Origin: Bryobacterales bacterium
GTDB taxonomy: Bacteria > Acidobacteriota > Terriglobia > Bryobacterales > UBA6623
Direction of reading: 5' to 3'
NCBI GenBank assembly: GCA_965205085.1
Contig: OZ242039.1
Span: 357,911 to 421,910 of the forward strand
Length of the DNA: 64,000 nucleotides
The stretch's first letter is position 1. Every line of letters begins with the position of its first letter. The position numbers and the translations under genes were made by a program. Positions 1 to 64,000 of the stretch are shown here, piece after piece. The notes under the pieces were generated by a model that searched no databases, was not told the DNA's origin, and saw only the letters and a program-made list of their open reading frames with translations.

Positions 1-540
1 CCCGGTAACGCGTGGTCTCTGCTGCTCGGATCTTTTTCGCCCAAATATCACATATTGAGCCATTCCGTGGCCAAGAAACTGCAATCCGATGCGGGAGCCC
101 TGACTGTCCTTCCAGACCGCGCGGAGGTTGCCATTGTCCATCAGCACCAAGCCGCCCCGTCGGATGCCGGAAGCGAAACGAACGAACTGCCAAAAATCCG
201 CTTCAGAGTACTTGTTCAGTGGATAGTCATCATGGGTAGCCTCGTTTCGCAAGTACTCTATGCGCGATCTGTAGGAAAACTCAAGATTTTTCTGCGCCTT
301 GCACACCTTCCGAGCGAAATCGACGATACTAGGATCTGCCTCTGACTCGTTATACACAATCGCATTGGATCTAGATTCCTTGACAGGCTGTATTGGGCAC
401 CATTTAACTCTTGGGGGGTGAGCGCCGTCGTCGATTCCAATAGATCCACTTCCATGGATGCCAAGGGTCTCCAAGGGCACGGCACTTGCCAAGCTGTCAA
501 GCCTCCCAGCCTGTCCGGCCTGTGCATGTTCAGTCGCCAT
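1..540 (-). CDS. hypothetical protein (first 180 codons; 3' end runs off the window)
   Basis: Absent from the supplied track because there is no stop in the window. My translation of the minus strand from the ATG at 540-538 is open to position 1: MATEHAQAGQAGRLDSLASAVPLETLGIHGSGSIGIDDGAHPPRVKWCPIQPVKESRSNAIVYNESEADPSIVDFARKVCKAQKNLEFSYRSRIEYLRNEATHDDYPLNKYSEADFWQFVRFASGIRRGGLVLMDNGNLRAVWKDSQGSRIGLQFLGHGMAQYVIFGRKRSEQQRPRVTG. The ATG overlaps the TAA of the upstream gene (TAATG). No family recognised. Confidence 0.5.
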   Translation of the reverse strand, partial: MATEHAQAGQAGRLDSLASAVPLETLGIHGSGSIGIDDGAHPPRVKWCPIQPVKESRSNAIVYNESEADPSIVDFARKVCKAQKNLEFSYRSRIEYLRNEATHDDYPLNKYSEADFWQFVRFASGIRRGGLVLMDNGNLRAVWKDSQGSRIGLQFLGHGMAQYVIFGRKRSEQQRPRVTG

Positions 541-1133
541 TATTCCTCTCCCAATGCGGCTTCCAGCAAGGGGACAAACAGCACGGACCCATGCGCCCCC
601 ATTTTTCCTGCGACACCTAGCTTGTAGCCTAGGCCGCCATCGCCGCCTTCACCGCCAATACCAACAGTTACTTCAAACCGATCGCCGATAGACAGGTCGT
701 CAAGTTCGACAATGAGCGTTTCCCCAGGATAACCCTTTCCGCCATCGCCCCCGCCGGACCAAAGGCGGCGCTTGGCCGGAAGCGCTTTCCCGCCCTTTCC
801 GCCATCGCCACCGTCGCCGTGGAGACATCCGATTCCTTGGGCACCCCTGACAAACGTGCCTTCATGAAGAGTCCCCCCCCCGCCGCCAGTGCCTCCATTG
901 CCGCCGCCTGCCTGCCAAGTTTCCTGCTTGCACGTAACGCTTGTCGCGCCGCCACCGCCGCCGCCGCCACCGCCGCCCGCACCATAAATTGTCAGGCCAT
1001 CGATGCAGAACGATCCCCCACCGCCGCCGCCGCCGCCAGCGCCTCCACGCATAACAAGCAGCCCCTGCGGAGAAGCCCATGGCCATTCGAAGATACCTGA
1101 CTCGATTCTACGTTCAAGTCTGACTGTTGGCAT
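540..1133 (-). CDS. glycine-run protein (phage/accessory-type glycine-rich protein), function unknown
   Basis: 197-aa ORF. Gly runs (GGAGGGGGGGGS, GAGGGGGGGGGGA, GGGNGGTGGGGG, GDGGDGGKGG, GGEGGDGG) alternate with short beta-like segments (TLIVELDDLSIGDRFEVTVGIG, GSVLFVPL). AAGGAG lies about 8 nt upstream of the ATG. The stop overlaps the start of the next gene. Confidence 0.65.
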   Translation of the reverse strand: MPTVRLERRIESGIFEWPWASPQGLLVMRGGAGGGGGGGGSFCIDGLTIYGAGGGGGGGGGGATSVTCKQETWQAGGGNGGTGGGGGTLHEGTFVRGAQGIGCLHGDGGDGGKGGKALPAKRRLWSGGGDGGKGYPGETLIVELDDLSIGDRFEVTVGIGGEGGDGGLGYKLGVAGKMGAHGSVLFVPLLEAALGEE

Positions 1134-1261
1134 CGCATGGCTCCTTGACGGATAGCAGTCGGATTAACTCAATTTCCTTCATGTCGAATTCTCCTAAGAT
1201 CGGGACGTAATCGAGTGACTAAGTGATGCTGCGGATTGGTTATCAATATCTGTCCTCTTAA

Positions 1262-1360
1262 GCGCCCATTGCACATCGAACCGCAACAGCGGGGCAGAAG
1301 GCCCTCGGGATTGACGGTTGGATACAGGGTATTGCAGACGGGGTGGGGCTGTCAACAGGC
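1262..1360 (-). mobile_element. solo IS30-family right-end remnant (inverted orientation)
   Basis: cgcccattgcacatcgaaccgcaacagcggggcagaagg (1262-1300) matches the reverse complement of the right terminal repeat of the intact IS30 element (15328-15368) and of the remnant at 39300-39338. Weaker similarity continues inward (gtggggctgtcaa here versus gtggggctgttaa in the 39241-39258 copy). No transposase gene is attached. Confidence 0.55.
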
Positions 1361-1587
1361 CTTTCCCACGCTGGGGACAGCGCAGTTGAGGGGGAGGCGA
1401 ATGGGGCCGCAGGGCAAGTTTGGGGCGGGTAGATTCGCCCGACGAGGCGCTGCGGACTCGCGCAAAGCCAGCCTCGGCAGGGTGCCGAGGCGCTCGGGGC
1501 GAGGTGACGGGCTCTGGACGGAGTCCTCCCTGTGCCGGCCTGCGGCCGTCTGCCGGTGTCGCTCTGTCGGGAGGGGGGCCGAAGCGC

Positions 1588-2473
1588 CTAACGGGCCGTG
1601 AGGACAGCCTGAAAGGCTTGCTCGCGATGCAGGCTGAAGGGGCGCTGGCCGTCCGCGATATCCTGCACAGAACTCAGGATCACCGCGATCGCGATGCCGT
1701 TGCACAGCGCGTTGTTAAGTGCGGCATGGCCCTTGCGCGACAGACAGGCATCCTCGGCGAACTGCACGTCGCGGACGCGATGGTTCTGATTCTCCACGAC
1801 CCAGTGCCCCCGATTCCAGCCCAGCAACTACTCGGGCGTGCCGCGGCCGGGCGGCACGGAGGTGATGCCGTAGACCGTTTCGCGGCTGACACGCCCCGAG
1901 GCGAGGTGTTTCCGCTCGCGCTCGATGCGGAAGAGTTGGCGCAGATGCAGGTAGTTCACGCGGCGGACCGGGGGGCTCAGGACGCGGATGCTGCGCTGCT
2001 CGAGGCGTCCGTGGCCCTTGCTGGGCTCCTCCGCATAGCAGCGGGTGCCGGGTTGCTCCCAGTCGATTGGGCGGAGGGCCTCGAACGTCTTCTTCGCATG
2101 GGCCTTGACCGTCAGCAAGTAGTCCGCGCCGTGCGTGTCGACCAGCGTCCGGGCGGTATCCCGGACGGTGTGCAGGGCATCGAGGGTGACCGCGCCGAAT
2201 CAGCCGTATCGACAAAAAACTAGCAGATCTCAGCGTGGGAACGTCCCGCTTACCGAACGCCTGGCCGACCACGCCCGGCCCAACGATGCGACCCAGAGAT
2301 ACGCCGCCCACTGGATGATCCTCCAGCTTCGCGAGTACGCACAGAGGAGGCAGTGAGTGCCGGACCACGTTGCGGCGCACACTCTCGTCAAGGTGGGTCC
2401 CGATTGGTCGGCCGTTCAACTTGCTGTTGTCGGACGGTATGGTACACGATGGGCGGTTCGAGCCATCATCCAC
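1588..2473 (-). pseudogene. ISAs1-family DDE transposase, decayed
   Basis: The minus frame 2199->1588 reads FGAVTLDALHTVRDTARTLVDTHGADYLLTVKAHAKKTFEALRPIDWEQ...RIERERKHLASGRVSRETVYGITSVPPGRGTPE*LLGWNRGHWVVENQNHRVRDVQFAEDACLSRKGHAALNNA. This is the conserved C-terminal part of ISAs1-type transposases (GHW-x-x-EN, V-x-F-x-ED). It has an in-frame TAG at 1828-1830 and a TGA at 2200-2202. The N-terminal part (up to about 2473) is readable only in another frame. Confidence 0.7.
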
Positions 2474-2541
2474 GCGGCTCGACTTGCTGTCCGCAGTAGC
2501 ATATAGATCGAGAACCGTCTGCTTGACGAAACGGAGAATTC

Positions 2542-3183
2542 ATGGACCTGGATATCGAACGCCTCCTCGGTGCCGTGGAGCGCACAGTTTCGTCCATGGA
2601 GCGCGACGGACAGGCTGCGCGCGCGGTGACCCTCGCGCGCAGTTACGCGACGCCCCTGGAGAACCTCTGGGACGCCATTACGAGGCCGGACCGAATCCCA
2701 CGCTGGTTCCTGCCAGTCAGTGGCCGCTTGGAACTCGGCGGTCGCTTTCAACTGGAGGGAAACGCAGGCGGTACGATCAGGCACTGTGAGCGGCCTACGG
2801 ATCTCGGACTTACGTGGGAGTTCGGCGGTGACGTAAGTTGGGTGGAGGCGCGTCTGTGCAACGATGGGACCGGCCGCTCGCGTCTGGCGATTACGCATAT
2901 CGCGCTGTTGTCCGACCACTGGCACACGTTCGGTCCCGGCGCCGTCGGCGTAGGTTGGGAGATGGGCTTTTTGGGCTTGGAACTGCATCTTACGAGGCCG
3001 AACGAACCCAAATCGGACGGGGCGACGTTCCACACAACTCGTGATGGAAGGGCGCTCATTGCCGGGAGCAGCGCGGCGTGGGGTCGGGCGGCCGAGGCAG
3101 CGGGAACGAACCCCGACATAGCGCGCGCCGCAGCGCAGCGTACCGCGGCCTTCTACACGGGCGACGCGGTCGCGCCGGATTGA
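2542..3183 (+). CDS. SRPBCC-fold protein (AHSA1 / activator of Hsp90 ATPase homolog 1-like family)
   Basis: 213-aa ORF with GGAG 6 nt upstream of the ATG. Blocks such as LWDAITRPDRIPRWF, GGRFQLEGNAGGTI and LTWEFGGDVSWVEARL, together with the size, fit SRPBCC/AHSA1-like small ligand-binding proteins. Confidence 0.8.
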   Translation: MDLDIERLLGAVERTVSSMERDGQAARAVTLARSYATPLENLWDAITRPDRIPRWFLPVSGRLELGGRFQLEGNAGGTIRHCERPTDLGLTWEFGGDVSWVEARLCNDGTGRSRLAITHIALLSDHWHTFGPGAVGVGWEMGFLGLELHLTRPNEPKSDGATFHTTRDGRALIAGSSAAWGRAAEAAGTNPDIARAAAQRTAAFYTGDAVAPD

Positions 3184-3438
3184 TCCACGCCTTGAGATGC
3201 GTTATTGTTCGTGGGCGTTGACTCGGTATTGCAGTGGCGATGATTGCTTCGACCTTCTCCGTAGCGCCGGTTCGACAAGGTGCGCGGTAAAGCCGGCATC
3301 AGCGAGGCACAGAATGCGCCCGACGTGAGCAAGGGCGATGCCCGCAGCCGGTCAGGCTGAGCGCGGCGCGAGTATCGCGGCTAGGTTCCGTCGCGCATTT
3401 GGCTTCGACAGCCCCGTGTTCGGCGTGTCCAGCGACGC

Positions 3439-4139
3439 CTAGAACTGTTGCCTCCGCTTGTTTCCGATTGCCTGCTCCTTCTTCCGTTGCCGCGAATAGC
3501 AGTACAACCGCACCTCTTGGCCATCCCCGCCCAACACCGGCTCGAACTGCACCGGCTCTCTCGAGGTCGTCCGCAGCCCTTCCACCCAGGCCTGCTCGAA
3601 GCGCCGGTGGCCCTCCCGGCTGACGGCTAGAAAACGGTAGCCCTGCGTGGCCGGCCATCCCGGCGTCCAACTCCTCCGTCAGTGGCCGGGGGGTCTCGCC
3701 GACTCCTGGACGTTGCCGGCAAGCACCTGCGAGCGCCGCACGAATCCGCTGCCGGCAGACACCAGGGCCAGGGTGAGCCAAAGGCAGTCGGAGCACTCCT
3801 CCCTGGAGTGGCAGGGTCGCGCGAGGTGCTGGGTCTCGGCCTCGCCTTCGAAGGTAACGGAGCAGATGGCGCAGGCCCACTGGGAGCAGACCAGCGAGGG
3901 CAGCGGATTTGGTAGAAAGCCCACAAGGCGACGCCTCCGACGCTGACAGGGCGGGAGCGTTCGGAGCAGAGGGAGGCGGGGCTGATGCACAGCGGGTTGG
4001 GGGAGTCGGAGTAAGGGGAGCCGTGGAAGTCGAGCAGTTGGCGGGCGAGGGATCGGGCGCTACGGAGTAGCTCGGGGGGCGGAGCGGCCTGGGGCAGTGA
4101 ACAGTAGCTAACTGTGGTTTCCATGATCTGGCAGAGCAA
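3439..4139 (-). pseudogene. IS4-family (IS1634-group-like) transposase remnant
   Basis: The minus frame 3990->3439 reads ...ICSVTFEGEAETQHLARPCHSREECSDCLWLTLALVSAGSGFVRRSQVLAGNVQES..(TGA 3679-3681)..YRFLAVSREGHRRFEQAWVEGLRTTSREPVQFEPVLGGDGQEVRLYCYSRQRKKKEQAIGNKRRQQF*. The pattern T-x-FEG...A-x-x-x-x-SR-x-x-x-x-DC...AGN, followed by ...Y-x-Y/C-S-x-x-R-x-x-KE, recalls IS1634-type transposases. The sequence is heavily substituted, has an in-frame stop and at least one frame change, and lacks the C-terminal half. Confidence 0.45.
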
Positions 4140-4640
4140 GGGTCAGTCCTGGCCAGGACGTAGAAGGCGGTACCGAGGTGGATGAGTGTCTTCTGGCCGG
4201 GAGTCCGTGGATGCAGACGGACTGAACAAGGGTCCAGCCAGCACAGGTGGTACCGTCGGGGGAGTGGCGCATGAACACAGGGGCAGACTAACAGGAAGGT
4301 GGGAGGGAAGATCAGCGAAATCGGCCTGATCCTACTTGTTCGGCAACTTCTTACGATTATTGGTCATCCTGCGCCCAAGGCCTAAGGCTGAGGTGTGCTG
4401 GCTCTTGCGGTGGCCTGGGTGCCCACGGCGGACGCCCGGGGACTGCGATCGAACCCGGCGGGAAGCTCCCTCTGACGTCAGTGGTGAATGCCGAGTGAGG
4501 GATCGCAGCCGCCAGCCAGATCGTGGAGGGGAGCTCCTGGCGAAGGCATCGGCAGGGAGCAGGACCTGAATGCCTCGGGCTGTTCCGATTGCCCTGTAAA
4601 TGAATTTATAACAATTGGTTAGAGTCCAAGCAGCACAAGT

Positions 4641-5263
4641 CAGAAAGCAGGATTCTACAGTCTTCGAACGCCATTGCATGGCGATCCGCGCCAGGCTTGA
4701 CGCCCCTGTGCGGACAGACCCGCATGATCGGTCTGATGCCGGTAAGGACCCGCCACCGCAGCGGGGTCAGGTGCCCGGATCCAATCCGACTTGATGTGGT
4801 TGCCGTTCGGGCGTCCTGCCTGTCAACCTGGCGCACGGTAGAATTCAGCCGAGGCCGTCATATGGCACGAAAACGCTGGACATGGGTTAAGCTGTAGGGC
4901 AAGGTTCTCGTGATCATCTCAGAGCTGGTGGCGCAACGGCTTCGAATCAGACGCCGAAGATGTCAAGCTAGGGGGGCCGATGGGTCTCAACTGCGCCTCG
5001 CTGTTCAAGGGGATCGATGATGACTGCGGATTTTCCATCTCGGTGCGCGACAAGGGGGACGGGATGCAACCCGAAGCCCTGAATCCGATCTATCTGACGA
5101 CCGGAAGTGAGCGCCGAAAGGAGCCAAAGCGCGGCGGCACAACGTCGAAGTTCAAGAGGCGTCTGCTGGGAGTCGATGGAGAGGGGAGCCTCGTGCCGGT
5201 TGACGCTGCAATGTCGCAGTCCTGTTTCCCCGGCGATCAGGGACCTACCGAAGGAGTAGCACT
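4641..5263 (+). repeat. conserved noncoding element, copy 1 (candidate structured RNA; GTGCGG core at 4708)
   Basis: Aligns with 38772-39027 over about 255 nt, with roughly three quarters of positions identical by eye. It appears to align again at 5025-5060 with 39341-39390. There is no shared reading frame between the copies. Compensatory substitutions occur in two helices (details in findings). It ends at the RBS/ATG of the PRiA4-ORF3-like gene. Confidence 0.5.
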
Positions 5264-5866
5264 ATGAACAGACAGATCGCGCGCCTGCGCATCGAGCTTC
5301 AGGAACTCGAACCGAAGATCTGGCGGCGGATCGACATGCCGCTGTCTACAAATCTGGAGGCCTTGCACGAGGCGATTCAGATTACGATGGGTTGGACCTT
5401 CTCGCACCTGTGGGAATTCGAGATCAACGGCCGGAGCTACGGCGACCCGTCGCCTGACGACCAACCGGTGATGTACAGGGCTAAGAGCCTGCCGTTGGGG
5501 ACGGTGATCGCGAGCGGGGCGGCCCGGTTCGTCTATGTCTATGACTTCGGCGACTACTGGCGGCATGACGTGATCGTTGAGGAGGTTCGCGACGGCGACC
5601 CGGCAATCGACTACCCGGCCTGCGTGGACGGGGAAAGATGTTGTCCGCCGGAGGATGTCGGCGGGCCGGAAGGCTTCATGGACTTTCTGGAGGCGATTCT
5701 CGATCCGTGCCACGAGGAGCACCGGGCGAAGCTCGAGTGGCATGGCGGGCCATTCAATCTGACCGCGTTTAACAAGGCGTCGGCTCGTATTGGCCTGGAG
5801 ACCATTGCGCTGCGGCGCGGACCACTCGCCAGCTACGGGAGCCGATTGCGGCGTACGCACGCGTAA
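5264..5866 (+). CDS. plasmid pRiA4b ORF-3-like family protein (PF07929-type)
   Basis: 200-aa ORF with GAAGGAG 7 nt upstream of the ATG. Hallmark blocks are present: KIWRRIDMP, LHEAIQITMGWTFSHLWEFEI, YVYDFGDYWRHDV, CCPPEDVGGPEGF. Confidence 0.85.
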   Translation: MNRQIARLRIELQELEPKIWRRIDMPLSTNLEALHEAIQITMGWTFSHLWEFEINGRSYGDPSPDDQPVMYRAKSLPLGTVIASGAARFVYVYDFGDYWRHDVIVEEVRDGDPAIDYPACVDGERCCPPEDVGGPEGFMDFLEAILDPCHEEHRAKLEWHGGPFNLTAFNKASARIGLETIALRRGPLASYGSRLRRTHA

Positions 5867-6165
5867 ACGCGGCTTATCGGGTCTTCGTACTCCGGAGAAG
5901 GTTCCCGCATTCTGCGGGCCAGAAAGTGCGGGCACAGCGGCTTGGCCAGCGTATTTGGCCCTGCCGCCATGATGGAGCGGTAAATCCCGCCGATGAGCGA
6001 GGACGGGCAGAACAAGCGCGAAACGCTCTCCGGATTCTCCGTGCGCAGGCGATGAATGGCGTGTGAGGTGGCGCGGAAACATCGGACATGTCGAGACTTG
6101 TGCAGGATTCCCCCCACCTGGCGGCTTTTGACACGCCGGACGGGTACAGTGATTTGCGCCTTCCG
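5833..6165 (-). pseudogene. possible tyrosine recombinase C-terminal remnant
   Basis: The 94-aa ORF reads HKSRHVRCFRATSHAIHRLRTENPESVSRLFCPSSLIGGIYRSIM. With one gap this aligns to the integrase C-terminal consensus H-x-F-R-H-S-F-A-T-H-L-L...L-L-G-H-S-S-x-x-T-T-x-I-Y-T-H-V. The catalytic Tyr is at the right spacing, but both conserved His residues are substituted. No N-terminal part was found. Confidence 0.3.
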
Positions 6166-6402
6166 TCAGCAGGGTCTTAGCTCGACGGGGGAGGTGGGAT
6201 GTGAGGTGCCGACCATGGTTCTGGCAGACGCATAGTGGCATTGATTCGCGCCAAGGGGCGGGTTGGCAATGCCTCCATGTCGGAACCCTTTCCGAGCAGG
6301 CGAACGAACACCACCGATTGGCTTCGGTCGACTGGGTTGCCACCGGGCTCGGCGGGTGATTGAAGAGGGCTTATCCGGACACTCTTGTTCTAGAATTGAG
6401 CT

Positions 6403-7611
6403 TTGTGGTTGATCGTCCCCGCTTTGCTGGTTGCGGTTGCCATGGCCCATGCCGCGAGTGACCCGGTCGCTGACCTGGACGCCCGTTTGGCCCGGGGCGA
6501 TGCGACGCTGGACTTTCACCCCCGATGGGGCTACCTGCCCTCGCTGCTGGACGAGCTGGGGGTGCCACGGTCGTCTCAGTTGCTCGTCTTCTCGAAGACC
6601 AGTGCCCAGTTCCGGTTGATTTCGCCGAGAACCCCTCGGGCGATCTACTTCAATGACGATACCTACGTGGGGTGGGTTCCAGGCGGGCGCTTTCTGGAGA
6701 TCTCCACCTCCGTTCCTGGTGGCACGGCGGCCTTCTACAGCCTCGTTCAGCAGCAGGCAACCCCTCCCCGGATCATCCCGGACAACGGAACCTGCCTGCA
6801 ATGCCACGAAAGCGGTCGGACGCGTGGGGTGCCCGGCCACCTCACCCGGTCGGTGTATCCAGCACCTGATGGGGCTCCGCACTACCAGCGCGGCACCGTG
6901 GACGTCGATCATACGACCCCGATTGGCGCGCGCTGGGGGGGCTGGTTCGTCTCCGGAAGCGTTCCGATGCGGCATCGAGGCAACGCGGTCGGTCCCGCTG
7001 GCGAAGCCTCGCAGTTTGAAGCCGGCCTGCTGGGCTGGACTGAGCCGGACCAACTCTACGATGCAGACAGCTATCTGACGCCTCACAGCGACGTCGTCGC
7101 TCACTTGGTAATGGCCCACCAGATCCGTGTTCACAACTCGATCGCCAGGGCCGGGGACGAGGCCCGGGCCGCACTGGCCTATCACGAGGAAATGGTCCGG
7201 TTGTTCGGAACTCCTTCGGAGTCGCTGCTCGCCTCTGTGAAGAGGCGAATCGAGCGGCCGGCTGAGGAATTGGTCCGGGACCTGCTGCTCGCGGACGAAG
7301 CACCGCTCAGGGGGCCTGTCAGGGGAGATTCCGGCTTCGCCTTGGAGTTCCAGGGACTGGACCGCAACAGCGGGTCGGCCCCGTCCCTGCGGGAACTGGA
7401 TCTCACCACGCGGATTTTTCGCTATCCGCTGAGTTTCCTGATCCGTTCCAGTGCCTATAGTGAGCTTCCCGACCAGGTCCGATCTTATGTCGAGGCAAGG
7501 ATCATGACTGTCGCCAACGGCCTCGACCGGTCCGGAACGTTCCCGCCACTAGCGGTGGCGGACCGGAAAGCTATCCTGCAGGTGTTGTCGACAAGTCCGG
7601 TCCCGGACTGA
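6403..7611 (+). CDS. secreted hypothetical protein with one CXXCH heme-c motif
   Basis: 402-aa ORF with a TTG start immediately after an in-frame TGA. The N-terminus MWLIVPALLVAVAMAHAAS is hydrophobic and signal-like. A single CLQCH motif is present (NGTCLQCHESGR). No further family recognised. Confidence 0.7.
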   Translation: MWLIVPALLVAVAMAHAASDPVADLDARLARGDATLDFHPRWGYLPSLLDELGVPRSSQLLVFSKTSAQFRLISPRTPRAIYFNDDTYVGWVPGGRFLEISTSVPGGTAAFYSLVQQQATPPRIIPDNGTCLQCHESGRTRGVPGHLTRSVYPAPDGAPHYQRGTVDVDHTTPIGARWGGWFVSGSVPMRHRGNAVGPAGEASQFEAGLLGWTEPDQLYDADSYLTPHSDVVAHLVMAHQIRVHNSIARAGDEARAALAYHEEMVRLFGTPSESLLASVKRRIERPAEELVRDLLLADEAPLRGPVRGDSGFALEFQGLDRNSGSAPSLRELDLTTRIFRYPLSFLIRSSAYSELPDQVRSYVEARIMTVANGLDRSGTFPPLAVADRKAILQVLSTSPVPD

Positions 7612-7741
7612 GCCAATCCGGTTCCCGCCGGGCCGACGACCTCGCCGAGCTACGACCGTTCCATACCCGTACTGGAGATTGCCGCTGGCGACATAATGGA
7701 AGAATGAGTCGCATCGTCCGACTCGCCATTGCGGTATTCGC

Positions 7742-10700
7742 ATGCCATCGCCGATTGATCGCGTCCGGCTCCTCAAGGAGGCGCTTGCTGAGCGGATACT
7801 CGTTCTGGACGGGGCCACCGGCACCGCCCTGCAGCGAGCGGATCTGTCTGCTGCCGATTTCGGCGGTCCGGAACTGGAAGGGTGCAACGAGAACCTCAAC
7901 CTGACCCGGCCAGACGTGATCCGGAGGCTCCACGAGGAGTACTTCCGGGCGGGCGCTGACATCGTCGAGACCAACACCTTTGGTGCTACGGACATCGTGT
8001 TGGCCGAATACGGTCTTGAGGGCCAGGTGTCCAGAATCAATTCCGCCGCCGGGCGGCTTGCTCGTCAAGCCGCCGAAGCCCTGTCGACGCCAGCTAGGCC
8101 ACGGTTTGTTGCCGGAGCGATGGGCCCGTCGACCAAGTCCATCTCGGTTACCGGAGGGATTACCTACGAGCGCTTGATCGATGCGTACCGCTGGCAGGCT
8201 CGATCGATGAGTGAGTACGTGGACCTGCTGATTCTGGAGACTTGCCAGGACACGCGCAATGTCAAGGCCGCCCTGCTTGGAATCGACGAGGCGTTCCGCG
8301 AGATCGGGTTCAGGTTGCCCGTGATCATCTCCGGAACCATCGAGCCGATGGGCACCATGCTGGCGGGCCAGAACGCCGAGGCATTGGTCGTGTCTCTCGA
8401 GCATGTCGATGCCCTCGGTATCGGGCTGAACTGCGCTACCGGACCGGAGTTCATGACGGACCACCTGCGCACGATCCACGAGACAGCGGCGCCGATGGTG
8501 TCGTGCTATCCCAATGCCGGCCTGCCCGACGAGGACGGGAACTACGGCGAAACGCCGGAGTCGCTGGCCGGAGTGCTGGAGAGATTTGCACGCAACGGGT
8601 GGCTGAACATTGTTGGCGGTTGCTGCGGCACGACCCACGAGCACATTCAGGCCATAGCCCAGATGGCGGAGTCGTACGCCCCGCGACGGTACTGTCCGCC
8701 GAAGCGGACCAGGTTCAGTGGAATCGACGTGGCGGAGGTGGCCGACGATAACCGCCCGCTGCTGGTCGGAGAGCGGACGAACGTCGTGGGCTCCCGTCGA
8801 TTCAAGCGCCTGATCGACCGGGGGAAATACGAGCAGGCCGCAGAGATCGCGCGTGCACAGGTCAAGGGTGGTGCCCACATCATTGACATCAACCTGGAAA
8901 ATCCCGACCGTGACGAACTCGCCGACATCGGGGCCCTCTACGACCTGATCACACGCAAGGTCAGGGCTCCGATCATGATCGACTCAACGAGCCCGTCTGC
9001 CGTCGAACGGGCCCTGACCTATTGCCAGGGCAAGGCGATCGTCAATTCCATCAACTTCGAGGACGGCGAGGAGCGGTTCGACCGAGTCGTTCCGTTGTTG
9101 CTGCGCTACGGAGCCGCAGTGGTTGTCGGAACAATCGACGAGGATCCCGAGCAGGCCCAAGCCATCACCCGTGAGCGGAAGCTGGCGATCACCGAGCGCT
9201 CCCATGCGCTGTTAACCGGCCGCTGGAACTACCCGGAGGAGAACATTGTCGTCGACCCGCTGGTATTTCCGTGCGGAACAGGCGACGCCAACTACGTTGG
9301 AAGTGCCGTCGAGACTACCGAGGCTCTGCGCCTCATCAAGGAGCGACTGCCGAACGTCAAGACCATTCTCGGCATCAGCAACGTCAGCTTTGGACTGCCG
9401 CCGGCAGCTCGAGAAGTGGTGAACGCCGTGTTTCTGCACCAGGCCACGCGAGCGGGTCTGGACATTGCCATCGTCAACACCGAGCGTCTGCGACGGTATG
9501 CCTCGCTGTCTGCGCAAGAGCGGGAACTGGCGGAAGGGTTGCTCTACAACCTGCCGTGCGGAAGCATCGAGGCTCCCAGTGACTATCGCGAGCAGAGCGA
9601 CGAGGACCGCGTGGCGATCAACCACCTCCACATTGCACGCATCACGGACCACTTTCGGGGGAAGGGCGGTCGGCAACGTACCAGTACTGCCCAGATGCCA
9701 CTCGACGAGCGACTGGCCAACTATATCGTCGAGGGCACCAAGGAGGGCCTGTTCGCTGATCTGGAACGGAAGCTTGGGGCCGGGGTCGCCCCGCTTGACA
9801 TTGTGAATGGACCGTTGATGGCCGGGATGAAGGAGGTGGGACGACTGTTCAACGACAACCAACTGATCGTTGCCGAGGTGCTTCAGTCGGCGGAGTCCAT
9901 GAAGGCGGCAGTCGACTATCTTGAGCCGAGAATGGAGAAGTCCGCCGCCGCGAGGCGGGGTAGAGTGGTTCTTGCCACCGTCAAGGGTGATGTGCATGAC
10001 ATCGGCAAGAACCTGGTCGACATCATCTTCTCCAACAACGGCTACGATATCGTGAACCTGGGCATCAAGGTTGCGCCGGAAGCACTTGTGAAGGCTGCCC
10101 GGGAGTACACGCCAGACGTCATCGGCCTGTCCGGCCTTCTCGTCAAGAGCGCCCAGCAGATGGTCGTGACCGCTGAGGACCTGAGGCATGCTGGCGTGGA
10201 GGTTCCGCTGATCGTCGGAGGGGCGGCCCTGAGTGCGGGCTTTACCCGAAAGAGAATCGCGCCTGCCTACCGGGGTCTAACCTGCTACGCGAGGGACGCC
10301 ATGAGCGGGCTGTCCCTGCTTGACCGCATCATGGAGCCTGACGAAAGGCCCGCGCTGGCTGCCGAACACGCGCCGATATCGGCCGCAAGTGCCGAATCTG
10401 GCCGGACCGGCAGGAGCCCCAACTCGAAACGCAGCACGCGGGCTCGCTTGGACGTGCCGCCGCTACAGTGTCCCTATGCCGCCCGCAGGCAGGTCGATGT
10501 CCCGCACTTGCGGGATCTATGGCGCTACGTCAATCCCGCCATGCTCTATTCGCACCACCTTGGATTCCGCGGCAACTTCCAGAAAGCGGTGGCCTCACGG
10601 GTCGAGAAGGCCCTCTCGCTCAAGGCTGCTGTGGAAGAACTGATGGCTGAGGCTGAGGGTTTCATGGTGGTCCGGTCGGTGTGGCGGTTCCTCGAAGCGG

Positions 10701-11248
10701 AGGCTCACGGAAACGCCATCCGCCTCTACCAGCCCTCCGAAGGAACTCTTCTCCACGAGTTCACGTTCCCGCGACAGCGGCGGGCGGACGGACTCTGCCT
10801 GGCCGACTTCGTGGCGCGGCCGAACGGCTACCGGGATTCGCTGGCACTGATGTGCGTTACTGCAGGGGAAGGAATCCGGCAGCGTGCCGAAGCACTCAAG
10901 GATGCGGGCGAGTACTTCAAGGCCCACGCCCTGCAGGTCCTTGCGATCGAGACCGCCGAGGCATGCGCTGAATGGCTCCACCGCAGAATCCGGGAAGATT
11001 GGGGATTCGCCGATCCCGAAGGGATGCCGATGGCAGACCGGTTTCGGTCCAGGTATCGAGGCCGCCGGTACAGCTTCGGCTATGCGGCGTGTCCCGACCT
11101 TGAGAACCAGCAGGCCTTATTCGATCTGCTAAGGCCGGAAGGCATTGGCGTGAACCTGACCGAGGCGTTCATGATGGAGCCGGAAGCCAGTGTAAGCGCC
11201 CTGGTTTTCCAGCATCCGGATTGCGTGTACTTCGACGTCAACTCGTAA
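7742..11248 (+). CDS. metH: cobalamin-dependent methionine synthase
   Basis: 1168 aa with full MetH architecture. It has an N-terminal homocysteine-binding block (LVLDGATGT ... GGCCGTTHEHI), a pterin-binding region, a B12-binding D-x-H-x-x-G motif (GDVHDIGKNLV), and a C-terminal AdoMet activation domain. Confidence 0.97.
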   Translation: MPSPIDRVRLLKEALAERILVLDGATGTALQRADLSAADFGGPELEGCNENLNLTRPDVIRRLHEEYFRAGADIVETNTFGATDIVLAEYGLEGQVSRINSAAGRLARQAAEALSTPARPRFVAGAMGPSTKSISVTGGITYERLIDAYRWQARSMSEYVDLLILETCQDTRNVKAALLGIDEAFREIGFRLPVIISGTIEPMGTMLAGQNAEALVVSLEHVDALGIGLNCATGPEFMTDHLRTIHETAAPMVSCYPNAGLPDEDGNYGETPESLAGVLERFARNGWLNIVGGCCGTTHEHIQAIAQMAESYAPRRYCPPKRTRFSGIDVAEVADDNRPLLVGERTNVVGSRRFKRLIDRGKYEQAAEIARAQVKGGAHIIDINLENPDRDELADIGALYDLITRKVRAPIMIDSTSPSAVERALTYCQGKAIVNSINFEDGEERFDRVVPLLLRYGAAVVVGTIDEDPEQAQAITRERKLAITERSHALLTGRWNYPEENIVVDPLVFPCGTGDANYVGSAVETTEALRLIKERLPNVKTILGISNVSFGLPPAAREVVNAVFLHQATRAGLDIAIVNTERLRRYASLSAQERELAEGLLYNLPCGSIEAPSDYREQSDEDRVAINHLHIARITDHFRGKGGRQRTSTAQMPLDERLANYIVEGTKEGLFADLERKLGAGVAPLDIVNGPLMAGMKEVGRLFNDNQLIVAEVLQSAESMKAAVDYLEPRMEKSAAARRGRVVLATVKGDVHDIGKNLVDIIFSNNGYDIVNLGIKVAPEALVKAAREYTPDVIGLSGLLVKSAQQMVVTAEDLRHAGVEVPLIVGGAALSAGFTRKRIAPAYRGLTCYARDAMSGLSLLDRIMEPDERPALAAEHAPISAASAESGRTGRSPNSKRSTRARLDVPPLQCPYAARRQVDVPHLRDLWRYVNPAMLYSHHLGFRGNFQKAVASRVEKALSLKAAVEELMAEAEGFMVVRSVWRFLEAEAHGNAIRLYQPSEGTLLHEFTFPRQRRADGLCLADFVARPNGYRDSLALMCVTAGEGIRQRAEALKDAGEYFKAHALQVLAIETAEACAEWLHRRIREDWGFADPEGMPMADRFRSRYRGRRYSFGYAACPDLENQQALFDLLRPEGIGVNLTEAFMMEPEASVSALVFQHPDCVYFDVNS

Positions 11249-11374
11249 CGGACTCTGTCCGCTATCGAGGGCGCAGCATACCGCAGACCTTTCCCCGGCA
11301 GGAAGCCCGTCGAACAGATCGGCCGACTCTGGCCCACCTAACGTGATAAAGGGCATATAGCCGTGGCCGCCTTG

Positions 11375-12550
11375 CTATGACGGCGGAGGACTCCAGATCG
11401 TGGCCCCGATGTATCGCTCCGGACCAGACGCCTCGTCGGTGAAGTAGTACACCGCCACGACCTTGCCGTCGGGTCGCTGCACGGCCCGTACGTAGCCTAT
11501 GTCGCGGCTAGCTCCGTCGTCCCGAAGCGTGATGGGATCGCTCCATGTCCGGCCCATGTCGCTGCTAAGCGTGGCACGGATGCTGTATGGCTCCGCCCGG
11601 TAGCCGTACACAAGGCATATCCGGCCGTCCCGCAACCGAATCATCGCCGGTGGATTGCCGACTCCGGTGTCCGGCACGGCCTCGGCCAGATACTCCCAGT
11701 TTTTTCCATTGTCGCTCGACAGGTAGGATCCGATCCAGCGCTTGTCCGGGTCCCGCATTCGCACCGTTACAAGAATGTCTGTCTCGGACAGTCGGACCGA
11801 GGCGGGCATGATGGAGAACTCTTCGGGCTCCGGGCCGATCCAGGAAACGAGTTCCCATGTCTTGCCGGCGTCGGTCGTTCGAACGCAAAGGGGTCGACCC
11901 TCCCTCCCGTTCGATTTCGCCGCGGTGATGAACAGGGTACATGTTGCCGCCCCGTCGACGATGTAGTCCGTCCGGGGGGCGATTCCCGGAGAGTCGAATG
12001 CAGGGAGTCTGTAGGGGCCGTTCCACGAACGGCCCCGATCATACGAATAGAAGATGCGGCCGATGCCGGCGTGAATGCTGTTGGTGCGGACTGTCAGTGC
12101 GAAATCCGGATGGGTGAAGTCGATTCCGCCTTCACTGTCTCGCATCGGAGGTACCGTCACACCCGGTCGCGTTACACCATGCAGGTAGCCTCCCTCGGTG
12201 ATCAAATAGCCCTGGGCCCCGGGATCCTCGAGAGCCCAAGTCTCTCCGCCGTCGAGGCTTCTCGCCAGCATCGGGATCTCCGGCTTCTCGCGGTCGATGT
12301 GGTGGCTGAGGCCCTGGTCCTTGTAGTAACCCATCCCGAAACCGACCAGAATCTCGTCACCCCAACTCCAGATTCCGTGGTTTGCCGGCCAGCCCCCAAA
12401 CATCCCCTCTTCGAAGTACACCTTGAGATGGCGCGGAGGCTCAGGCACCGCACCAGCCCCGAAAGACTCCCCCGGGGGACCTGATGGTGAGCATGCGGAG
12501 CCGCTACCCAGGACGACGAGTGTCGCGATGATGGCAATTCTCTGATTCAT
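11375..12550 (-). CDS. BNR/Asp-box repeat protein (sialidase-like beta-propeller), probable lipoprotein
   Basis: Five S-x-D-x-G-x-(T/S)-W Asp-boxes: SLDGGETW, SYDRGRSW, TTDAGKTW, SSDNGKNW, SSDMGRTW. The start is placed at MNQRIAIIATLVVLGSGSAC (signal plus lipobox-like Cys). The track ORF extends 12 codons further upstream, to 12586. Confidence 0.85.
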   Translation of the reverse strand: MNQRIAIIATLVVLGSGSACSPSGPPGESFGAGAVPEPPRHLKVYFEEGMFGGWPANHGIWSWGDEILVGFGMGYYKDQGLSHHIDREKPEIPMLARSLDGGETWALEDPGAQGYLITEGGYLHGVTRPGVTVPPMRDSEGGIDFTHPDFALTVRTNSIHAGIGRIFYSYDRGRSWNGPYRLPAFDSPGIAPRTDYIVDGAATCTLFITAAKSNGREGRPLCVRTTDAGKTWELVSWIGPEPEEFSIMPASVRLSETDILVTVRMRDPDKRWIGSYLSSDNGKNWEYLAEAVPDTGVGNPPAMIRLRDGRICLVYGYRAEPYSIRATLSSDMGRTWSDPITLRDDGASRDIGYVRAVQRPDGKVVAVYYFTDEASGPERYIGATIWSPPPS

Positions 12551-12824
12551 TGGATCCTTCAGCTTTCCGCGGGAACCATGCAACACGCAGCAACACTGCG
12601 ATCAGTCCACAGCGGCTCGACGCCCGAATGATAGCGCATGTGGGGGCTTGCCACAGGCAGACGGACTCCGGGCGAGTGCTCCTGCGTCTCGTGGTCTGAC
12701 CCATGCGGTGTGGAACCCCTTCCAGATTCATGGGCGATCCAGCAACCTGCCAGTTTCCCAAGGGGTCGAGACCGGAGTTCCACCGAATCATCCTTGGATC
12801 GGGTGCCGGCTGTTGAATGTCACA

Positions 12825-13037
12825 TCATTCTGGCGGCAAGTCGTGAAACCCAGTGGGGTCGCTTCCCCACGTGCCGCTGATGCAACCATCTAGAGAAGCG
12901 CGAAGCCGCCGCACCACCCAATGCGCCGGCAGATTGTCCGGCCACTCGACGCCGGAACGCTTGTATGTCGGGTATGGCTTGCAGTCGTGGACGGCGATCC
13001 GATCCATGATGGCGTTGCTCTCACAGACCGAGTTCAT
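12825..13037 (-). pseudogene. hsdS: type I restriction-modification specificity subunit (HsdS) N-terminal fragment
   Basis: The 70-aa ORF contains YKRSGVEWPDNLPAHWVVRRLR, the typical HsdS N-terminus (Y-K-D-S-G-V-E-W-x-G-x-I-P-x-H-W-x-V-x-R-L). It is truncated after about 70 residues. Its ATG overlaps the hicA stop (ATGA, 13034-13037). Confidence 0.55.
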
Positions 13038-13267
13038 GGAGAAGCTCCTCGACAGTCATTCATATCGTGGTGCCGGGCAATGCTCTTGAGAATGCTCGAA
13101 AGCGTCTTGATCCTGATCGCAGCGTGCAGCGGGATTACCTCATGGTGCTCTCCATTGACCTGTGTCGTGACCCGCACATGCGAGCCTCGCTGTCTCGCGG
13201 CCAAGTAACCCAAGTGTCGAAGCGACGCTAGAAGCCTTGCGGCACTGACGTCGCGAGGCAGCTTCAT
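13034..13267 (-). CDS. hicA: HicA-family mRNA interferase toxin
   Basis: 77 aa. LLASLRHLGYLAARQRGSHVRV...IPLHAAIRIKTLSSILKSI matches the HicA/YcfA pattern (L-x-x-x-G-x-x-x-x-R-Q-x-G-S-H, P-x-H..I-x-x-G-T-L-x-x-I-L-K). Confidence 0.85.
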   Translation of the reverse strand: MKLPRDVSAARLLASLRHLGYLAARQRGSHVRVTTQVNGEHHEVIPLHAAIRIKTLSSILKSIARHHDMNDCRGASP

Positions 13268-13476
13268 GCTGCGAGAATCTCATCGCGCACGAAATGCAAA
13301 CGGATTAGTCTCGGGCGCGGCATCGTGCTGTCGAAGTAGCAGTCAACAGCCTCCTTGACGTTCCTGCGCAGCTCCTCGACGGAATCTCCCTGGGTGTGGA
13401 TGCCGTATCCAAGGGCGCTGGCTGAATAACCGCCGTCCACTTCGTCTTCGGCCACCTCAAAGATGATCTCGGTCAT
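13264..13476 (-). CDS. hicB: HicB-like antitoxin (UPF0150 family)
   Basis: Start placed at MTEIIFEVAEDEVDGGYSASALGYGIHTQGDSVEELRRNVKEAVDCYF, a typical HicB N-terminal fold sequence. Its stop overlaps the hicA ATG (ATGA, 13264-13267). The track ORF extends to 13581, but that extension reads through hsdM debris. Confidence 0.8.
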   Translation of the reverse strand: MTEIIFEVAEDEVDGGYSASALGYGIHTQGDSVEELRRNVKEAVDCYFDSTMPRPRLIRLHFVRDEILAA

Positions 13477-13479
13477 GGC

Positions 13480-14032
13480 ATTGTCTCCTCCACAGTGTAA
13501 CTGTCGGCAATCTCGGCCAGCAGTTCTGCCGTCTCCCTTCAGAGGGCCAGAATGTCGGCCCGAACTTCGTCCAGCGGGCACATCGGCTGAAGCTGATCTC
13601 GTAGCCGATCTTCACGCTCCCGGGCCGATACCTGGCATCAGGTACCCAAGGCAGCACCTCGCGCTGCAGGAATGCCTCGATTCCGCCGGTTTCCGTCAAC
13701 GGGATCTGCTCGTGCCGGTTGCACTAGGAACACTGCGCATTGCGTGGCGGGCTGAATCGCTTGTTGCCGAGAGATGCGTCCTTCCCTAGGGTTGGGTCCA
13801 TACGCGGGTTGCTTGGTCGGATCTACCGTGCCCCCATTCGGAAGACCATGCAGCGGCCCGCCATGGTCATCAGCATGGCCATGCTCGCACTGAGCGTGCT
13901 GGGACCGGAGACTGCCGCCACGATGTGATGCACCTGATTCTGACGATGATCCCTGACGGGGCCATCTGTCAGCGGACGGGGAGCATGGCCGTCCCGCCAT
14001 CGATTCCAAGCTGATCCTCCCCCGACACATTC
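13480..14032 (-). pseudogene. hsdM: type I R-M methyltransferase (HsdM) C-terminal remnant, frameshifted and cut by IS30
   Basis: GIEAFLQREVLPWVPDARYRPGSVKIGYEISFSR (13560-13690) is the conserved HsdM C-terminal block. The expected tail continues in other frames (QPMCPLDEVRADILAL*, RETAELLAEIA). Upstream fragments (GIDGGTAMLPV, VHHIVAAVSGP) resemble the GGRAA-V-V-P and LP-x-x-x-F regions in shifted frames. The left end of the IS30 element abuts at 14033. Confidence 0.5.
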
Positions 14033-15368
14033 CGCCGGTTGCACAAGGAAGCGCAACAGCGGGCGGAGGGGCCTAAGGTGCTGATTAGCCTATCCTAGAG
14101 GAGAAATCGCCATGCCTCAGCAGTTCCGCCACCTGCAATACGACGGGCGCTGCCAGATCCAGGCCTTGCACCAGCAGGGATTCTCGGTCACCGCCATCGC
14201 CGCTCAACTCCAGCGTCACAAGTCCACCGTCTGTCGCGAACTCCGGCGCAACGCCGGCCCCTCCGGCTATCACCATGACCAGGCCCAGCAACTCGCTCGA
14301 GACCGCCGCCACCGGGCCGTCACCGGCCCGCGCAAGCTCCAGCCAGCGATCTGGAACCTCATCTCTGACGGCCTCCAGAGCCACTGGAGCCCCGAGCAAG
14401 TGGCCGGCTACCTGAAGCGGGTCGGAGCGGTGTCGGTCAGCTTCTCGTGGCTCTACCAGCGGATTCGCCAGGACCGCGCCCAAGGCGGCTCACTCTACAC
14501 CTACCTGCGGCAGCGCGGCAAGCCGCGCCGCTGCAAGGCCACCCGGGGCAGCGCCGGCCGCGGCTGCATCCCGGGCCGCAGGGACATCAGCGAGCGCCCC
14601 GCAATTGTCGACACGAAGCAGCGCTGCGGGGACTGGGAGGCCGACACGATCATCGGCAAGGCCCATAAAGGAGCCGCTGTCACGCTCGTGGAACGGAAGT
14701 CGAAGTACCTGCTTGCTCAGACAGTTAGCCGGAAGACTGCCGCCCTGGTGGGTGACGCGATGCAGAACCTGCTGCGGCCCTTCGCGGCCTTGGTCCTGAC
14801 CGTGACCTGCGACAACGGGAAGGAGTTTGCCGGCCACCTCCAGACCGCCGAGGCGCTCGAGACCGACATCTTCTTTGCCCGGCCCTACCGCTCCTGCGAG
14901 CGGGGCCTCAATGAACACACCAACGGCCTCCTGCGCCAGTTCGTGCCCAAGACCGAGAACCTGCGCACACTCGACCCGCAACGGCTGCAGGAAGCCGTCA
15001 ATCGGCTCAACCACCGCCCCCGCAAGGTGCTTGGCTACCGCACTCCGTACGAGGTCTTCCGCGACGACTGTCTCGCGGCCGGCATCGACCCGCCACCCGC
15101 ACTCCCGGACCCCGTTCCTCTCTGATCGGGGCCGCAACGCGGCCCCTCCCCGACGCACTTCCCCCTCTCGAGCTGGCGGGCCCAGCCCGCCAGCGCCCCT
15201 GTGGTCCGGTCGCCTCTTCGGGCCAAATCCCGCTGCCACCCTCGCGTAACGGCCACCCCCGGAGCGTCACCTTGACAGATCAACGCGCTGGTCTTACTCT
15301 GGCAGTAGTTCAGCCACCTACTCCAAAGGCCTTATTCCCCGCTGTTGCGGTTCAATGTGCAATGGGCG
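14033..15368 (+). mobile_element. intact IS30-family insertion sequence (about 1.34 kb) with terminal inverted repeats and 3-bp TSD
   Basis: The left repeat cgccggttgcacaaggaagcgcaacagcggg (14033-) pairs with the reverse complement of the right repeat cgcccattgcacattgaaccgcaacagcgggg (ending at 15368). TTC is present on both flanks (14030-14032 and 15369-15371). The element contains a complete transposase ORF. Confidence 0.9.
14112..15125 (+). CDS. IS30-family transposase
   Basis: 337 aa. N-terminal HTH region (QGFSVTAIAAQLQRHKSTVCRELRRN) and a DDE core (GDWEADTI ... TCDNGKEF ... ERGLNEHTNGLLRQFVPK), typical of IS30. Confidence 0.95.
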   Translation: MPQQFRHLQYDGRCQIQALHQQGFSVTAIAAQLQRHKSTVCRELRRNAGPSGYHHDQAQQLARDRRHRAVTGPRKLQPAIWNLISDGLQSHWSPEQVAGYLKRVGAVSVSFSWLYQRIRQDRAQGGSLYTYLRQRGKPRRCKATRGSAGRGCIPGRRDISERPAIVDTKQRCGDWEADTIIGKAHKGAAVTLVERKSKYLLAQTVSRKTAALVGDAMQNLLRPFAALVLTVTCDNGKEFAGHLQTAEALETDIFFARPYRSCERGLNEHTNGLLRQFVPKTENLRTLDPQRLQEAVNRLNHRPRKVLGYRTPYEVFRDDCLAAGIDPPPALPDPVPL

Positions 15369-15610
15369 TTCTGATACCACAGGGCCTCTATCTAGACCGG
15401 CCTGTGCCGGGACTGTCCCACGCGATTCATCGCCAGGACGGCGAGGCGTCTGGAGGCCGGTGCGACCCGGCGACGGCACGGCCACAAGGCCCTTACACCG
15501 ATATCCGCGTGATCTGGAACGTGGCGGTCCGGACCATGGCGACCGATCGGGCGTTCGAGAAGTTACTGAAGTGTGCGCGAACGACATAATGGAGTCGGAA
15601 TCTGAGGGCA

Positions 15611-16510
15611 TTGACCATGCGACACCTTCTTCTCATCACTTTGATCTCCGCAAGCGGGGCCTTTCCGCAACCCCGGCAGACGAGTGCAGAGCCCGACCTG
15701 CCGGAGGGTGTCGAAGCTCGGTTGGACATTCCCTTTGCCGAAGAGAGCGCGGCACAGAAGCTGGACCTTTATCTGCCGGAGCGGGGCTCTCAGTCCTTGC
15801 GCCCTGCCATCGTTGTCGTTCACGGTGGCGGCTGGAGAGGCGGGGACAAGCGTCGCGGTCAATGGGCGACCATTCCAGCCGACTATGCCAGCGAGGGATA
15901 CGTTGCGGTCTCGGTGAACTATCGCCTCACCGACGAGGCACCATGGCCGGCGCAGCTTGAGGACGTGAAGGCAGCCGTGCGCTGGCTGCGGGCCCACAGC
16001 CTCGAGTATCGCGTTGATCCGGACCGGATCGGTGCCTACGGGAATTCAGCGGGTGCCCATCTGGTGTCGTTGCTGGGCCTCGTCCGTGAGTCCGATCAAC
16101 TCGAGGGGGCCGGTCCGCATCGCGACCAGTCCAGCTCGGTGCAGGCTGTCTGTGCATCGGCGACGCCGGCAGACTTCCTCAACTGGGGGGCTCCCGGCGT
16201 TCTGCCGTCACGCCTTTCCACGGCCTTCCTGGCTGGACCCGAAGATACGCTGAGGGACCGTGCGAGGCAGGCATCGCCGATCACCTACGTTCGGCAAGGG
16301 GCCCCTCCCTTTCTCCTGGTCCACGGCACTCTGGATCGCACCGTCCCTATCGAGCAGACCGAAAGGTTCGCGAGTGCGCTGCGAGATGCTGGCGCCCCGG
16401 AGGTTCGATACGTGATCTTTGACAGCGAGGGCCATGGGGTCTTTCAGAATCAACGCCTGCTCACCCACCCCATGATGAAGGCGTTCTTCGAGAACGCGCT
16501 GCAACGTTGA
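15611..16510 (+). CDS. secreted alpha/beta hydrolase (esterase/lipase-type)
   Basis: 299 aa with a signal-like N-terminus MTMRHLLLITLISASGAF. Contains HGGGW oxyanion block (VVVHGGGWRGGDK), nucleophile elbow GNSAGAHL (G-x-S-x-G), and late Asp/His (LVHGTLDRTVP, SEGHG). Confidence 0.9.
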   Translation: MTMRHLLLITLISASGAFPQPRQTSAEPDLPEGVEARLDIPFAEESAAQKLDLYLPERGSQSLRPAIVVVHGGGWRGGDKRRGQWATIPADYASEGYVAVSVNYRLTDEAPWPAQLEDVKAAVRWLRAHSLEYRVDPDRIGAYGNSAGAHLVSLLGLVRESDQLEGAGPHRDQSSSVQAVCASATPADFLNWGAPGVLPSRLSTAFLAGPEDTLRDRARQASPITYVRQGAPPFLLVHGTLDRTVPIEQTERFASALRDAGAPEVRYVIFDSEGHGVFQNQRLLTHPMMKAFFENALQR

Positions 16511-16623
16511 TGTGCCTGCACCCGGCTGCCGTTCCGGGCTTCGCCTGAGGCTTGGCAGTTTCGGGTTCCGTCTCTCTGCCGCCGTTCCCGTGGCCGACGC
16601 AGCTCGGCTGCTAGGATCGATGG

Positions 16624-19600
16624 GTGCTGACACGAATCCTGCTGTTGCCCTTGCTCGCCAGTCTGGCATTTGCCCAGACCAGGCTGCTTCGATTCCCCGA
16701 TATTCATGATGACCGAGTCGCGTTCGTCTACGCGGGAGACCTGTGGTCCGCATCGGACAAGGGCGGCCTCGCGGTTCGCCTGACGGCTCACGAGGGCCTC
16801 GAGCTTTTTCCGAAGTTCTCGCCGGACGGGAAATGGATCGCGTTCACCGGGCAGTACGACGGTGACGAGCAGGTCTATGTCATGCCCTCCGGGGGCGGCG
16901 AGCCACGCCAGCTGACCTACTATCCGGCACGGGGGCCGCTGGCACCTCGCTGGGGCTATGACCACCAGGTCTACGGCTGGACACCCGACAGTTCCGGCGT
17001 GCTCTTCCGGTCGTCGCGTTCCTATTGGGGCGCGAAGGACGGACGGCTCTATACGGTGCCGCGCGAGGGCGGTCTTCCCGTGCCGCTGGCGATGCCCGTG
17101 TCGGGAGCCGGAAGCATCTCGCCGGATGGCAAATTTGTCGCATACTCACCGTTGTTTCGCGATTTTCGGACGTGGAAGCGATACCAGGGGGGGTGGGCAC
17201 AGGACCTTTACCTATTCGACCGTGCGACAAGAACCGCGCGGCGGATGACCAAACACGTCCGGTCGGACCGGGACCCGATGTGGGTGGGAAACGAGGTGCA
17301 CTTCGCTTCCGACCGGGATGGCATTCTGAATCTGTATCGCTTCGAGTCGGAGACGGGAAGAGTCACACAACTAACGCACGAGAAAATTTGGGATGTCCGC
17401 TGGCCGTCGTCCGATTCGCGGGGGCGAATCGTGTATGAGTTGAATGGCGAGTTGCGAATCTATGAGACGAGGACGGGGCGGTCCCTTGCGATCAGCATCG
17501 AAGTGCCCAGTGACGGGGGCTCCCGGCGCCCGCGAAGGGTCTCTGCGGCTGGGACCATCGAGAGCTACTCGCTCAGCCCGAAGGGGCGGAGGGCAGTCTT
17601 CAGCGCCCGTGGAGACATTTTCACGGTACCGGCCGAAAAGGGTCCTACCCGCAACCTCACCCGGTCCTCCGACGCCCACGACCGGCTGCCGAGTTGGTCT
17701 CCGGATGGACGGCGGATTGCGTTCGTGTCAGACAGGTCGGGCGAGGAGCAGATCTACGTCGTTGACCAGCAAGGCGGACCGCCGGAGCGCCTCACAGACG
17801 GAATAAGGGGACGGCTATACCGCCCTGCCTGGTCTCCAGACTCCAAGCGGATCGCGTTTTCGGACAAGGAGGGGAAGGCTTATGTCCTGGAGGTAGAGAC
17901 CAGGCGGGTCACTGAAGTCGCCGATGATCCCCGCGGGCGCATCACAGACTACGTTTGGTCCCCCCGTGGAGGCTTCGTCGCCTTTACCGTCAGCGTCTCC
18001 GCACGGGCGAACTCCGTCTTCGTCTGGGACGTGGCCGGCCAGGACCTCCACCAGATCGGCGGCGAACTCTTTGACGAGCACTCCCCGGCCTGGGGTGCGA
18101 ACGGGGACTACCTTTACTTTCTGAGCGCCCGCGAGTTCTCGCCGTTAATTTCCTCGACCGAGTGGAATTTCGCCACGAATCGCCAGACCGGTGTGTTCGC
18201 GCTCGCCCTTCGCAAGGATGTGGCCCATCCGTTCCCCCCGGAGAGCGACGAAGCCGAGATCGCTGAAGCCGGGACCGCCTCCGAGGACGAATCCAAGGAT
18301 GGCGGTGGCAGCGGGAACGACCACGAGGGAGCTGACGGCGACCAGTCTGCGGATGAAGAGGCGGGCACGGAGCCGATCCGCATCGACTTCGAAGGGCTCG
18401 GGGACCGTGTGGCCCGGGTGCCCGTGCCGGCCGACAACTATCCGGTGGGAGGCTTGGCTGCCGTCGATGGATCGCTGCTGATCGTGCAAGGGCAGCCGTT
18501 CTACTACGGTCGGGACTCGCAGACGAAGCCTGCCATCAAGATCTTTGACCTCGAGGAACGCGAGTTCAAGACGGTGACCGAGGGCCGGGCGTTCGCCCTG
18601 TCCGACGACGGCAAGAAGATCCTGGTGCAGCAGGGGCAAGTCTACAAGCTCTTCGACGTGAAGGCGGATTCGAAGAGCCCCAAGACGGTTGGAACTGCGG
18701 GCTTGCAGGTCAACCTGGTGCCTGAACAGGAATGGGAGACGATCTTCGACGAGGTCTGGAGGCGCTACCGGGATTTCTTTTACGTGCAGAACATGCACGG
18801 GTATGACTGGGTCGCGGTCCGCGATCGGTACAGGCCTTGGCTGGAGCATGTGCGGCACCGCTCGGACCTCAACTACGTCATCGGAGAGATGATCGCCGAG
18901 CTGAACGTCGGTCATGCATACATCTCGGGCGGAGACTACGAGACGCCGGAGAGGCCGAAGGTCGCCCTCATGGGCGCCGATCTGGAACTGGATGAGGCTG
19001 GTGGCCGCTATCGGATATCCAGCATCCTGAGAGGGCACAACGAGGAGTCGGAATACAGGGCGCCGCTGACGGAAATCGGAGTCGATGCCCAGGAAGGGGA
19101 CTACGTTCTGGCCATTGACGACGAGGACCTGAGGGCCAGCGACAACCCGTATCGGCTTCTCCGCCACAAGGCGGCGCGTCCGGTCAAACTGCTGCTCAAT
19201 GACCGACCCGACCCGAACGGAGCCCGGACGGTGGTCTACCTGCCGGTCGAAGACGAGTCCAACCTCCGGTACCTGAACTGGGTCGAGGGCAACCGCAAGG
19301 CTGTCGACGAAGCGACGGGCGGCACGGTCGGCTACATGCACGTACCCGACATGAGTGCGAGCGGCATCAGCGAGTTCATCAAGTGGTATTTCCCCCAGTT
19401 ACGGAAACAGGGCCTTGTTGTTGACGTTCGTGGAAACGGTGGGGGCAACGTGTCCCAGATGCTGATCGAGCGCCTCAGTCGCAAGCTGCTGGGTACACGC
19501 TTCTCGCGGACCAACTCCGAATTCCGGACCTATCCGAACGAGGTCTTCCTCGGGCACATGGTTTGTCTGGTTAGCGAGAACTCCGCTTCGGACGGCGATA

Positions 19601-19929
19601 TATTCGCTGCCCGGTTCAAGGCGGCAGGCCTTGGACCGCTCATCGGAAAGCGCTCGTGGGGCGGCGTGATCGGAATCACCTCCCACGGACCCCTGATGGA
19701 CGGCGGCGACATCCGGGTGCCGGAGTTTGCCACCAATGCCGTCGACGGCTCCTGGATTATCGAGGGGCATGGTGTTGACCCCGACATCGTCGTGGAGAAC
19801 GATGCCGAGTCGCTCCTGGCGGGCAGGGATCCGCAGCTCGAGCGCGGGATCGAGGAGGTGCTCCAGAGAATTCGGGACGATCCGCGGCCAGGCCCGACCC
19901 GTCCACCCGATCCGGTTCGGACCCGTTGA
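16624..19929 (+). CDS. tricorn protease homolog (S41-family, beta-propeller + PDZ + peptidase)
   Basis: 1101 aa with a GTG start and a signal peptide. Shows the characteristic N-terminus LLRFPDIHDDRVAFVYAGDLW and FPKFSPDGKWIAFTGQYDG, repeated SPDG propeller blades, and a C-terminal S41 core (LVVDVRGNGGGNVS, SENSASDGDIFA). Confidence 0.93.
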   Translation: MLTRILLLPLLASLAFAQTRLLRFPDIHDDRVAFVYAGDLWSASDKGGLAVRLTAHEGLELFPKFSPDGKWIAFTGQYDGDEQVYVMPSGGGEPRQLTYYPARGPLAPRWGYDHQVYGWTPDSSGVLFRSSRSYWGAKDGRLYTVPREGGLPVPLAMPVSGAGSISPDGKFVAYSPLFRDFRTWKRYQGGWAQDLYLFDRATRTARRMTKHVRSDRDPMWVGNEVHFASDRDGILNLYRFESETGRVTQLTHEKIWDVRWPSSDSRGRIVYELNGELRIYETRTGRSLAISIEVPSDGGSRRPRRVSAAGTIESYSLSPKGRRAVFSARGDIFTVPAEKGPTRNLTRSSDAHDRLPSWSPDGRRIAFVSDRSGEEQIYVVDQQGGPPERLTDGIRGRLYRPAWSPDSKRIAFSDKEGKAYVLEVETRRVTEVADDPRGRITDYVWSPRGGFVAFTVSVSARANSVFVWDVAGQDLHQIGGELFDEHSPAWGANGDYLYFLSAREFSPLISSTEWNFATNRQTGVFALALRKDVAHPFPPESDEAEIAEAGTASEDESKDGGGSGNDHEGADGDQSADEEAGTEPIRIDFEGLGDRVARVPVPADNYPVGGLAAVDGSLLIVQGQPFYYGRDSQTKPAIKIFDLEEREFKTVTEGRAFALSDDGKKILVQQGQVYKLFDVKADSKSPKTVGTAGLQVNLVPEQEWETIFDEVWRRYRDFFYVQNMHGYDWVAVRDRYRPWLEHVRHRSDLNYVIGEMIAELNVGHAYISGGDYETPERPKVALMGADLELDEAGGRYRISSILRGHNEESEYRAPLTEIGVDAQEGDYVLAIDDEDLRASDNPYRLLRHKAARPVKLLLNDRPDPNGARTVVYLPVEDESNLRYLNWVEGNRKAVDEATGGTVGYMHVPDMSASGISEFIKWYFPQLRKQGLVVDVRGNGGGNVSQMLIERLSRKLLGTRFSRTNSEFRTYPNEVFLGHMVCLVSENSASDGDIFAARFKAAGLGPLIGKRSWGGVIGITSHGPLMDGGDIRVPEFATNAVDGSWIIEGHGVDPDIVVENDAESLLAGRDPQLERGIEEVLQRIRDDPRPGPTRPPDPVRTR

Positions 19930-20046
19930 CCGTACGCCTTGGATGCCGCTCACCGCTGGCCTTGACGGGTCTGGGCGCAGCGGGAAAGCGTCTCGCACAG
20001 GGGTAACCAAGCCATTCCGAATGCGGTCAATCTAGGGGAGGCAACC

Positions 20047-21039
20047 ATGGATCTCGAAGGTCAACTGGATCGGAGGCAGTTTCTTGCGACGGCAAGCATC
20101 GCAGCGCCCTTGGTCGCGGCTTCCGCCACCCCGCTTGGCGGTCGACTGCGGTCCGAGACGCTGGTAGCCCACTTGCATAGCAGCCTCAGCGATGTGCAGC
20201 GCAGGACCGTTGTCCTGCCTTTCGACAGCCCCTTGCGTTCCAGGGTCGAGAACAACTGGCATATCAGCAGTGCGAGGGTCGGTCGGTTCTTCAGCCGGGA
20301 TCAGCAGGCCATGATCGAGGAGATCTTCCTGGAGCTCCACGCTCCGGATTTTCGGGATTCCTTGATGCGGCACGTTTCCGACGACTTCGGCAGCGTGCGC
20401 AACCTCTCGGTTGCCCTGTTCGGCGATCCCGGCTCCGGCAAGTTCGAGTTTGTGATCACGGGTCGGCACTGCACGGCACGCTGCGACGGGGACTCCGTGG
20501 CGGGAGCTGCCTTCGGTGGTCCAATCTTCTACGGGCATGAGGGGGAGAGCTTCTACGAGCGCCCGACGCACCCGAACAATGTGTACTGGTTCCAGGCCCA
20601 GCGCGCGAACGAAGTCTACCGGGCTCTGGATCCCCATCAACGCAGCGCGGCCCTTCAAGCCCGGGCACCTCGAGAGCGCAGCACCCGCACGGTCGAGCCG
20701 TCCCACACTCCCGACGGGCTTTGTGTTTCCGACATGTCGCGCGACCAGCGCGAACTGGTCAGGCAGACGCTCCTGGACCTCCTGTCACCGTTTCGCCGGG
20801 CTGATCGGGAGGAGGCACTGCGTTTGGTGGAATCGAACGGCGGAGTCGAACACCTGACGATGGCTTTCTACCGCAATGAGGACTTGGGCAACGATGGGGT
20901 GTGGGACGTCTGGAAGCTTGAGAGCCCCACCATGGTGTGGTACTTCCGGGGTTACCCGCACGTCCACGTCTGGGTGAACGTTCAGGAAAATCCGGGCTGG
21001 AAGGCACCTGGCGGCTATGCCCGCCGGGGTGCCGCCTGA
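20047..21039 (+). CDS. Tat-signal hypothetical protein (DUF3500-like by motif recall)
   Basis: 330 aa. Twin-arginine signal DRRQFLATASIAAPLVAASA. Blocks FEFVITGRHCTARCDG..FGGPIFYGHE and WYFRGYPHVHVWVNV resemble DUF3500-family proteins. That assignment is not verified. Confidence 0.75.
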   Translation: MDLEGQLDRRQFLATASIAAPLVAASATPLGGRLRSETLVAHLHSSLSDVQRRTVVLPFDSPLRSRVENNWHISSARVGRFFSRDQQAMIEEIFLELHAPDFRDSLMRHVSDDFGSVRNLSVALFGDPGSGKFEFVITGRHCTARCDGDSVAGAAFGGPIFYGHEGESFYERPTHPNNVYWFQAQRANEVYRALDPHQRSAALQARAPRERSTRTVEPSHTPDGLCVSDMSRDQRELVRQTLLDLLSPFRRADREEALRLVESNGGVEHLTMAFYRNEDLGNDGVWDVWKLESPTMVWYFRGYPHVHVWVNVQENPGWKAPGGYARRGAA

Positions 21040-21062
21040 AGCGGTACCGGGAACCCGGACCG

Positions 21063-21575
21063 TCAGTACACGGGCGTACCGTAGGGGACAGGCGTCTCCA
21101 CCCGCCGAATATCACTGACGCGTGCGATCTTCCAATCCCCGTCGACCTTCCGCAGGTAGACGTCCTGGACTTCATTCCGGTCTGCATAGACGTATTCAAC
21201 CCGGATCTCCGCCTCCGCCCCGGACTCGATCGGCGCGTTCATTGCGATTCCCTTGATATCGCGGTTCCGTTCACGCAGGAACTCCGAGAAACGTTGCTGT
21301 CCCATCTCTTCCAGGCTTTGGCGCAGAGTCCTTTCCATCTGGCCCGCATAGCACTCCAGGTAGTCGTCGACCATGCCGTCTCTCGCTGCATCCAGCATGC
21401 GGTAGACGACGTCTCGCGGTTCGGCCCGCTTCGGCGTGCCGACCCCGAAAAATCCGGATCCCTGTCGGGAGTTGCGTCGGAGGGTTTCGAACCCGCCCTG
21501 GTTCCAGACGATGAATCCGAGGACACCCGCGATCAGGGCGATCGTGATGGCCTGGGCGCGGGTGTCCTTGCTCAT
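21063..21575 (-). CDS. single-pass membrane protein, last gene of the SPFH/ATPase operon
   Basis: 170 aa. One N-terminal TM helix (AITIALIAGVLGFIVW) followed by a soluble domain ending YLRKVDGDWKIARV. Its ATG overlaps the upstream stop (ATGA, 21572-21575). Confidence 0.75.
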   Translation of the reverse strand: MSKDTRAQAITIALIAGVLGFIVWNQGGFETLRRNSRQGSGFFGVGTPKRAEPRDVVYRMLDAARDGMVDDYLECYAGQMERTLRQSLEEMGQQRFSEFLRERNRDIKGIAMNAPIESGAEAEIRVEYVYADRNEVQDVYLRKVDGDWKIARVSDIRRVETPVPYGTPVY

Positions 21576-22576
21576 GGCAGCGAGGTGCGAGCCGTCGGAC
21601 TGCGACGGATGATGGTCAGGTCGAGGTTTCCGTTCTCGTCGACAATGGTCTTGCGCAACCGGGGCAGGATCTCTTCCATGGTCTCGAGGTACAGGCGGCT
21701 GCGGGTGACCTCCGGACTCCGCCGATACTCCGCGGCGAGCCTCTCGAATCGGGCTGCATCGCCCTGTGCCTGCTGGATCTTGCTTTCCCGGTAACCTCGC
21801 GAGGCCGACAGCAGTTGCTGGGCTTCCCCCCTGGCCCGGGGCAGGATGTCGTTTCGGTAGCCCTCCGCCTCGTTGACGATCCGTGCCGCGTCCGCCCTGG
21901 CCGAGGCCACGTCGCGGAAGGCGTCCGCTGCCTCCGCCGGCGGACTCACCGAGCGGATGTTGACAGTGGACAGGACGACTCCCAGGTCGAAGCGGTCGAC
22001 CAATGTCTGGGCGACAAGCCGGACCTCTTTCTGGATCGCGATTTGCTCGGTCGTCAGGACTTCATCGACCGCACGCGAGGACACCTGCCGCTCGAGCGCC
22101 GCTTCCACCGCATTCGCGACGGCCCGGTCGACGTCACTGGCCCGAAACAGGTAGCGTGCCGGTCTCGTGACGCTGTACTGGACGACAGCCCGTACGTTGA
22201 TGATGTTCTGGTCCCCGGTCAGGAACTGGGACAGGACAGGGTCCGCCGGAATCGCGTTCGCCTCGTCGGCGACCTCGCCCCCGATGAACGCACGTTTCAG
22301 TTCCTGCACCTTCAGCTTTCGGACGGTCCCGACCGGCCAGGGGAAGTGCCAGCCGACGCCGGGTGGAACCTGGTCGTTGGCCACTGCGCCGAAGGTGGTC
22401 AGTACGGCCTGTTCCTCGGTGGGCACTACGTAGAGGCCGCTCACCACCCAAATCGTCAGAGCGATGAGAACGATGTGCCGGACTCGCAGCGCTCGAAGCC
22501 GCCCTGCGATGCGGGCCGGGACTGTGCTGCCGGCTGTTGGCGATAGCGGGGAATGCTGGTGCATGGCAGCGGTCAC
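21572..22576 (-). CDS. hflK: HflK-like SPFH/band-7 membrane protein
   Basis: 334 aa. One TM helix (IVLIALTIWVVSGLYVV), then an SPFH domain and a coiled-coil tail (NEAEGYRNDILPRARGEAQQLL...QGDAARFERL), typical of HflK. The GTG start overlaps the upstream TGA (GTGA). An internal ATG at 22564 is an alternative start. Confidence 0.85.
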   Translation of the reverse strand: MTAAMHQHSPLSPTAGSTVPARIAGRLRALRVRHIVLIALTIWVVSGLYVVPTEEQAVLTTFGAVANDQVPPGVGWHFPWPVGTVRKLKVQELKRAFIGGEVADEANAIPADPVLSQFLTGDQNIINVRAVVQYSVTRPARYLFRASDVDRAVANAVEAALERQVSSRAVDEVLTTEQIAIQKEVRLVAQTLVDRFDLGVVLSTVNIRSVSPPAEAADAFRDVASARADAARIVNEAEGYRNDILPRARGEAQQLLSASRGYRESKIQQAQGDAARFERLAAEYRRSPEVTRSRLYLETMEEILPRLRKTIVDENGNLDLTIIRRSPTARTSLP

Positions 22577-23553
22577 TGTCCCCGGGTCATCAGCCGCAGG
22601 AGTTCGGAGTCCGCGCTGAGGATGACCGTCGTGTCCTCGTCCAGTGCCTTTCTGTAGGCCTCCAGCGTGCGGGTCAGCTTGTAGAACGATTGGTTGCGAG
22701 AATACGCAGCGCCGTAGATCCGTGCCGCCTCGGCATCCCCCTCGCCCTTGGTCGTCTCGGCTTCCTTGTACGCCTTCGCCAGAATCTCCTCCCTCTGGCG
22801 GTCCGCTTCAGCCCGAATCCGGAGCGCCTGCTCCTCGCCCTCGGCTCTGTACTGGCGGGCGATGCGCTCTCGCTCGGCCCGCATCCGAGCGTACACACTC
22901 TGCTTGTTCTGCTCGGGCAGATTCAGGCGCTTGAGCCGTACGTCCACCACACGAATGCCGTATTCCTGCAGGGCTTCCGTCCCGCTGTCTTGTGCAAGCC
23001 GGTCGAGGGCATGGTCAGTCCGAACCCGTTCCGGTGACGTCGATACGATCTCCTCGAGGTCCAGCTTGGCGATCGTCGCGGCCAGCCCGGACCAGACCAG
23101 GTCGTGCAGGCGCATCTCTGCTGCCTGTTCGTTTCCCAGGCGCTGCACGAACGTCTTCGGGTCAGCGATCTGCCACAGCGCGTAGCTGTCGATGCTGAGG
23201 TTCTTCTTGTCCTTCGTAAGAAACTCCGACCGTGGAGGGTTGTACACCCGCAGTCGACGGTCGTAGGTCCGGACCTGATGGATGAGAGGGATCTTGACGT
23301 TCAGGCCGGCCTCGGTGATCGTGCGCACCGGGGCACCAAACTGCGTTACCAGCGCGAACTCGGTTTCCCGGACGGTGAAGAGCCCGGACCATACCAGAAT
23401 CAGACCTGCCGCGACGAGTAGCCGAATGCGGTTTCGATTCCAGAACGCCTGCCATTCGAACGGATCTCGCGGATCTCGGCGGGGGCGGTTATGCTCGTGA
23501 TCGTGGCTGTGCTCGTGGGAATGATGGTCACGGGAGTGGACGTGGTCATGCAT
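22573..23553 (-). CDS. hflC: HflC-like SPFH/band-7 membrane protein with His-rich N-terminus
   Basis: 326 aa. The N-terminus is MHDHVHSRDHHSHEHSHDHEHN, followed by a TM helix (IRLLVAAGLILVWSGLF) and then the HflC pattern (FTVRETEFALVTQFG...KIPLIHQV...FLTKDKKNL..DSYALWQIADP...MRAERERIA..YRAEGEE). It starts 3 nt after the stop of the upstream fusion gene. Confidence 0.9.
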   Translation of the reverse strand: MHDHVHSRDHHSHEHSHDHEHNRPRRDPRDPFEWQAFWNRNRIRLLVAAGLILVWSGLFTVRETEFALVTQFGAPVRTITEAGLNVKIPLIHQVRTYDRRLRVYNPPRSEFLTKDKKNLSIDSYALWQIADPKTFVQRLGNEQAAEMRLHDLVWSGLAATIAKLDLEEIVSTSPERVRTDHALDRLAQDSGTEALQEYGIRVVDVRLKRLNLPEQNKQSVYARMRAERERIARQYRAEGEEQALRIRAEADRQREEILAKAYKEAETTKGEGDAEAARIYGAAYSRNQSFYKLTRTLEAYRKALDEDTTVILSADSELLRLMTRGQ

Positions 23554-23556
23554 GGG

Positions 23557-26500
23557 CTATTCTCTGGTCTCCGGTATTTCAAAGGGTGGTGGCGGCTGCT
23601 GCATGCGGGCACCGGATGGCGCTACCAGGACGCCGTCGTCCATGGTCCACAGCGTTCGCTTACCGCCGTGGGAGTCGATGACGACCTTCTGGCGTCCCGG
23701 AAGGATCTCCTCCATCGCCTCCAGATACAGGCGCGTGACAGTCGATTCCGGCGCAGTGCGGTAGGCGCCTTCCAGCTGGTTGAAGCGAGAGGCGTCGCCG
23801 CCCGCGCGGTCGGACCGACTGGCCCTGTAGGCCTTGGCCTCTTGAACGAGTGCTTCGGCCTGGCCGCGGGCCAGGGCTACCTGCTCGTTTGCGTAGCCCT
23901 CCGCCTCGTTGATCATCCGGTTCTTTTCCTCCAGGGCTCCGGCGACCTCCCGGAAGGCGTCCACGACCTCAACCGATGGATGCATGTCCTGAATGTTGAC
24001 CTGAAGCACGTGTACGCCGGCTTCGTATTCTCCGAGCATTTCGTTCATGCGTTCGGCGGTAAGCCTCTCGGCCTCGCGTCGCCCGGTCGTAAGCAGGGCG
24101 TCCAGATGCATCGTGTTGACGACCGAGCGCAGTGCCGCCTCTGACGCCGCGCGTATTGTGGTCTCCGCGTCCAGCTGTCGAAAGAGGTAATCCTCAGGCC
24201 GCCCGATGTCGTAGTGAACGACAGCGGTTAGCTCGATCATGTTCTGGTCGCCCGTCAGCATCAGCGTCTCGTCCTCGCGCAGTTGAATTCGACCGTCCCG
24301 GTGCTGGAGATTCCATTCGTAGGCGGGGGGATCGCTGAACGCCGTTGTCTCAGCCGTGCGGAAACCGATTTCGATCACCCGGATCTGCTGGGCCTGGATC
24401 CGCGTCAGGCGATCGACCGGCCACGGAAACTTGAGTTGCAGGCCAGGCTCCCGATACGGCAGCACTTTGCGGCCGAACCGCTCGATCACGCCAATTTCCT
24501 GAGTGCCGATCATGAATCCCGATGTGGCCAACCACGAGGCCAGCAGGGCCGCTGCACCGGGTCCCGCCAGCCGCTGGCGGTTCTCGACGAGCCACGCGAA
24601 ACCGGCCGCGGGATCGATTCGGGCGAGTCCATCCAGCAGTCCCTCCCAAGTGCGGCCCAGCCCCAGGAGTTCCCAACCGCGTCGCCATCGGGAGACTTGT
24701 CCCGCCGGGCGCTCGACGCGCAGCAGGCGCACCGAGTTGAGCATCACGAATATCGAAGAGATTTGGTGTACGCCCGCCGCGAGCGCCGGCCCCATCCAGC
24801 CGATGCCGGCGACGTACACTGCGACCACGTTGACGACGCCCGCGAACAGAATGATGTTTTGCCAGACCGTCGTGACAGCCCGTCGCGAGACACCGAAGAG
24901 CTTGGGCAGTCTCCCGATCTGGGTGTTGAGGTCAACGACATCGGCTGCCTCGGCGGCAATGTCGGCACCCGAGCCGGAAATGGCGATGCCCACGTCCGCG
25001 GCTGCCAGGGCGGGGGCGTCGTTGACTCCGTCGCCGATCATCGCAACTTTCCGGCCCTGGATCTGCAACTGCTTGATGTGGTCGAGTTTCTGCTCGGGAA
25101 GGAGTTCGGCCACCACGTGGCTGATGCCCACGACCCTGGCCATCGCATCCGCTGACTTCCGTCGGTCGCCCGTCAGCAGGATGATGTTGGAAAGGCCGAG
25201 TTCCTCGATCTCGTGAATCGCGTCATGGGCGCCGGGTTTCGGGGTGTCCCTCAGCAGGATGGCTCCGGCGAAGCGGTTGCCGTCCGCGATAAGCACAGGG
25301 GTCGCGCCTGCCCTGTCGGCCGCATCGAGATAATCCTGGAGGTTCTCGATGCCGGCCTCCGCGAGGAAACCCTCGTTGCCGGCTCTCAGGGGACGCCCGT
25401 TGCAGATGCACTCCGCCCCGCGTCCCGGCACGATTCTGGCATCACTGGCCTGTCCGCGCGGGAGATTCCTCTCCTCGGCACTGCGGACGATGACCTTTGC
25501 CAATGGATGGTCCGAGCCAGCCTCGGCTGTGGCTCCGAGTGTGAGGACCTGCTCTTCGCTGTGGCCCTCCGCTGCGATGATCTCGACGATTTCGAATTGC
25601 CCGGTCGTCAGGGTTCCCGTCTTGTCGAAGACGACGGTGTCGATTTCAGCGGCCTTCTGGACCACTTGACCACCCCGGGCCAGGAGGCCGCGACGGGCCA
25701 GCCCGCCGATGGCGGCGACCATCGCTGCTGGAGTGGCGAGGATCAGTGCGCAGGGGCACCCGACGATCAGGACGGCGACGGCGCGGCGCACGCGCTCCTC
25801 GGTCTCGGTATCGGCGGACAGGAAGTAGACCGCGCCGGCGGCCAGAAGGATCGCGGGCAGGAAGTACCGTGCATATCGGTCGGCGACGCGCACGACGGGA
25901 GCGGTGCGATGATCGCGTGCCTCCTCGACGAGGTGGATCAGGCGGGCCAAAGTCGAGTCGTCGGCGGCATGGGTGACCCGTACGTGCAGGAGCCCGTGTC
26001 CGTTGACGGTTCCGGAGAAGACCTCGTCTCCGACGGTCTTGTCGCGCGGAACCGACTCGCCCGTGATGGGGCTCTCGTCCACCGAGGACGCCCCGCGCTC
26101 CACCATGCCGTCTGCCGAGATCCTCTCGCCGGCCCGGACGGCGATCAGGTCGCCGGCCAACAGGTCCTCCACATGGACCTCGACCTCCTCACCGTCTCGG
26201 ACCACCCGGGCATGGTGCGGCAGTTGATCCACGAAACGGTGAATCGCCCGTTCCGTGCGTCCGGCGGCCCATGCCTCAAGGCCTTCCCCGAGAAGCATGA
26301 TGAACATGGCCTCTGCAGCCGCCAGGTACTCCCCGATGGCCAGCGCAGCGGCCGCGGCGATGACGATGGCTAGATCGGCGGAGATCCTGCGGTCAAGGAG
26401 CTCAGCGATCGCCCGATAGAAGGTCTTGTAGCCCGCCAGCAGCGCCAGGAAGATCGCCGTGTCGAGACCGGCGAGAGTGTCAAAAATTCCAATCAGGTTG

Positions 26501-26694
26501 AGCAGCAGCAGGACACCCACGACGGCTGTGAATCCCACGTACTTGATCTGCTCCCGGCGATCCCGATTGATGGCGTGATCCTCGGAGACAACATGCACAG
26601 GTAGACAAAGATAGCAGAGCGCACCTCCTCCGGGTCCGTCGGGGCGCGGAGTCCCGTGATGTCCGCTCGGAACAGTCGGACGGGAGCAGCACAC
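23557..26694 (-). CDS. P1B-type (heavy-metal) ATPase fused to a C-terminal HflK-like SPFH domain
   Basis: Single 1045-codon ORF. The ATPase part spans residues about 60-690 (ITGESVP, VGCPCALILATP, FDKTGTLT, MIGDGVNDAPAL). There is no HMA domain, but the N-terminus carries CC, HH and CYLC. An extra hydrophobic helix follows (LAGPGAAALLASWLATSGFMI). The SPFH part spans residues about 745-1000 (IGVIERFGRKV, PGLQLKFPWPVD, NEAEGYANEQVALARGQAEAL). The exact start codon is uncertain. Confidence 0.88.
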   Translation of the reverse strand: MCCSRPTVPSGHHGTPRPDGPGGGALCYLCLPVHVVSEDHAINRDRREQIKYVGFTAVVGVLLLLNLIGIFDTLAGLDTAIFLALLAGYKTFYRAIAELLDRRISADLAIVIAAAAALAIGEYLAAAEAMFIMLLGEGLEAWAAGRTERAIHRFVDQLPHHARVVRDGEEVEVHVEDLLAGDLIAVRAGERISADGMVERGASSVDESPITGESVPRDKTVGDEVFSGTVNGHGLLHVRVTHAADDSTLARLIHLVEEARDHRTAPVVRVADRYARYFLPAILLAAGAVYFLSADTETEERVRRAVAVLIVGCPCALILATPAAMVAAIGGLARRGLLARGGQVVQKAAEIDTVVFDKTGTLTTGQFEIVEIIAAEGHSEEQVLTLGATAEAGSDHPLAKVIVRSAEERNLPRGQASDARIVPGRGAECICNGRPLRAGNEGFLAEAGIENLQDYLDAADRAGATPVLIADGNRFAGAILLRDTPKPGAHDAIHEIEELGLSNIILLTGDRRKSADAMARVVGISHVVAELLPEQKLDHIKQLQIQGRKVAMIGDGVNDAPALAAADVGIAISGSGADIAAEAADVVDLNTQIGRLPKLFGVSRRAVTTVWQNIILFAGVVNVVAVYVAGIGWMGPALAAGVHQISSIFVMLNSVRLLRVERPAGQVSRWRRGWELLGLGRTWEGLLDGLARIDPAAGFAWLVENRQRLAGPGAAALLASWLATSGFMIGTQEIGVIERFGRKVLPYREPGLQLKFPWPVDRLTRIQAQQIRVIEIGFRTAETTAFSDPPAYEWNLQHRDGRIQLREDETLMLTGDQNMIELTAVVHYDIGRPEDYLFRQLDAETTIRAASEAALRSVVNTMHLDALLTTGRREAERLTAERMNEMLGEYEAGVHVLQVNIQDMHPSVEVVDAFREVAGALEEKNRMINEAEGYANEQVALARGQAEALVQEAKAYRASRSDRAGGDASRFNQLEGAYRTAPESTVTRLYLEAMEEILPGRQKVVIDSHGGKRTLWTMDDGVLVAPSGARMQQPPPPFEIPETRE

Positions 26695-27700
26695 GCCGCA
26701 GTGCGGGACTGGCCGATCGCGCCTGGGGAATCATGCACCGGGTGCTTCGGCACGAAGGTGGCTTTCCGGACAGGTAGGCACGGACAGTGCGGCTCCATCG
26801 CGGGTCGCGATGAACCGTACGGATTCGCCGCCGGCAAGACTGGTGGTATCGCAACGTCCCCGGCCGGAATGCTCACAGCGGCACTCCGCAATCGTATCCG
26901 GCCCGCGCGACCAGGTGGGGTGCCCGGGAGCCGGATGAGAACATCCTCTCCTGCCGGGCCGCAGCACGGCTCGCCTTGGATTCCATCCTGCTCTCTTGTG
27001 CCTCCTGCAAACGGGCCAGGCCATGCGCACGCAGATCCCGCCCCGGAAACATCGAGGAGAGCGAGATCTCTATCCGAGGACACTGACCTGCACGACCGCT
27101 GCCACCGGCAGCAGTTGCGGGCTGACCGTACTGAGTTGCGCCCGCTCCAGTTCCTTCCCGCCAATCCCGCGCGTTGCAGCCGCACCAACCGGGCCGTCGC
27201 CAACAGCCCCCATACAGGCGCTTCCAGGGCCGGGCGCCCCGACCTGATCCGGGTCCGCCTTCACTCAACTCCCGGCGCACTTCAGGGCAGTCTCGATGGC
27301 CGCTCTCGCTCTCCATCCGCGGAACCTGGCTTGAAAGCCACGATGACTCGTCGCCGACCGTGTCTGGGCCGTTGCACGGTGGTGCAGCGTGTAGACATCG
27401 AACAAGCCCGTGGCACATCTTGGCGTTCCTCCGCACCAGCTCTCAACCCTTTCTGCCGAGGGGTCCGGGCCGGACATTCTGTGGCTGAGGCCGGGGCAGC
27501 CCGTATGGGCCGATGCGGCAACTCCCTCCCACAGCATCCCGCCAGAAGCACCGGGATCCGTTCGAGGCGTCCTGCAGGCACCCACTTGGCCGGAGCTGGG
27601 CTGAGCCAACCAGCGCGGCAGCGGACAAGGTCTCCGGACCGCATCGGATGTGCCCCAATCGGGGCGGAGCCACGATGTGTACAATCGTCAGTTTCGGACA

Positions 27701-29317
27701 ATGAAGAGTTACGCGGCCGGCCCAGAGGTCCCCCTGATCGAAGCGACGATCGGCGAGGTCTTCGACACGACGGTGCGCAAGCACCCGGATAAGGATGCCC
27801 TCGTATCGAGACACCAGGGCATCCGGCTGACGTATCGTCAGCTAGCCGAAACCGTCGACCGTACGGCCGCCGGCTTGTGGGGACTGGGCATCCGGCCGGG
27901 GGACCGCGTTGGAATGTGGGCAGCGAGTTGCGCCGAGTGGGTCTACGTGCAGGTCGCGACTGCCAGGATCGGAGCGATCTTGGTCAACGTGAACCCGGCA
28001 TATCGCGCCCGCGACCTGGAGTACATCCTTCATCGCTCCGAAATGAAGGCCATCTTTCTGCAAGAAAGCGACAGGTGGGTTCGGTACGTGGACGTTCTTG
28101 CCGAGGCCTGCCAGGGGGGCCCGCACGCTCTCCGGGAGTCCGTGCTTCTCGGAACGGATCAATGGCAGTCGATGCTGGACGGTGGCGTGTGTCCCGACCG
28201 TGTCCGGGTCGACAAGCACGATGTCACGAACATCCAGTACACGTCGGGCACCACGGGCAGGCCCAAGGGGGTCCTGCTGACGCACCACAATCTGGTGAAC
28301 AATGCGTATCTGGTGGGTAGCGGGCTTCGATGGTCGTCCGAAGACAGGCTCTGTCTTCCGGTGCCGCTATACCACTGTTTCGGCTGCGTCCTGGGTTCGC
28401 TGCAGTCGATTGTCTACGGGGCGACGCTTGTGCTCCCTTCGGGGCAGTTCGACCCCCACGCCGTCTTGTCGGCGATCGACGAGGAGCGGTGTACCACCGT
28501 GTATGGGGTGCCCACGATGTTCATCGCCGAGTTGGACCATCCGGAGTTCGCGGCGTTCGACACCTCCTGCCTGCGTACCGGGATCATGGCCGGCTCGCCA
28601 TGTCCAGTGGAACTGATGAAGCGGGTCGCGGGCGAAATGCGCTGCGACGGGCTTACGATCGCTTACGGGCTGACCGAGGCCTCACCGGCCATCACGCAGA
28701 GCATGAGCGACGATTCGCTGGAAGTTCGCACGTCCACGGTCGGCCGTGCAATGCCGTGCACCGAAGTGAAGATCGTCGACAACGACTCGGGTAAGACTGT
28801 CGAAATCGGCGAAAGGGGCGAGCTGCTGACGCGTGGCTACCTCGTGATGAAGGGGTACGACAGGGATCCGGAGAGCACGGCGAGGGCCATCGATAGCGAC
28901 GGATGGCTCCATACCGGCGATCTGGCGACGATGCGGGAGGACGGGAACATCCGAATCACCGGTCGAGCCAAGGAAATGATCATTCGTGGCGGGGAGAACA
29001 TCTATCCCCGCGAGATCGAGGAATACCTGCACGGTCATCCCGAGATTGCCGACGTCCATGTGGTTGGCGTACCTGACGCGCGCCTTGGCGAGAGGGTGCT
29101 TGCCTGGATCAGGGTGCGGGAAGGTTCCGGCCTGACGGAAGGGGATGTCGAGGCCTTCTGCCGAGGGCGGATCGCCCATTTCAAGATTCCCGAGTACATT
29201 CGATTCGTCGACGAGTTCCCCATGACGGTAACCGGCAAGGTGCAGAAGTTCCTGATTCGGAGTCGAGAAATCGAACTTCGCGGACTTGCCGGGGCGGCGG
29301 GAATCGAGACCGCCTGA
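27701..29317 (+). CDS. AMP-dependent synthetase/ligase (fatty-acyl-CoA synthetase-like)
   Basis: Start placed at MKSYAAGPEVPLIE; the track ORF begins 17 codons earlier, at 27650. Contains AMP-binding motif YTSGTTGRPKGV, the TGDLATMREDGNIRITGRAKEMI block, and a C-terminal GKVQKF. Confidence 0.9.
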   Translation: MKSYAAGPEVPLIEATIGEVFDTTVRKHPDKDALVSRHQGIRLTYRQLAETVDRTAAGLWGLGIRPGDRVGMWAASCAEWVYVQVATARIGAILVNVNPAYRARDLEYILHRSEMKAIFLQESDRWVRYVDVLAEACQGGPHALRESVLLGTDQWQSMLDGGVCPDRVRVDKHDVTNIQYTSGTTGRPKGVLLTHHNLVNNAYLVGSGLRWSSEDRLCLPVPLYHCFGCVLGSLQSIVYGATLVLPSGQFDPHAVLSAIDEERCTTVYGVPTMFIAELDHPEFAAFDTSCLRTGIMAGSPCPVELMKRVAGEMRCDGLTIAYGLTEASPAITQSMSDDSLEVRTSTVGRAMPCTEVKIVDNDSGKTVEIGERGELLTRGYLVMKGYDRDPESTARAIDSDGWLHTGDLATMREDGNIRITGRAKEMIIRGGENIYPREIEEYLHGHPEIADVHVVGVPDARLGERVLAWIRVREGSGLTEGDVEAFCRGRIAHFKIPEYIRFVDEFPMTVTGKVQKFLIRSREIELRGLAGAAGIETA

Positions 29318-29347
29318 GGCCGGTATCTAGCAGGAGCTGCGTCGCGG

Positions 29348-32300
29348 TCAGCCACCCTGCTGCAGTCTGGCTTGGTCCAGCACCCATCGTCGAATGAGCT
29401 GGTAGCCTGGATCGTCCGGGGCGTAGCGGACGCCGCCCTGGTGACCGTCCTCCTCGCCGGACTGGATGTTGAGGGGCTTGCGCAGGAACTTGCTTCTCTC
29501 GACGTCGTGCAGGTCGACGCGCTGCTGCATCCGGCGATAGTTGCCGAGAAGACCCTCCGGAGGAATGTATCCGGCTGCATCGGGCGGCTCGATGTACAGC
29601 GTCGGCACGCGTCCCGGAACTCCGTGGCATGAAATGCAAGCCCGGTTGTCCTTCGGATCGATCCGCGTCATTTCCGTGAACACGTAGTCGCGGAAACGAA
29701 TGATGTCGGCGATCCACTCCTCCGACACCCCCAGCGGGCGAATCTCGCCCGGCCGCTTTCGGCTGCCGTCCTGCTCCTGACGGATCAGATCGCGGAGTTT
29801 GGCACCGTAAATCCTGTCGTCGCTGTTCAGGATGTTCTCGATCCGGCTCCGGTAGACCGGGCTGGGCTCCTGATCGACCCAGGTCGTCAGGGTCTTGAGC
29901 ACCTCCGGGTGACGTCGCAGGGCCGTCTTGTTGGCGAGCGTGATGGCTTCCTTGCGCACATCCTCAGGAGCGTCAGCGGAGAACCACGACGTGAACATGC
30001 GGATCAGCCGGTCCTTCGCCTCGATGATCGGGTCGATCACCTCGATGCCCAACTCGTCCTCGGTGAACAGCGAGCCCGCGTTTTCGGCCGGCTCCAGCTT
30101 GATGTAGTCGAGGCCGAATATGAAGTTCTTCTCGGCATCTGGATGGGCCCCCGCCATGCGGAACGCGAGTCGATTCACGCCTGCCGTGAAGCCGTGGACT
30201 CCGAGCGAGACCGGCCCGGGAGCGGTCAGGTCCGGCCGGTAGAAGTCCATCCGGTCACCGAAGGGCTCTCCGTTGAGAAACGGCTGGACCGTGCCCATTT
30301 CCCGATCGAAGACGAAGGCCGCGACAATCTCGTACAGCCCTGCTGCAGGAGCTTCGACGGCAAACGTCAGCCGGTTCCCGGGAAGTCCTTCGCGCCACCA
30401 CAGTATGGTGTTGCGGCTTGCCAGACCGTCCGGGACGAGCTGCTTGGTCGTACGTCCGCCGGTCAGTTCCAGAACCTCCAGATCCTCGGCTTCAGTTGCG
30501 CCCTCGATCGCGTCTTGCAGAGTGGGTCCCCCTTCCTGGTAACGCAGCATCCATTCGGTCGAGGGTAGCCAGAAACGGGCGTTCTCCTCGACATGGTCGA
30601 ACACGGCCCGCCGATGGAGCGTCGGGTTGTCCCCCAGCATCCGCCCGAGCAGGGCCGACCGCTGCTCCAGGACAGCCCGGCTCGAGTCGGAGCGTGATGC
30701 CGGGCGTCCGAGCAGGTAGGGTACCGCGGCGGTCGGAGACGGCTCTTCGGAGGGGACGAGCATCTGGAAGAACTCGCGCTCGGCCTCTGGCTCACCGTCC
30801 GGAAAATGCCAGCGGACCCTCGAAAGGAACCGAACCAGCGCCTCCGCGTCGTCGCGCCGTCCTGCTTGTAGGAAGGCGTCGAGTTTGTCGAGCAGTGGGC
30901 GGATCGTCTCCCTCTCGGCCCGCAGGTGGAACGCTCTCGGATTGGACAGGGCCTTCGCCGCGGCAGCGACCTGTTCCAGGTCGTCGCTCTGCAGCAGTGC
31001 AAACAAATGGTCCTGCAGTGGCCGGTAGTTCACGTTGGCCGCACCCTGCAGCGCTAGCGATCGCCACGGGACGGGTTTCGAGTCGTCCCGGCTGCGGTAG
31101 ATCGTCAGGAGAATCTCGCCGATGACCTCAGTCGAGCCGGGAGTTGAGTAACCGAGTTGTCCCGGGCCGCCGTCGTTGCCGCGTTCTTCGAAATGGGTCG
31201 CCGCCACCGCTGTCAGCCGCTCCTCAAGCCGTTCCCGTTGCTTGGGCGGACGCCGGCGGGTGGCCGAGAGCATCCGATACAGATCGGCCAACTCGCGGTA
31301 CTGCTGGGGGCGATTGTCGGTGCCGGTCTGGTTGGCGATCTGGCCGTTGGTTATCAGCAGGGCTGCCGTCGAGTAGCGAAGCGCAGCCTCGGCGTGGGCA
31401 TTCGGCTCGTCCGCCAGCAGGGCGTCCACCCACCCCCGGTTGATTCGTTGGCGCAAGGCCGGGTTCCAGACCCACCAGCGCCAAGCGGCCTTGAAGGCGA
31501 AGGCCCGAACCCCGGGAAACGGATCCCGCATCGCCGCCCGGAACAGGTCGGCCAGTCCTTTGTGGTCAACTCTCGAGCCGGGGCCAGCCAGATCGGCCCG
31601 GGTCACCAGTGCCTGCAGGACCGACTGCCGTGTCCGCTCGTCGCCAGCCCGGTAGGCGGCCAACAGGGCCGGCCAGCCCTGATCGTCCAGCAGCAGCTGC
31701 CGCATCGACCAGAACGCCGCCTCCCGGCAGGCCTTGACCGGATCAGAGAGGCCAGAAATGAGGGCCGGTATTCCTTGCGTCGCGAGCGACCCGCCGATCC
31801 CGAGGTATCCGAACGAACGAACCTCGGGCATGTCGTCCTCGGTCGCCTCGATCATCAGGTCCGCGAAGTCCTCCCGGCCCGTGGACTGCAGGGCGCGCAC
31901 CCGCGAGAGCTTTTCGATGGGGGTTTCTCCGGAGCGAGGCTCGAAGTCCTCGCGCCGGAACGCTTCGGCATCTCCCGGGTACAGGCGGCTGAGGGCTCGA
32001 ATCACGTACGCGTTCGTGACGAAGCCGGTCTGTGCGGAACGGTTCCAGAGGCCGTACTCGAACTGGTTCTTCAGTAGCCAATTCACGGCGCGCTGCACAA
32101 CCGGGCTGGTCGCCCCGTAGCCGGCTGCCCTCAGCCCGATCAGGGAGACAGCGGTGGGGGCCGGGTCGCCGGATTCGTCGATGCGGTTCCAGGTGTCCGT
32201 GCTTTCGTCGTGGACACCCAGATCGAACCCCCACGAACCGTCTTCCTGCTGCAGCGAGAGGAGCCGTCGCAGGTCCCGGTCGGCTTGGCGCCGGAACGCC

Positions 32301-34276
32301 GGGATGAGATCCCTGTACCGCCGACCGAGTTCGGAGGCGGGAGCGAGTGTCTCCAGTTCGTGTTGCGGGAGCAGCGCATGGAAGAACTCGAGCCGATGGC
32401 CGAGGTCGTCGACAACCTTGAGTCGGGTATCGCCCGTCGCGACGATCTTCTCCGCCTTGTCGACGATTCCGGCCAGGTAACGCTGATCGCCAGTGTCGCG
32501 CCAGGCCCGCTCGAGGATCTCGGCAGCAAATTTGAAGACCACATTCGGGCCGAAATTCGATCCCTTTCCGGCAGCATTGATGCCCTGCGGGTCGGCGGTC
32601 TGCAATACGTAGTTGGCCGTTCTCCTCTGCTGGTACGCATGCAGCCGTTTAGCGGGGTATGTACGCTCGTGCAGCACGATGTTCCGTCCGGCAACTCGGC
32701 TTCCGGCTGGTGCGTCGCCCAGGTCATTGGGTGCGAGCGACGTGTTGGCTGCGGCATCGACGAGCTCGTTCGTCGGCCGCAGGCTCTCGTACATCGTGTT
32801 GATGAGACGGCGGTAGTTCTGGATGGTGCCGTCCGGCCGGTAGCCGTAGCGCATGGCATCCGCCACGCCCCAGACTCCGCTCTGCGTGTGACAACTCATA
32901 CAGTTCTCGCCGAAGAGGCTCGAACCGTCCCGGACCCGCCTATGCACCGCAATGTTGCGGGGACGGTGGATGAGCCAGGCGTCGATCTCCGCGATGTGGT
33001 AGTAGATTGACTGCTGGATGGCTCGTTCCGGGCTGGCGTACGGTGCAGCGTCCACGATGCGCAGCTCGAGTTCATAGCCCGGCTGGTTTGCCTCGACGCG
33101 GACAAAATACGTTCCTCCCGGGTGCACCCGACGCGTCACGAAGGATCGGAAGTTGTCGTCTTGCTGGTGAATTCTCTCATTGGCGTCGCGACCGTCGTAG
33201 TAGCTGTACACCGGCTGGGGCCCGGGAATAACCTCCGTGTCGGGATGGATGTAGGGAATGGTGTTGCTGTTGCCGAAGTCCTCCCGTTTCGCTGCCTCGC
33301 GCGGTTCCAGTTCCCTCGCTGTGGGCACGCCCGGCTGGTAGATCCGGATCCGGGCACTGACGACCGGCTCTGGAATCTGCAGGTTCGCCGTCAGAAGCTT
33401 GACACGGTCGCCCCGGTATTCAATCCGATACCAGTCGTCCGGGGAACACCCCGAGGCGGGATTGTCGAAGTACTCAAGCTCGTCCGCGCCCCCGATCACC
33501 CGGAGTACCTGATCTACGCTACCGGCTGCGAAGGGAACGAGCACGGCGTTCTCCGGAGCGTTGTTCGGTTCCGTCTCGAGGACGATGTCGGCGGCTTGCG
33601 TCTCGTTGACGGGCCGGACGTCCACCCGGAGCTCGGCCGATTCGATCGGGGGAGTCTCCCGGGGCGGTGCGGTGGCGAGCGACGCCAGTCCCGTATCCCT
33701 GTGGTACCGCGAGATCGAACGTTCCCCGTCGATCACCGTATTGAGCTGCAGGTCATAGCGACCGGCGATGGGGGCCCGGTAGAGGATGTGGATGTCTGGG
33801 TCGAGTGCGTGAAGGATCTTGCTCCAGCCGTTGTGGACACCCACCACCAGGTCGCCCCGTTGATCCTCGCTCCGGCTATCGGAAACGGGAGGGCCATTCC
33901 ACATGGCTTCGATCCGGGCATTGTCGGGCAGCTGACCGGGATTGGCGATCCCGACGGAGATCCTCACGATTGCTCCGGCTGCAAGGTCCCACCCTCTGGA
34001 CCAGGCTCCTGAAAAGTCGATGGATTCTGCAGCGGATGTGACAGATGGAACACAACTCAGGACGGCAGCCGCGAGCGCTACCGCAGGATGCCGCAACCGG
34101 AATGGAGCCGGCCGGCTGGCGGCGGCGGATGGATGGATCGCGGGTGGGTGTGACATGACCGGAAGGGGCAGGGCGGTGAGTCGCGGGACGCAAGCGCGAG
34201 GTATTCCGGGGGGTCTCCCATGGAACCCGTTGTCGGACAACAGTTTCCACCCACAGGCGCGATGCCGTAGCGACAT
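29348..34276 (-). CDS. very large secreted multidomain protein (two CXXCH motifs, prenyltransferase/terpenoid-cyclase-like and HEAT-like repeats, PSCyt-like C-terminus)
   Basis: 1642-codon ORF. The likely true start is MSHPPAIHP (34156), followed by a signal-like AVALAAAVLSCVPSVTSA. It has CMSCH at 32888-32902 and CISCH at 29624-29638. Repeats such as LLSLQQEDGSWGF and AVNWLLKNQFEYGLWN look prenyltransferase-like. HEAT-like segments are present (PEVRSFGYLGIGG..IPALISGLSDPV..REAAFWSM). The C-terminal block NRACISCHGVPGRVPTLYI recalls planctomycete-type cytochrome domains. Confidence 0.85.
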   Translation of the reverse strand: MSLRHRACGWKLLSDNGFHGRPPGIPRACVPRLTALPLPVMSHPPAIHPSAAASRPAPFRLRHPAVALAAAVLSCVPSVTSAAESIDFSGAWSRGWDLAAGAIVRISVGIANPGQLPDNARIEAMWNGPPVSDSRSEDQRGDLVVGVHNGWSKILHALDPDIHILYRAPIAGRYDLQLNTVIDGERSISRYHRDTGLASLATAPPRETPPIESAELRVDVRPVNETQAADIVLETEPNNAPENAVLVPFAAGSVDQVLRVIGGADELEYFDNPASGCSPDDWYRIEYRGDRVKLLTANLQIPEPVVSARIRIYQPGVPTARELEPREAAKREDFGNSNTIPYIHPDTEVIPGPQPVYSYYDGRDANERIHQQDDNFRSFVTRRVHPGGTYFVRVEANQPGYELELRIVDAAPYASPERAIQQSIYYHIAEIDAWLIHRPRNIAVHRRVRDGSSLFGENCMSCHTQSGVWGVADAMRYGYRPDGTIQNYRRLINTMYESLRPTNELVDAAANTSLAPNDLGDAPAGSRVAGRNIVLHERTYPAKRLHAYQQRRTANYVLQTADPQGINAAGKGSNFGPNVVFKFAAEILERAWRDTGDQRYLAGIVDKAEKIVATGDTRLKVVDDLGHRLEFFHALLPQHELETLAPASELGRRYRDLIPAFRRQADRDLRRLLSLQQEDGSWGFDLGVHDESTDTWNRIDESGDPAPTAVSLIGLRAAGYGATSPVVQRAVNWLLKNQFEYGLWNRSAQTGFVTNAYVIRALSRLYPGDAEAFRREDFEPRSGETPIEKLSRVRALQSTGREDFADLMIEATEDDMPEVRSFGYLGIGGSLATQGIPALISGLSDPVKACREAAFWSMRQLLLDDQGWPALLAAYRAGDERTRQSVLQALVTRADLAGPGSRVDHKGLADLFRAAMRDPFPGVRAFAFKAAWRWWVWNPALRQRINRGWVDALLADEPNAHAEAALRYSTAALLITNGQIANQTGTDNRPQQYRELADLYRMLSATRRRPPKQRERLEERLTAVAATHFEERGNDGGPGQLGYSTPGSTEVIGEILLTIYRSRDDSKPVPWRSLALQGAANVNYRPLQDHLFALLQSDDLEQVAAAAKALSNPRAFHLRAERETIRPLLDKLDAFLQAGRRDDAEALVRFLSRVRWHFPDGEPEAEREFFQMLVPSEEPSPTAAVPYLLGRPASRSDSSRAVLEQRSALLGRMLGDNPTLHRRAVFDHVEENARFWLPSTEWMLRYQEGGPTLQDAIEGATEAEDLEVLELTGGRTTKQLVPDGLASRNTILWWREGLPGNRLTFAVEAPAAGLYEIVAAFVFDREMGTVQPFLNGEPFGDRMDFYRPDLTAPGPVSLGVHGFTAGVNRLAFRMAGAHPDAEKNFIFGLDYIKLEPAENAGSLFTEDELGIEVIDPIIEAKDRLIRMFTSWFSADAPEDVRKEAITLANKTALRRHPEVLKTLTTWVDQEPSPVYRSRIENILNSDDRIYGAKLRDLIRQEQDGSRKRPGEIRPLGVSEEWIADIIRFRDYVFTEMTRIDPKDNRACISCHGVPGRVPTLYIEPPDAAGYIPPEGLLGNYRRMQQRVDLHDVERSKFLRKPLNIQSGEEDGHQGGVRYAPDDPGYQLIRRWVLDQARLQQGG

Positions 34277-34383
34277 GACACTCGTTGCCTGCCGCCCATT
34301 ATAGGAACAGGCGTGCGATCCGGGAGCTCACGCCGCGATCGCCCTCCCGCACACCTGGAGCACCGGCCATTGCAGTCGAATGG

Positions 34384-35484
34384 CTATACACCTAGTCTGT
34401 CTGCAATGGCGGCGGCGATCTGCCCGCCGTGGAAGCGGCCGTTCTCAATGAAAATCTCGTTGGTGTGCATGCCGGCTACGATGACTCCGGCGAGATATAC
34501 ACCCGGTCTGTCGCTCTCGAGCGTGTCTGGATTCGTTCGGGGCCTCCGGGTGGCCTCGTCGAAGATAATCCCGATATTGGCGAGGAAAGTGGTGTCGGGC
34601 TGGTAGCCTGTCATCGCCAGGACGAAGTCGTTCCGGATCACGGTCGAACCCTCCGGGGTATCGAGATGCAATGTTTCCGGCTCAATGCGGGTCACCCTAC
34701 TTTCGAGGTAGGCCCTGATCTCGCCATTCTTGATCCGGTTCGAAATGTCGGGCATGATCCAGTACTTGATTTTGGGGCTGAGTACCGAATGACGGTGGAC
34801 GAGCGTAACACGGGCTCCGGACCGATAGCAGTCCAGAGCGCTAATGGCAGCCGAGTTCTGACCGCCAATCACCGCCAAGTCGCAGTCGTAGAATGGATGG
34901 GCCTCCCGATAGTAGTGATGGACCTTCGGCAAATCCTCTCCCGGAACGCCCAGCCGAACCGGTATGTCGTAGAAACCGGTGGCGAGGATCACCTTGCGCG
35001 CGTGGTAGTGCTTCACCCGTCCCGTGCGATCTGTCGTACTGACCACGAACGAGCCGTCGTCCCCCGCTACATCGTCGACATGCTCGTACAGGTGGATGTC
35101 GAGGTCGTAGTGGCCGGCCACGCGCCGGTAGTACTTGAGAGCCTCGCCCCGGGTCGGCTTTTCCCTTACCGCTGTCATCGGTATGTTGCCGATCTCGAGC
35201 AGCTCGGGTGTTGTGAAGAACGTAAGGTTGGTCGGGTACTTGTATAGGGAGTTAACGAGGCAGCCCTTGTCGATCGTCTTGGCTCGGAGACCGATCTTCT
35301 GGACCTCAATCGCGCAAGCCAGTCCGGTTGGGCCGGCCCCGACGACGATCACGTCCACGTCAAGTGCCTGGCCTGTCGAGTGCAACTTCAACACACCAGT
35401 ATAGGAATCAGGGAACAACGGCGGTGGGCACGTAGGGGATGGCTGAGCGAAGGCTGGACACGCCGGCTGGCCAAACACCGGCAC
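34384..35484 (-). CDS. ypdA: YpdA-family FAD/NAD(P)-dependent disulfide reductase (putative bacillithiol disulfide reductase type)
   Basis: Blocks DVIVVGAGPTGLACAIE (GxGxxG), LVNSLYKYPTNLTFFTTPELLEIG and KPTRGEALKYYRRV are characteristic of YpdA-type reductases. The true start is probably the GTG at 35394 (MLKLHSTGQALDVDVIVVG). The upstream 30 codons are Pro-rich and unlikely to be coding. Confidence 0.85.
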   Translation of the reverse strand: MPVFGQPACPAFAQPSPTCPPPLFPDSYTGVLKLHSTGQALDVDVIVVGAGPTGLACAIEVQKIGLRAKTIDKGCLVNSLYKYPTNLTFFTTPELLEIGNIPMTAVREKPTRGEALKYYRRVAGHYDLDIHLYEHVDDVAGDDGSFVVSTTDRTGRVKHYHARKVILATGFYDIPVRLGVPGEDLPKVHHYYREAHPFYDCDLAVIGGQNSAAISALDCYRSGARVTLVHRHSVLSPKIKYWIMPDISNRIKNGEIRAYLESRVTRIEPETLHLDTPEGSTVIRNDFVLAMTGYQPDTTFLANIGIIFDEATRRPRTNPDTLESDRPGVYLAGVIVAGMHTNEIFIENGRFHGGQIAAAIADRLGV

Positions 35485-35949
35485 AGGGCTTGTGGGCCGG
35501 TGCGGTCCATCGCTGGACCCGTCCCCCGGATCCGCGATCGAGGCTGATCAGTTTGGCGCAGAAGCGGGCGTTGATGCAACGCGGTGAAGTTGCCTGCCCC
35601 GGATCGTTCCACCTGGACGTTAGGCTCGGTTCGGGACCGGAGGCTGCGGCTTCCACGCGAAGACAACCAGGATCAATCTGCCTCGCAGACACCAAAGGTG
35701 GTATTCGGTCGGGAGGAAGTGGGGCGTTCGACCAGACGGACGCTTCCGACTGGGCCGTGCATGGGTACAGGGAAATGTCACCGGATGGGTAACTGCCCAG
35801 GTACTTTGGGTCCCGGACAAGGATCAGCAGGCGGAGGGGCACTTAACTTACTTTTGGGCGGAGAAGGCGTAGGATGAAGTCCTTTCCGGAGGTCGAGGTC
35901 GTAGCGAGCCAGCCGCAGCTTCAGGACCCGCCGGAGCCGAGGCCGGGTC

Positions 35950-37230
35950 ATGCAGGGGCAGCGCACCAAGGGCAAGTCCCGTCTGCTGCACTGGCAGGCG
36001 GAGAGGACTCGTCTGCAGGCCGAGCGAAAGCAGTTGACGCAGCAGTTGGAGGCCGCGCAGGAGGAAGGGCAGCAGTCGCGGCGGAGCTTGGGCCTCAACA
36101 GCAGCAACAGCTGGAAATCCCCGTCGAGCGATGGGCCAGCGGACCCGCAGCCAGCGGCGGCGCCCCGGCCGGCGCAGCGGAGGCCAGAGAGGGTACCGGT
36201 GCAGTACCCGTCTTCCCTCGTGAGCATCGGCGCCCTCGTTGCAGGGCGCAGCGGAGGCCAGAGAGGGTACCGGTGCAGTACGGGCCGCGCCTGGCGGCCA
36301 CGGCGATCTACTTGCAGAACGCCCACTTCGTGCCCGAGGAGCGGCTGACCCAGATCCTGCGGGACCTGTGCGGTGTGAGCTTGTGCCCCGGCACCCTGAA
36401 CAACCTGCGCCGCCGGGCGGCCGAGGCTTGGGAGCCCTTCGTCGAGCGGATCCGGGAGCACCCCCTAACTTGCCCCGGGGTGAAGCACCTTGACGAGACT
36501 GGTTTCCGGGGCGGGGGACGGGGACAGTGGCTGCATGGACTGAGCAATCAGCTGCTGACCTACTACCGCATCAGTGAGAAGCGGGGCGGGGTGTTGGCGG
36601 GGCTGCGAGGGATCCTGGTGCACGATCACTGGGCTCCCTACTTCCAGGTGCCGGATGGGCTGCACGCGCTGTGCAACGCCGATCATTTGCGCGAGTTAGA
36701 GGCCCTGGTGAAGATCGATGGGGAAGCCTGGGCCGGGCGGATGCAGCGTTTTCTGCGGGGGGCCAGACGGGTGGCGGAGCGGGCCCGCAAACGGGCGAGG
36801 TGGTGCCTCCCCAGATGTTGAAGCGGATGGAAAGCCGCTACGACGAGTTGGTGCAGGAGACACTGGACTACCCAGCGGGCTGCCGCCGTTGCCGACCGTC
36901 CGGCGGGGCCGCCAGAAACGTCGGCCCGGCCATAACTTGGCCTTGCGGCTGGAACGGAGACGCGCCTGGGTGTTGCTTTTTCTGTTCAATTTGAGTGTGC
37001 CGTTCACGAACAACCTGGGTGAGCGGGAGTTGCGCAGGATGAAGCTGCTGAGGAAGATCTCGGGAGGATTCCGTTCGCTCCAAGGGGCGCGGGAGTTCGT
37101 CATGCTGCGCAGTGTGCTGTCGACGGCGCGCAAGCAGGGGCTGAAGCCGATCGAGACCCTGCTCGAGGGGCCGGCGGCCCTGCTGGAGCAGGTGGGCCTA
37201 GCTCCGAGCCTCCCGCCCAGCGGGCAATAG
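35950..37230 (+). pseudogene. IS66-family transposase (TnpC-type), multiple frameshifts
   Basis: IS66 blocks are spread over three frames. There is an N-terminal coiled coil (LLHWQAERTRLQAERKQLTQQLEAAQEE). The core reads YGPRLAATAIYLQNAHFVPEERLTQILRDLCGVSLCPGTLNN...HLDETGFR...ILVHDHWAPYF...ALCNADHLRELE. The C-terminus reads PFTNNLGERELRRMKLLRKISGGFRSLQGAREFVMLRSVLSTARKQG. A 74-bp internal duplication and further frame changes near 36780-36900 disrupt it. Confidence 0.85.
36172..36282 (+). repeat. 74-bp tandem duplication inside the IS66 transposase gene
   Basis: The exact 37-nt string ggcgcagcggaggccagagagggtaccggtgcagtac occurs at 36172-36208 and 36246-36282 (period 74, not divisible by 3). 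The sequences following each copy are diverged versions of each other. The two readings are RPERVPVQYPSSLVSIGALV and RPERVPVQYGPRLAATAIYL. Confidence 0.9.
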
Positions 37231-37513
37231 ACGGCCTGCGACGGCAGCCGGTCTCCGCCACGCGCCGCACGGTGCGCACGTCACAACACAAGCTCTGCTA
37301 GAAATGCGGACTCAGGCCGAGAACCTGGGTAGCTACCCGGATGGAAGAGAAAGTCCATGTCGGTGGCACTAGGAACAGTGCCAATGGTCGGGAGGTTCCC
37401 ACCTGCGCTGGGGGCAAGCCAACTACGGGTCGGGTACGGGACCGATGGGTAGCATCCCGGACCATCCACAGCCTTGTCTGCGGACCGGGTCGCTGACGCT
37501 GGGGCCAGAACGG

Positions 37514-38629
37514 CTAAGGCGAAGTCTTGAACCGTTGCAGCAGGTCGGAGCCGGTGTCGCAATCGACGATCCATTCGGCGATATCCTGCAACCGGTCCTG
37601 ATCGTCAATTCTCTTCAGAAGTCCGGCGACAGGCTCCGCCATGTGAAGCCCAAACTTCCGAACGGCCAGACGCACCAGCAACTGCCGCTGCCCCTTCAGG
37701 CCTCGCTCTTCGCCCTGCTCCAGGCCTCGCTTCAGGCCCCGCTCTTCGCCCTGCGCCAAGCCCCGCTTCAGGCCCCGTTCTTCGCCCTGCGCCAAGCCTT
37801 GCTCTCGGCCCTCGGCCCGCAGTCGGGCTCGCTGGGCCTGAAAGCGCTCCTGCAGGGTGGTGCGCAACTTACCACTGTGTATCATCTCCTCTATCCTTTC
37901 ACGATTCTCCAACTCCTCCAAATCGATCCCGGTCGCCTGCAGGGTCGCCCGCAGCAACTGGAGATAGGTTGTCCAGACCGGCTCCTCCGGTTCCATCAGC
38001 CGCACTCCCTCCTCCACGGCCTCGTTCGCGTCCTCCGGCCCCTCCATGCCCTCGGTCACCGCCAGCAGAGTGACCAGGTTGTCTTTCGGGAGCCGCGGCA
38101 GGGCCTTCAGGTCCACCAGCACGTAGCTGTCCCCGGTAAAGGCTGGCCCGGAGGCCTGCCCCGACGCGAGCGGCCGGGTGCCCTCGCCCACCAGATCGCC
38201 CAGTCTGGTGGCTGCCTTCCAGGTGGCGGGGCCGTTGTAGACCACGACCGCCAGGATGGGCGGCAGACGGTCCTGGCGACCGGGGCGGCGGTCCTTCCAC
38301 TGGTCCTCGTAGAGCCGCACGGCGTAGCTCTGCACCCGCAGGGCCATGAACCAGTCGACCTGGGACTGGAATTCGAGCATCAGCAGGACGGGCAGCCACC
38401 GGGGCTGGCCGTCGGCATCGCGGAAGCGGACGCGCCAGACGAGATCGTTGATGCGGCGATGGAGGGAGGCGTCGAGGTGTTCGGTGGGCAGGGGTTGGAG
38501 GGAGGAGAGGTCGAGTCGGGCGAGCCATTCCTGGCCGCCCTCGATCTGGTCGGCGACGAAGGCGGACAGGAGGTCGCGGACGGTCCGGGGATGGGAGAAG
38601 TAGGCCTTGTAGATTGCGTCGTAGTCCAT
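37514..38629 (-). CDS. Rpn-family recombination-promoting nuclease / putative transposase (PD-(D/E)XK, YhgA-like) with DUF4351-like tail
   Basis: Start placed at MDYDAIYKAYFSHPRTVRDLL, matching the typical Rpn N-terminus D-x-x-F-K-x-x-F-S-x-P. Further blocks are DLVWRVRF, LLMLEFQSQVDWFMALR and VVYNG. The C-terminal portion has a repeated GLAQGEERGLKR segment followed by LLVRLAVRKFG. The track ORF extends 40 codons upstream, to 38749. Confidence 0.85.
   Translation of the reverse strand: MDYDAIYKAYFSHPRTVRDLLSAFVADQIEGGQEWLARLDLSSLQPLPTEHLDASLHRRINDLVWRVRFRDADGQPRWLPVLLMLEFQSQVDWFMALRVQSYAVRLYEDQWKDRRPGRQDRLPPILAVVVYNGPATWKAATRLGDLVGEGTRPLASGQASGPAFTGDSYVLVDLKALPRLPKDNLVTLLAVTEGMEGPEDANEAVEEGVRLMEPEEPVWTTYLQLLRATLQATGIDLEELENRERIEEMIHSGKLRTTLQERFQAQRARLRAEGREQGLAQGEERGLKRGLAQGEERGLKRGLEQGEERGLKGQRQLLVRLAVRKFGLHMAEPVAGLLKRIDDQDRLQDIAEWIVDCDTGSDLLQRFKTSP
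37693..37800 (-). repeat. 36-nt tandem repeat x3 within the Rpn gene (encodes GLAQGEERGLKR repeats)
   Basis: cttcagg recurs at 37693, 37729 and 37765 with near-identical 36-nt units. The repeat is in frame (12 codons per unit). Confidence 0.85.
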
Positions 38630-38771
38630 GCTCACTCGTAGTCCATATTCACACTCTGGCGGGCCGCCCAAGGGCGGCGTGCCCATTCTCGCATGAAGCG
38701 GCGAGGCCGGCTTGCAATGGTCCGAGCCCGAGTCCCGCGCTGGTTGCAAGTAGTTTTGTTCGCGATGTCAA

Positions 38772-39027
38772 TGGCACGAGTGAGGAAGCAGAACGCTGGA
38801 TGCCGCGACTCCCACTGCAAGGCGATCTGCGCCAGACTTGACGCGGTGCGGTCAGGCCCGGATGATCGGTCTGACACCGGTCGGGACCCAGCACCGCAGC
38901 GGGGTCAGGCACGCGGATCGAAGCCGACTTGCAGTGGTCGCCATTGCGGGTGTCCTGGCTGTCAACCTGCTGCGAGGTCGAATCCATCCGAGGTCGCCAT
39001 ACGGAGCGAGAATGTTCAGCATGGGCT
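38772..39027 (+). repeat. conserved noncoding element, copy 2 (5' part; GTGCGG core at 38846), truncated by an IS30 fragment
   Basis: Aligns with 4641-4900 of copy 1. The junction with IS30-derived sequence is at about 39028, with microhomology gcta. Probable continuation begins at 39339 (ctgcggat...atctcgg..gacaa, ttgaatcc). Confidence 0.5.
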
Positions 39028-39338
39028 AAGCTACGGCACCCCATAGGAGGTCGTCCGCACCAACTGTCCCGCAGCACCCGACCCCTGTCCTCTCTGATCG
39101 GGGCCGCAACACGGCCACTCCCCGACGCACTTCCCCCTCTCGATCTGGCCGGCAGTCCGCCAGCCCCCTGGGGTCCGGCCGCCCTTTCGGGCCATCTCCC
39201 GCTGCCGCCCTCGCGCGGTGCCCATCCCCGGAGCCTCTCCTTAACAGCCCCACTGCGCTTGCCGTGCCCCGTTGTTTGTGCAACCACCAACTCCCAGGGT
39301 CTTATTCCCCGCTGTAGCGGTTCGATGTGCAATGAGAG
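39028..39338 (+). mobile_element. IS30-family 3' remnant (last ~30 codons of the transposase gene, 3' noncoding region and right inverted repeat)
   Basis: Colinear with 15035-15368 of the intact copy. For example, ctctctgatcggggccgcaacacggccactccccgacgcacttccccctctcgat matches ctctctgatcggggccgcaacgcggcccctccccgacgcacttccccctctcgag. It ends in ccccgctgtagcggttcgatgtgcaatgagag. Confidence 0.85.
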
Positions 39339-40117
39339 GTCTGCGGATAGCATCAACTCGACGTCCGGGCGATCTCGGAGATTGACAACCAGGTGCCCAA
39401 TTGCGACATCCATCTGTTCGCGAACCGTTCCCGGGTTGAATCCTTCACGCCCCAGCGGGGCTGCCTGTCCCGAGTCGGTTGTTGGTCGCTGTTGCATTGG
39501 CACTTCCCGATGGGAACCGGGGAGCCACAGCGACCATGCGATGGAGCGGGGCAGAAACAGAAAAGCCGTTCCGGATGGCGAAGGCGCTTGGCGATGCCCA
39601 GCGGACAGTCCGTAGCGGGCTGGCCGCGGCCGGTGTCCGCAAGGGAAGGGGCCCGACGATTTCACCCGCAACGTTCGGAACCTCACCGATTCGGCGGGAC
39701 CATGCGGATGGCCGGGCTGGCATCAATCTTCCGCGGTGTCCACTGGCGAGCAATCCCCCGGAAAAATGTTCGCGAAGCGGATTCTCTGGAGGCTTCGACT
39801 GCCATGGTCCGTTGACCCGAGGACACTGTCGACGCGATCACGACAGCCGGCCTGCCCTGTGGCAGCTAGGCCGAGGTGGGTCCGGCGCGCAGGCTAAGTC
39901 GCATTCGGCCGAGCCGCATGTAATATACTTTCGTCGCTTGGGATTCCAGATACAATCCGCCACGGCCCGGCGAACAGGACGCGTGAGGACTGGGCTGCGG
40001 TGCGATGGGGGAACGCCGGGACCGGCAGCGTCCTCGCGCCGCTGCGCACCCGCCGAGAGCCTGTTTCGATTGGTCCAGTGCGATTCCAAGTGGGAGGAGA
40101 GCCTCTGGATTGAGACC

Positions 40118-41278
40118 ATGGCACTGCAAAGACTTTCAGCACTCGCTGCACTCACCGGTTTGCTGGTGTCCGTTTGCTGGGGGGCGGACTGGAATCGCCA
40201 CGAGATAGTCAACGGGTTCCCTTGCCAGACTGCGGTGGCCGCCGATTTCACGGGCGACGGCCTGCCTGACGTAATCGTTGACGCCGACGGGGAGACGCAC
40301 CTGTATGTTGCCCCCTCATGGCGCAAGGTTATCATTGACGGCAAGTTGCCTTTCCGGCCAGGCGAACGCAACACGATTCACAGCGAGGTCATGGACATCG
40401 ACCGCGACGGTGACCCGGACTACATCGGCGCAGTGTACTCGCCGGGGCCCGTGTTTTGGCTCGAGAGACCAGACGATCCGCTACGGGACCGCTGGTCGAT
40501 GCGCATCGTCGATGATGATGTCAATGGCACGCACGGCCTGATCAAGGGCGACATTGACGGAGATGGATGGGATGACCTTGTGGGAAACAGCGCCCAGCCC
40601 AAGGGCCGATACCCGAACTCGCTAGTGTGGTGGAGCGTTCCGGCAAACCCCCGTTCGGCCGAAGAATGGACTCGGTACGTCTTCGCCGATCAGGATGCTC
40701 CCGGCCTGAGCCACTACTTGGGCATCGGTGATTTGGATGCTGACGGAATGGCCGATGTGGTCTCGGCCGGGAAGGATGCCGTGACGGGGGGCGGAAACTG
40801 GTTTGCCTGGTGGAAGCAGCCGACCGACGGGTCCACCCCATGGTTGAAGCGAACGATTGCCGTCAATCAGACGGGAGCCACCAACGCGCTACCGGCGGAT
40901 CTCAACGGGGACGGTGCGATCGATGTCTTCGCGACACGCGGCCACCACAAGGGGGTGCTCTGGTTCGAGGGGCCCCATTTCGTCGCGCACGAAATCGACA
41001 CCGAGATCGAAGGACCGCACAATCTGGCGATTGGAGATATCGACGGAGACGGGGACATCGATGGAGTAACTTGCGGCAAGGACAGTTATCAGGTTGCCTG
41101 GTATGAGAACGACGGACTGGGAGAATTCTCCAAACGCATCATTCATGACGATCAGGCAGCGTACGACATTCGCCTCGTTGATATGGATGTGGACGGCGAC
41201 CTGGACGTGCTGGTGGCCGGACAGGCTTCCCGGAATGTGGTGTGGTTCGAGAACGCCGTCGCGAACCGACAGCGATAG
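40118..41278 (+). CDS. FG-GAP/VCBS repeat protein, secreted
   Basis: Start placed at MALQRLSALAALTGLLVSVCWG (signal-like); the upstream part of the 599-aa track ORF is non-coding-like. There are repeated Ca-binding D-x-D-x-D-G motifs: DIDGDGWDDLVG, DLDADGMADVVS, DLNGDGAIDVFA, DIDGDGDIDGVT, DMDVDGDLDVLV. Confidence 0.85.
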   Translation: MALQRLSALAALTGLLVSVCWGADWNRHEIVNGFPCQTAVAADFTGDGLPDVIVDADGETHLYVAPSWRKVIIDGKLPFRPGERNTIHSEVMDIDRDGDPDYIGAVYSPGPVFWLERPDDPLRDRWSMRIVDDDVNGTHGLIKGDIDGDGWDDLVGNSAQPKGRYPNSLVWWSVPANPRSAEEWTRYVFADQDAPGLSHYLGIGDLDADGMADVVSAGKDAVTGGGNWFAWWKQPTDGSTPWLKRTIAVNQTGATNALPADLNGDGAIDVFATRGHHKGVLWFEGPHFVAHEIDTEIEGPHNLAIGDIDGDGDIDGVTCGKDSYQVAWYENDGLGEFSKRIIHDDQAAYDIRLVDMDVDGDLDVLVAGQASRNVVWFENAVANRQR

Positions 41279-41359
41279 CTGACCGGCCCGAGCCGAATTC
41301 CGTGCCTGCAGGCCCGATGCCGGCGGTGCCACCGGGCCGACGATCGAACGCCACAAGCA

Positions 41360-41530
41360 CTCCGGGTCCAACCCATGCCCAGTGATGTACCGTTCCAGCG
41401 CACGGTTGCTCCAAGGGTGGTCGGCCCGTCCACCGGATTCCGGACGGCCATTTCTTGGTCGGCGGACAACATTCGGACTGGATGGAAGGCACTCTCATAT
41501 CCGTCGGGTCGCCGCGTCGTGCACAGGCCG
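41360..41530 (-). pseudogene. possible IS481/IS3-type integrase-core (rve) remnant
   Basis: The minus frame reads LCTTRRPDGYESAFHPVRMLSADQEMAVRNPVDGPTTLGATVRWNGTSLGMGW. This loosely parallels the T-D-N-G-x-x-Y-x-S-x-x-F...R-P-x-T-N-G-K-x-E-R-F-x-R-T-L-x-x-E-W end of rve-domain transposases. It is heavily substituted and no intact ORF context remains. Confidence 0.3.
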
Positions 41531-41658
41531 CGACTGGGTTTCCGGCCACACCCGCAGCATCGTGCATGCGAAGACGTCCGGAGCTCGATGACGGCAAATC
41601 CTTGCCGCACGTCCCAATATCGGAGTCTCGGGCATGCGATCCACTACGATGGATCGAT

Positions 41659-42390
41659 ATGCCAGTCCGCGAACTGTCCCGCGAAGAGTTGCTGTCGCTC
41701 AGTCGCTACGACACCCCCACCATTTGCAACGTGATCGAGTTGTTCGCGGTGCGTTCGCAGACCGAAGGCTACATGGATGGGCGCATTCGCTCCTGCTTTC
41801 CGGAATTCGGGCCGATTTGCGGCTACGCCTCGACGGCGACCTTTCGGTCCGCACTCGAACCGAAGGGGAGTGCCGCGTATGGCACGCTGTCGGACCAGGT
41901 CGCCCGATTCGGTGAGGTTCCAGGCCCCCCCATCGTGGTTATCCAGGACTTGGACGAGCCGACTAGGGCGGCCACGTTCGGCGAGGTGATGGCGGCCTCG
42001 TACAAGGCGTTCGGTGCTGCCGGTCTGATCACGAGCGGAGCCGCCCGCGACCTGGATCAGGTCCGGGCCGTGGGTTTGCCGTGTTTTGCCGACGGGGTGA
42101 TCTGCTCGCATGGATACCCCAAGCTGATCGACTTCCTTGTCCCGGTCCATGTGGGTGGGTTGGCGGTGTATCCTGGCGACCTCCTGCATGCCGACCAGAA
42201 CGGAGTGACCAATCTGCCACCGGACATTGCGAGCGAGATAGCTGACGTCTGCGAGGAGTTCTGCAAGGCGGAAGCGGTCGTGCTCGACTATTGCGCCACA
42301 GGCAAAGTGACCATTGAAGGCCATACGGAGGCCGTTGGCGAGTTGGGAGCACAGGTTCGGCGGCTGAAGCAGCGCGTCCGGCGTTCGTGA
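41659..42390 (+). CDS. RraA-family protein (RNase E regulator / 4-hydroxy-4-methyl-2-oxoglutarate aldolase-like)
   Basis: Start placed at MPVRELSREELLSLSRYDTPTICNVIE. Blocks ATFGEVMAASYKAFGAAGLITSGAARD and VHVGGLAVYPGDLLHADQNGV fit the RraA/demethylmenaquinone-methyltransferase-like fold family. Confidence 0.8.
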   Translation: MPVRELSREELLSLSRYDTPTICNVIELFAVRSQTEGYMDGRIRSCFPEFGPICGYASTATFRSALEPKGSAAYGTLSDQVARFGEVPGPPIVVIQDLDEPTRAATFGEVMAASYKAFGAAGLITSGAARDLDQVRAVGLPCFADGVICSHGYPKLIDFLVPVHVGGLAVYPGDLLHADQNGVTNLPPDIASEIADVCEEFCKAEAVVLDYCATGKVTIEGHTEAVGELGAQVRRLKQRVRRS

Positions 42391-42411
42391 GCCGTTCGGG
42401 ACTCCGCGAAG

Positions 42412-44976
42412 TCAGATCCGCGATGCAACCTGTCCCGTCGTCTCGAAGGTTGCGCCCGATTCGGTGTCGAGCACCCGGACGGTGTAGCTGCCTGCCGCTC
42501 GCACCTTCGGCGTGAACTCGGTGCCCTGGATGCGCAACGTATAGACGATGTCTCCGTTGGACTCGTCGATCACCTCCACCACCGGATCAACCGAACCGTT
42601 CGCATCAATCGGTGGAAGCGAGTATGCACTCGGCATGCCGTTCTGTGTTTGCTTGATCCGGACCGGCCACCCGGCGTACGGTCTGGCGTCGGGCTCCGAG
42701 GCGTCGACCCAACGAGGCCAGTTCGCCAACTCGATCTCGCGCTTCAGGCGGTTGAACTTGACGATTCCGTAGCCGGGTGCCCGCTCGTGGATGGCGGTTG
42801 GCTCAATGCCGTTGGCCTGGGGATTCGAGACTGCGTGAACCGTCATCTTGTTCCCGAAACCGTCCCGGAACTCGCCCGTGTTCTTCGGTGCTCCCGGCTT
42901 GCGATTCCGGCCGTCTTCACTGGGGAACCAGCGTCGCGGGAAGATGTTGGCGACCGAGGGTACGCAAATCGCCCAGCTGCTGTCGTTCCAGTCCTCGACG
43001 CCGTATTGGATCGTGCTGCCGAGATGCTGGTCTCCCGCGATGTGCACAGCCATTGCCTTGCGCAGCAGGCGGACTGCACGGTTGCGTCCGGATTGCGGCC
43101 AGCCGTTGGAATCGTGATCCTGAACCGGTTCCTCGTTCGGTGGGTACTCCCCAGGTGCGTTTACCGGCAAGCTGCCAGTCACCGCGTCGGTGGTCGTTCC
43201 CTTGGGCAGGGTGCAAACGTTCGCGAAGATCGTTTGTGAGATGGCCGCCTTCAGCCAGGCCCCATCCCAGTCCCGGGCCCATGCTGCGAGGAACTCCTCC
43301 TGCCGACTGCCAAGCAACGGGAAGTCGGGATGGTCTGAACTTCGGCTGGCGTCGTACGTGGGGCTGTCTGCCCAGCCGTTGACGATCCCGGCGTCGGGCA
43401 AGAGGACCGATGCCGAATCCTTCCACTTGCGATCCTCCAGGATCGCGAAACTTATGCCTCCGTAGAGCATGTCCGTGTAATAGACGGCGATCCCCTGTTC
43501 GACGGGAGTCGGGTCGTAGGGATCGGGCATGTTGGCTGTCTGGGTCGTCTGTACCACGTGCACGAACCTGGGATCCATCACATAGCCGCCCTGGTCCTGG
43601 CCTGGTTTCCCGTAGGCGGTGGCTCGCCGGCCGCCTGCCCCCCAGATGTTTCCCTGATAGACATCATGGTCGTCGGGAAGGGCCACGGCCGGGGTTTCCC
43701 GGAGCAGTTCACCGTACTCCCATCCGAAGATGTACCACTTCCGGAGGTAGTCCAGAATCGCGATGTCGGCGGGCTCCCGGACGATACCGTACTCCCCGAC
43801 CCGCTCATAGACGTTGTCGCCGGTGAATGCCATCAGGTCGGGCCGGTGGAACCGGATGTTCCGTACGATGTCCGCGTGCGGAAATCCCAGATCGTTGTTG
43901 CCGGTGAAGGCAGCCACGACAATCTCGGGCTTCCCGTCCGGGTCCTGTCGGACCGTACCCTCCCACTCGTCGCCGTCGTACACCACCCGGTAGGGAACGT
44001 CGGCCGAATCGTCCCAGTCCTCGATGCGGAAGGTTGCGGTGTGCGCCTCGGGGTCGAGGGTCGCCCTTGCGACTGTCTTCCAGCTTGCTCCGTCGCGAGT
44101 CTCCAGGGCCGCCTCCCGAGATCCATTGCCCACGGGAGCGACCATAGCGTTGAGCTTGAGAACGTCCCGGCTGAGGGTGTGCATCGCGAACATGATCGGG
44201 CCGAGTTTGCGGTCGGGATGACGGGTCACCTTGGAGCCGGAGACCGTCCAGTCGTCAAACCAGGTCCGCATCGTGCCGCCACTCCGTGTTCCCGCCTTGA
44301 GCGTCCAGCCGGTTTCGCGAATTTCCCGGTCGCTGGGAGGCGACTCGGGCACGGGTCCGGAGCTCGACACGAGTGCCAGCCCTCCGCTAAGCCAACCGGC
44401 CTCGACCTCGCTCGTAACCTCCTGTGCGCCCATCGGTGTCTCAATGGCTAGAGTGAGTGTGTAGTGTTCACCGCTTGGCTGGGCCTCAAGAAAAAGCTCG
44501 GATTCGCCTTCGAATGTGCTGGCTGCTCGCGGTGCAGAGTCGGTGAGCGAACCGATAAACAGCCGACCGTCCCAGGTCACGCCGCAGTTCAGGCCCACTC
44601 CCCGAACCGCACTGTCACGGTAGTCGTCGAATGATCCCCGGATGCCCACCCGGAAGCCAGCCCACCCGGCATCGGGGGCCGGGCCCGAGTCCTCCAGCCG
44701 ACCAAGCCGGACTCGCATCGAGAGCGTGCCCGACTGATCGCTGATTTCGCGGGTGAGGAGGAAGACATTTCTGTCCCCGCCCGGACGGAAGTTCTCGATC
44801 CGACCGTGCCGGACACGCCAGTCCTGCAGGGGGTTCGACCAATACTCCGGTCCGATCCACGGCCTTTCGATGTCCTCGTCCCAATGGCTTTCGAATGTCG
44901 TCGGTCCACCTGAACAGCCCAGCAGGGCCAAGGCAAACAAAGTAAGGGCCGAGGATTGCATTGGGAATCGATCCAT
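42412..44976 (-). CDS. PhoD-like metallophosphatase with N-terminal extra domains, lipoprotein
   Basis: Start placed at MDRFPMQSSALTLFALALLGCSGG (lipobox), codon 205 of the 1058-codon track ORF. Metallophosphatase blocks are present: AFTGDNVYE, LPDDHDVYQGNIWG, LLGSRQEEFLAAW, HIAGDQHLGS. Confidence 0.8.
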   Translation of the reverse strand: MDRFPMQSSALTLFALALLGCSGGPTTFESHWDEDIERPWIGPEYWSNPLQDWRVRHGRIENFRPGGDRNVFLLTREISDQSGTLSMRVRLGRLEDSGPAPDAGWAGFRVGIRGSFDDYRDSAVRGVGLNCGVTWDGRLFIGSLTDSAPRAASTFEGESELFLEAQPSGEHYTLTLAIETPMGAQEVTSEVEAGWLSGGLALVSSSGPVPESPPSDREIRETGWTLKAGTRSGGTMRTWFDDWTVSGSKVTRHPDRKLGPIMFAMHTLSRDVLKLNAMVAPVGNGSREAALETRDGASWKTVARATLDPEAHTATFRIEDWDDSADVPYRVVYDGDEWEGTVRQDPDGKPEIVVAAFTGNNDLGFPHADIVRNIRFHRPDLMAFTGDNVYERVGEYGIVREPADIAILDYLRKWYIFGWEYGELLRETPAVALPDDHDVYQGNIWGAGGRRATAYGKPGQDQGGYVMDPRFVHVVQTTQTANMPDPYDPTPVEQGIAVYYTDMLYGGISFAILEDRKWKDSASVLLPDAGIVNGWADSPTYDASRSSDHPDFPLLGSRQEEFLAAWARDWDGAWLKAAISQTIFANVCTLPKGTTTDAVTGSLPVNAPGEYPPNEEPVQDHDSNGWPQSGRNRAVRLLRKAMAVHIAGDQHLGSTIQYGVEDWNDSSWAICVPSVANIFPRRWFPSEDGRNRKPGAPKNTGEFRDGFGNKMTVHAVSNPQANGIEPTAIHERAPGYGIVKFNRLKREIELANWPRWVDASEPDARPYAGWPVRIKQTQNGMPSAYSLPPIDANGSVDPVVEVIDESNGDIVYTLRIQGTEFTPKVRAAGSYTVRVLDTESGATFETTGQVASRI

Positions 44977-45770
44977 AGCGAACACACTACCAGAACTGGC
45001 CCTGCCACTCCGGCCAATCGATGTTGCGCTGACCAGCGTCGGCCCGTAGACGGAGCGAAGGTGTCCGCGTCGAGGCCGGGTCGGCTCGGAGCTCCCACTC
45101 CTTGCGCTGGGCTTCGATGCTGCCGGCACCCGGGGTGTTCCCAGTTGAGGGCACGCTCCGTGGTCCTGTCGAAGAGTGTATCCGCTGCCACGTGCAGGGC
45201 CAGCTGTCCGCCGTTGGCCGCCAATGACACAGCATCTGCCCCCGGATTGTTCGGGAGCGTGATTCATCCAGAGTGAATCTCCAGATGCACCCGAGCCCGG
45301 GGCGGAGCTGTGGTGCCGATTGGCAGCAAGACGGTCTGGCTCGTCCTTCGTGATTGGCACAACTATGCACTGGGGGCCCGCTTGGGCCCGCTGTTGCCCG
45401 CATGGTGCCGCTCGTTCGCAACGCCAAGGGGGAACCGCTTCCGCCTGGTGGGCTTGAAGGGGCCCCCTGAAGGAGTGGCGGCCGGAATCGGGCAGCCGGT
45501 TCAGTCCTGGCCATTGCGAGCCGTCCCTGCGGCCACTGCCTCGATTGAGACTGAGCGATCCTCGACCGTTCGCGGCCCAGTTCGGCACACACTGTCCGGG
45601 ACCGTGTAGAGTAGCAGTGTTCCAGGGCGGGGCAGTGCAAGACCGGCTCTCGTGCCGGGTCTGCGAGGTCCAGTTCAGGATGCCCTTGACATGGCATGGG
45701 TCTTTGTGGCATTGTTTCGAGTTTGTCGCTCTAGCTGGGCGAGTCGTCTGGCCAGTTGTCAGCCGTTCGG

Positions 45771-46226
45771 ATGACAGATGCTAGGAAACTGCGGCTCTCG
45801 CTTGAGAGCACCCTCGATAGCGTGGAGGCCGCAGAGTTGATTGTCCAGAGAATGGCGGAAATCAATGGATTCGACGCCGACGAGGTACATGAGATTGGCA
45901 TGGGCGTTCGTGAGATGATGATAAACGCCGTCAAGCACGGAAATGATTTCGAGCCGACCAAAGCTGTCGTGTTCGAAGCGTCGGTTGATGAGGAGGCGTT
46001 TCGGGCCAGCGTTACCGACGAGGGGCCGGGATTCGTCCCGGAGCGAGTTCAGAATCCGCTGAGTGACGATGGCCTGCTGCTGCCGTCCGGACGCGGATTG
46101 TTGATGATGCGAGCGTTCTTTGATGAAGTCGAGATCAGTCCGGTCCGGGGCCGTGGCACGATGGTTCGTCTGGCGAAGTATCGCCTCGCACCGAAGAAAG
46201 GTGAGTCTCAGGAGGAAGATCAATGA
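45771..46226 (+). CDS. anti-sigma regulatory factor, Ser/Thr kinase (RsbW/SpoIIAB-like, HATPase_c)
   Basis: The ATG at 45771 (MTDARKLRL) is preferred over the TTG at 45756. N-box REMMINAVKHG and G-boxes VTDEGPGF and GRGLLMMRAF are typical of RsbW-type kinases. The stop overlaps the next gene (ATGA-type overlap, 46223-46226). Confidence 0.85.
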   Translation: MTDARKLRLSLESTLDSVEAAELIVQRMAEINGFDADEVHEIGMGVREMMINAVKHGNDFEPTKAVVFEASVDEEAFRASVTDEGPGFVPERVQNPLSDDGLLLPSGRGLLMMRAFFDEVEISPVRGRGTMVRLAKYRLAPKKGESQEEDQ

Positions 46227-46564
46227 GTCTATCGATCTCGAGTCGCAATGTTGTTGATGTTACGGTGGTCGACCTGTCAGGTCGCATCACGCTTGGAGAG
46301 GGCTCCGGAAGTCTGCGTTCGACCGTGAGCAATTTGTTGAATACAGGCGTCAAGAAGCTGGTGTTGAACCTTGCCGACGTCAGTTACATCGACAGTTCCG
46401 GTCTAGGCGAACTGGTATCGGCGTACACGACCGCCCAGGGCAAGGGCTGCACTGTGAAGTTGCTGAATGTGCAGGCAAAGGTCCAGGACCTGCTGCAGAT
46501 CACAAAGCTCTATACCGTATTCGAGGCTCACACCGACGAGGCCGAGGCGGTAGCGAGCTTCTAG
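46223..46564 (+). CDS. STAS-domain anti-sigma factor antagonist (RsbV/SpoIIAA-like)
   Basis: 113 aa. VVDLSGRITLGEG and LVLNLADVSYIDSSGLGELV (phosphorylatable Ser in the D-S-S-G-L context) are typical STAS antagonist features. Confidence 0.9.
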   Translation: MSLSISSRNVVDVTVVDLSGRITLGEGSGSLRSTVSNLLNTGVKKLVLNLADVSYIDSSGLGELVSAYTTAQGKGCTVKLLNVQAKVQDLLQITKLYTVFEAHTDEAEAVASF

Positions 46565-46717
46565 GCAGCGTCCACTGAATCGTAGATCGTGTTCGCTGCG
46601 GGCGCGTCGCACCCGTGAAGATAGGTTCCCGACAAGTGGGGTGGTGAGTCTGCCTGGGAGTCGACCCCAGTCAGCCTGGGTGAAGCCAGCGTACCATCGA
46701 GTCGGCGACGGATTCGG

Positions 46718-47341
46718 CTAGAGCAGCACGGAAAACGTCATTGAGAACTCGAGGTTGTTCAGTTTACCGTCAACCCCGGGCAGGTACTTCGAGAAAGGCT
46801 TGCCGGTGACGTGGTTCCGCACGTCGAAACGGATGCCGTACTGCGAAACCTTGAGCTTGATCCCGCCACCGTAGTTGTAGCCGAACTTCGTGTCGGCCCG
46901 GCCCGAAAACGCAGACACTCCCGGAAGGAAGAACGACGAGAATCCGCCACCCCCCGTTACAAACGGTCGGATCACCGTCTCGGTCGGTGTCGCGTGGGCC
47001 ACCAGGTTGTAGTACATGTGGTGAGCATTGACGGTGCCGAAATCGGTGGAAGTACTACCCCCTTCCATAGACTCCAGGTAGCCGAGACTCGCACGCTGGT
47101 AGGAATATGCCAGTTCGTGGCCGATGAAGGCACGTGAGTTGAACGCCATGCGTGCCCCAATGCGAATCCCATTCGAAAGGGTGTATTCCTCGGAGTCTCC
47201 GGGACGGACTAAATCCCTGATGCCCAGCGATTTGTCGGCAAGTACACCATAGCCTCCCGATATGCCCAGTTCGGCGGACTGCGGTAGAGCGGGGATCGCC
47301 AGTACGGCGACCCCGATACCGAGTCGAAAGACTGTCTTCAT
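46718..47341 (-). CDS. outer-membrane beta-barrel protein (OmpA-like/porin-type 8-stranded barrel family)
   Basis: Start placed at MKTVFRLGIGVAVLAIPALPQSA (signal). It shows alternating aromatic/Gly beta-strand patterns (GISGGYGV, FIGHELAYSYQ, FGYNYGGGIKLKV, YGIRFDVRNH). Confidence 0.75.
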   Translation of the reverse strand: MKTVFRLGIGVAVLAIPALPQSAELGISGGYGVLADKSLGIRDLVRPGDSEEYTLSNGIRIGARMAFNSRAFIGHELAYSYQRASLGYLESMEGGSTSTDFGTVNAHHMYYNLVAHATPTETVIRPFVTGGGGFSSFFLPGVSAFSGRADTKFGYNYGGGIKLKVSQYGIRFDVRNHVTGKPFSKYLPGVDGKLNNLEFSMTFSVLL

Positions 47342-47576
47342 CACATGCTTCTGGGGCATGTCCCCATCATAGCCGGACCGGAATTTCCACCTTGGCATCG
47401 GAAGCGGCCCATCCGGCATCCGGCGCATCCGATGTCGTTCCGGACCGCCACCCGGTTGAGGCCTGATAGTACGCCTGCGGTTGAGACCCCGGGTGTTGGC
47501 TGGTCAGAGTGGACCCTGGGGCGCATCGAAGGAATCCGTGGAGCGACTTGTCGATCAGGCTCCGGACAGAGACCGG

Positions 47577-47966
47577 TCAGCGATACTCGACGAACTCGAT
47601 CGTGTGGCCGTCCGGGTCGCTGCAGAAGGCCTGGCTCATGCCAAGCCGTTCGTTTTCTCCGAGCGCGAACGCGATGTTGCATTCCGTGAGGCGGGCCTTG
47701 ACGACTTCGAGATCCTCCACTTCCATCGCCAGATGGTCGGAGCGACTGATCTGGTCACGGACCGTACGGCCGGCCTTCCTGTCCTCGATCAGGTGGATTT
47801 GGCGGTCCCCTACCGCTAGCCAGGTGCCTGGGAAGCCGAAAGCCGGCCTCAGGGCCTCGGGCAACCCAAGGACATCGCAAAAGAACTGCCTGGATGCGTC
47901 AAGATCGGCTACGGCGAACGAGACGTGGTGGATCCGTTTCAATCCGATTCGATCCATACGGATCAT
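47577..47966 (-). CDS. VOC/glyoxalase-family protein
   Basis: Start placed at MIRMDRIGLKRIHHVSFAVADLDASRQFFCDVLGL. A later block HLAMEVEDLEVVKARL...DPDGHTIEF completes the paired beta-alpha-beta-beta-beta VOC motif. The upstream 108 codons of the track ORF look non-coding. Confidence 0.85.
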   Translation of the reverse strand: MIRMDRIGLKRIHHVSFAVADLDASRQFFCDVLGLPEALRPAFGFPGTWLAVGDRQIHLIEDRKAGRTVRDQISRSDHLAMEVEDLEVVKARLTECNIAFALGENERLGMSQAFCSDPDGHTIEFVEYR

Positions 47967-49290
47967 TGTAGTGCGCAAAGGCTGCACCCGGCGGACCGCG
48001 CCCTGTACAACGTCGCTGGCTTGCGGGTCGTTTCGAAGCGAGTGGCTGACCAGCCGGCGTTGAAGGAGGCATGCTGTCGGACCGGGATCTGCAGCGGGGC
48101 CTGGCGAATCTCGGGGAGGTGACGCCGGTTGCCGACAGCAATCGTGGGCTGATCTGCAACTGTGTGCAACCGAGATAGTCCTTGCACCACTTGGGACCGG
48201 GTCGACTGGACTCCGCGGCTGCTGCTCGCAGCCTTGGTCCGCGGACCGCTCCACTGGATGCTGGATGCAGCCCGCAGTCGAGGCTGACATCGATCACGCC
48301 TCTACAGTGTCGTTCAGCACGAGGCACGCCGGAGCCCCAAGGAGTACTTCCGGCTCCTCTGGGTCGCGAGCCGCAACGAGGGCCGCCAGTTCGGTGCCGC
48401 CGATGACCTGCGCCAAGGCCGTACCCTTGACAGCGTGACCGCACGGCGTGTCAGTGGATCGAACGTCTCGCCGACACAGGCCGGACGGCGACCTCTTGCC
48501 CCACGGGAGGCGAGGCTCCAAGCCAAGCCCGTTCGCACTTCCCAGTGCACCCGGCACCTCCAACTGCCTCGTCAGCCTGTTCTCTGCTCGGAGCAAGGCG
48601 GTCTCGACTGGGACCTGGAAATTCTCACCCTTCCGGGGTGCCAAACACGGCTAGCAGTCGTAGCGCCTGCCTTCGCCTCGCTGCCGTGAAGCTAGTCCCC
48701 ATTCTCACGAGCGTCGCTGCGGACTCACCACGGTCTGCTCGAACAAGACATCGCGTCTTCCACTCCCTCTCTTCGGCCCCCAGTACCCGCTAGTGCCTGA
48801 TACCTCGGGAGTTGCGACACACCGTCCTTCAGAGCGCACTCGCCATGGTCTGTCAGCTACTGGCGTTGCAGTTCGCCCTGCAGATTCAGCAGCATGCGCT
48901 GGTGGCGGTGGAGTCTGGATGGGGATGGGCAAGTCAGGTTCCCGCACCGCAGCCAGTGCGGTGATGAAGTTCGTCTAGAATCGAAACGGGGGGCTGCCCT
49001 GAGGCGCGTGACAACGGCGAATGCGAGTTGCTGTCCTCACCGAGCCGATCCCGTCGTCGCCGGAGGTGCTGCGACGAGGACTTCCGCATGGGGCGAAACA
49101 ATCCGATTCAACAGGACGGACGGCTGCCACTTGCGAGGACGGCCGGCGGGTGCCCCACCTGCCGCACCCTGTTTCGATGTGCGGTGTCCCGGGTTTCGTG
49201 GGTGGCCGGTTGAATACCACTGGCTGCGTCGGTATCATCAAATGACATGCTCGGGTCGGCCACAGCCGAGCCCGAATGAAGGAGAATCGC

Positions 49291-49815
49291 ATGGGCCCGC
49301 TAGGTATGGGGGAAATCGTTGTTCTGTTCATCTTGGCCTTGCTGATCTTCGGACCCAAGAAACTACCGGAACTAGGCAAGACCTTCGGCAAGGGTATGGC
49401 GGAGTTCAAGCGCGCCTCGAATGAACTCAAGACGACCTTCCAGCGCGAGATCGACAATATCGAGGATGAAACGAAGGAAGTGAAGAATCTCGCGCGGGAC
49501 GCCAGCAAGGACATCAACACCAGTTACTACGACGACTACGAAGACGATTACTACAACGGCTACGACTACGGGTCCAGTTCGAAGGCCTCGACAGCGTCGA
49601 CCTCGGACGATGCAGCGGCAGGCGAGACTGACAAGGATTCTGCATCGGCATCGGACCAGCAACAGCGGCAGGAGTCCGACAACGGGTCGGGCCGTTCCGG
49701 GGAATCCGCACCACCGGTCACCGCAGAGGATTCGATTGTGGAAACGGGATCTCGGAGTGAGGCTGTCTCAGGTCTGCCGCAGACCGAAGCTGCTGCGGTA
49801 TCAAATTCATCCTAA
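49291..49815 (+). CDS. tatA: Sec-independent translocase component TatA/TatB family, with long acidic tail
   Basis: MGPLGMGEIVVLFILALLIFGPKKLPELGKTFGKGMAEFKRA is the canonical TatA/E/B N-terminus. AAGGAG lies 6 nt upstream of this ATG and sits inside the longer track ORF that starts at 49276. About 120 residues of Asp/Ser/Tyr/Glu-rich tail follow. Confidence 0.9.
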   Translation: MGPLGMGEIVVLFILALLIFGPKKLPELGKTFGKGMAEFKRASNELKTTFQREIDNIEDETKEVKNLARDASKDINTSYYDDYEDDYYNGYDYGSSSKASTASTSDDAAAGETDKDSASASDQQQRQESDNGSGRSGESAPPVTAEDSIVETGSRSEAVSGLPQTEAAAVSNSS

Positions 49816-49879
49816 GTGATTTCTGTACAATTCAGTGCGCTAGGAATTCCCGGCTAACACTCGAGACTTGAGTCGACCT

Positions 49880-51022
49880 ATGAGTTCGGAAAGCAAGGAG
49901 TCGCCCCCCCGTGACTCGGAAACCGGACGCGAACCCGAATCGCCGGTCACCAGCGATTCGGCCGTCCGTTCGGATGACGGCTCGATCTACGACGACCCGT
50001 ACTCTGACGAGTCGGATCAGTTGTTCGACGACCCTCACGCAACGGTGCCGGACGGCAGCGTCGCTGGCGCGCCTGGGGCCGAGACTGGAGGGGGTGGGTC
50101 CGGCTCGACAGGCGAACCGCCTCCCACGGACTCCGACGATGACGACATGGCCCGCATGTCCTTTCTCGAGCACCTCGAGGAACTTCGAACGCGTATCCTG
50201 AGAGCGCTGGGCGGCCTGCTCGTCGTCTACCTCTTGTGCCTGACGTTCGCAAAAGACTTGCTCAGATTTGTGCTAACACCCTTCTACGCAGCCGTCGAAG
50301 GGATCGTGACAAAATCGGGCGACCCGATCAAGATCATCAATATCAACCCCTTGGAACAGTTCAAGGTCATCTATATCAAGGTTCCTCTTGTCGCCGCGGT
50401 TTTCCTTGGGGCTCCCTGGTTGATGTACCAGGCCTGGCAGTTCATCGCGCCAGGCCTGTACAGGCGGGAAAAAAAGTGGGCAGTGCCCTTCATATTCATC
50501 ACTGCGAGCCTGTTCATTCTGGGTGGAGCGTTCTGCTACTTCGTGGCCTTGCGGGTTACGCTACAGTTCCTGCTAACACTGTCCATCGATCAGATCGAGC
50601 CGTACATTTCTGTAAGCGAGTATTTGAATCTGTTCATCATCCTCGAGATCGGCCTAGGGCTTGTCTTTCAGCTGCCGGTCCTCATATTCTTCCTGACCCT
50701 GCTTAGGCTAACGTCGCCCAGCTTCCTGCTCCGCAATGTGCGTTATGCCGTGTTGATCATGTTCGTGGCAGCCGCGATCATCACGCCTACGGGGGATCCG
50801 TTCACGATGACCCTCTTTGCCGGGCCGATGATCCTCCTGTACTTCGTCGGAATCGGGGCCAGCTGGCTGCTGGTGCTGCGACGCCAGGGCAGGACGCTGC
50901 CATGGCTCCGGATACTGGTCGTTCTGCTGGTCTTCTTCGGGATGATCGCAGGGATTATTGCGTACATGTGCCTTTACCACGGATACGGATTCAGTGCAGA
51001 GTTTCCATGGTTCGGCAGGTAG
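49880..51022 (+). CDS. tatC: Sec-independent translocase TatC with ~90-residue acidic N-terminal extension
   Basis: The core begins MSFLEHLEELRTRILRALGGLLV and has 6 TM segments typical of TatC. The in-frame upstream extension (MSSESKESPPRDSETG...DSDDDD) has GC-rich third codon positions, so it looks coding. The alternative start is at 50146. Confidence 0.9.
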   Translation: MSSESKESPPRDSETGREPESPVTSDSAVRSDDGSIYDDPYSDESDQLFDDPHATVPDGSVAGAPGAETGGGGSGSTGEPPPTDSDDDDMARMSFLEHLEELRTRILRALGGLLVVYLLCLTFAKDLLRFVLTPFYAAVEGIVTKSGDPIKIININPLEQFKVIYIKVPLVAAVFLGAPWLMYQAWQFIAPGLYRREKKWAVPFIFITASLFILGGAFCYFVALRVTLQFLLTLSIDQIEPYISVSEYLNLFIILEIGLGLVFQLPVLIFFLTLLRLTSPSFLLRNVRYAVLIMFVAAAIITPTGDPFTMTLFAGPMILLYFVGIGASWLLVLRRQGRTLPWLRILVVLLVFFGMIAGIIAYMCLYHGYGFSAEFPWFGR

Positions 51023-51540
51023 CTGGCGTTTGAGGGGCCTTGGCTGCACCGTGGGCGGTCGCACCGTGGGCGGACGGTCGTGGTGGGAGCTTGGTCTGCT
51101 GGCGGGACTTGAGTTGGACCCGATTCCGAAACGGATGCGGGTTGCTCGTTTGCGGAACTGAGAGGCTCTTGCCTGTGTCCCGATGGGCAACGGGGCGTTC
51201 CTCCCGGCCTGGGCCCCTCCTATGGGGAGTATCGAACCCAAAGCGAGCTTGGGCCCAACGCAGCCGGGTGTTCCAGAGTCTTGAGATAGAGTGTTGCCCC
51301 GCCGAAAGCCGATCGGGACGGGTTCGGTCGACAGCGGCCGAACGGGTTCGACAGCCGAGGGCGTGAGTGCGTTCAGCGTGCACGTGGGGTTGATCGGAGG
51401 ACTCGCAGGATCGTCCCAGACTGGCCAGTGGAGCCCGCCACTCAATGATCTGGAGGACACACCAAGCGTTGGGCTTCAAGTGATCAGTGTCCGAGGCCAC
51501 GCTGCCGGGGCGATCCAGGCCGGGAGACAGGGGACTGATG

Positions 51541-52833
51541 CTATGGGGTGGCGGCAGCGGACTGTCTGGGCGTGTATCGCTCGGACACGTAAGTGTTGAG
51601 AATATCGATGAATTCCAATACGATCCGGTCACCACGCAAGGTTCGGTACAGGCGCCCGTCGACATAGACAGGTGCCACCGGTTCCTCGAACGTTCCGGGG
51701 AGTGATATGCCGATATCCGCGTGTTTCGACTCCCCCGGTCCGTTTACGACGCAGCCCATGACGGCCACATCCATGGTCTCGACGCCCTCGTAGCGGCCTT
51801 TCCACGTCGGCATCTGAGCCCGCAGGTAAGATGCGATCTCTTCGGCCATTTCCTGGAAGAAGGTGCTGGTAGTGCGGCCACATCCAGGACAGGCGGTGAC
51901 CTGCGGCGTGAAGTGGCGAATGGCCAACGACTGCAGCATCTGTTTGGCGACCTCAACCTCCTCGCATCGGTCCCCATTGGGCTGCGGAGTAAGCGAGACC
52001 CTGATCGTATCGCCGATCCCATCCTGAAGCAGGACTGCCATACCGGCTGTCGACGCGACGATCCCCTTCGTTCCCATGCCGGCCTCTGTCAGGCCTAGGT
52101 GGAGCGGATAGTTGCACCGGTCGGAGAGCTTCCGATAAACGGCAATCAGGTCTTGGACGCTCGACACCTTTGCGCTCAAGATGATCCTGTCATGAGCGAG
52201 ACCGTACCCCTCCGCTGCCTCGGCTGAGCGAAGAGCACTCAGGACGATGGTCTCACGCATGACCTCGGCCGCACCCCAGGGCCTAGGGCGCTTGGCATTC
52301 TCGTCCATCTGACTCGTCAGCAACTGCTGGTCGAGGGAACCCCAGTTCACGCCAATTCGAACGGGTTTGCCGTGGTCCAGGGCCACCTGGATCATCGTCC
52401 GGAAATTGTCGTCATGTTTCTTGCCGATATCGACGTTTCCGGGATTGATCCGGAACTTGGCCAATGACCGCGCGCACTCGGGGTACGTGCGCAGCAGAAT
52501 ATGGCCGTTGTAGTGGAAGTCGCCCACGATCGGAGCCTCGCAGCCGAAATCTTGAAGAGTCTGGACGATCGTGGGGACTGCCTGTGCGGCAGCGTCGTGA
52601 TTGACGGTGATGCGAACCAGTTCCGAACCGGCTTGGGCGAGTGCCAGCGCCTGATTCACCGTTGCCGCCGTATCGGCGGTATCGGTGTTGGTCATGGACT
52701 GGACTACGATCGGATTGTCGCCGCCGACATGAACCCCAGCGACGGAGCAGGTTACCGTGCGCTTTCTGGAAATCGCCACTTGAGGGGGGAGGGCAAGGCC
52801 CTCGTTCATTGAGTCTATCAGTGCCTCGCGCAT
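51541..52833 (-). CDS. ispG: 4-hydroxy-3-methylbut-2-en-1-yl diphosphate synthase
   Basis: 430 aa. Blocks [23 protein letters not shown] and the Cys triad context (TACPGCGRT ... [10 protein letters not shown]) are diagnostic of IspG/GcpE. Confidence 0.95.
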
Positions 52834-52838
52834 CCCGG

Positions 52839-54713
52839 TTAGCGGATGAGAGCCAAGGTTAGAGCCGGCACGTATGTGATCAGCAGGACGCCTGCAAAGA
52901 GAATGGCCAGGAAGGGAAGGATCGAGGCGTAGACTCGGGTGAGAGGCACCTCGAACCGGTACGAGGACAGGAAAAGGTTGAGGCCTACCGGTGGTGTCAG
53001 GTATCCGAGTTCGAGATTCGCCAGGAAGATGATGCCGAGATGGACGGGATCAACCCCGTAGGCCACGCCCATCGGAGCGATCAGTGGGACCACCACCAGG
53101 ATTGCGGAGAAAATATCCATCATGCATCCGACGATCAGGAGCACAATGTTCAGGACCAGCAGGAACAGGTACTTGGATTCGATATGGGACTGCACCCATT
53201 CCAGGGCCTGGTCCGGAACCTGTGCGTCGATCAGGTAGTTCGTGAATCCGAGAGCGACCCCGAGAATGAGCAGGACTCCACCCACCAGCGTGGCGCACTC
53301 TGCGAACACCCCCGGCAACTGTTTGCGGACCGACAGATCGCGATACACAAGGCACTCGACGACGAACGAGTAGATCACCGTAACGGCCGCTGCCTCCACG
53401 AGGGTGACGATCCCACCGAAAATCCCGCCCACGACCACCAATGGAAGCAACAGCTCCCACTTGGCTGACATGACGGCGTCCCGTGCTTCTGAAAGGCTGA
53501 AGCGACGCCGCTCGCGCTGCGCCGAGGACCCATGGACCACGCCCCACAACGCAACCAGTCCAACCAGCAGGAGGCCAGGCAGGAAGCCACCCAGAAACAG
53601 CTCGCTGATCGGTGTTCGTGAGTACACACCGTAGAGAATGATGGCGAGACTGGGTGGGAACAGCAGGCCGATCGATCCTGAGGCTGTCACCAGACCGAGT
53701 GAGAACTTGCGGGAGTATTGGGACTTGACCAGCACGGGCAAGAGAAGTCCTCCAAGAGACAGGATGGTCACACCTGAGGCTCCAGTGAAGGAAGTGAAGA
53801 ATGCGAAAGCGAAGGCGGTCGTAATGGCGAGACCGCCCGGCAGCCAGCCGAGGAGGGCGGAGAAGACCCGCACCAGACGTCGGCTGGCCCCCCCCTCGGC
53901 AAGGATGTAGCCTCCCAGTGTGAATAGCGGGATTGCAGGCAACAGGGGCTGACCCGACAGTTGGTAAGTCGCTAGCGGGACCGCCGACACCGGGGTGTAT
54001 TCGAACCAGAACAGCAGGGCTGCCAGTCCGCCGATCACGGCGAAGATCGGCAGTCCCAACAGTGCTCCTCCAAGGAGAGCGATGACGCCGAACTCGAGGA
54101 CCGGGAGGTCGGACAAGCCCTCCCAGAAGCCCAGTGCCACCGGGACTGCGCCGCCAGCGATAGCAATGATTCTTGTGACGACGGAATCTGAGCACTTCAG
54201 GGCCATTCGGATGGCGATGACTGCGAATCCGGGAACCATCGCCGAAACGAAGAGCCAAACCGGCAGGCCGAATGCGACGATATCCCCGGCCTCGCGTTCG
54301 ACCATCGCAAACGTCCAGGCACCGTACGCGAGACAGACGCAAACGGCGACGCCCACGAAGGCCGTAGCTGCTCGCCCCGGAGCTCGCAGCCATTCCGGCA
54401 GGAACGTTGCGGTGGAAAGTGCCAGCAGCCGACCTTGCCGGGCCGCCAGTGCCCCTCCCGCGATCGCGATGAGGAGGGTGAGGTGCTGGACCAGGGGAAT
54501 GGAGCCGGGAATGAGGTTCCCGACCCCTGCCAGCCGAGCCGCTCCCTCTGCTAGTGGTAAGATCGTGGCAAGCGCCAGAAAAACTATCGATGCCGAATCT
54601 TCGGCACTGTGCCAAGGTCGGTCCGTCTTCGTTCGGGGGGCGGGTGCGGTCGGGGATTGCGCGGTCATTATTGGGCGGCCCCTGCCCGGACCCGAGGCAA
54701 GTAGCGTTCGCAC
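52839..54713 (-). CDS. TRAP transporter, fused small (DctQ-like) + large (DctM-like) permease
   Basis: 624 aa and highly hydrophobic throughout. An N-terminal region of about 180 aa with 4 TM segments precedes a DctM-type 12-TM body ([61 protein letters not shown]). The start could be the internal MTAQSPT (54668). Confidence 0.88.
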
Positions 54714-55506
54714 TCCCAGCGTACAGGATTGCTCTCAGTTCGCACTGAGGACCTGGTGCTGGCGGGTATGGGCGGGATCTGGACTCGGTGGGGTGCCCTT
54801 GGCGCGAGATGCCGTATCCATTCTGGTTTCGGGGCCCCACCGAATATCGAAATCCGACAGCGGGAATGAAGGGTTCGGAGCCAGCGGCCCGTTCATGGGG
54901 CCGCTGTCAGGGTGCAGGTCTTGGGGGCCGCACTTACTGTAGTGGCGGTTCCGCAGCCCCCAGAACGGCCGTCGATGCCGACGTAGAGGAACGGGCGCTG
55001 TCTGCCAGAGGCGGGGTTGGATGGCTGGCGAGCCCGGTCGGTTCCCTCGGCTGACACCGTGCCGGGGGCCAGGACCCTGGACATCGGGTCCTTGCAAGGG
55101 CGGGTTGGCCCGTCGCAGCTGGCGTTGAATCCCTCAAGCAGGAATTGAGCGGCGATAGTAATGGCCGAGGCACCCTCCTGTTGGCTGGTTCAAGGCATGG
55201 ACCGGGCAGCGCTCTTCGCACTCTACATGACGTTATGAGTGAGGCATGAGACTTTCTCCCTTACGACTGACCAATCCAGGCACTGGCCCGATACGTGGCA
55301 CCGGACTTCCTCATGCAAGCGGAGAATCCCCCACTCCTCTTCTGTACCGTGACCGGTCTTCCAGCCGTCCCGATGCTGGTCCGGCTCGTCTGGCGCCGGT
55401 CATGGAAGAGGGCTTCGACGCGATCGAAGTCCGTTTGACAGTTCCGGGTAGATCGAGTGGGAGGAAGGTGGAGCGGATTCGAGGGGGGTGTCTGAGAAGC
55501 GAGTTA

Positions 55507-57292
55507 GTGTCTGCCAAAAAACCCTTTTTGGGCACGAGGTCTCGCTCGAAGGTGAAAACAATATCGATGACAAATGGTTGGATTAGGCCTGATTAGATCC
55601 GTCTGAGTGCCTGTCACTTCACCTCAAGGCCGCATTTGCAGCCGTTCTGAGGGCTCTCAACCGCCGCTTTGGCCGATCAGACACAGCTCCCCCTGCCGGG
55701 CCGTGGCCCGGCTCCCGACGGGGGCCCGAAACCGCTTCAGGCCGCCAGGCTGCACTGGGCAGCCTCGCGGTCCGCTTGCAGCAGGACCCGTCCCAGGCGG
55801 TGCAGGTTGGCCCCCAACACCGCCAGCGCCACGGTGCGCTCGAAGCCTGCCTTGCCCATCGTCCGCACCCGGTCCAGTCCGTGATGCTCCAGATGATTGA
55901 TCGCCGCCTCCACCGCCGAGTGCTGCCGCCGCGCCTTCCGAAACGACTCCTCGGCCTCCCGCTCCCGCTGGGCCGCGCTCAACTTGCCCTTCGCCGGTAG
56001 CGCATTCAGATCCAGCAGCTTGTCCAGCTTGATCCGATTCTCCGGACTGTGAAAGTTGCGGTCAAAACTGCACGCCCGCAGGTCCGGGAACAACTCCTGC
56101 GTCTCCTCGATAATCGGCTCCGCGATGTCCACGTCGCCGCCTTCCCACAGCACCTTGTGGTGCAGCAGAAACTGGTGCTGGTCCTCGACCACGCAGACCG
56201 GCACTCCCAGCTCCACCGGACAGCCGGCCTTGCCCTTCGAGATCCAGCGCGTGTGCGGCTCAAAGATCGAGAACACCTTCTCCTCCTGCGGAATCTTCTC
56301 GCCTTCCAGCAGCCGCCGCTCGGACTGGTCGATCTGACGCTCTGCATGGGCAATCAAGTCCTTGATTTGCTGGATCCTGGACTTCTTCATTCCTGCCTCC
56401 TCCAAGGCCTTCAGACTGCTCTTGGCGCGGCTGACCAAGTCCTTGCAGGTGCGCAGATAGGCCACCACCCGGGGACGCGTGGCCCGGCGCGTCTGCCGCA
56501 CCGCATGGAACAGTGAGCGCACCTTGCGGGCCTGCTTCTGCCACTGCCGCCAGCCCGTCACGCCGTGCGGACCGGCCTGCCGCCCCAGACACTTCAGCAA
56601 ACATCGCATGGCATCCCACAACAGCGAGACGTCGGTCGGATAGTGCACGTCGGTCTCGGCCACGAACGAGTCACACCGTCCGCGCAAGGCCTCACCCGCG
56701 CTGTGCTCCAGCACCGTGTGGCCCTCCTGCACCAGAACCTTGTTGATCGCTCCCAGCAACTCCGGCGTCAGCAGGGAGACATTGTCGAGCAGGCGCTGAT
56801 GCTTGTAGCGGGTCTCGTCGAACACGCCGTGGCCCAGCATCTGGCGCACCTGGTCGTGGTGATTGGCCAGGTTGCGGAGTCGGTCGAAGTCCAGGTTGAG
56901 ACCCTCTTTGAGCAGCCCCAGCACCAGAATCTGCCACAGGTCCAGCCCCGGTCGTCCGACCCCCCGCTTGACGTTGGCCAGCAAGTGCTTCTCCAGCAGG
57001 CCCATCACCTGGGTGTAGACCGCCGGCGTACAGAACAGATGCTGCAAGCCGCGCAGGACGGCCGTCGTGTCGTCGCGACAATCGAGTTCGATCTCCATCT
57101 TCTCGATCGACACCTGACCGATCTGCAGTTGTCGTTGGTGAATTTCGCGCATCAGGGTTTTCCCGTCCTCTGAAGATGGGCCGTTTCTGGCCCGATTCAG
57201 CCCCCAAGCGCCTGAAAACCGCTTTCTTGGGGCCGTCAAATCACTATTATACCACTGATATCAAAAGATTTCTAGGGTTTTCGGGCAGACAC
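55507..57292 (-). mobile_element. intact ISNCY-family-like insertion sequence (1786 bp) with inverted repeats and 6-bp TSD
   Basis: The ends are GTGTCTGCCAAAAAACCCT (55507-55525) and the reverse complement of agggttttcgggcagacac (57274-57292), which reads GTGTCTGCCCGAAAACCCT. GAGTTA directly flanks both ends (55501-55506 and 57293-57298). Confidence 0.88.
55737..57239 (-). CDS. ISNCY-family DDE transposase
   Basis: 500-aa ORF; the probable start is MREIHQRQLQIGQVSIEKMEIELD (57152). Blocks GRPGLDLWQILVLGLLK, RCDSFVAETDVHYPTDVSLLWDA, FEPHTRWISKGKAG, CSFDRNFHSPEN and RRQHSAVEAAINHLEHHGLDR match ISNCY-type transposases as I recall them. Confidence 0.88.
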   Translation of the reverse strand: MTAPRKRFSGAWGLNRARNGPSSEDGKTLMREIHQRQLQIGQVSIEKMEIELDCRDDTTAVLRGLQHLFCTPAVYTQVMGLLEKHLLANVKRGVGRPGLDLWQILVLGLLKEGLNLDFDRLRNLANHHDQVRQMLGHGVFDETRYKHQRLLDNVSLLTPELLGAINKVLVQEGHTVLEHSAGEALRGRCDSFVAETDVHYPTDVSLLWDAMRCLLKCLGRQAGPHGVTGWRQWQKQARKVRSLFHAVRQTRRATRPRVVAYLRTCKDLVSRAKSSLKALEEAGMKKSRIQQIKDLIAHAERQIDQSERRLLEGEKIPQEEKVFSIFEPHTRWISKGKAGCPVELGVPVCVVEDQHQFLLHHKVLWEGGDVDIAEPIIEETQELFPDLRACSFDRNFHSPENRIKLDKLLDLNALPAKGKLSAAQREREAEESFRKARRQHSAVEAAINHLEHHGLDRVRTMGKAGFERTVALAVLGANLHRLGRVLLQADREAAQCSLAA

Positions 57293-57311
57293 GAGTTAGG
57301 ATGGTCAAGGG

Positions 57312-58487
57312 ATGAGCAGCAGTCCCGATTGGACTTCCACGATGAGCCTCACGAGCCCCCTTGATTGGAACGCTGTGCGCTCCCATTTCCCTGTCCTTGA
57401 GGACTGGGCGCATCTCAACTCCGCTGCGTTTGGCCCGCTGCCAGCCCAGACTGTCGAGGCGATGAACCGGCACCTTGCGGCGCGGAATGAGAACGCCTCT
57501 CTCGACTTCGTGAACTGGTTCGACCGTCTCGATTGCGTCCGCGGCAAGGTGGCGACGCTGATCGGCGCGGAGGCCTCGGACATTGCGTTCTGCCCGAACG
57601 CTGGCGTTGGCCTGTCGTGGTTGTTGAGAGGCATCGAGTGGCGATCCGGTGACGAAATCCTCACACTGGAGCATGAGTTTCCGAACAACCTCTACGCTCC
57701 GATGGTCCTTCCGGATAGAGGCATTAGTGTACGGCCGCTGGCCCCACCTCAAGGCAGGTTCGATCCGGACCTGATTCTTGATGCGCTCGGTCCGCGGAGC
57801 CGTTTGGTACTGTTGAGTTCGGTCAACTATTCCAATGGTCTACGGGCCCCGCTCCAGGAACTGGGGCGCGAATTGCGCAGACGAGGGGTCCTGTTTTGCG
57901 TGGATGCGACGCAGAGCGTCGGGGTGCTGCGACTCGACCTGCGAGAGGTACCTGTTGACTACCTTGTGGTGCATGGGTACAAGTGGCTCGTCGCGCCTCC
58001 CGGTGCGGCGTTCGTCTACGTACCTGAACGAACGCGCGCCTGGTTGCCCCCGACCGTCGTCAGCTGGCGCAGTCACCATGCCTGGCGGGATTTCGAACGA
58101 TTGCACCACGGCCCGCCCGTGTTCCCGTCGGAAGCGTCGTTGTACGAGGGAGGGGTTCAGTGCTTCCCGGTCCTGTTCGGATTGGAAGCCTCCTTGGATC
58201 TGATTCTCTCCTGTGGTCCAGACGCTATCGAACAGCGCGCGCTCACGCTTGCGAACCACTGTGTGGAGATTCTCCGCGGCCACGGTGGTCAGAGCCTTCC
58301 GTCGCAGCCGTGTGATTCTCCCATAGTGTCAGCGGTGCTCCCGGGATACGACCCAGACCGGCTCCGGCACCGGTTCGTGGCGAGGAAGGTTGCGGTGTCG
58401 TTCCGTCAAGGCAACCTCCGTGTGTCGACACACTTCTTCAACAACCGGGACGACCTGTGCCGGTTTTCCGATGCGCTGGCGGCCTGA
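57312..58487 (+). CDS. class V aminotransferase-fold PLP enzyme (cysteine desulfurase / epimerase-like)
   Basis: 391 aa. Blocks LNSAAFGPLP, DIAFCPNAGVGLS, FCVDATQSVG and VVHGYKWLVAPPGAAFVYV (PLP-Lys context HGYKW) are present. Confidence 0.85.
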   Translation: MSSSPDWTSTMSLTSPLDWNAVRSHFPVLEDWAHLNSAAFGPLPAQTVEAMNRHLAARNENASLDFVNWFDRLDCVRGKVATLIGAEASDIAFCPNAGVGLSWLLRGIEWRSGDEILTLEHEFPNNLYAPMVLPDRGISVRPLAPPQGRFDPDLILDALGPRSRLVLLSSVNYSNGLRAPLQELGRELRRRGVLFCVDATQSVGVLRLDLREVPVDYLVVHGYKWLVAPPGAAFVYVPERTRAWLPPTVVSWRSHHAWRDFERLHHGPPVFPSEASLYEGGVQCFPVLFGLEASLDLILSCGPDAIEQRALTLANHCVEILRGHGGQSLPSQPCDSPIVSAVLPGYDPDRLRHRFVARKVAVSFRQGNLRVSTHFFNNRDDLCRFSDALAA

Positions 58488-58496
58488 CACCGAGGA

Positions 58497-59090
58497 TTAC
58501 CCCAGCGCTCGCAGGTCGCTGACTCGATTGACGTTCGCAAACGGGCCGAGTTCGGATGCGGGGAACTCGCACCATCTGATGCTGCGGAGCGCTTCGGAGA
58601 TTCTCCGTTGTCCCGCTTGCAGTTCACGGTTCAACGGCTTGAGTGCGGTCTTCGCGTAGAGGGCGAGCAGGGGCTGCAGTCGCCCGTCCGGTGTTCTGGG
58701 AATGACTGCGTCACCCGGTGAGCGGGCTGCCTGTTGGAGCATCGCAGCGAACGGGGCGGACCCAACCTTGGGCATATCGCACGCAGCTATCAGACACCAC
58801 TGTGTCTGACAGTGGCTGAGGGCGGTCACAATCCCTCCGAGTGGTCCCGCTCCTTCCAGTTCGTCCGGGGCTACCGGAAACCCCAGTCTTCCGTAGACGA
58901 CCGGGCTTCCGACGAACGTGACCTCGGAAACGTGTCTGCGGAGCGCGGAGGCGACAACGATCGCCATCGGACGTCCATCTACCGGGTGCAGACCCTTTGC
59001 CGACCCGAACCGGGAACTGCGGCCTCCCACCAGCACATAGCCCGCGACATCAAGGCTGATCGGATCGTTCCGGCCTGCCACGCTAGCCAT
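58497..59090 (-). CDS. mobA: molybdenum cofactor guanylyltransferase
   Basis: Start placed at MASVAGRNDPISLDVAGYVLVGGRSSRFG (the L-x-G-G-x-S-x-R-M/F-G motif). Further blocks are GPLGGIVTAL and LIAACDMP. The upstream 186 codons of the track ORF are non-coding-like. Confidence 0.85.
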   Translation of the reverse strand: MASVAGRNDPISLDVAGYVLVGGRSSRFGSAKGLHPVDGRPMAIVVASALRRHVSEVTFVGSPVVYGRLGFPVAPDELEGAGPLGGIVTALSHCQTQWCLIAACDMPKVGSAPFAAMLQQAARSPGDAVIPRTPDGRLQPLLALYAKTALKPLNRELQAGQRRISEALRSIRWCEFPASELGPFANVNRVSDLRALG

Positions 59091-59229
59091 GCTACCGGAC
59101 TCGGCCGATGCGTGGTGCAAGTGCCGTGCGATGCCAATCCTGCCGACGACTCGAACGGGATGGCCCGATTGGACTACGCGCCAAGGAGACCGTTCAGTCA
59201 ACTTGCAGAATGGTAACTGCGTAGGTACT

Positions 59230-59850
59230 CTGGATGCCGGACAACGATCAGCAGGCGGACCGGCACTTGACTTTCTGGCGGAGAAGCGGCAGCAGGCGGT
59301 CGAGTTGCCCCTCGCCCCCAGCCAGGAACGCTTGCGCCTGCAGTTGGTGCACCTTTGGGAGCGCTCCCCAGCCCCCGGCGGGGAGGCCATTGAGTGGTCC
59401 CTGCTGACCACGCTCCCGGTCACCTCGCTGGCGGCTACCGAGCGCGTGCTGATCTGGTACCGCCTCCGCCGGCGCATCGGGGACCGGCACCGGATTCTCA
59501 AGTCCGGCTGCGAGTCCGAGTCCCTGGGCACTGCACGGTCCAGCGCATGGCTTGGGCGGTCACGATCAAGGCCGTCATCGCCTGGCGCCTGGCTGCGCTC
59601 ACGTCGCTGGGCCGAGCCACTCCCGAGCTGATCGCCACGGTCTGCCACCCCCCTGCAGTTGCGCGTGCTGCGTGACTTCGCGACCCAACACTGGATGGAA
59701 CCGCCCCGTAACGTCGGTCTGGCGCTGCGCTCGATGGTGATTCTGGGTGGCTGCCTGTACCGCCCCCACGCCCCGTTCCCCGGGGAACCAAGAGATCTGG
59801 GAGGGCTGGACCCGCTTGTTGACCATGAGCGAAGTCTTCACTCTGTGCTA
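59230..59850 (+). pseudogene. IS4-family (IS50/Tn5-like) transposase C-terminal remnant, frameshifted
   Basis: Blocks are spread across three frames: GGEAIEWSLLTTLPVTSLAATERVLIWYRLRRRIGDRHRILKSGCESESLG, then RMAWAVTIKAVIAWRLAALTSLGRATPEL, then VGLALRSMVILGGCLYRPHAPFPG and LWEGWTRLLTMSEV. These parallel the Tn5 transposase C-terminal third (EPIEW-LLT-LPV, W-Y-R-x-R-W-x-I-E-x-x-H-x-x-L-K-S-G-C). Confidence 0.7.
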
Positions 59851-60240
59851 TACCTGCGCGCTACCTGCCAGGGTCTCGCTCGATGAGCTATGACTTTACT
59901 TATGGGGCATCGACGGGGCGCGGCAGCCGGGAAACCGCATTGTCGCGCGGCGGGGCGTCGATTCGCAGATCGACGACGCCCCGGCAACCGTGGGCGGAAG
60001 CATCCCCAAGAGAGACCGCCTGTCGCGCCGAACCCGGCCCTTCGCATGCTGGCGCATCCGGACCTGCAGCGGGGGCCAGAGACGGTCGGCCGCCCTCTCG
60101 CGTCCTAGGAGGCGGCTTGCAGGCCCGAGGCGGCAGACAGGTGCCGCATGGCGCAGAATCGCCCGCCGTGCTTCTTGCCGGGACCTGCATGGGCAATGAC
60201 GTTATGCTATCAATATGATGGCAATCTTGGGGGCCAGACG

Positions 60241-60501
60241 ATGGCAACGATCAACGTCAGACGAATCGACGACGATGTGGTGAACCGCCTCAAGCGTCGC
60301 GCTTCGTCGAACAATCGTTCCTTGGAGGGCGAGGTGCGGCACATCCTGGAATGCGCATCCGACGATGACATGGCGGCGAGACGCGCCGCGTTCCTGGAGG
60401 CGTCGGACCGGCTGCGGGAGAAGACCCGCGGGCGCAGGCAGACCCCTGCGGAATTGCTGATCCGCGAGGATCGCGACAGCGGCCACTGCGACGACTTCTG
60501 A
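60241..60501 (+). CDS. vapB: ribbon-helix-helix antitoxin (FitA/VapB-like)
   Basis: Start placed at MATINVRRIDDDVVNRLKRRASSNNRSLEGEVRHIL, a classic Arc/FitA-type N-terminus. Its TGA overlaps the ATG of the PIN gene (TGATG, 60499-60503). Confidence 0.85.
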   Translation: MATINVRRIDDDVVNRLKRRASSNNRSLEGEVRHILECASDDDMAARRAAFLEASDRLREKTRGRRQTPAELLIREDRDSGHCDDF

Positions 60502-60929
60502 TGCGCTTTGTCGTCGATGCGAGCGTGGCGGTCAAGCTCTTGGTTGACGAGCCGGATTCGAATGCCGCGCGGGAACTGACGGCGAGCGGCGAGGAGTTGC
60601 ACGCGCCGCGCCTGATGGTTTCCGAGGTTGCCAATGCGTTGTGGCGCAAGGTGCGGCTGGGCCAGATCGAGCGCGCCGATGCCGGCGCTGCCATGGTATT
60701 GCTGGTCGAAATGCCGATGCGCTGGAACAGCGACGAAAGCGTCAGCGCAGACGCGGTGCGGTTGGCGCTGGCCCTCGACCATCCGGTGTACGACTGCGTG
60801 TATCTCGCGCTTGCACACCGGATCGGCGGGATGGTCGTGACGGCGGACCGGCGATTCGCAACGGCCGTTGCACCGACCGAACACGGCGAGGCTGTGATGA
60901 CACTGGCAGCCTATGCTGAAACGCGATGA
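60501..60929 (+). CDS. vapC: PIN-domain ribonuclease toxin
   Basis: 142 aa. FVVDASVAVKLLVDE (first acidic residue), EVANALWRK, HPVYDCVYLALA and VVTADRRF are typical VapC/PIN blocks. Confidence 0.9.
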   Translation: MRFVVDASVAVKLLVDEPDSNAARELTASGEELHAPRLMVSEVANALWRKVRLGQIERADAGAAMVLLVEMPMRWNSDESVSADAVRLALALDHPVYDCVYLALAHRIGGMVVTADRRFATAVAPTEHGEAVMTLAAYAETR

Positions 60930-61206
60930 GCACGGAATTTCCGTCGATCACGCTCCAGTCACAGCGTGCCGCGCCTGGGGTGGCCGGCGGCGTGCAGGGG
61001 CATGATTCCATCGGAGGAATTGCATACAGGGCAGATTTGACAGAGTCGGACGGCGGGCCCAGACTCACTCCCGGGAGCATAGTGCTGCGGGAGTTTCCGA
61101 CAGATGCGGAACAGCGAGGAACGCGGGACCGCTGCCATGCGCGGCGCGGCGGCGAACGACAATACGCCGACCGGGGAGGCCGGTGGGAATCGGGAGACAG
61201 GAAGAC

Positions 61207-61495
61207 ATGACCCTTCGCTGCGCGCTCGATGCCCACTACTCGGCCGACCAGAAGCGGGCGGCCTCGATCGAGGACGATTTCCGCATCTCGCCGCGAGCGC
61301 GCCGCGCGCGAGAGCTGGAAGCTGGTGGGCGCATACAGGAACTCCGCCAAATCCGGCGACGGCCTCTGCTACGGTTACGACGTGGTGAAGGTGGTAGACG
61401 CCGCCGGCACCACCCCGCGCACCATCGCCCGGCGGCTGAACGACGAAGGACTACCCGGTCCGTCCGACAGGCTGTGGGCCGATTCCACTGGTCGG
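61207..61495 (+). pseudogene. large serine recombinase remnant (frameshift, internal deletion, truncated by IS66 end)
   Basis: MTLRCALDAHYSADQKRAASIEDDFRI parallels the R-x-A-x-Y-x-R-x-S-S-x-x-Q...S-I-x-x-Q start of serine recombinases, but the catalytic Ser position reads A. The next frame reads RERAARESWKLVGAYRNSAKSG, then jumps to YGYDVVKVVDAAGTTPRTIARRLNDEGLPGP..WADST, a recombinase-domain block. It ends where the IS66 terminal sequence starts (61496). Confidence 0.55.
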
Positions 61496-61856
61496 GTGAA
61501 TACCCAGGTCCTCGGCCTGACTCCGCGTTTCTAGCAGGGCTCGTGTTCTGACTGGCGCACCGTGCGGCGCGCTGTTGCGGCGACCGCCTGCCGTTGCAGG
61601 CCGTCTACTGCCCCGTGGGGCGAAGGCTCGGGGCTAGGCCCACCCGCTCCGGCAGGGCAGCCGGCCGCTGGTGCAGGGTCTCGATCGGCATCAGGCCCTG
61701 CTTGCGCCCCGTCGACAGCACACTGCGCAGCATGGCGAAGTTCTGGGCTCCTTGCAGCGAACGGAATCCTCCCGAGATCTTCATCCGCAGCTTCATCATG
61801 CGCAAGTCCTGCTGACCCTGATTGTTGGTCAACGGCACTCCCGGATCGAACTGCCG
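61496..61856 (-). mobile_element. IS66-family right-end remnant (terminal repeat + last ~80 codons of the transposase)
   Basis: 61496-61605 is colinear with the reverse complement of 37230-37336. The minus frame reads FDPGVPLTNNQGQQDLRMMKLRMKISGGFRSLQGAQNFAMLRSVLSTGRKQGLMPIETL (IS66 C-terminal signature). It is preceded by a TAG and has no upstream part. Confidence 0.8.
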
Positions 61857-62267
61857 GTTGCCCTAGGAAGTGCACGCGGGAGGAGGGTTCCAAGGGCCAG
61901 ATTGGCCTACCGTATGGGAGAAACCAAGGGTGAATCGACTACAGCAGCGAGGTGCCGAACTCTCGGCGGGATGTGCATTGACACGTTGCCACGGACAATT
62001 CCTTCGTACGGCGCTAACCGACGGGACGCGGGACGGGTGTTCCCGAAAGCAATGATGGATGTCTGCCTTCGGCAGCAACCCAACCCGATACTTGCGCCCA
62101 TTCCGGACGGCGGCGCTATGTGAAACGGCGAACGGCATCACTCAGCGGTTCTCGCCAGGCAAACGGATCGCTCGGACAGGGATGGAGGGGGCTGGATGCG
62201 CCGTCGGGGCGCGTGTGGCTTGCAATTCTCCGGCTGAACTGAGAGACTGTGCCACGAAAGGAGGCAT

Positions 62268-63164
62268 ATGTTTATGTCGGATACACGAAAGCACCCTAAT
62301 GCAGGTTGGCATGTCGCGCTGGCCTTGACCGTTGCATGCTTGCTCGGCGTAGCCTGTGGTGGCGGTCCGTCCGGACCGGCCCAGGGGACCCCCGAGTGGT
62401 ACATGCAAGCCGCAAAGGAGAATTTCGCCGTTCCTGATTTCACCAAGACCAGTGAGCAGTTGGAGGAAGTTGTCAGGGCCGGAGGTGACATCGGCGCGGA
62501 AGCGGCTGTCTGGCGCTTGGTGCTCAACGGAGGCCTGGCGCTTGGCTACGACGAGTTGGCCGATGCCTTTGTCGAAGGGACGGAAGTAACACCCGCGATG
62601 CTGGATGAGTTCCAGCCGTTCATCAACGAATATCGTCGACGGATTCGGGTGACTGCGATCGAGTTCGCGGAGGGAGTCGGTCCACTCAAGGGGCAGATCG
62701 ATGCCGGGGACACCGTGATGCTGAACGTTCCGCTCCCGAGTGGCAACGGCAGTGTCTCACCCCTGCTGGCCAGCGTAGAGGGGGGCAATCCGATCGGCGC
62801 ACAAGTTGATGCCATGGAGAATCAGACCCTGAACAGGGGAATCTTCACCGTGCTCTCCAGCCTGGCAGGTGACATGTCGTTTCAGGACCTGGTCGACAAG
62901 TCTGCAGCAGGTCCCATCGCGGTCCCTTCCGATGAGGTTGCGTTCGGCGTCGCAGAATTGCTCCTGCAGATGTCCGTCATGTTTGACCGGGCAGGCCTGA
63001 ATGAGCCAAAGATCCGCGAGCATGTCTTCGGCATGGCGCAGCAGTGGGGAGAGCCCCACTTCGATACTGAGAAGCTCGCTGACCGGGTGGAGGTGTTTCA
63101 GTTCGACGTCGAAAACGAACGTCGCGACATGGAGGGCAAGCGACGGATCAAGAAAGAAGAGTAG
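62268..63164 (+). CDS. hypothetical lipoprotein
   Basis: 298-aa ORF. AAAGGAGG lies upstream; the second ATG at 62274 has better spacing. Signal plus lipobox ALALTVACLLGVACGG. The body is acidic and helical-looking with no recognised family. Confidence 0.75.
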   Translation: MFMSDTRKHPNAGWHVALALTVACLLGVACGGGPSGPAQGTPEWYMQAAKENFAVPDFTKTSEQLEEVVRAGGDIGAEAAVWRLVLNGGLALGYDELADAFVEGTEVTPAMLDEFQPFINEYRRRIRVTAIEFAEGVGPLKGQIDAGDTVMLNVPLPSGNGSVSPLLASVEGGNPIGAQVDAMENQTLNRGIFTVLSSLAGDMSFQDLVDKSAAGPIAVPSDEVAFGVAELLLQMSVMFDRAGLNEPKIREHVFGMAQQWGEPHFDTEKLADRVEVFQFDVENERRDMEGKRRIKKEE

Positions 63165-63274
63165 CAACTGGGCGGACTGGCGGAACGGGTCTAGGGGTTG
63201 AGGTCGCGTCGTGCGCGGATCGTTCCCTGACTCCGATGGCCTGTGCCATTCAACGCTGATAGACTCTGTTTCTG

Positions 63275-64000
63275 ATGCGTTGGTCGAACGGAATCACTTC
63301 GCTGATACTGGCCGGATCGTTGGTGGTGGCGGCCAGTCGCGCTGTTGCCGCCTCGCCGAATGTGGTCTTGGTCTTGGCGGATGACCTCGGCTTCGGAGAT
63401 GTAGCGGCGCTCAATCCCGATTCGCGGATTCCCACGCCCGGCCTTGATGACCTTGCCTCGCAGGGAATGACCTTCCTGGATGCGCACACTCCTTCCAGCG
63501 TCTGTACTCCGACGCGATACGGATTGCTCACGGGCCGGTACTCGTGGCGGACACGCCTGAAGAGGGGCGTGCAGAACGGTTACGGTGAGCCGCTCCTGGC
63601 TGCGGACCGGGCGACGCTTGGCACGTTCCTCTCTGCCAACGGATATCGCACTGCGATCATCGGGAAGTGGCACCTGGGCTTGGGATTTGCGAGGACCGCG
63701 TCCGGCAAGTTCGATTTTGGTCAGACCGTCTCCGACGGGCCGCATACGCATGGCTTCGACGAATCGTTCATCATTCCTGCGTCGCTCGATTTCCCTCCGT
63801 ATGTTTTCATCCGCGACGGCAGCATCACCGGATTCCCGCTTGGTAGACAGCCGGCGCTGAAGTTCCCTCGATTCATGCGTGCTGGCGAGATTGCCCCTGA
63901 TCTGGACCCGGCTGATGTACTGGATGAACTCGCCCGCCAGGCGGCGGACTTCATTCGCCGCCAGTCGAGGAGGCCGGAACCGTTCCTGCTCTACCTGCCC
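63275..64000 (+). CDS. sulfatase (arylsulfatase-type), N-terminal 242 codons; 3' end runs off the window
   Basis: Absent from the track because there is no stop in the window. My translation reads MRWSNGITSLILAGSLVVAASRAVAASPNVVLVLADDLGFGDVAALNPDSRIPTPGLDDLASQGMTFLDAHTPSSVCTPTRYGLLTGRY...IIGKWHLG.... It contains the sulfatase signature C-x-P-x-R (CTPTR, the formylglycine site), the D-D-L-G metal site and the GKWHLG block. Confidence 0.9.
   Translation, partial: MRWSNGITSLILAGSLVVAASRAVAASPNVVLVLADDLGFGDVAALNPDSRIPTPGLDDLASQGMTFLDAHTPSSVCTPTRYGLLTGRYSWRTRLKRGVQNGYGEPLLAADRATLGTFLSANGYRTAIIGKWHLGLGFARTASGKFDFGQTVSDGPHTHGFDESFIIPASLDFPPYVFIRDGSITGFPLGRQPALKFPRFMRAGEIAPDLDPADVLDELARQAADFIRRQSRRPEPFLLYLP

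Follow-up and report, generated by a model that had tools for sequence, protein, structure and literature searches.

On the minus strand of the 64-kb window (the whole stretch of DNA analysed, 64,000 nucleotides), four adjacent genes encode a P1B-type ATPase fused to HflK, an HflC-like SPFH subunit, a free HflK-like SPFH subunit and a small NTF2-like protein with a predicted membrane anchor (Table 1). The first gene lies in an uninterrupted open reading frame (23557-26694) of 1045 codons counted from the first GTG, the length given by the first-pass annotation. However, the most likely start codon is the GTG at 26598, 32 codons inside this frame, since an identical database protein (P0402, 100% identity) is called at 1013 aa and homologues align from there, which makes the start at 26694 an upstream extension. 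A domain scan placed E1-E2_ATPase at residues 158-335, HAD hydrolase at 351-567 and Band_7 at 728-934 (1045-codon numbering), so that a Band_7 match is present in the part of the protein (about residues 745-1000) on which the first-pass annotation had staked its reading. Across the junction region (24300-24800) no stop codon interrupts the frame, and the sequence contains neither homopolymer runs nor ambiguous bases. Reading frame and domain matches agree with the original claim of a single ORF joining a complete P-type ATPase to an HflK-like SPFH domain, and the fusion of a complete P1B-type ATPase and a complete HflK in one polypeptide is confirmed. The downstream junctions TAG ccc ATG (23553-23559), GTGA (22573-22576) and ATGA (21572-21575) are exactly as first described, and the four genes read as one putative operon with coupled junctions.

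Table 1. Coordinates and assignments of the features of the fusion locus in the 64-kb window.
Feature	Position	Strand	Details and basis
Fusion gene, P1B-type ATPase + linker + HflK	23557-26598	-	1013 aa + stop
P1B ATPase core, residues 107-660 (1045-codon numbering)	24715-26376	-	eight TM helices (predicted) and A, P and N domains
TM4 Cys-Pro-Cys metal-site motif	25750-25758	-	read in sequence
DKTGT phosphorylation motif	25612-25626	-	invariant D325-T329, 54-sequence Bryobacterales-type alignment
TM6 motif H-Q-I-S-S	24754-24768	-	read directly from DNA
Cytoplasmic linker, ~48 aa, short helices, conserved IDPAAGFAWLxExR	24580-24723	-	alignment and AF2
Ninth TM helix, HflK's own membrane anchor, then SGF motif	24526-24579	-	AF2 helix 674-691; aligns to E. 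coli HflK residues 84-100
HflK body: SPFH domain, ~70-residue coiled-coil helix, C-terminal strands	23560-24519	-	TIGR01933, 7vhp, AF2
SPFH insertion, ~32-44 aa, fused copy only, conserved A-Y-E-W-N-x-Q-H	24241-24372	-	low pLDDT, 743-786
HflC-like SPFH subunit, 326 aa (gene 2)	22573-23553	-	start 3 nt past fusion stop codon; TIGR01932
His-rich cytoplasmic N-terminal tail of HflC-like subunit, MHDHVHSRDHHSHEHSHDHEH	23491-23553	-	
Free HflK-like SPFH subunit, 334 aa (gene 3)	21572-22576	-	start overlaps upstream stop (GTGA)
Small membrane-anchored NTF2-like protein, 170 aa (gene 4)	21063-21575	-	ATGA overlap with upstream gene

The distribution of the fusion was assessed in protein clusters, genomes and individual loci. 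Both halves are carried by at least 76 of the best 150 cluster representatives (50% identity), down to 34% identity, and all three Pfam domains by more than 110 of 120 clusters at 90% identity; a genome scan built on a 4-sequence alignment found relatives in 366 species genomes. Among the best 80 of the loci found, about 68 have enough flanking sequence and show one intact ORF with the same partner genes, the others being contig-truncated loci and three distinct contigs with frame breaks inside the gene (L001=L017, L002 and L033). These breaks would be the trace to expect if a missed stop or frameshift had joined two genes through an assembly or annotation artefact, but they fall at differing positions and are limited to those three contigs, two of which bear names suggesting long-read assembly. 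With the intact frame, the conserved linker and more than 110 independent protein clusters spanning many assemblers and phyla, the artefact reading is vanishingly improbable and is refuted by the comparative data. A truncated architecture was also considered and rejected: when the C-terminal 446 aa served as query, all matches were 500-780 aa long and lacked an E1-E2_ATPase domain, which is accounted for by contig truncation, frame breaks in likely long-read contigs and candidate pre-selection, while tblastn located the N-terminal half upstream of and collinear with the C-terminal half and later searches gave full-length fusions. Fusions were found in Acidobacteriota (including the Bryobacterales source genome), Planctomycetota, Elusimicrobiota, Abditibacteriales and Fervidibacterota; by sequence comparison the fusion is real and ancient, conserved in at least five bacterial phyla and widespread rather than rare. 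As to the novelty raised at first pass, the fusion is common in genomes, but no functional description was found, the literature yielding no account of a P-type ATPase-SPFH fusion and a 2009 survey of prokaryotic SPFH proteins making no mention of one. Databases automatically annotate the protein as 'FtsH protease activity modulator HflK' or as 'Cu+-exporting ATPase', and neither name fits.

The ATPase half, which has no N-terminal HMA domain, matched the heavy-metal P-type ATPase model TIGR01525 over residues 107-657 (565 bits against a cutoff of 346; 1045-codon numbering). All ATPase motifs quoted in the first-pass annotation were found in the translation, the fusion containing ITGES, FDKTGTLT, LLTGD, GDGVNDAPAL and SDHPLA, and TGE, DKTGT, HP, TGD and GDGxND do not vary across the 54 aligned Bryobacterales-type sequences on which motif invariance was judged. 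The catalytic motifs of P1B-type pumps are present, including the P1B-specific HP motif of the N domain, as is a CPx-type TM4 motif; an eight-helix membrane domain (MA, MB and M1-M6) is predicted by AF2, its eight long helices all falling where expected, ahead of residue 627. Judged by its motifs, the ATPase core has all its parts and an intact catalytic apparatus. The TM4 CPC is invariant in the same 54 sequences and present in 58/60 aligned full-length fusions (exceptions P0136, CSC, and P0219, SPR), and the TM6 consensus across the fusion family is H-(Q/E)-x-x-S. The TM6 HQISS aligns with M-A-L-S-S of LpCopA, with His for Met, and equally well with H-E-G-S-T of sCoaT, in agreement with the earlier view that it resembles the Cu(I)-type M-x-x-S-S signature and is not of the Zn/Cd D-x-G type. 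The metal site is thus a hybrid (TM4 CPC, TM5 Asn, TM6 H-Q/E-x-x-S), and for this reason the substrate is not assignable from motifs.

P1B-1 Cu(I) pumps (CopA type) use TM5 YN and TM6 MxxSS ligands, P1B-2 Zn/Cd/Pb pumps (ZntA type) TM5 Lys and TM6 DxG, and P1B-4 Co/Zn pumps (sCoaT/CzcP type) are characterised by TM4 SPC and TM6 HEGxT. The CopA type was rejected on comparison with LpCopA, as the TM5 Asn of the 'YN' motif is kept, the Tyr is replaced by Val and the TM6 Met by His; the score against TIGR01511 is marginally above cutoff (407 vs 397). The ZntA type was rejected on the H-Q/E-x-x-S found in TM6 across the family, DxG-type pumps occurring only among more distant unfused matches, and the sCoaT/CzcP type on the CPC, not SPC, in TM4, the TM6 motifs HEGST and HQISS having in common the His, a polar second residue and Ser/Thr. 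The closest solved structures by score were sCoaT (7qbz, 341 bits), which shares with the fusion the absence of a classical N-terminal HMA domain, CopA (331) and ZntA (302); these scores are too close to justify a subgroup assignment, and similarity to solved structures was rejected as a basis for one. 'P1B6-like' CtpC-type pumps are defined by TM4 CPC and a conserved TM6 HN motif (PMC9374683); the fusions have the CPC, but HQ or HE instead of HN, and HN-type unfused pumps neighbour them in the match list without being the closest in a rough neighbour-joining tree. In that tree, which was midpoint-rooted and read for leaf clustering alone rather than as a clean clade test, the fused pumps group together and their nearest neighbours are unfused CPC/HQxSS pumps with generic, uninformative names. 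One unfused CPC/HQVSS relative is encoded directly behind a CsoR/RcnR-family metal repressor gene, which suggests an efflux role for the clade. A CsoR-type C-H-C fingerprint in one locus (L091), CbiMNQO adjacency in another (L092) and the CtpC-like motifs are conflicting clues to the substrate, which is probably a transition metal, with Zn, Co or Ni somewhat favoured over Cu(I).

The C-terminal part of the fusion scored 218 bits against TIGR01933 HflK (residues 728-1011, 1045-codon numbering; cutoff 159) and 144 bits against E. coli HflK (7vhp; aligned residues 84-142 and 148-357, with the TM helix and 'SGF' included). An AF2 model of the fusion, of moderate confidence (pLDDT 72), predicted a coiled coil at 876-948 followed by C-terminal strands. 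From sequence and model, this part is a full HflK with TM anchor, SPFH domain, coiled coil and C-terminal strands, and the N-in TM anchor, SPFH domain, coiled coil and C-terminal region that mark HflK in sequence are found in both the fused part and gene 3. The one extra hydrophobic helix noted at first pass between the two halves is recovered by AF2 as a ninth helix after the eight of the pump. Given this order of helices and the established membrane topology of P1B pumps and of HflK, the SPFH domain is predicted to lie on the non-cytoplasmic (periplasmic) side. Within the insertion in this domain, Y, E, W, Q and H are invariant in the 54-sequence Bryobacterales-type alignment, only a W-x-x-x-H core being kept across the sampled phyla. 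Neither the free HflK paralogue nor E. coli HflK has the insertion (~32 aa, AYEWNxQH), and a DxHP motif conserved in the fused copy only is likewise missing from E. coli HflK.

The free HflK-like subunit (TIGR01933, 228 bits, cutoff 159; E. coli HflK, 167 bits) and the HflC-like subunit (TIGR01932, 230 bits, cutoff 134) place all three SPFH proteins above the NCBIfam HflK/HflC equivalog cutoffs. The HflC-like gene adjoins the fusion in every lineage and locus examined, giving the genomic pairing with an adjacent HflC that is expected of HflK, and the free HflK-like gene is kept in most loci, those of Fervidibacterota (L089) and Zavarzinella (L088) having the HflC-like partner only. The set resembles the E. 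coli HflK/HflC-FtsH system, described as an SPFH cage or 'nautilus' chamber (7vhp, 7wi3, 9cz1), in having HflK-family (fused part and gene 3) and HflC-family (gene 2) members, in gene adjacency and in layout, with one N-in TM helix as anchor, then the SPFH domain, a long coiled coil and strands at the C-terminus. The HflK/C chambers of E. coli have been proposed to decide which membrane proteins reach FtsH (bioRxiv 10.1101/2024.08.09.604662). With the equivalog scores and the alignment to the HflK of FtsH complexes, this speaks for a canonical HflK/C assembly to which FtsH, encoded at another locus, is recruited, the pump sitting inside the protease chamber with its abundance set by, or shielded from, regulated proteolysis. 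Such a role is considered unlikely: as first noted, ftsH is not adjacent, and it is absent from the 64-kb window and from every related locus examined; the fused copy carries a conserved insertion and a DxHP motif not seen in E. coli HflK; HflK Arg191, reported to contact FtsH (bioRxiv 10.1101/2024.08.09.604662), did not map unambiguously onto the fused copy in the E. coli HflK alignment; and the His-rich tails described below suggest metal handling over proteolysis. The locus also departs from the E. coli system in its client, a P1B pump covalently attached to HflK instead of a non-covalently enclosed FtsH, in having three SPFH paralogues instead of two, and in carrying pump and linker where E. 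coli HflK has a long cytoplasmic N-tail.

The N-terminal tails of the HflC-like subunits in relatives contain 10-25 His per ~40-aa tail; almost every locus with ~62% identity or more has such a tail, as do a few more distant loci. In some loci the His-rich tail is found instead at the N-terminus of the free HflK or in the linker, all positions being cytoplasmic and juxtamembrane, and in many loci such tails are missing, which implies that the core mechanism can do without them. SPFH proteins organise membranes in general, and this patchy, lineage-restricted occurrence would fit an SPFH module that merely oligomerises or localises the pump, for example in a lipid domain, with the His tails as incidental low-complexity sequence. 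That explanation appears very improbable in view of the recurrence of the tails at three cytoplasmic juxtamembrane positions in different lineages, the conservation of fused-copy-specific features across phyla and the retention of dedicated HflC-like and HflK-like partners rather than simple borrowing of the housekeeping pair.

Gene 4 encodes a TM helix (3-26), a disordered tether, an NTF2-like cone (53-160) and a conserved C-terminal VPYGTPVY; its AF2 model (pLDDT 82 overall, above 90 in the domain) gave NTF2-like, DUF4783 and SnoaL proteins as best Foldseek matches. It is kept in Acidobacteriota, a Planctomycetota MAG and Abditibacteriales and missing in several lineages. SPFH genes with a small membrane-anchored partner are also found in stomatin/NfeD-type operons, where the partner is an NfeD OB-fold or protease protein rather than an NTF2-like domain on a TM tether; with no NfeD match in gene 4 and an NTF2-like predicted fold, an SPFH-NfeD operon was ruled out. 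The 64-kb window contains no metal regulator, and the 1-kb upstream spacer, which is not conserved in close relatives, yielded no riboswitch, promoter, terminator, operator or inverted repeats, its sole Rfam match being a meaningless snoRNA (E=0.8). The pump might be read less as a detoxifier than as feeding metal into the lumen of a periplasmic SPFH cage for insertion into metalloproteins of the periplasm or membrane, via the NTF2-like protein or the Trp/His loop: the conserved histidines unique to the fused copy (AYEWNxQH, DxHP) lie in the predicted periplasmic SPFH domain, the conserved NTF2-like partner putatively faces the periplasm with an invariant C-terminal peptide, no metal-responsive regulator adjoins the operon, and P1B pumps of, for example, CopA2/CcoI type offer a precedent in serving cofactor delivery (PMC8475189). 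We regard such a metallation role as quite unlikely, since the NTF2-like protein shows no evident metal ligand cluster (C75 being the single near-invariant Cys), has no counterpart in several lineages and has a putative membrane orientation only, and cytoplasmic His tails would suit metal capture for export equally well.

The preferred reading, to which a roughly even probability (about 0.5) is assigned, is that the four-gene operon encodes a platform for metal efflux in which the pump is hard-wired to an SPFH scaffold, by analogy with the PacL/CtpC effluxosome of mycobacteria. There, CtpC (CPC and TM6 HN) forms high-molecular-weight efflux platforms only with PacL1, a scaffold that crosses the membrane once and bears a DLHDHDH motif (PMC9374683, PMC13043812). 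Common to both systems is a pump with CPC and a TM6 His-x motif encoded together with a single-pass scaffold bearing a cytoplasmic His-rich motif (His/Asp-rich in PacL), and the clustering and stabilisation of pumps in membrane platforms, here proposed from the genes, would be a further likeness. PacL proteins belong to DUF1490, contain Glu/Ala repeats, are confined to Actinobacteria and are not SPFH, and their foci exclude flotillin (PMC9374683), whereas the present scaffold consists of SPFH proteins, is covalently fused to the pump and accompanies TM6 HQ/HE in place of the HN of CtpC. Pfam scans gave no DUF1490 or DUF6110 match in any of the four products; membership of the PacL/DUF1490 scaffolds was ruled out, and the functional analogy alone holds.

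In the proposed efflux platform, the fused HflK, the HflC-like subunit and the free HflK-like subunit would together build a ring or open cage of HflK/C type, as homology and operon conservation suggest, and their SPFH domains would lie on the periplasmic side of the inner membrane. One membrane microdomain would thereby hold several tethered pumps, the free HflK paralogue diluting the number of pumps per ring. In the lineage of this genome, the His-rich cytoplasmic tails of the HflC-like subunits could form a ring of low-affinity metal sites beside the pump entrances and act in trans as the metal-binding domain missing from the pump, while the NTF2-like protein and the Trp/His loop and DxHP of the fused copy may act periplasmically, for example in docking or metal hand-off. 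A possible SPFH cage or microdomain with the pump at its centre gains support from the constant presence of an HflC-like partner and the frequent one of a free HflK-like partner across phyla, and from the metal-type His-rich tails on scaffold subunits. More speculatively, and with only a slim chance of being correct, the three SPFH paralogues could form a closed or semi-closed periplasmic chamber enclosing a defined number of tethered pumps, so that exported metal is released into a nanocompartment and handed to the NTF2-like protein or the Trp/His sites instead of the bulk periplasm. Were this so, the operon would encode a dedicated organelle-like module for metal handling in which, for the first time in an SPFH cage, the genome itself sets both client and stoichiometry.

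What SPFH cages (HflK/C, prohibitins, stomatins, flotillins) do for membrane clients, and how clients are chosen, is still debated. With scaffold and client fixed in one polypeptide in at least five phyla, the identity of the client and its attachment point are known, and pump activity (metal-dependent ATPase, transport) is easy to measure, which would make the fusion a natural test case for scaffold-client organisation. The proposed platform would also extend the 'effluxosome' idea, according to which P1B pumps operate on scaffolded platforms together with membrane chaperones rich in His, beyond Actinobacteria and to a different, structurally well understood class of scaffold.

The four consecutive minus-strand ORFs that the first-pass annotation had placed in 21063-26694 were recovered by ORF reading, with gene junctions (TAG-ccc-ATG, GTGA and ATGA) exactly as it gave them. 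The fusion ORF is uninterrupted over 1045 codons from the first in-frame GTG at 26694 to the TAG at 23559-23557 (-), and direct reading of the junction DNA (24300-24800) found no stop, homopolymer run or ambiguous base. Pfam and NCBIfam matches for both halves, including the predicted Band_7/SPFH domain, are listed in the table. The actual start is almost certainly GTG 26598, giving 1013 aa, since the database protein P0402 (100% identical to the window protein, on a 5.67-Mb contig) has this annotated length and alignments to homologues begin at this residue; the 1045-codon frame is present as first described, with a start almost certainly 32 codons further in.

Features of the operon and of two further genes in the window (residues of the fusion in 1045-codon numbering)
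Feature	Position	Strand	Match or description
Fusion, E1-E2_ATPase	residues 158-335		Pfam
Fusion, HAD hydrolase	residues 351-567		Pfam
Fusion, Band_7/SPFH	residues 728-934		Pfam
Fusion, heavy-metal P-type ATPase	residues 107-657		TIGR01525 (NCBIfam), 565 bits vs cutoff 346
Fusion, HflK	residues 728-1011		TIGR01933 (NCBIfam), 218 bits vs cutoff 159
HflC-like protein (gene 2)	22573-23553	-	TIGR01932, 230 bits vs cutoff 134
Second HflK-like protein (gene 3)	21572-22576	-	TIGR01933, 228 bits
170-aa protein (gene 4)	21063-21575	-	family matches only sub-threshold
1642-aa protein	29348-34276	-	HEAT repeats and prenyltransferase/squalene-cyclase-like repeat region; CxxCH-like 'CISCHG' near C-terminus; no clear family match
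TRAP transporter DctQ-DctM	52839-54713	-	single fused 624-aa protein

With the full-length protein as query, 1.84 billion cluster representatives were searched exhaustively without a profile; dozens of proteins of 990-1150 aa aligned over their whole length in one unbroken stretch, at identities as low as ~34%, and both halves occurred in the same order in at least 76 of the 150 top-ranked representatives. All three Pfam domains were found in >110 clusters (90% identity) of ~1000 aa in a word-indexed search. When one genome per species was scanned with just two narrow peptide patterns, both drawn from the TM6-linker-SPFH region, 366 genomes proved to have a relative. TM6, linker and SPFH were covered in all of the best 80 loci; in the ~68 of these with enough flank, a single intact ~1000-aa ORF precedes genes 2, 3 and, usually, 4, their order unchanged. 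Frame breaks among these 80 were confined to three distinct contigs, at differing positions, and the names of two of the three suggest long-read assemblies. At the level of sequence, these searches establish that an intact P1B pump and an intact HflK are joined covalently in a conserved fusion that is real, old and widespread. The nearest relatives are Bryobacterales MAGs (identity up to 90%), which places the window in this order of Acidobacteriota, with remoter fusions in Planctomycetota (Gemmataceae, Isosphaeraceae, Zavarzinella), Elusimicrobiota, Abditibacteriales and Ca. Fervidibacterota. Public entries carry misleading automatic names such as 'FtsH protease activity modulator HflK', 'cation-translocating P-type ATPase family protein' and 'Cu+-exporting ATPase'.

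The frame breaks, single or double and all in MAG contigs, lie at ~7801 in locus L001 (=L017), ~7794-7873 in L002 and ~8031-8669 in L033. In these contigs gene callers give shorter 'Hydrolase+Band_7' proteins and, across the N-terminal half, spurious ORFs on the opposite strand. A separate, shorter 'Hydrolase+Band_7' architecture was considered and rejected, its cause being contig truncation and frame breaks.

The HflC-like subunit was co-inherited at every locus examined, the free HflK-like protein at most, and the anchored NTF2-like protein often. Fusion, HflC-like, HflK-like and gene-4 homologue are all present in a Bryobacteraceae locus (L003), a Planctomycetota MAG (L004) and an Abditibacteriales locus (L090); an Isosphaeraceae locus (L087) has the fusion and two Band_7 genes, and the HflC-like protein was the sole partner detected in Fervidibacterota (L089) and Zavarzinella (L088). 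The order is rearranged in an Elusimicrobiota MAG (L005:3116-9982), where two Band_7 genes lie upstream and CbiQ and an ABC ATPase, without CbiM, stand between them and the fusion. The Bryobacterales MAG CBDCOC01 holds two operon copies (L024 and L026), the former with ~1.9 kb inserted between the fusion and an HflC-like gene without a His-rich tail. Tricorn protease and DUF3500 genes adjoin the operon and are syntenic in the close relatives L001 and L002. Farther out, the region is flanked by two transposase genes, one for an HTH_38 plus rve integrase (possibly IS30-like) at 14112-15125 (+) and one for a DDE transposase of the IS66 family at 35874-36821 (+). The ~1-kb upstream spacer (26599-27649) separates the operon from a divergent acyl-CoA-synthetase-type gene and lacks a convincing ORF; an Rfam match, a promoter-like site and a palindrome were sought in it and none was found, and it does not resemble the sequence that close relatives have at this place.

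Gene 4 was modelled with AlphaFold2 from a 58-sequence alignment (pLDDT 82 overall, >90 in the folded domain), giving a model in which a membrane helix at the N-terminus (3-26) is joined by a disordered tether to an alpha+beta cone (53-160) whose best structural matches are NTF2-like, DUF4783 and SnoaL proteins. An assignment as an NfeD protein was rejected, the fold being NTF2-like. The last eight residues, VPYGTPVY (21063-21090), are almost invariant yet modelled with low confidence, which suggests a conserved docking peptide.

In the AlphaFold2 model of the fusion (54-sequence alignment, pLDDT 72; 1013-aa numbering), everything up to residue 626 follows the standard P1B plan of eight long membrane helices, the first beginning at ~residue 14, and A, P and N domains; the HMA domain is absent from the protein. 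Three short linker helices (637-672) lead to a ninth membrane helix (674-691); next come the SPFH domain (694-874), a ~70-residue helix (876-948) and a pair of strands at the C-terminus. This ninth helix, with the 'SGF' motif after it, aligns to the membrane anchor of E. coli HflK (residues 84-100), and the remainder of the C-terminal part to HflK 148-357; therefore HflK's own anchor is kept, its cytoplasmic N-tail being replaced by the pump and a ~48-aa linker. Because the C-terminus of P1B pumps is cytoplasmic and HflK has an N-in/C-out topology, the SPFH domain should face the periplasm. A rival reading, a periplasmic-side metallation compartment, seems improbable to us. The pump is expected to be active, since its catalytic motifs are all invariant in the family alignment.

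Ahead of its membrane helix, the HflC-like protein begins with MHDHVHSRDHHSHEHSHDHEH, and equivalent tails, with 10-25 His per ~40 residues, occur at nearly all loci of at least ~62% identity and at a few distant ones. The His-rich segment is found instead on the free HflK-like N-tail in L064 and L074 and in the fusion linker in L003, L064 and L069; many loci are without any. At all of these positions it is cytoplasmic and immediately ahead of an SPFH membrane anchor. The SPFH domain of the fused HflK carries, in every phylum sampled, a ~32-residue insertion with A-Y-E-W-N-x-Q-H, of which the most distant lineages retain only a W-x-x-x-H core, and a D-x-H-P motif in place of (S/T/R)-P-P in the free paralogue and E. 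coli HflK. Neither feature was present in the free HflK paralogue or E. coli HflK in the alignment, and a role of the fused domain as a generic localisation tag seems very unlikely.

The TM4 motif is CPC in 58 of 60 aligned full-length fusions, with a conserved Asn in TM5 and H-(Q/E)-x-x-S in TM6. In residue-level alignment HQISS falls opposite H-E-G-S-T of sCoaT (P1B-4). It also pairs with M-A-L-S-S of CopA from L. pneumophila, His taking the place of the Met that ligates Cu(I), in line with the resemblance to M-x-x-S-S that the first-pass annotation had pointed out; the conserved Asn of TM5 matches the one in CopA's YN. Scores against the solved pumps (sCoaT 341, CopA 331, ZntA 302 bits) are too close to discriminate. 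The CPC/HQxSS site is common to unfused 600-720-aa pumps, and the HN, HEGSA, DxG, HEGST and MxxSS types are more distant. A rough neighbour-joining tree groups the fused pumps together, in HE-type and HQ-type subgroups, with unfused HQ-type pumps as nearest neighbours, and places one Elusimicrobial fusion among unfused pumps. Context clues from unfused HQ-type relatives conflict: one CPC/HQVSS pump (L091:4652-6908) starts 5 nt after a CsoR/RcnR-family repressor gene whose product has a C...H...C pattern, a fingerprint of Cu(I)-sensor type, whereas a CPC/HQFSS pump in a Bathyarchaeota MAG (L092:1-6863; GCA_018396725.1) directly follows CbiM-CbiN(PDGLE)-CbiQ-CbiO, a complete cobalt/nickel uptake module preceded by a stomatin (Band_7)-NfeD pair. 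CbiM and the PDGLE gene are both uncalled in the source annotation of L092, and CbiQ/ABC recurs beside this pump clade in two unrelated lineages (L005, L092). CtpC, with CPC and a TM6 HN, is 'P1B6-like' and exports zinc (Boudehen et al., PMC9374683).

E. coli HflK/C has 24 subunits; on overproduction it closes into a cage that encloses four FtsH hexamers, the native complex being an open 'nautilus' with one or two (bioRxiv 10.1101/2024.08.09.604662). FtsH might likewise be recruited here for pump turnover, which we regard as unlikely; no ftsH or regulator was conserved adjoining the operon at the examined loci, and ftsH, already reported missing beside it, is absent from the whole 64-kb window, as is any metal regulator. 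We favour a scheme in which the SPFH proteins would assemble in the HflK/C manner and bring several pumps together in a single membrane domain; with the free HflK paralogue, rings could hold fewer pumps than HflK positions. A rough estimate suggests that twelve pump headpieces would be too bulky for the inside of such a ring. The His-rich tails may supply, in trans, the cytoplasmic metal-binding domain missing from the pump.

No description of the fusion or operon was found in the full-text literature or the main prokaryotic SPFH survey; this coverage omits most subscription-journal papers, so an earlier one may exist. Both halves belong to well-known families; the novelty lies in the permanent pairing of pump and HflK and in the set of three SPFH paralogues. 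In function, the mycobacterial PacL1/CtpC efflux platform is the nearest precedent: there PacL1, a scaffold that spans the membrane once and bears a DLHDHDH motif, keeps the pump stable in foci of high molecular weight that do not depend on flotillin (PMC9374683, PMC13043812). The present system would use a true SPFH scaffold and a covalent link for a similar end.
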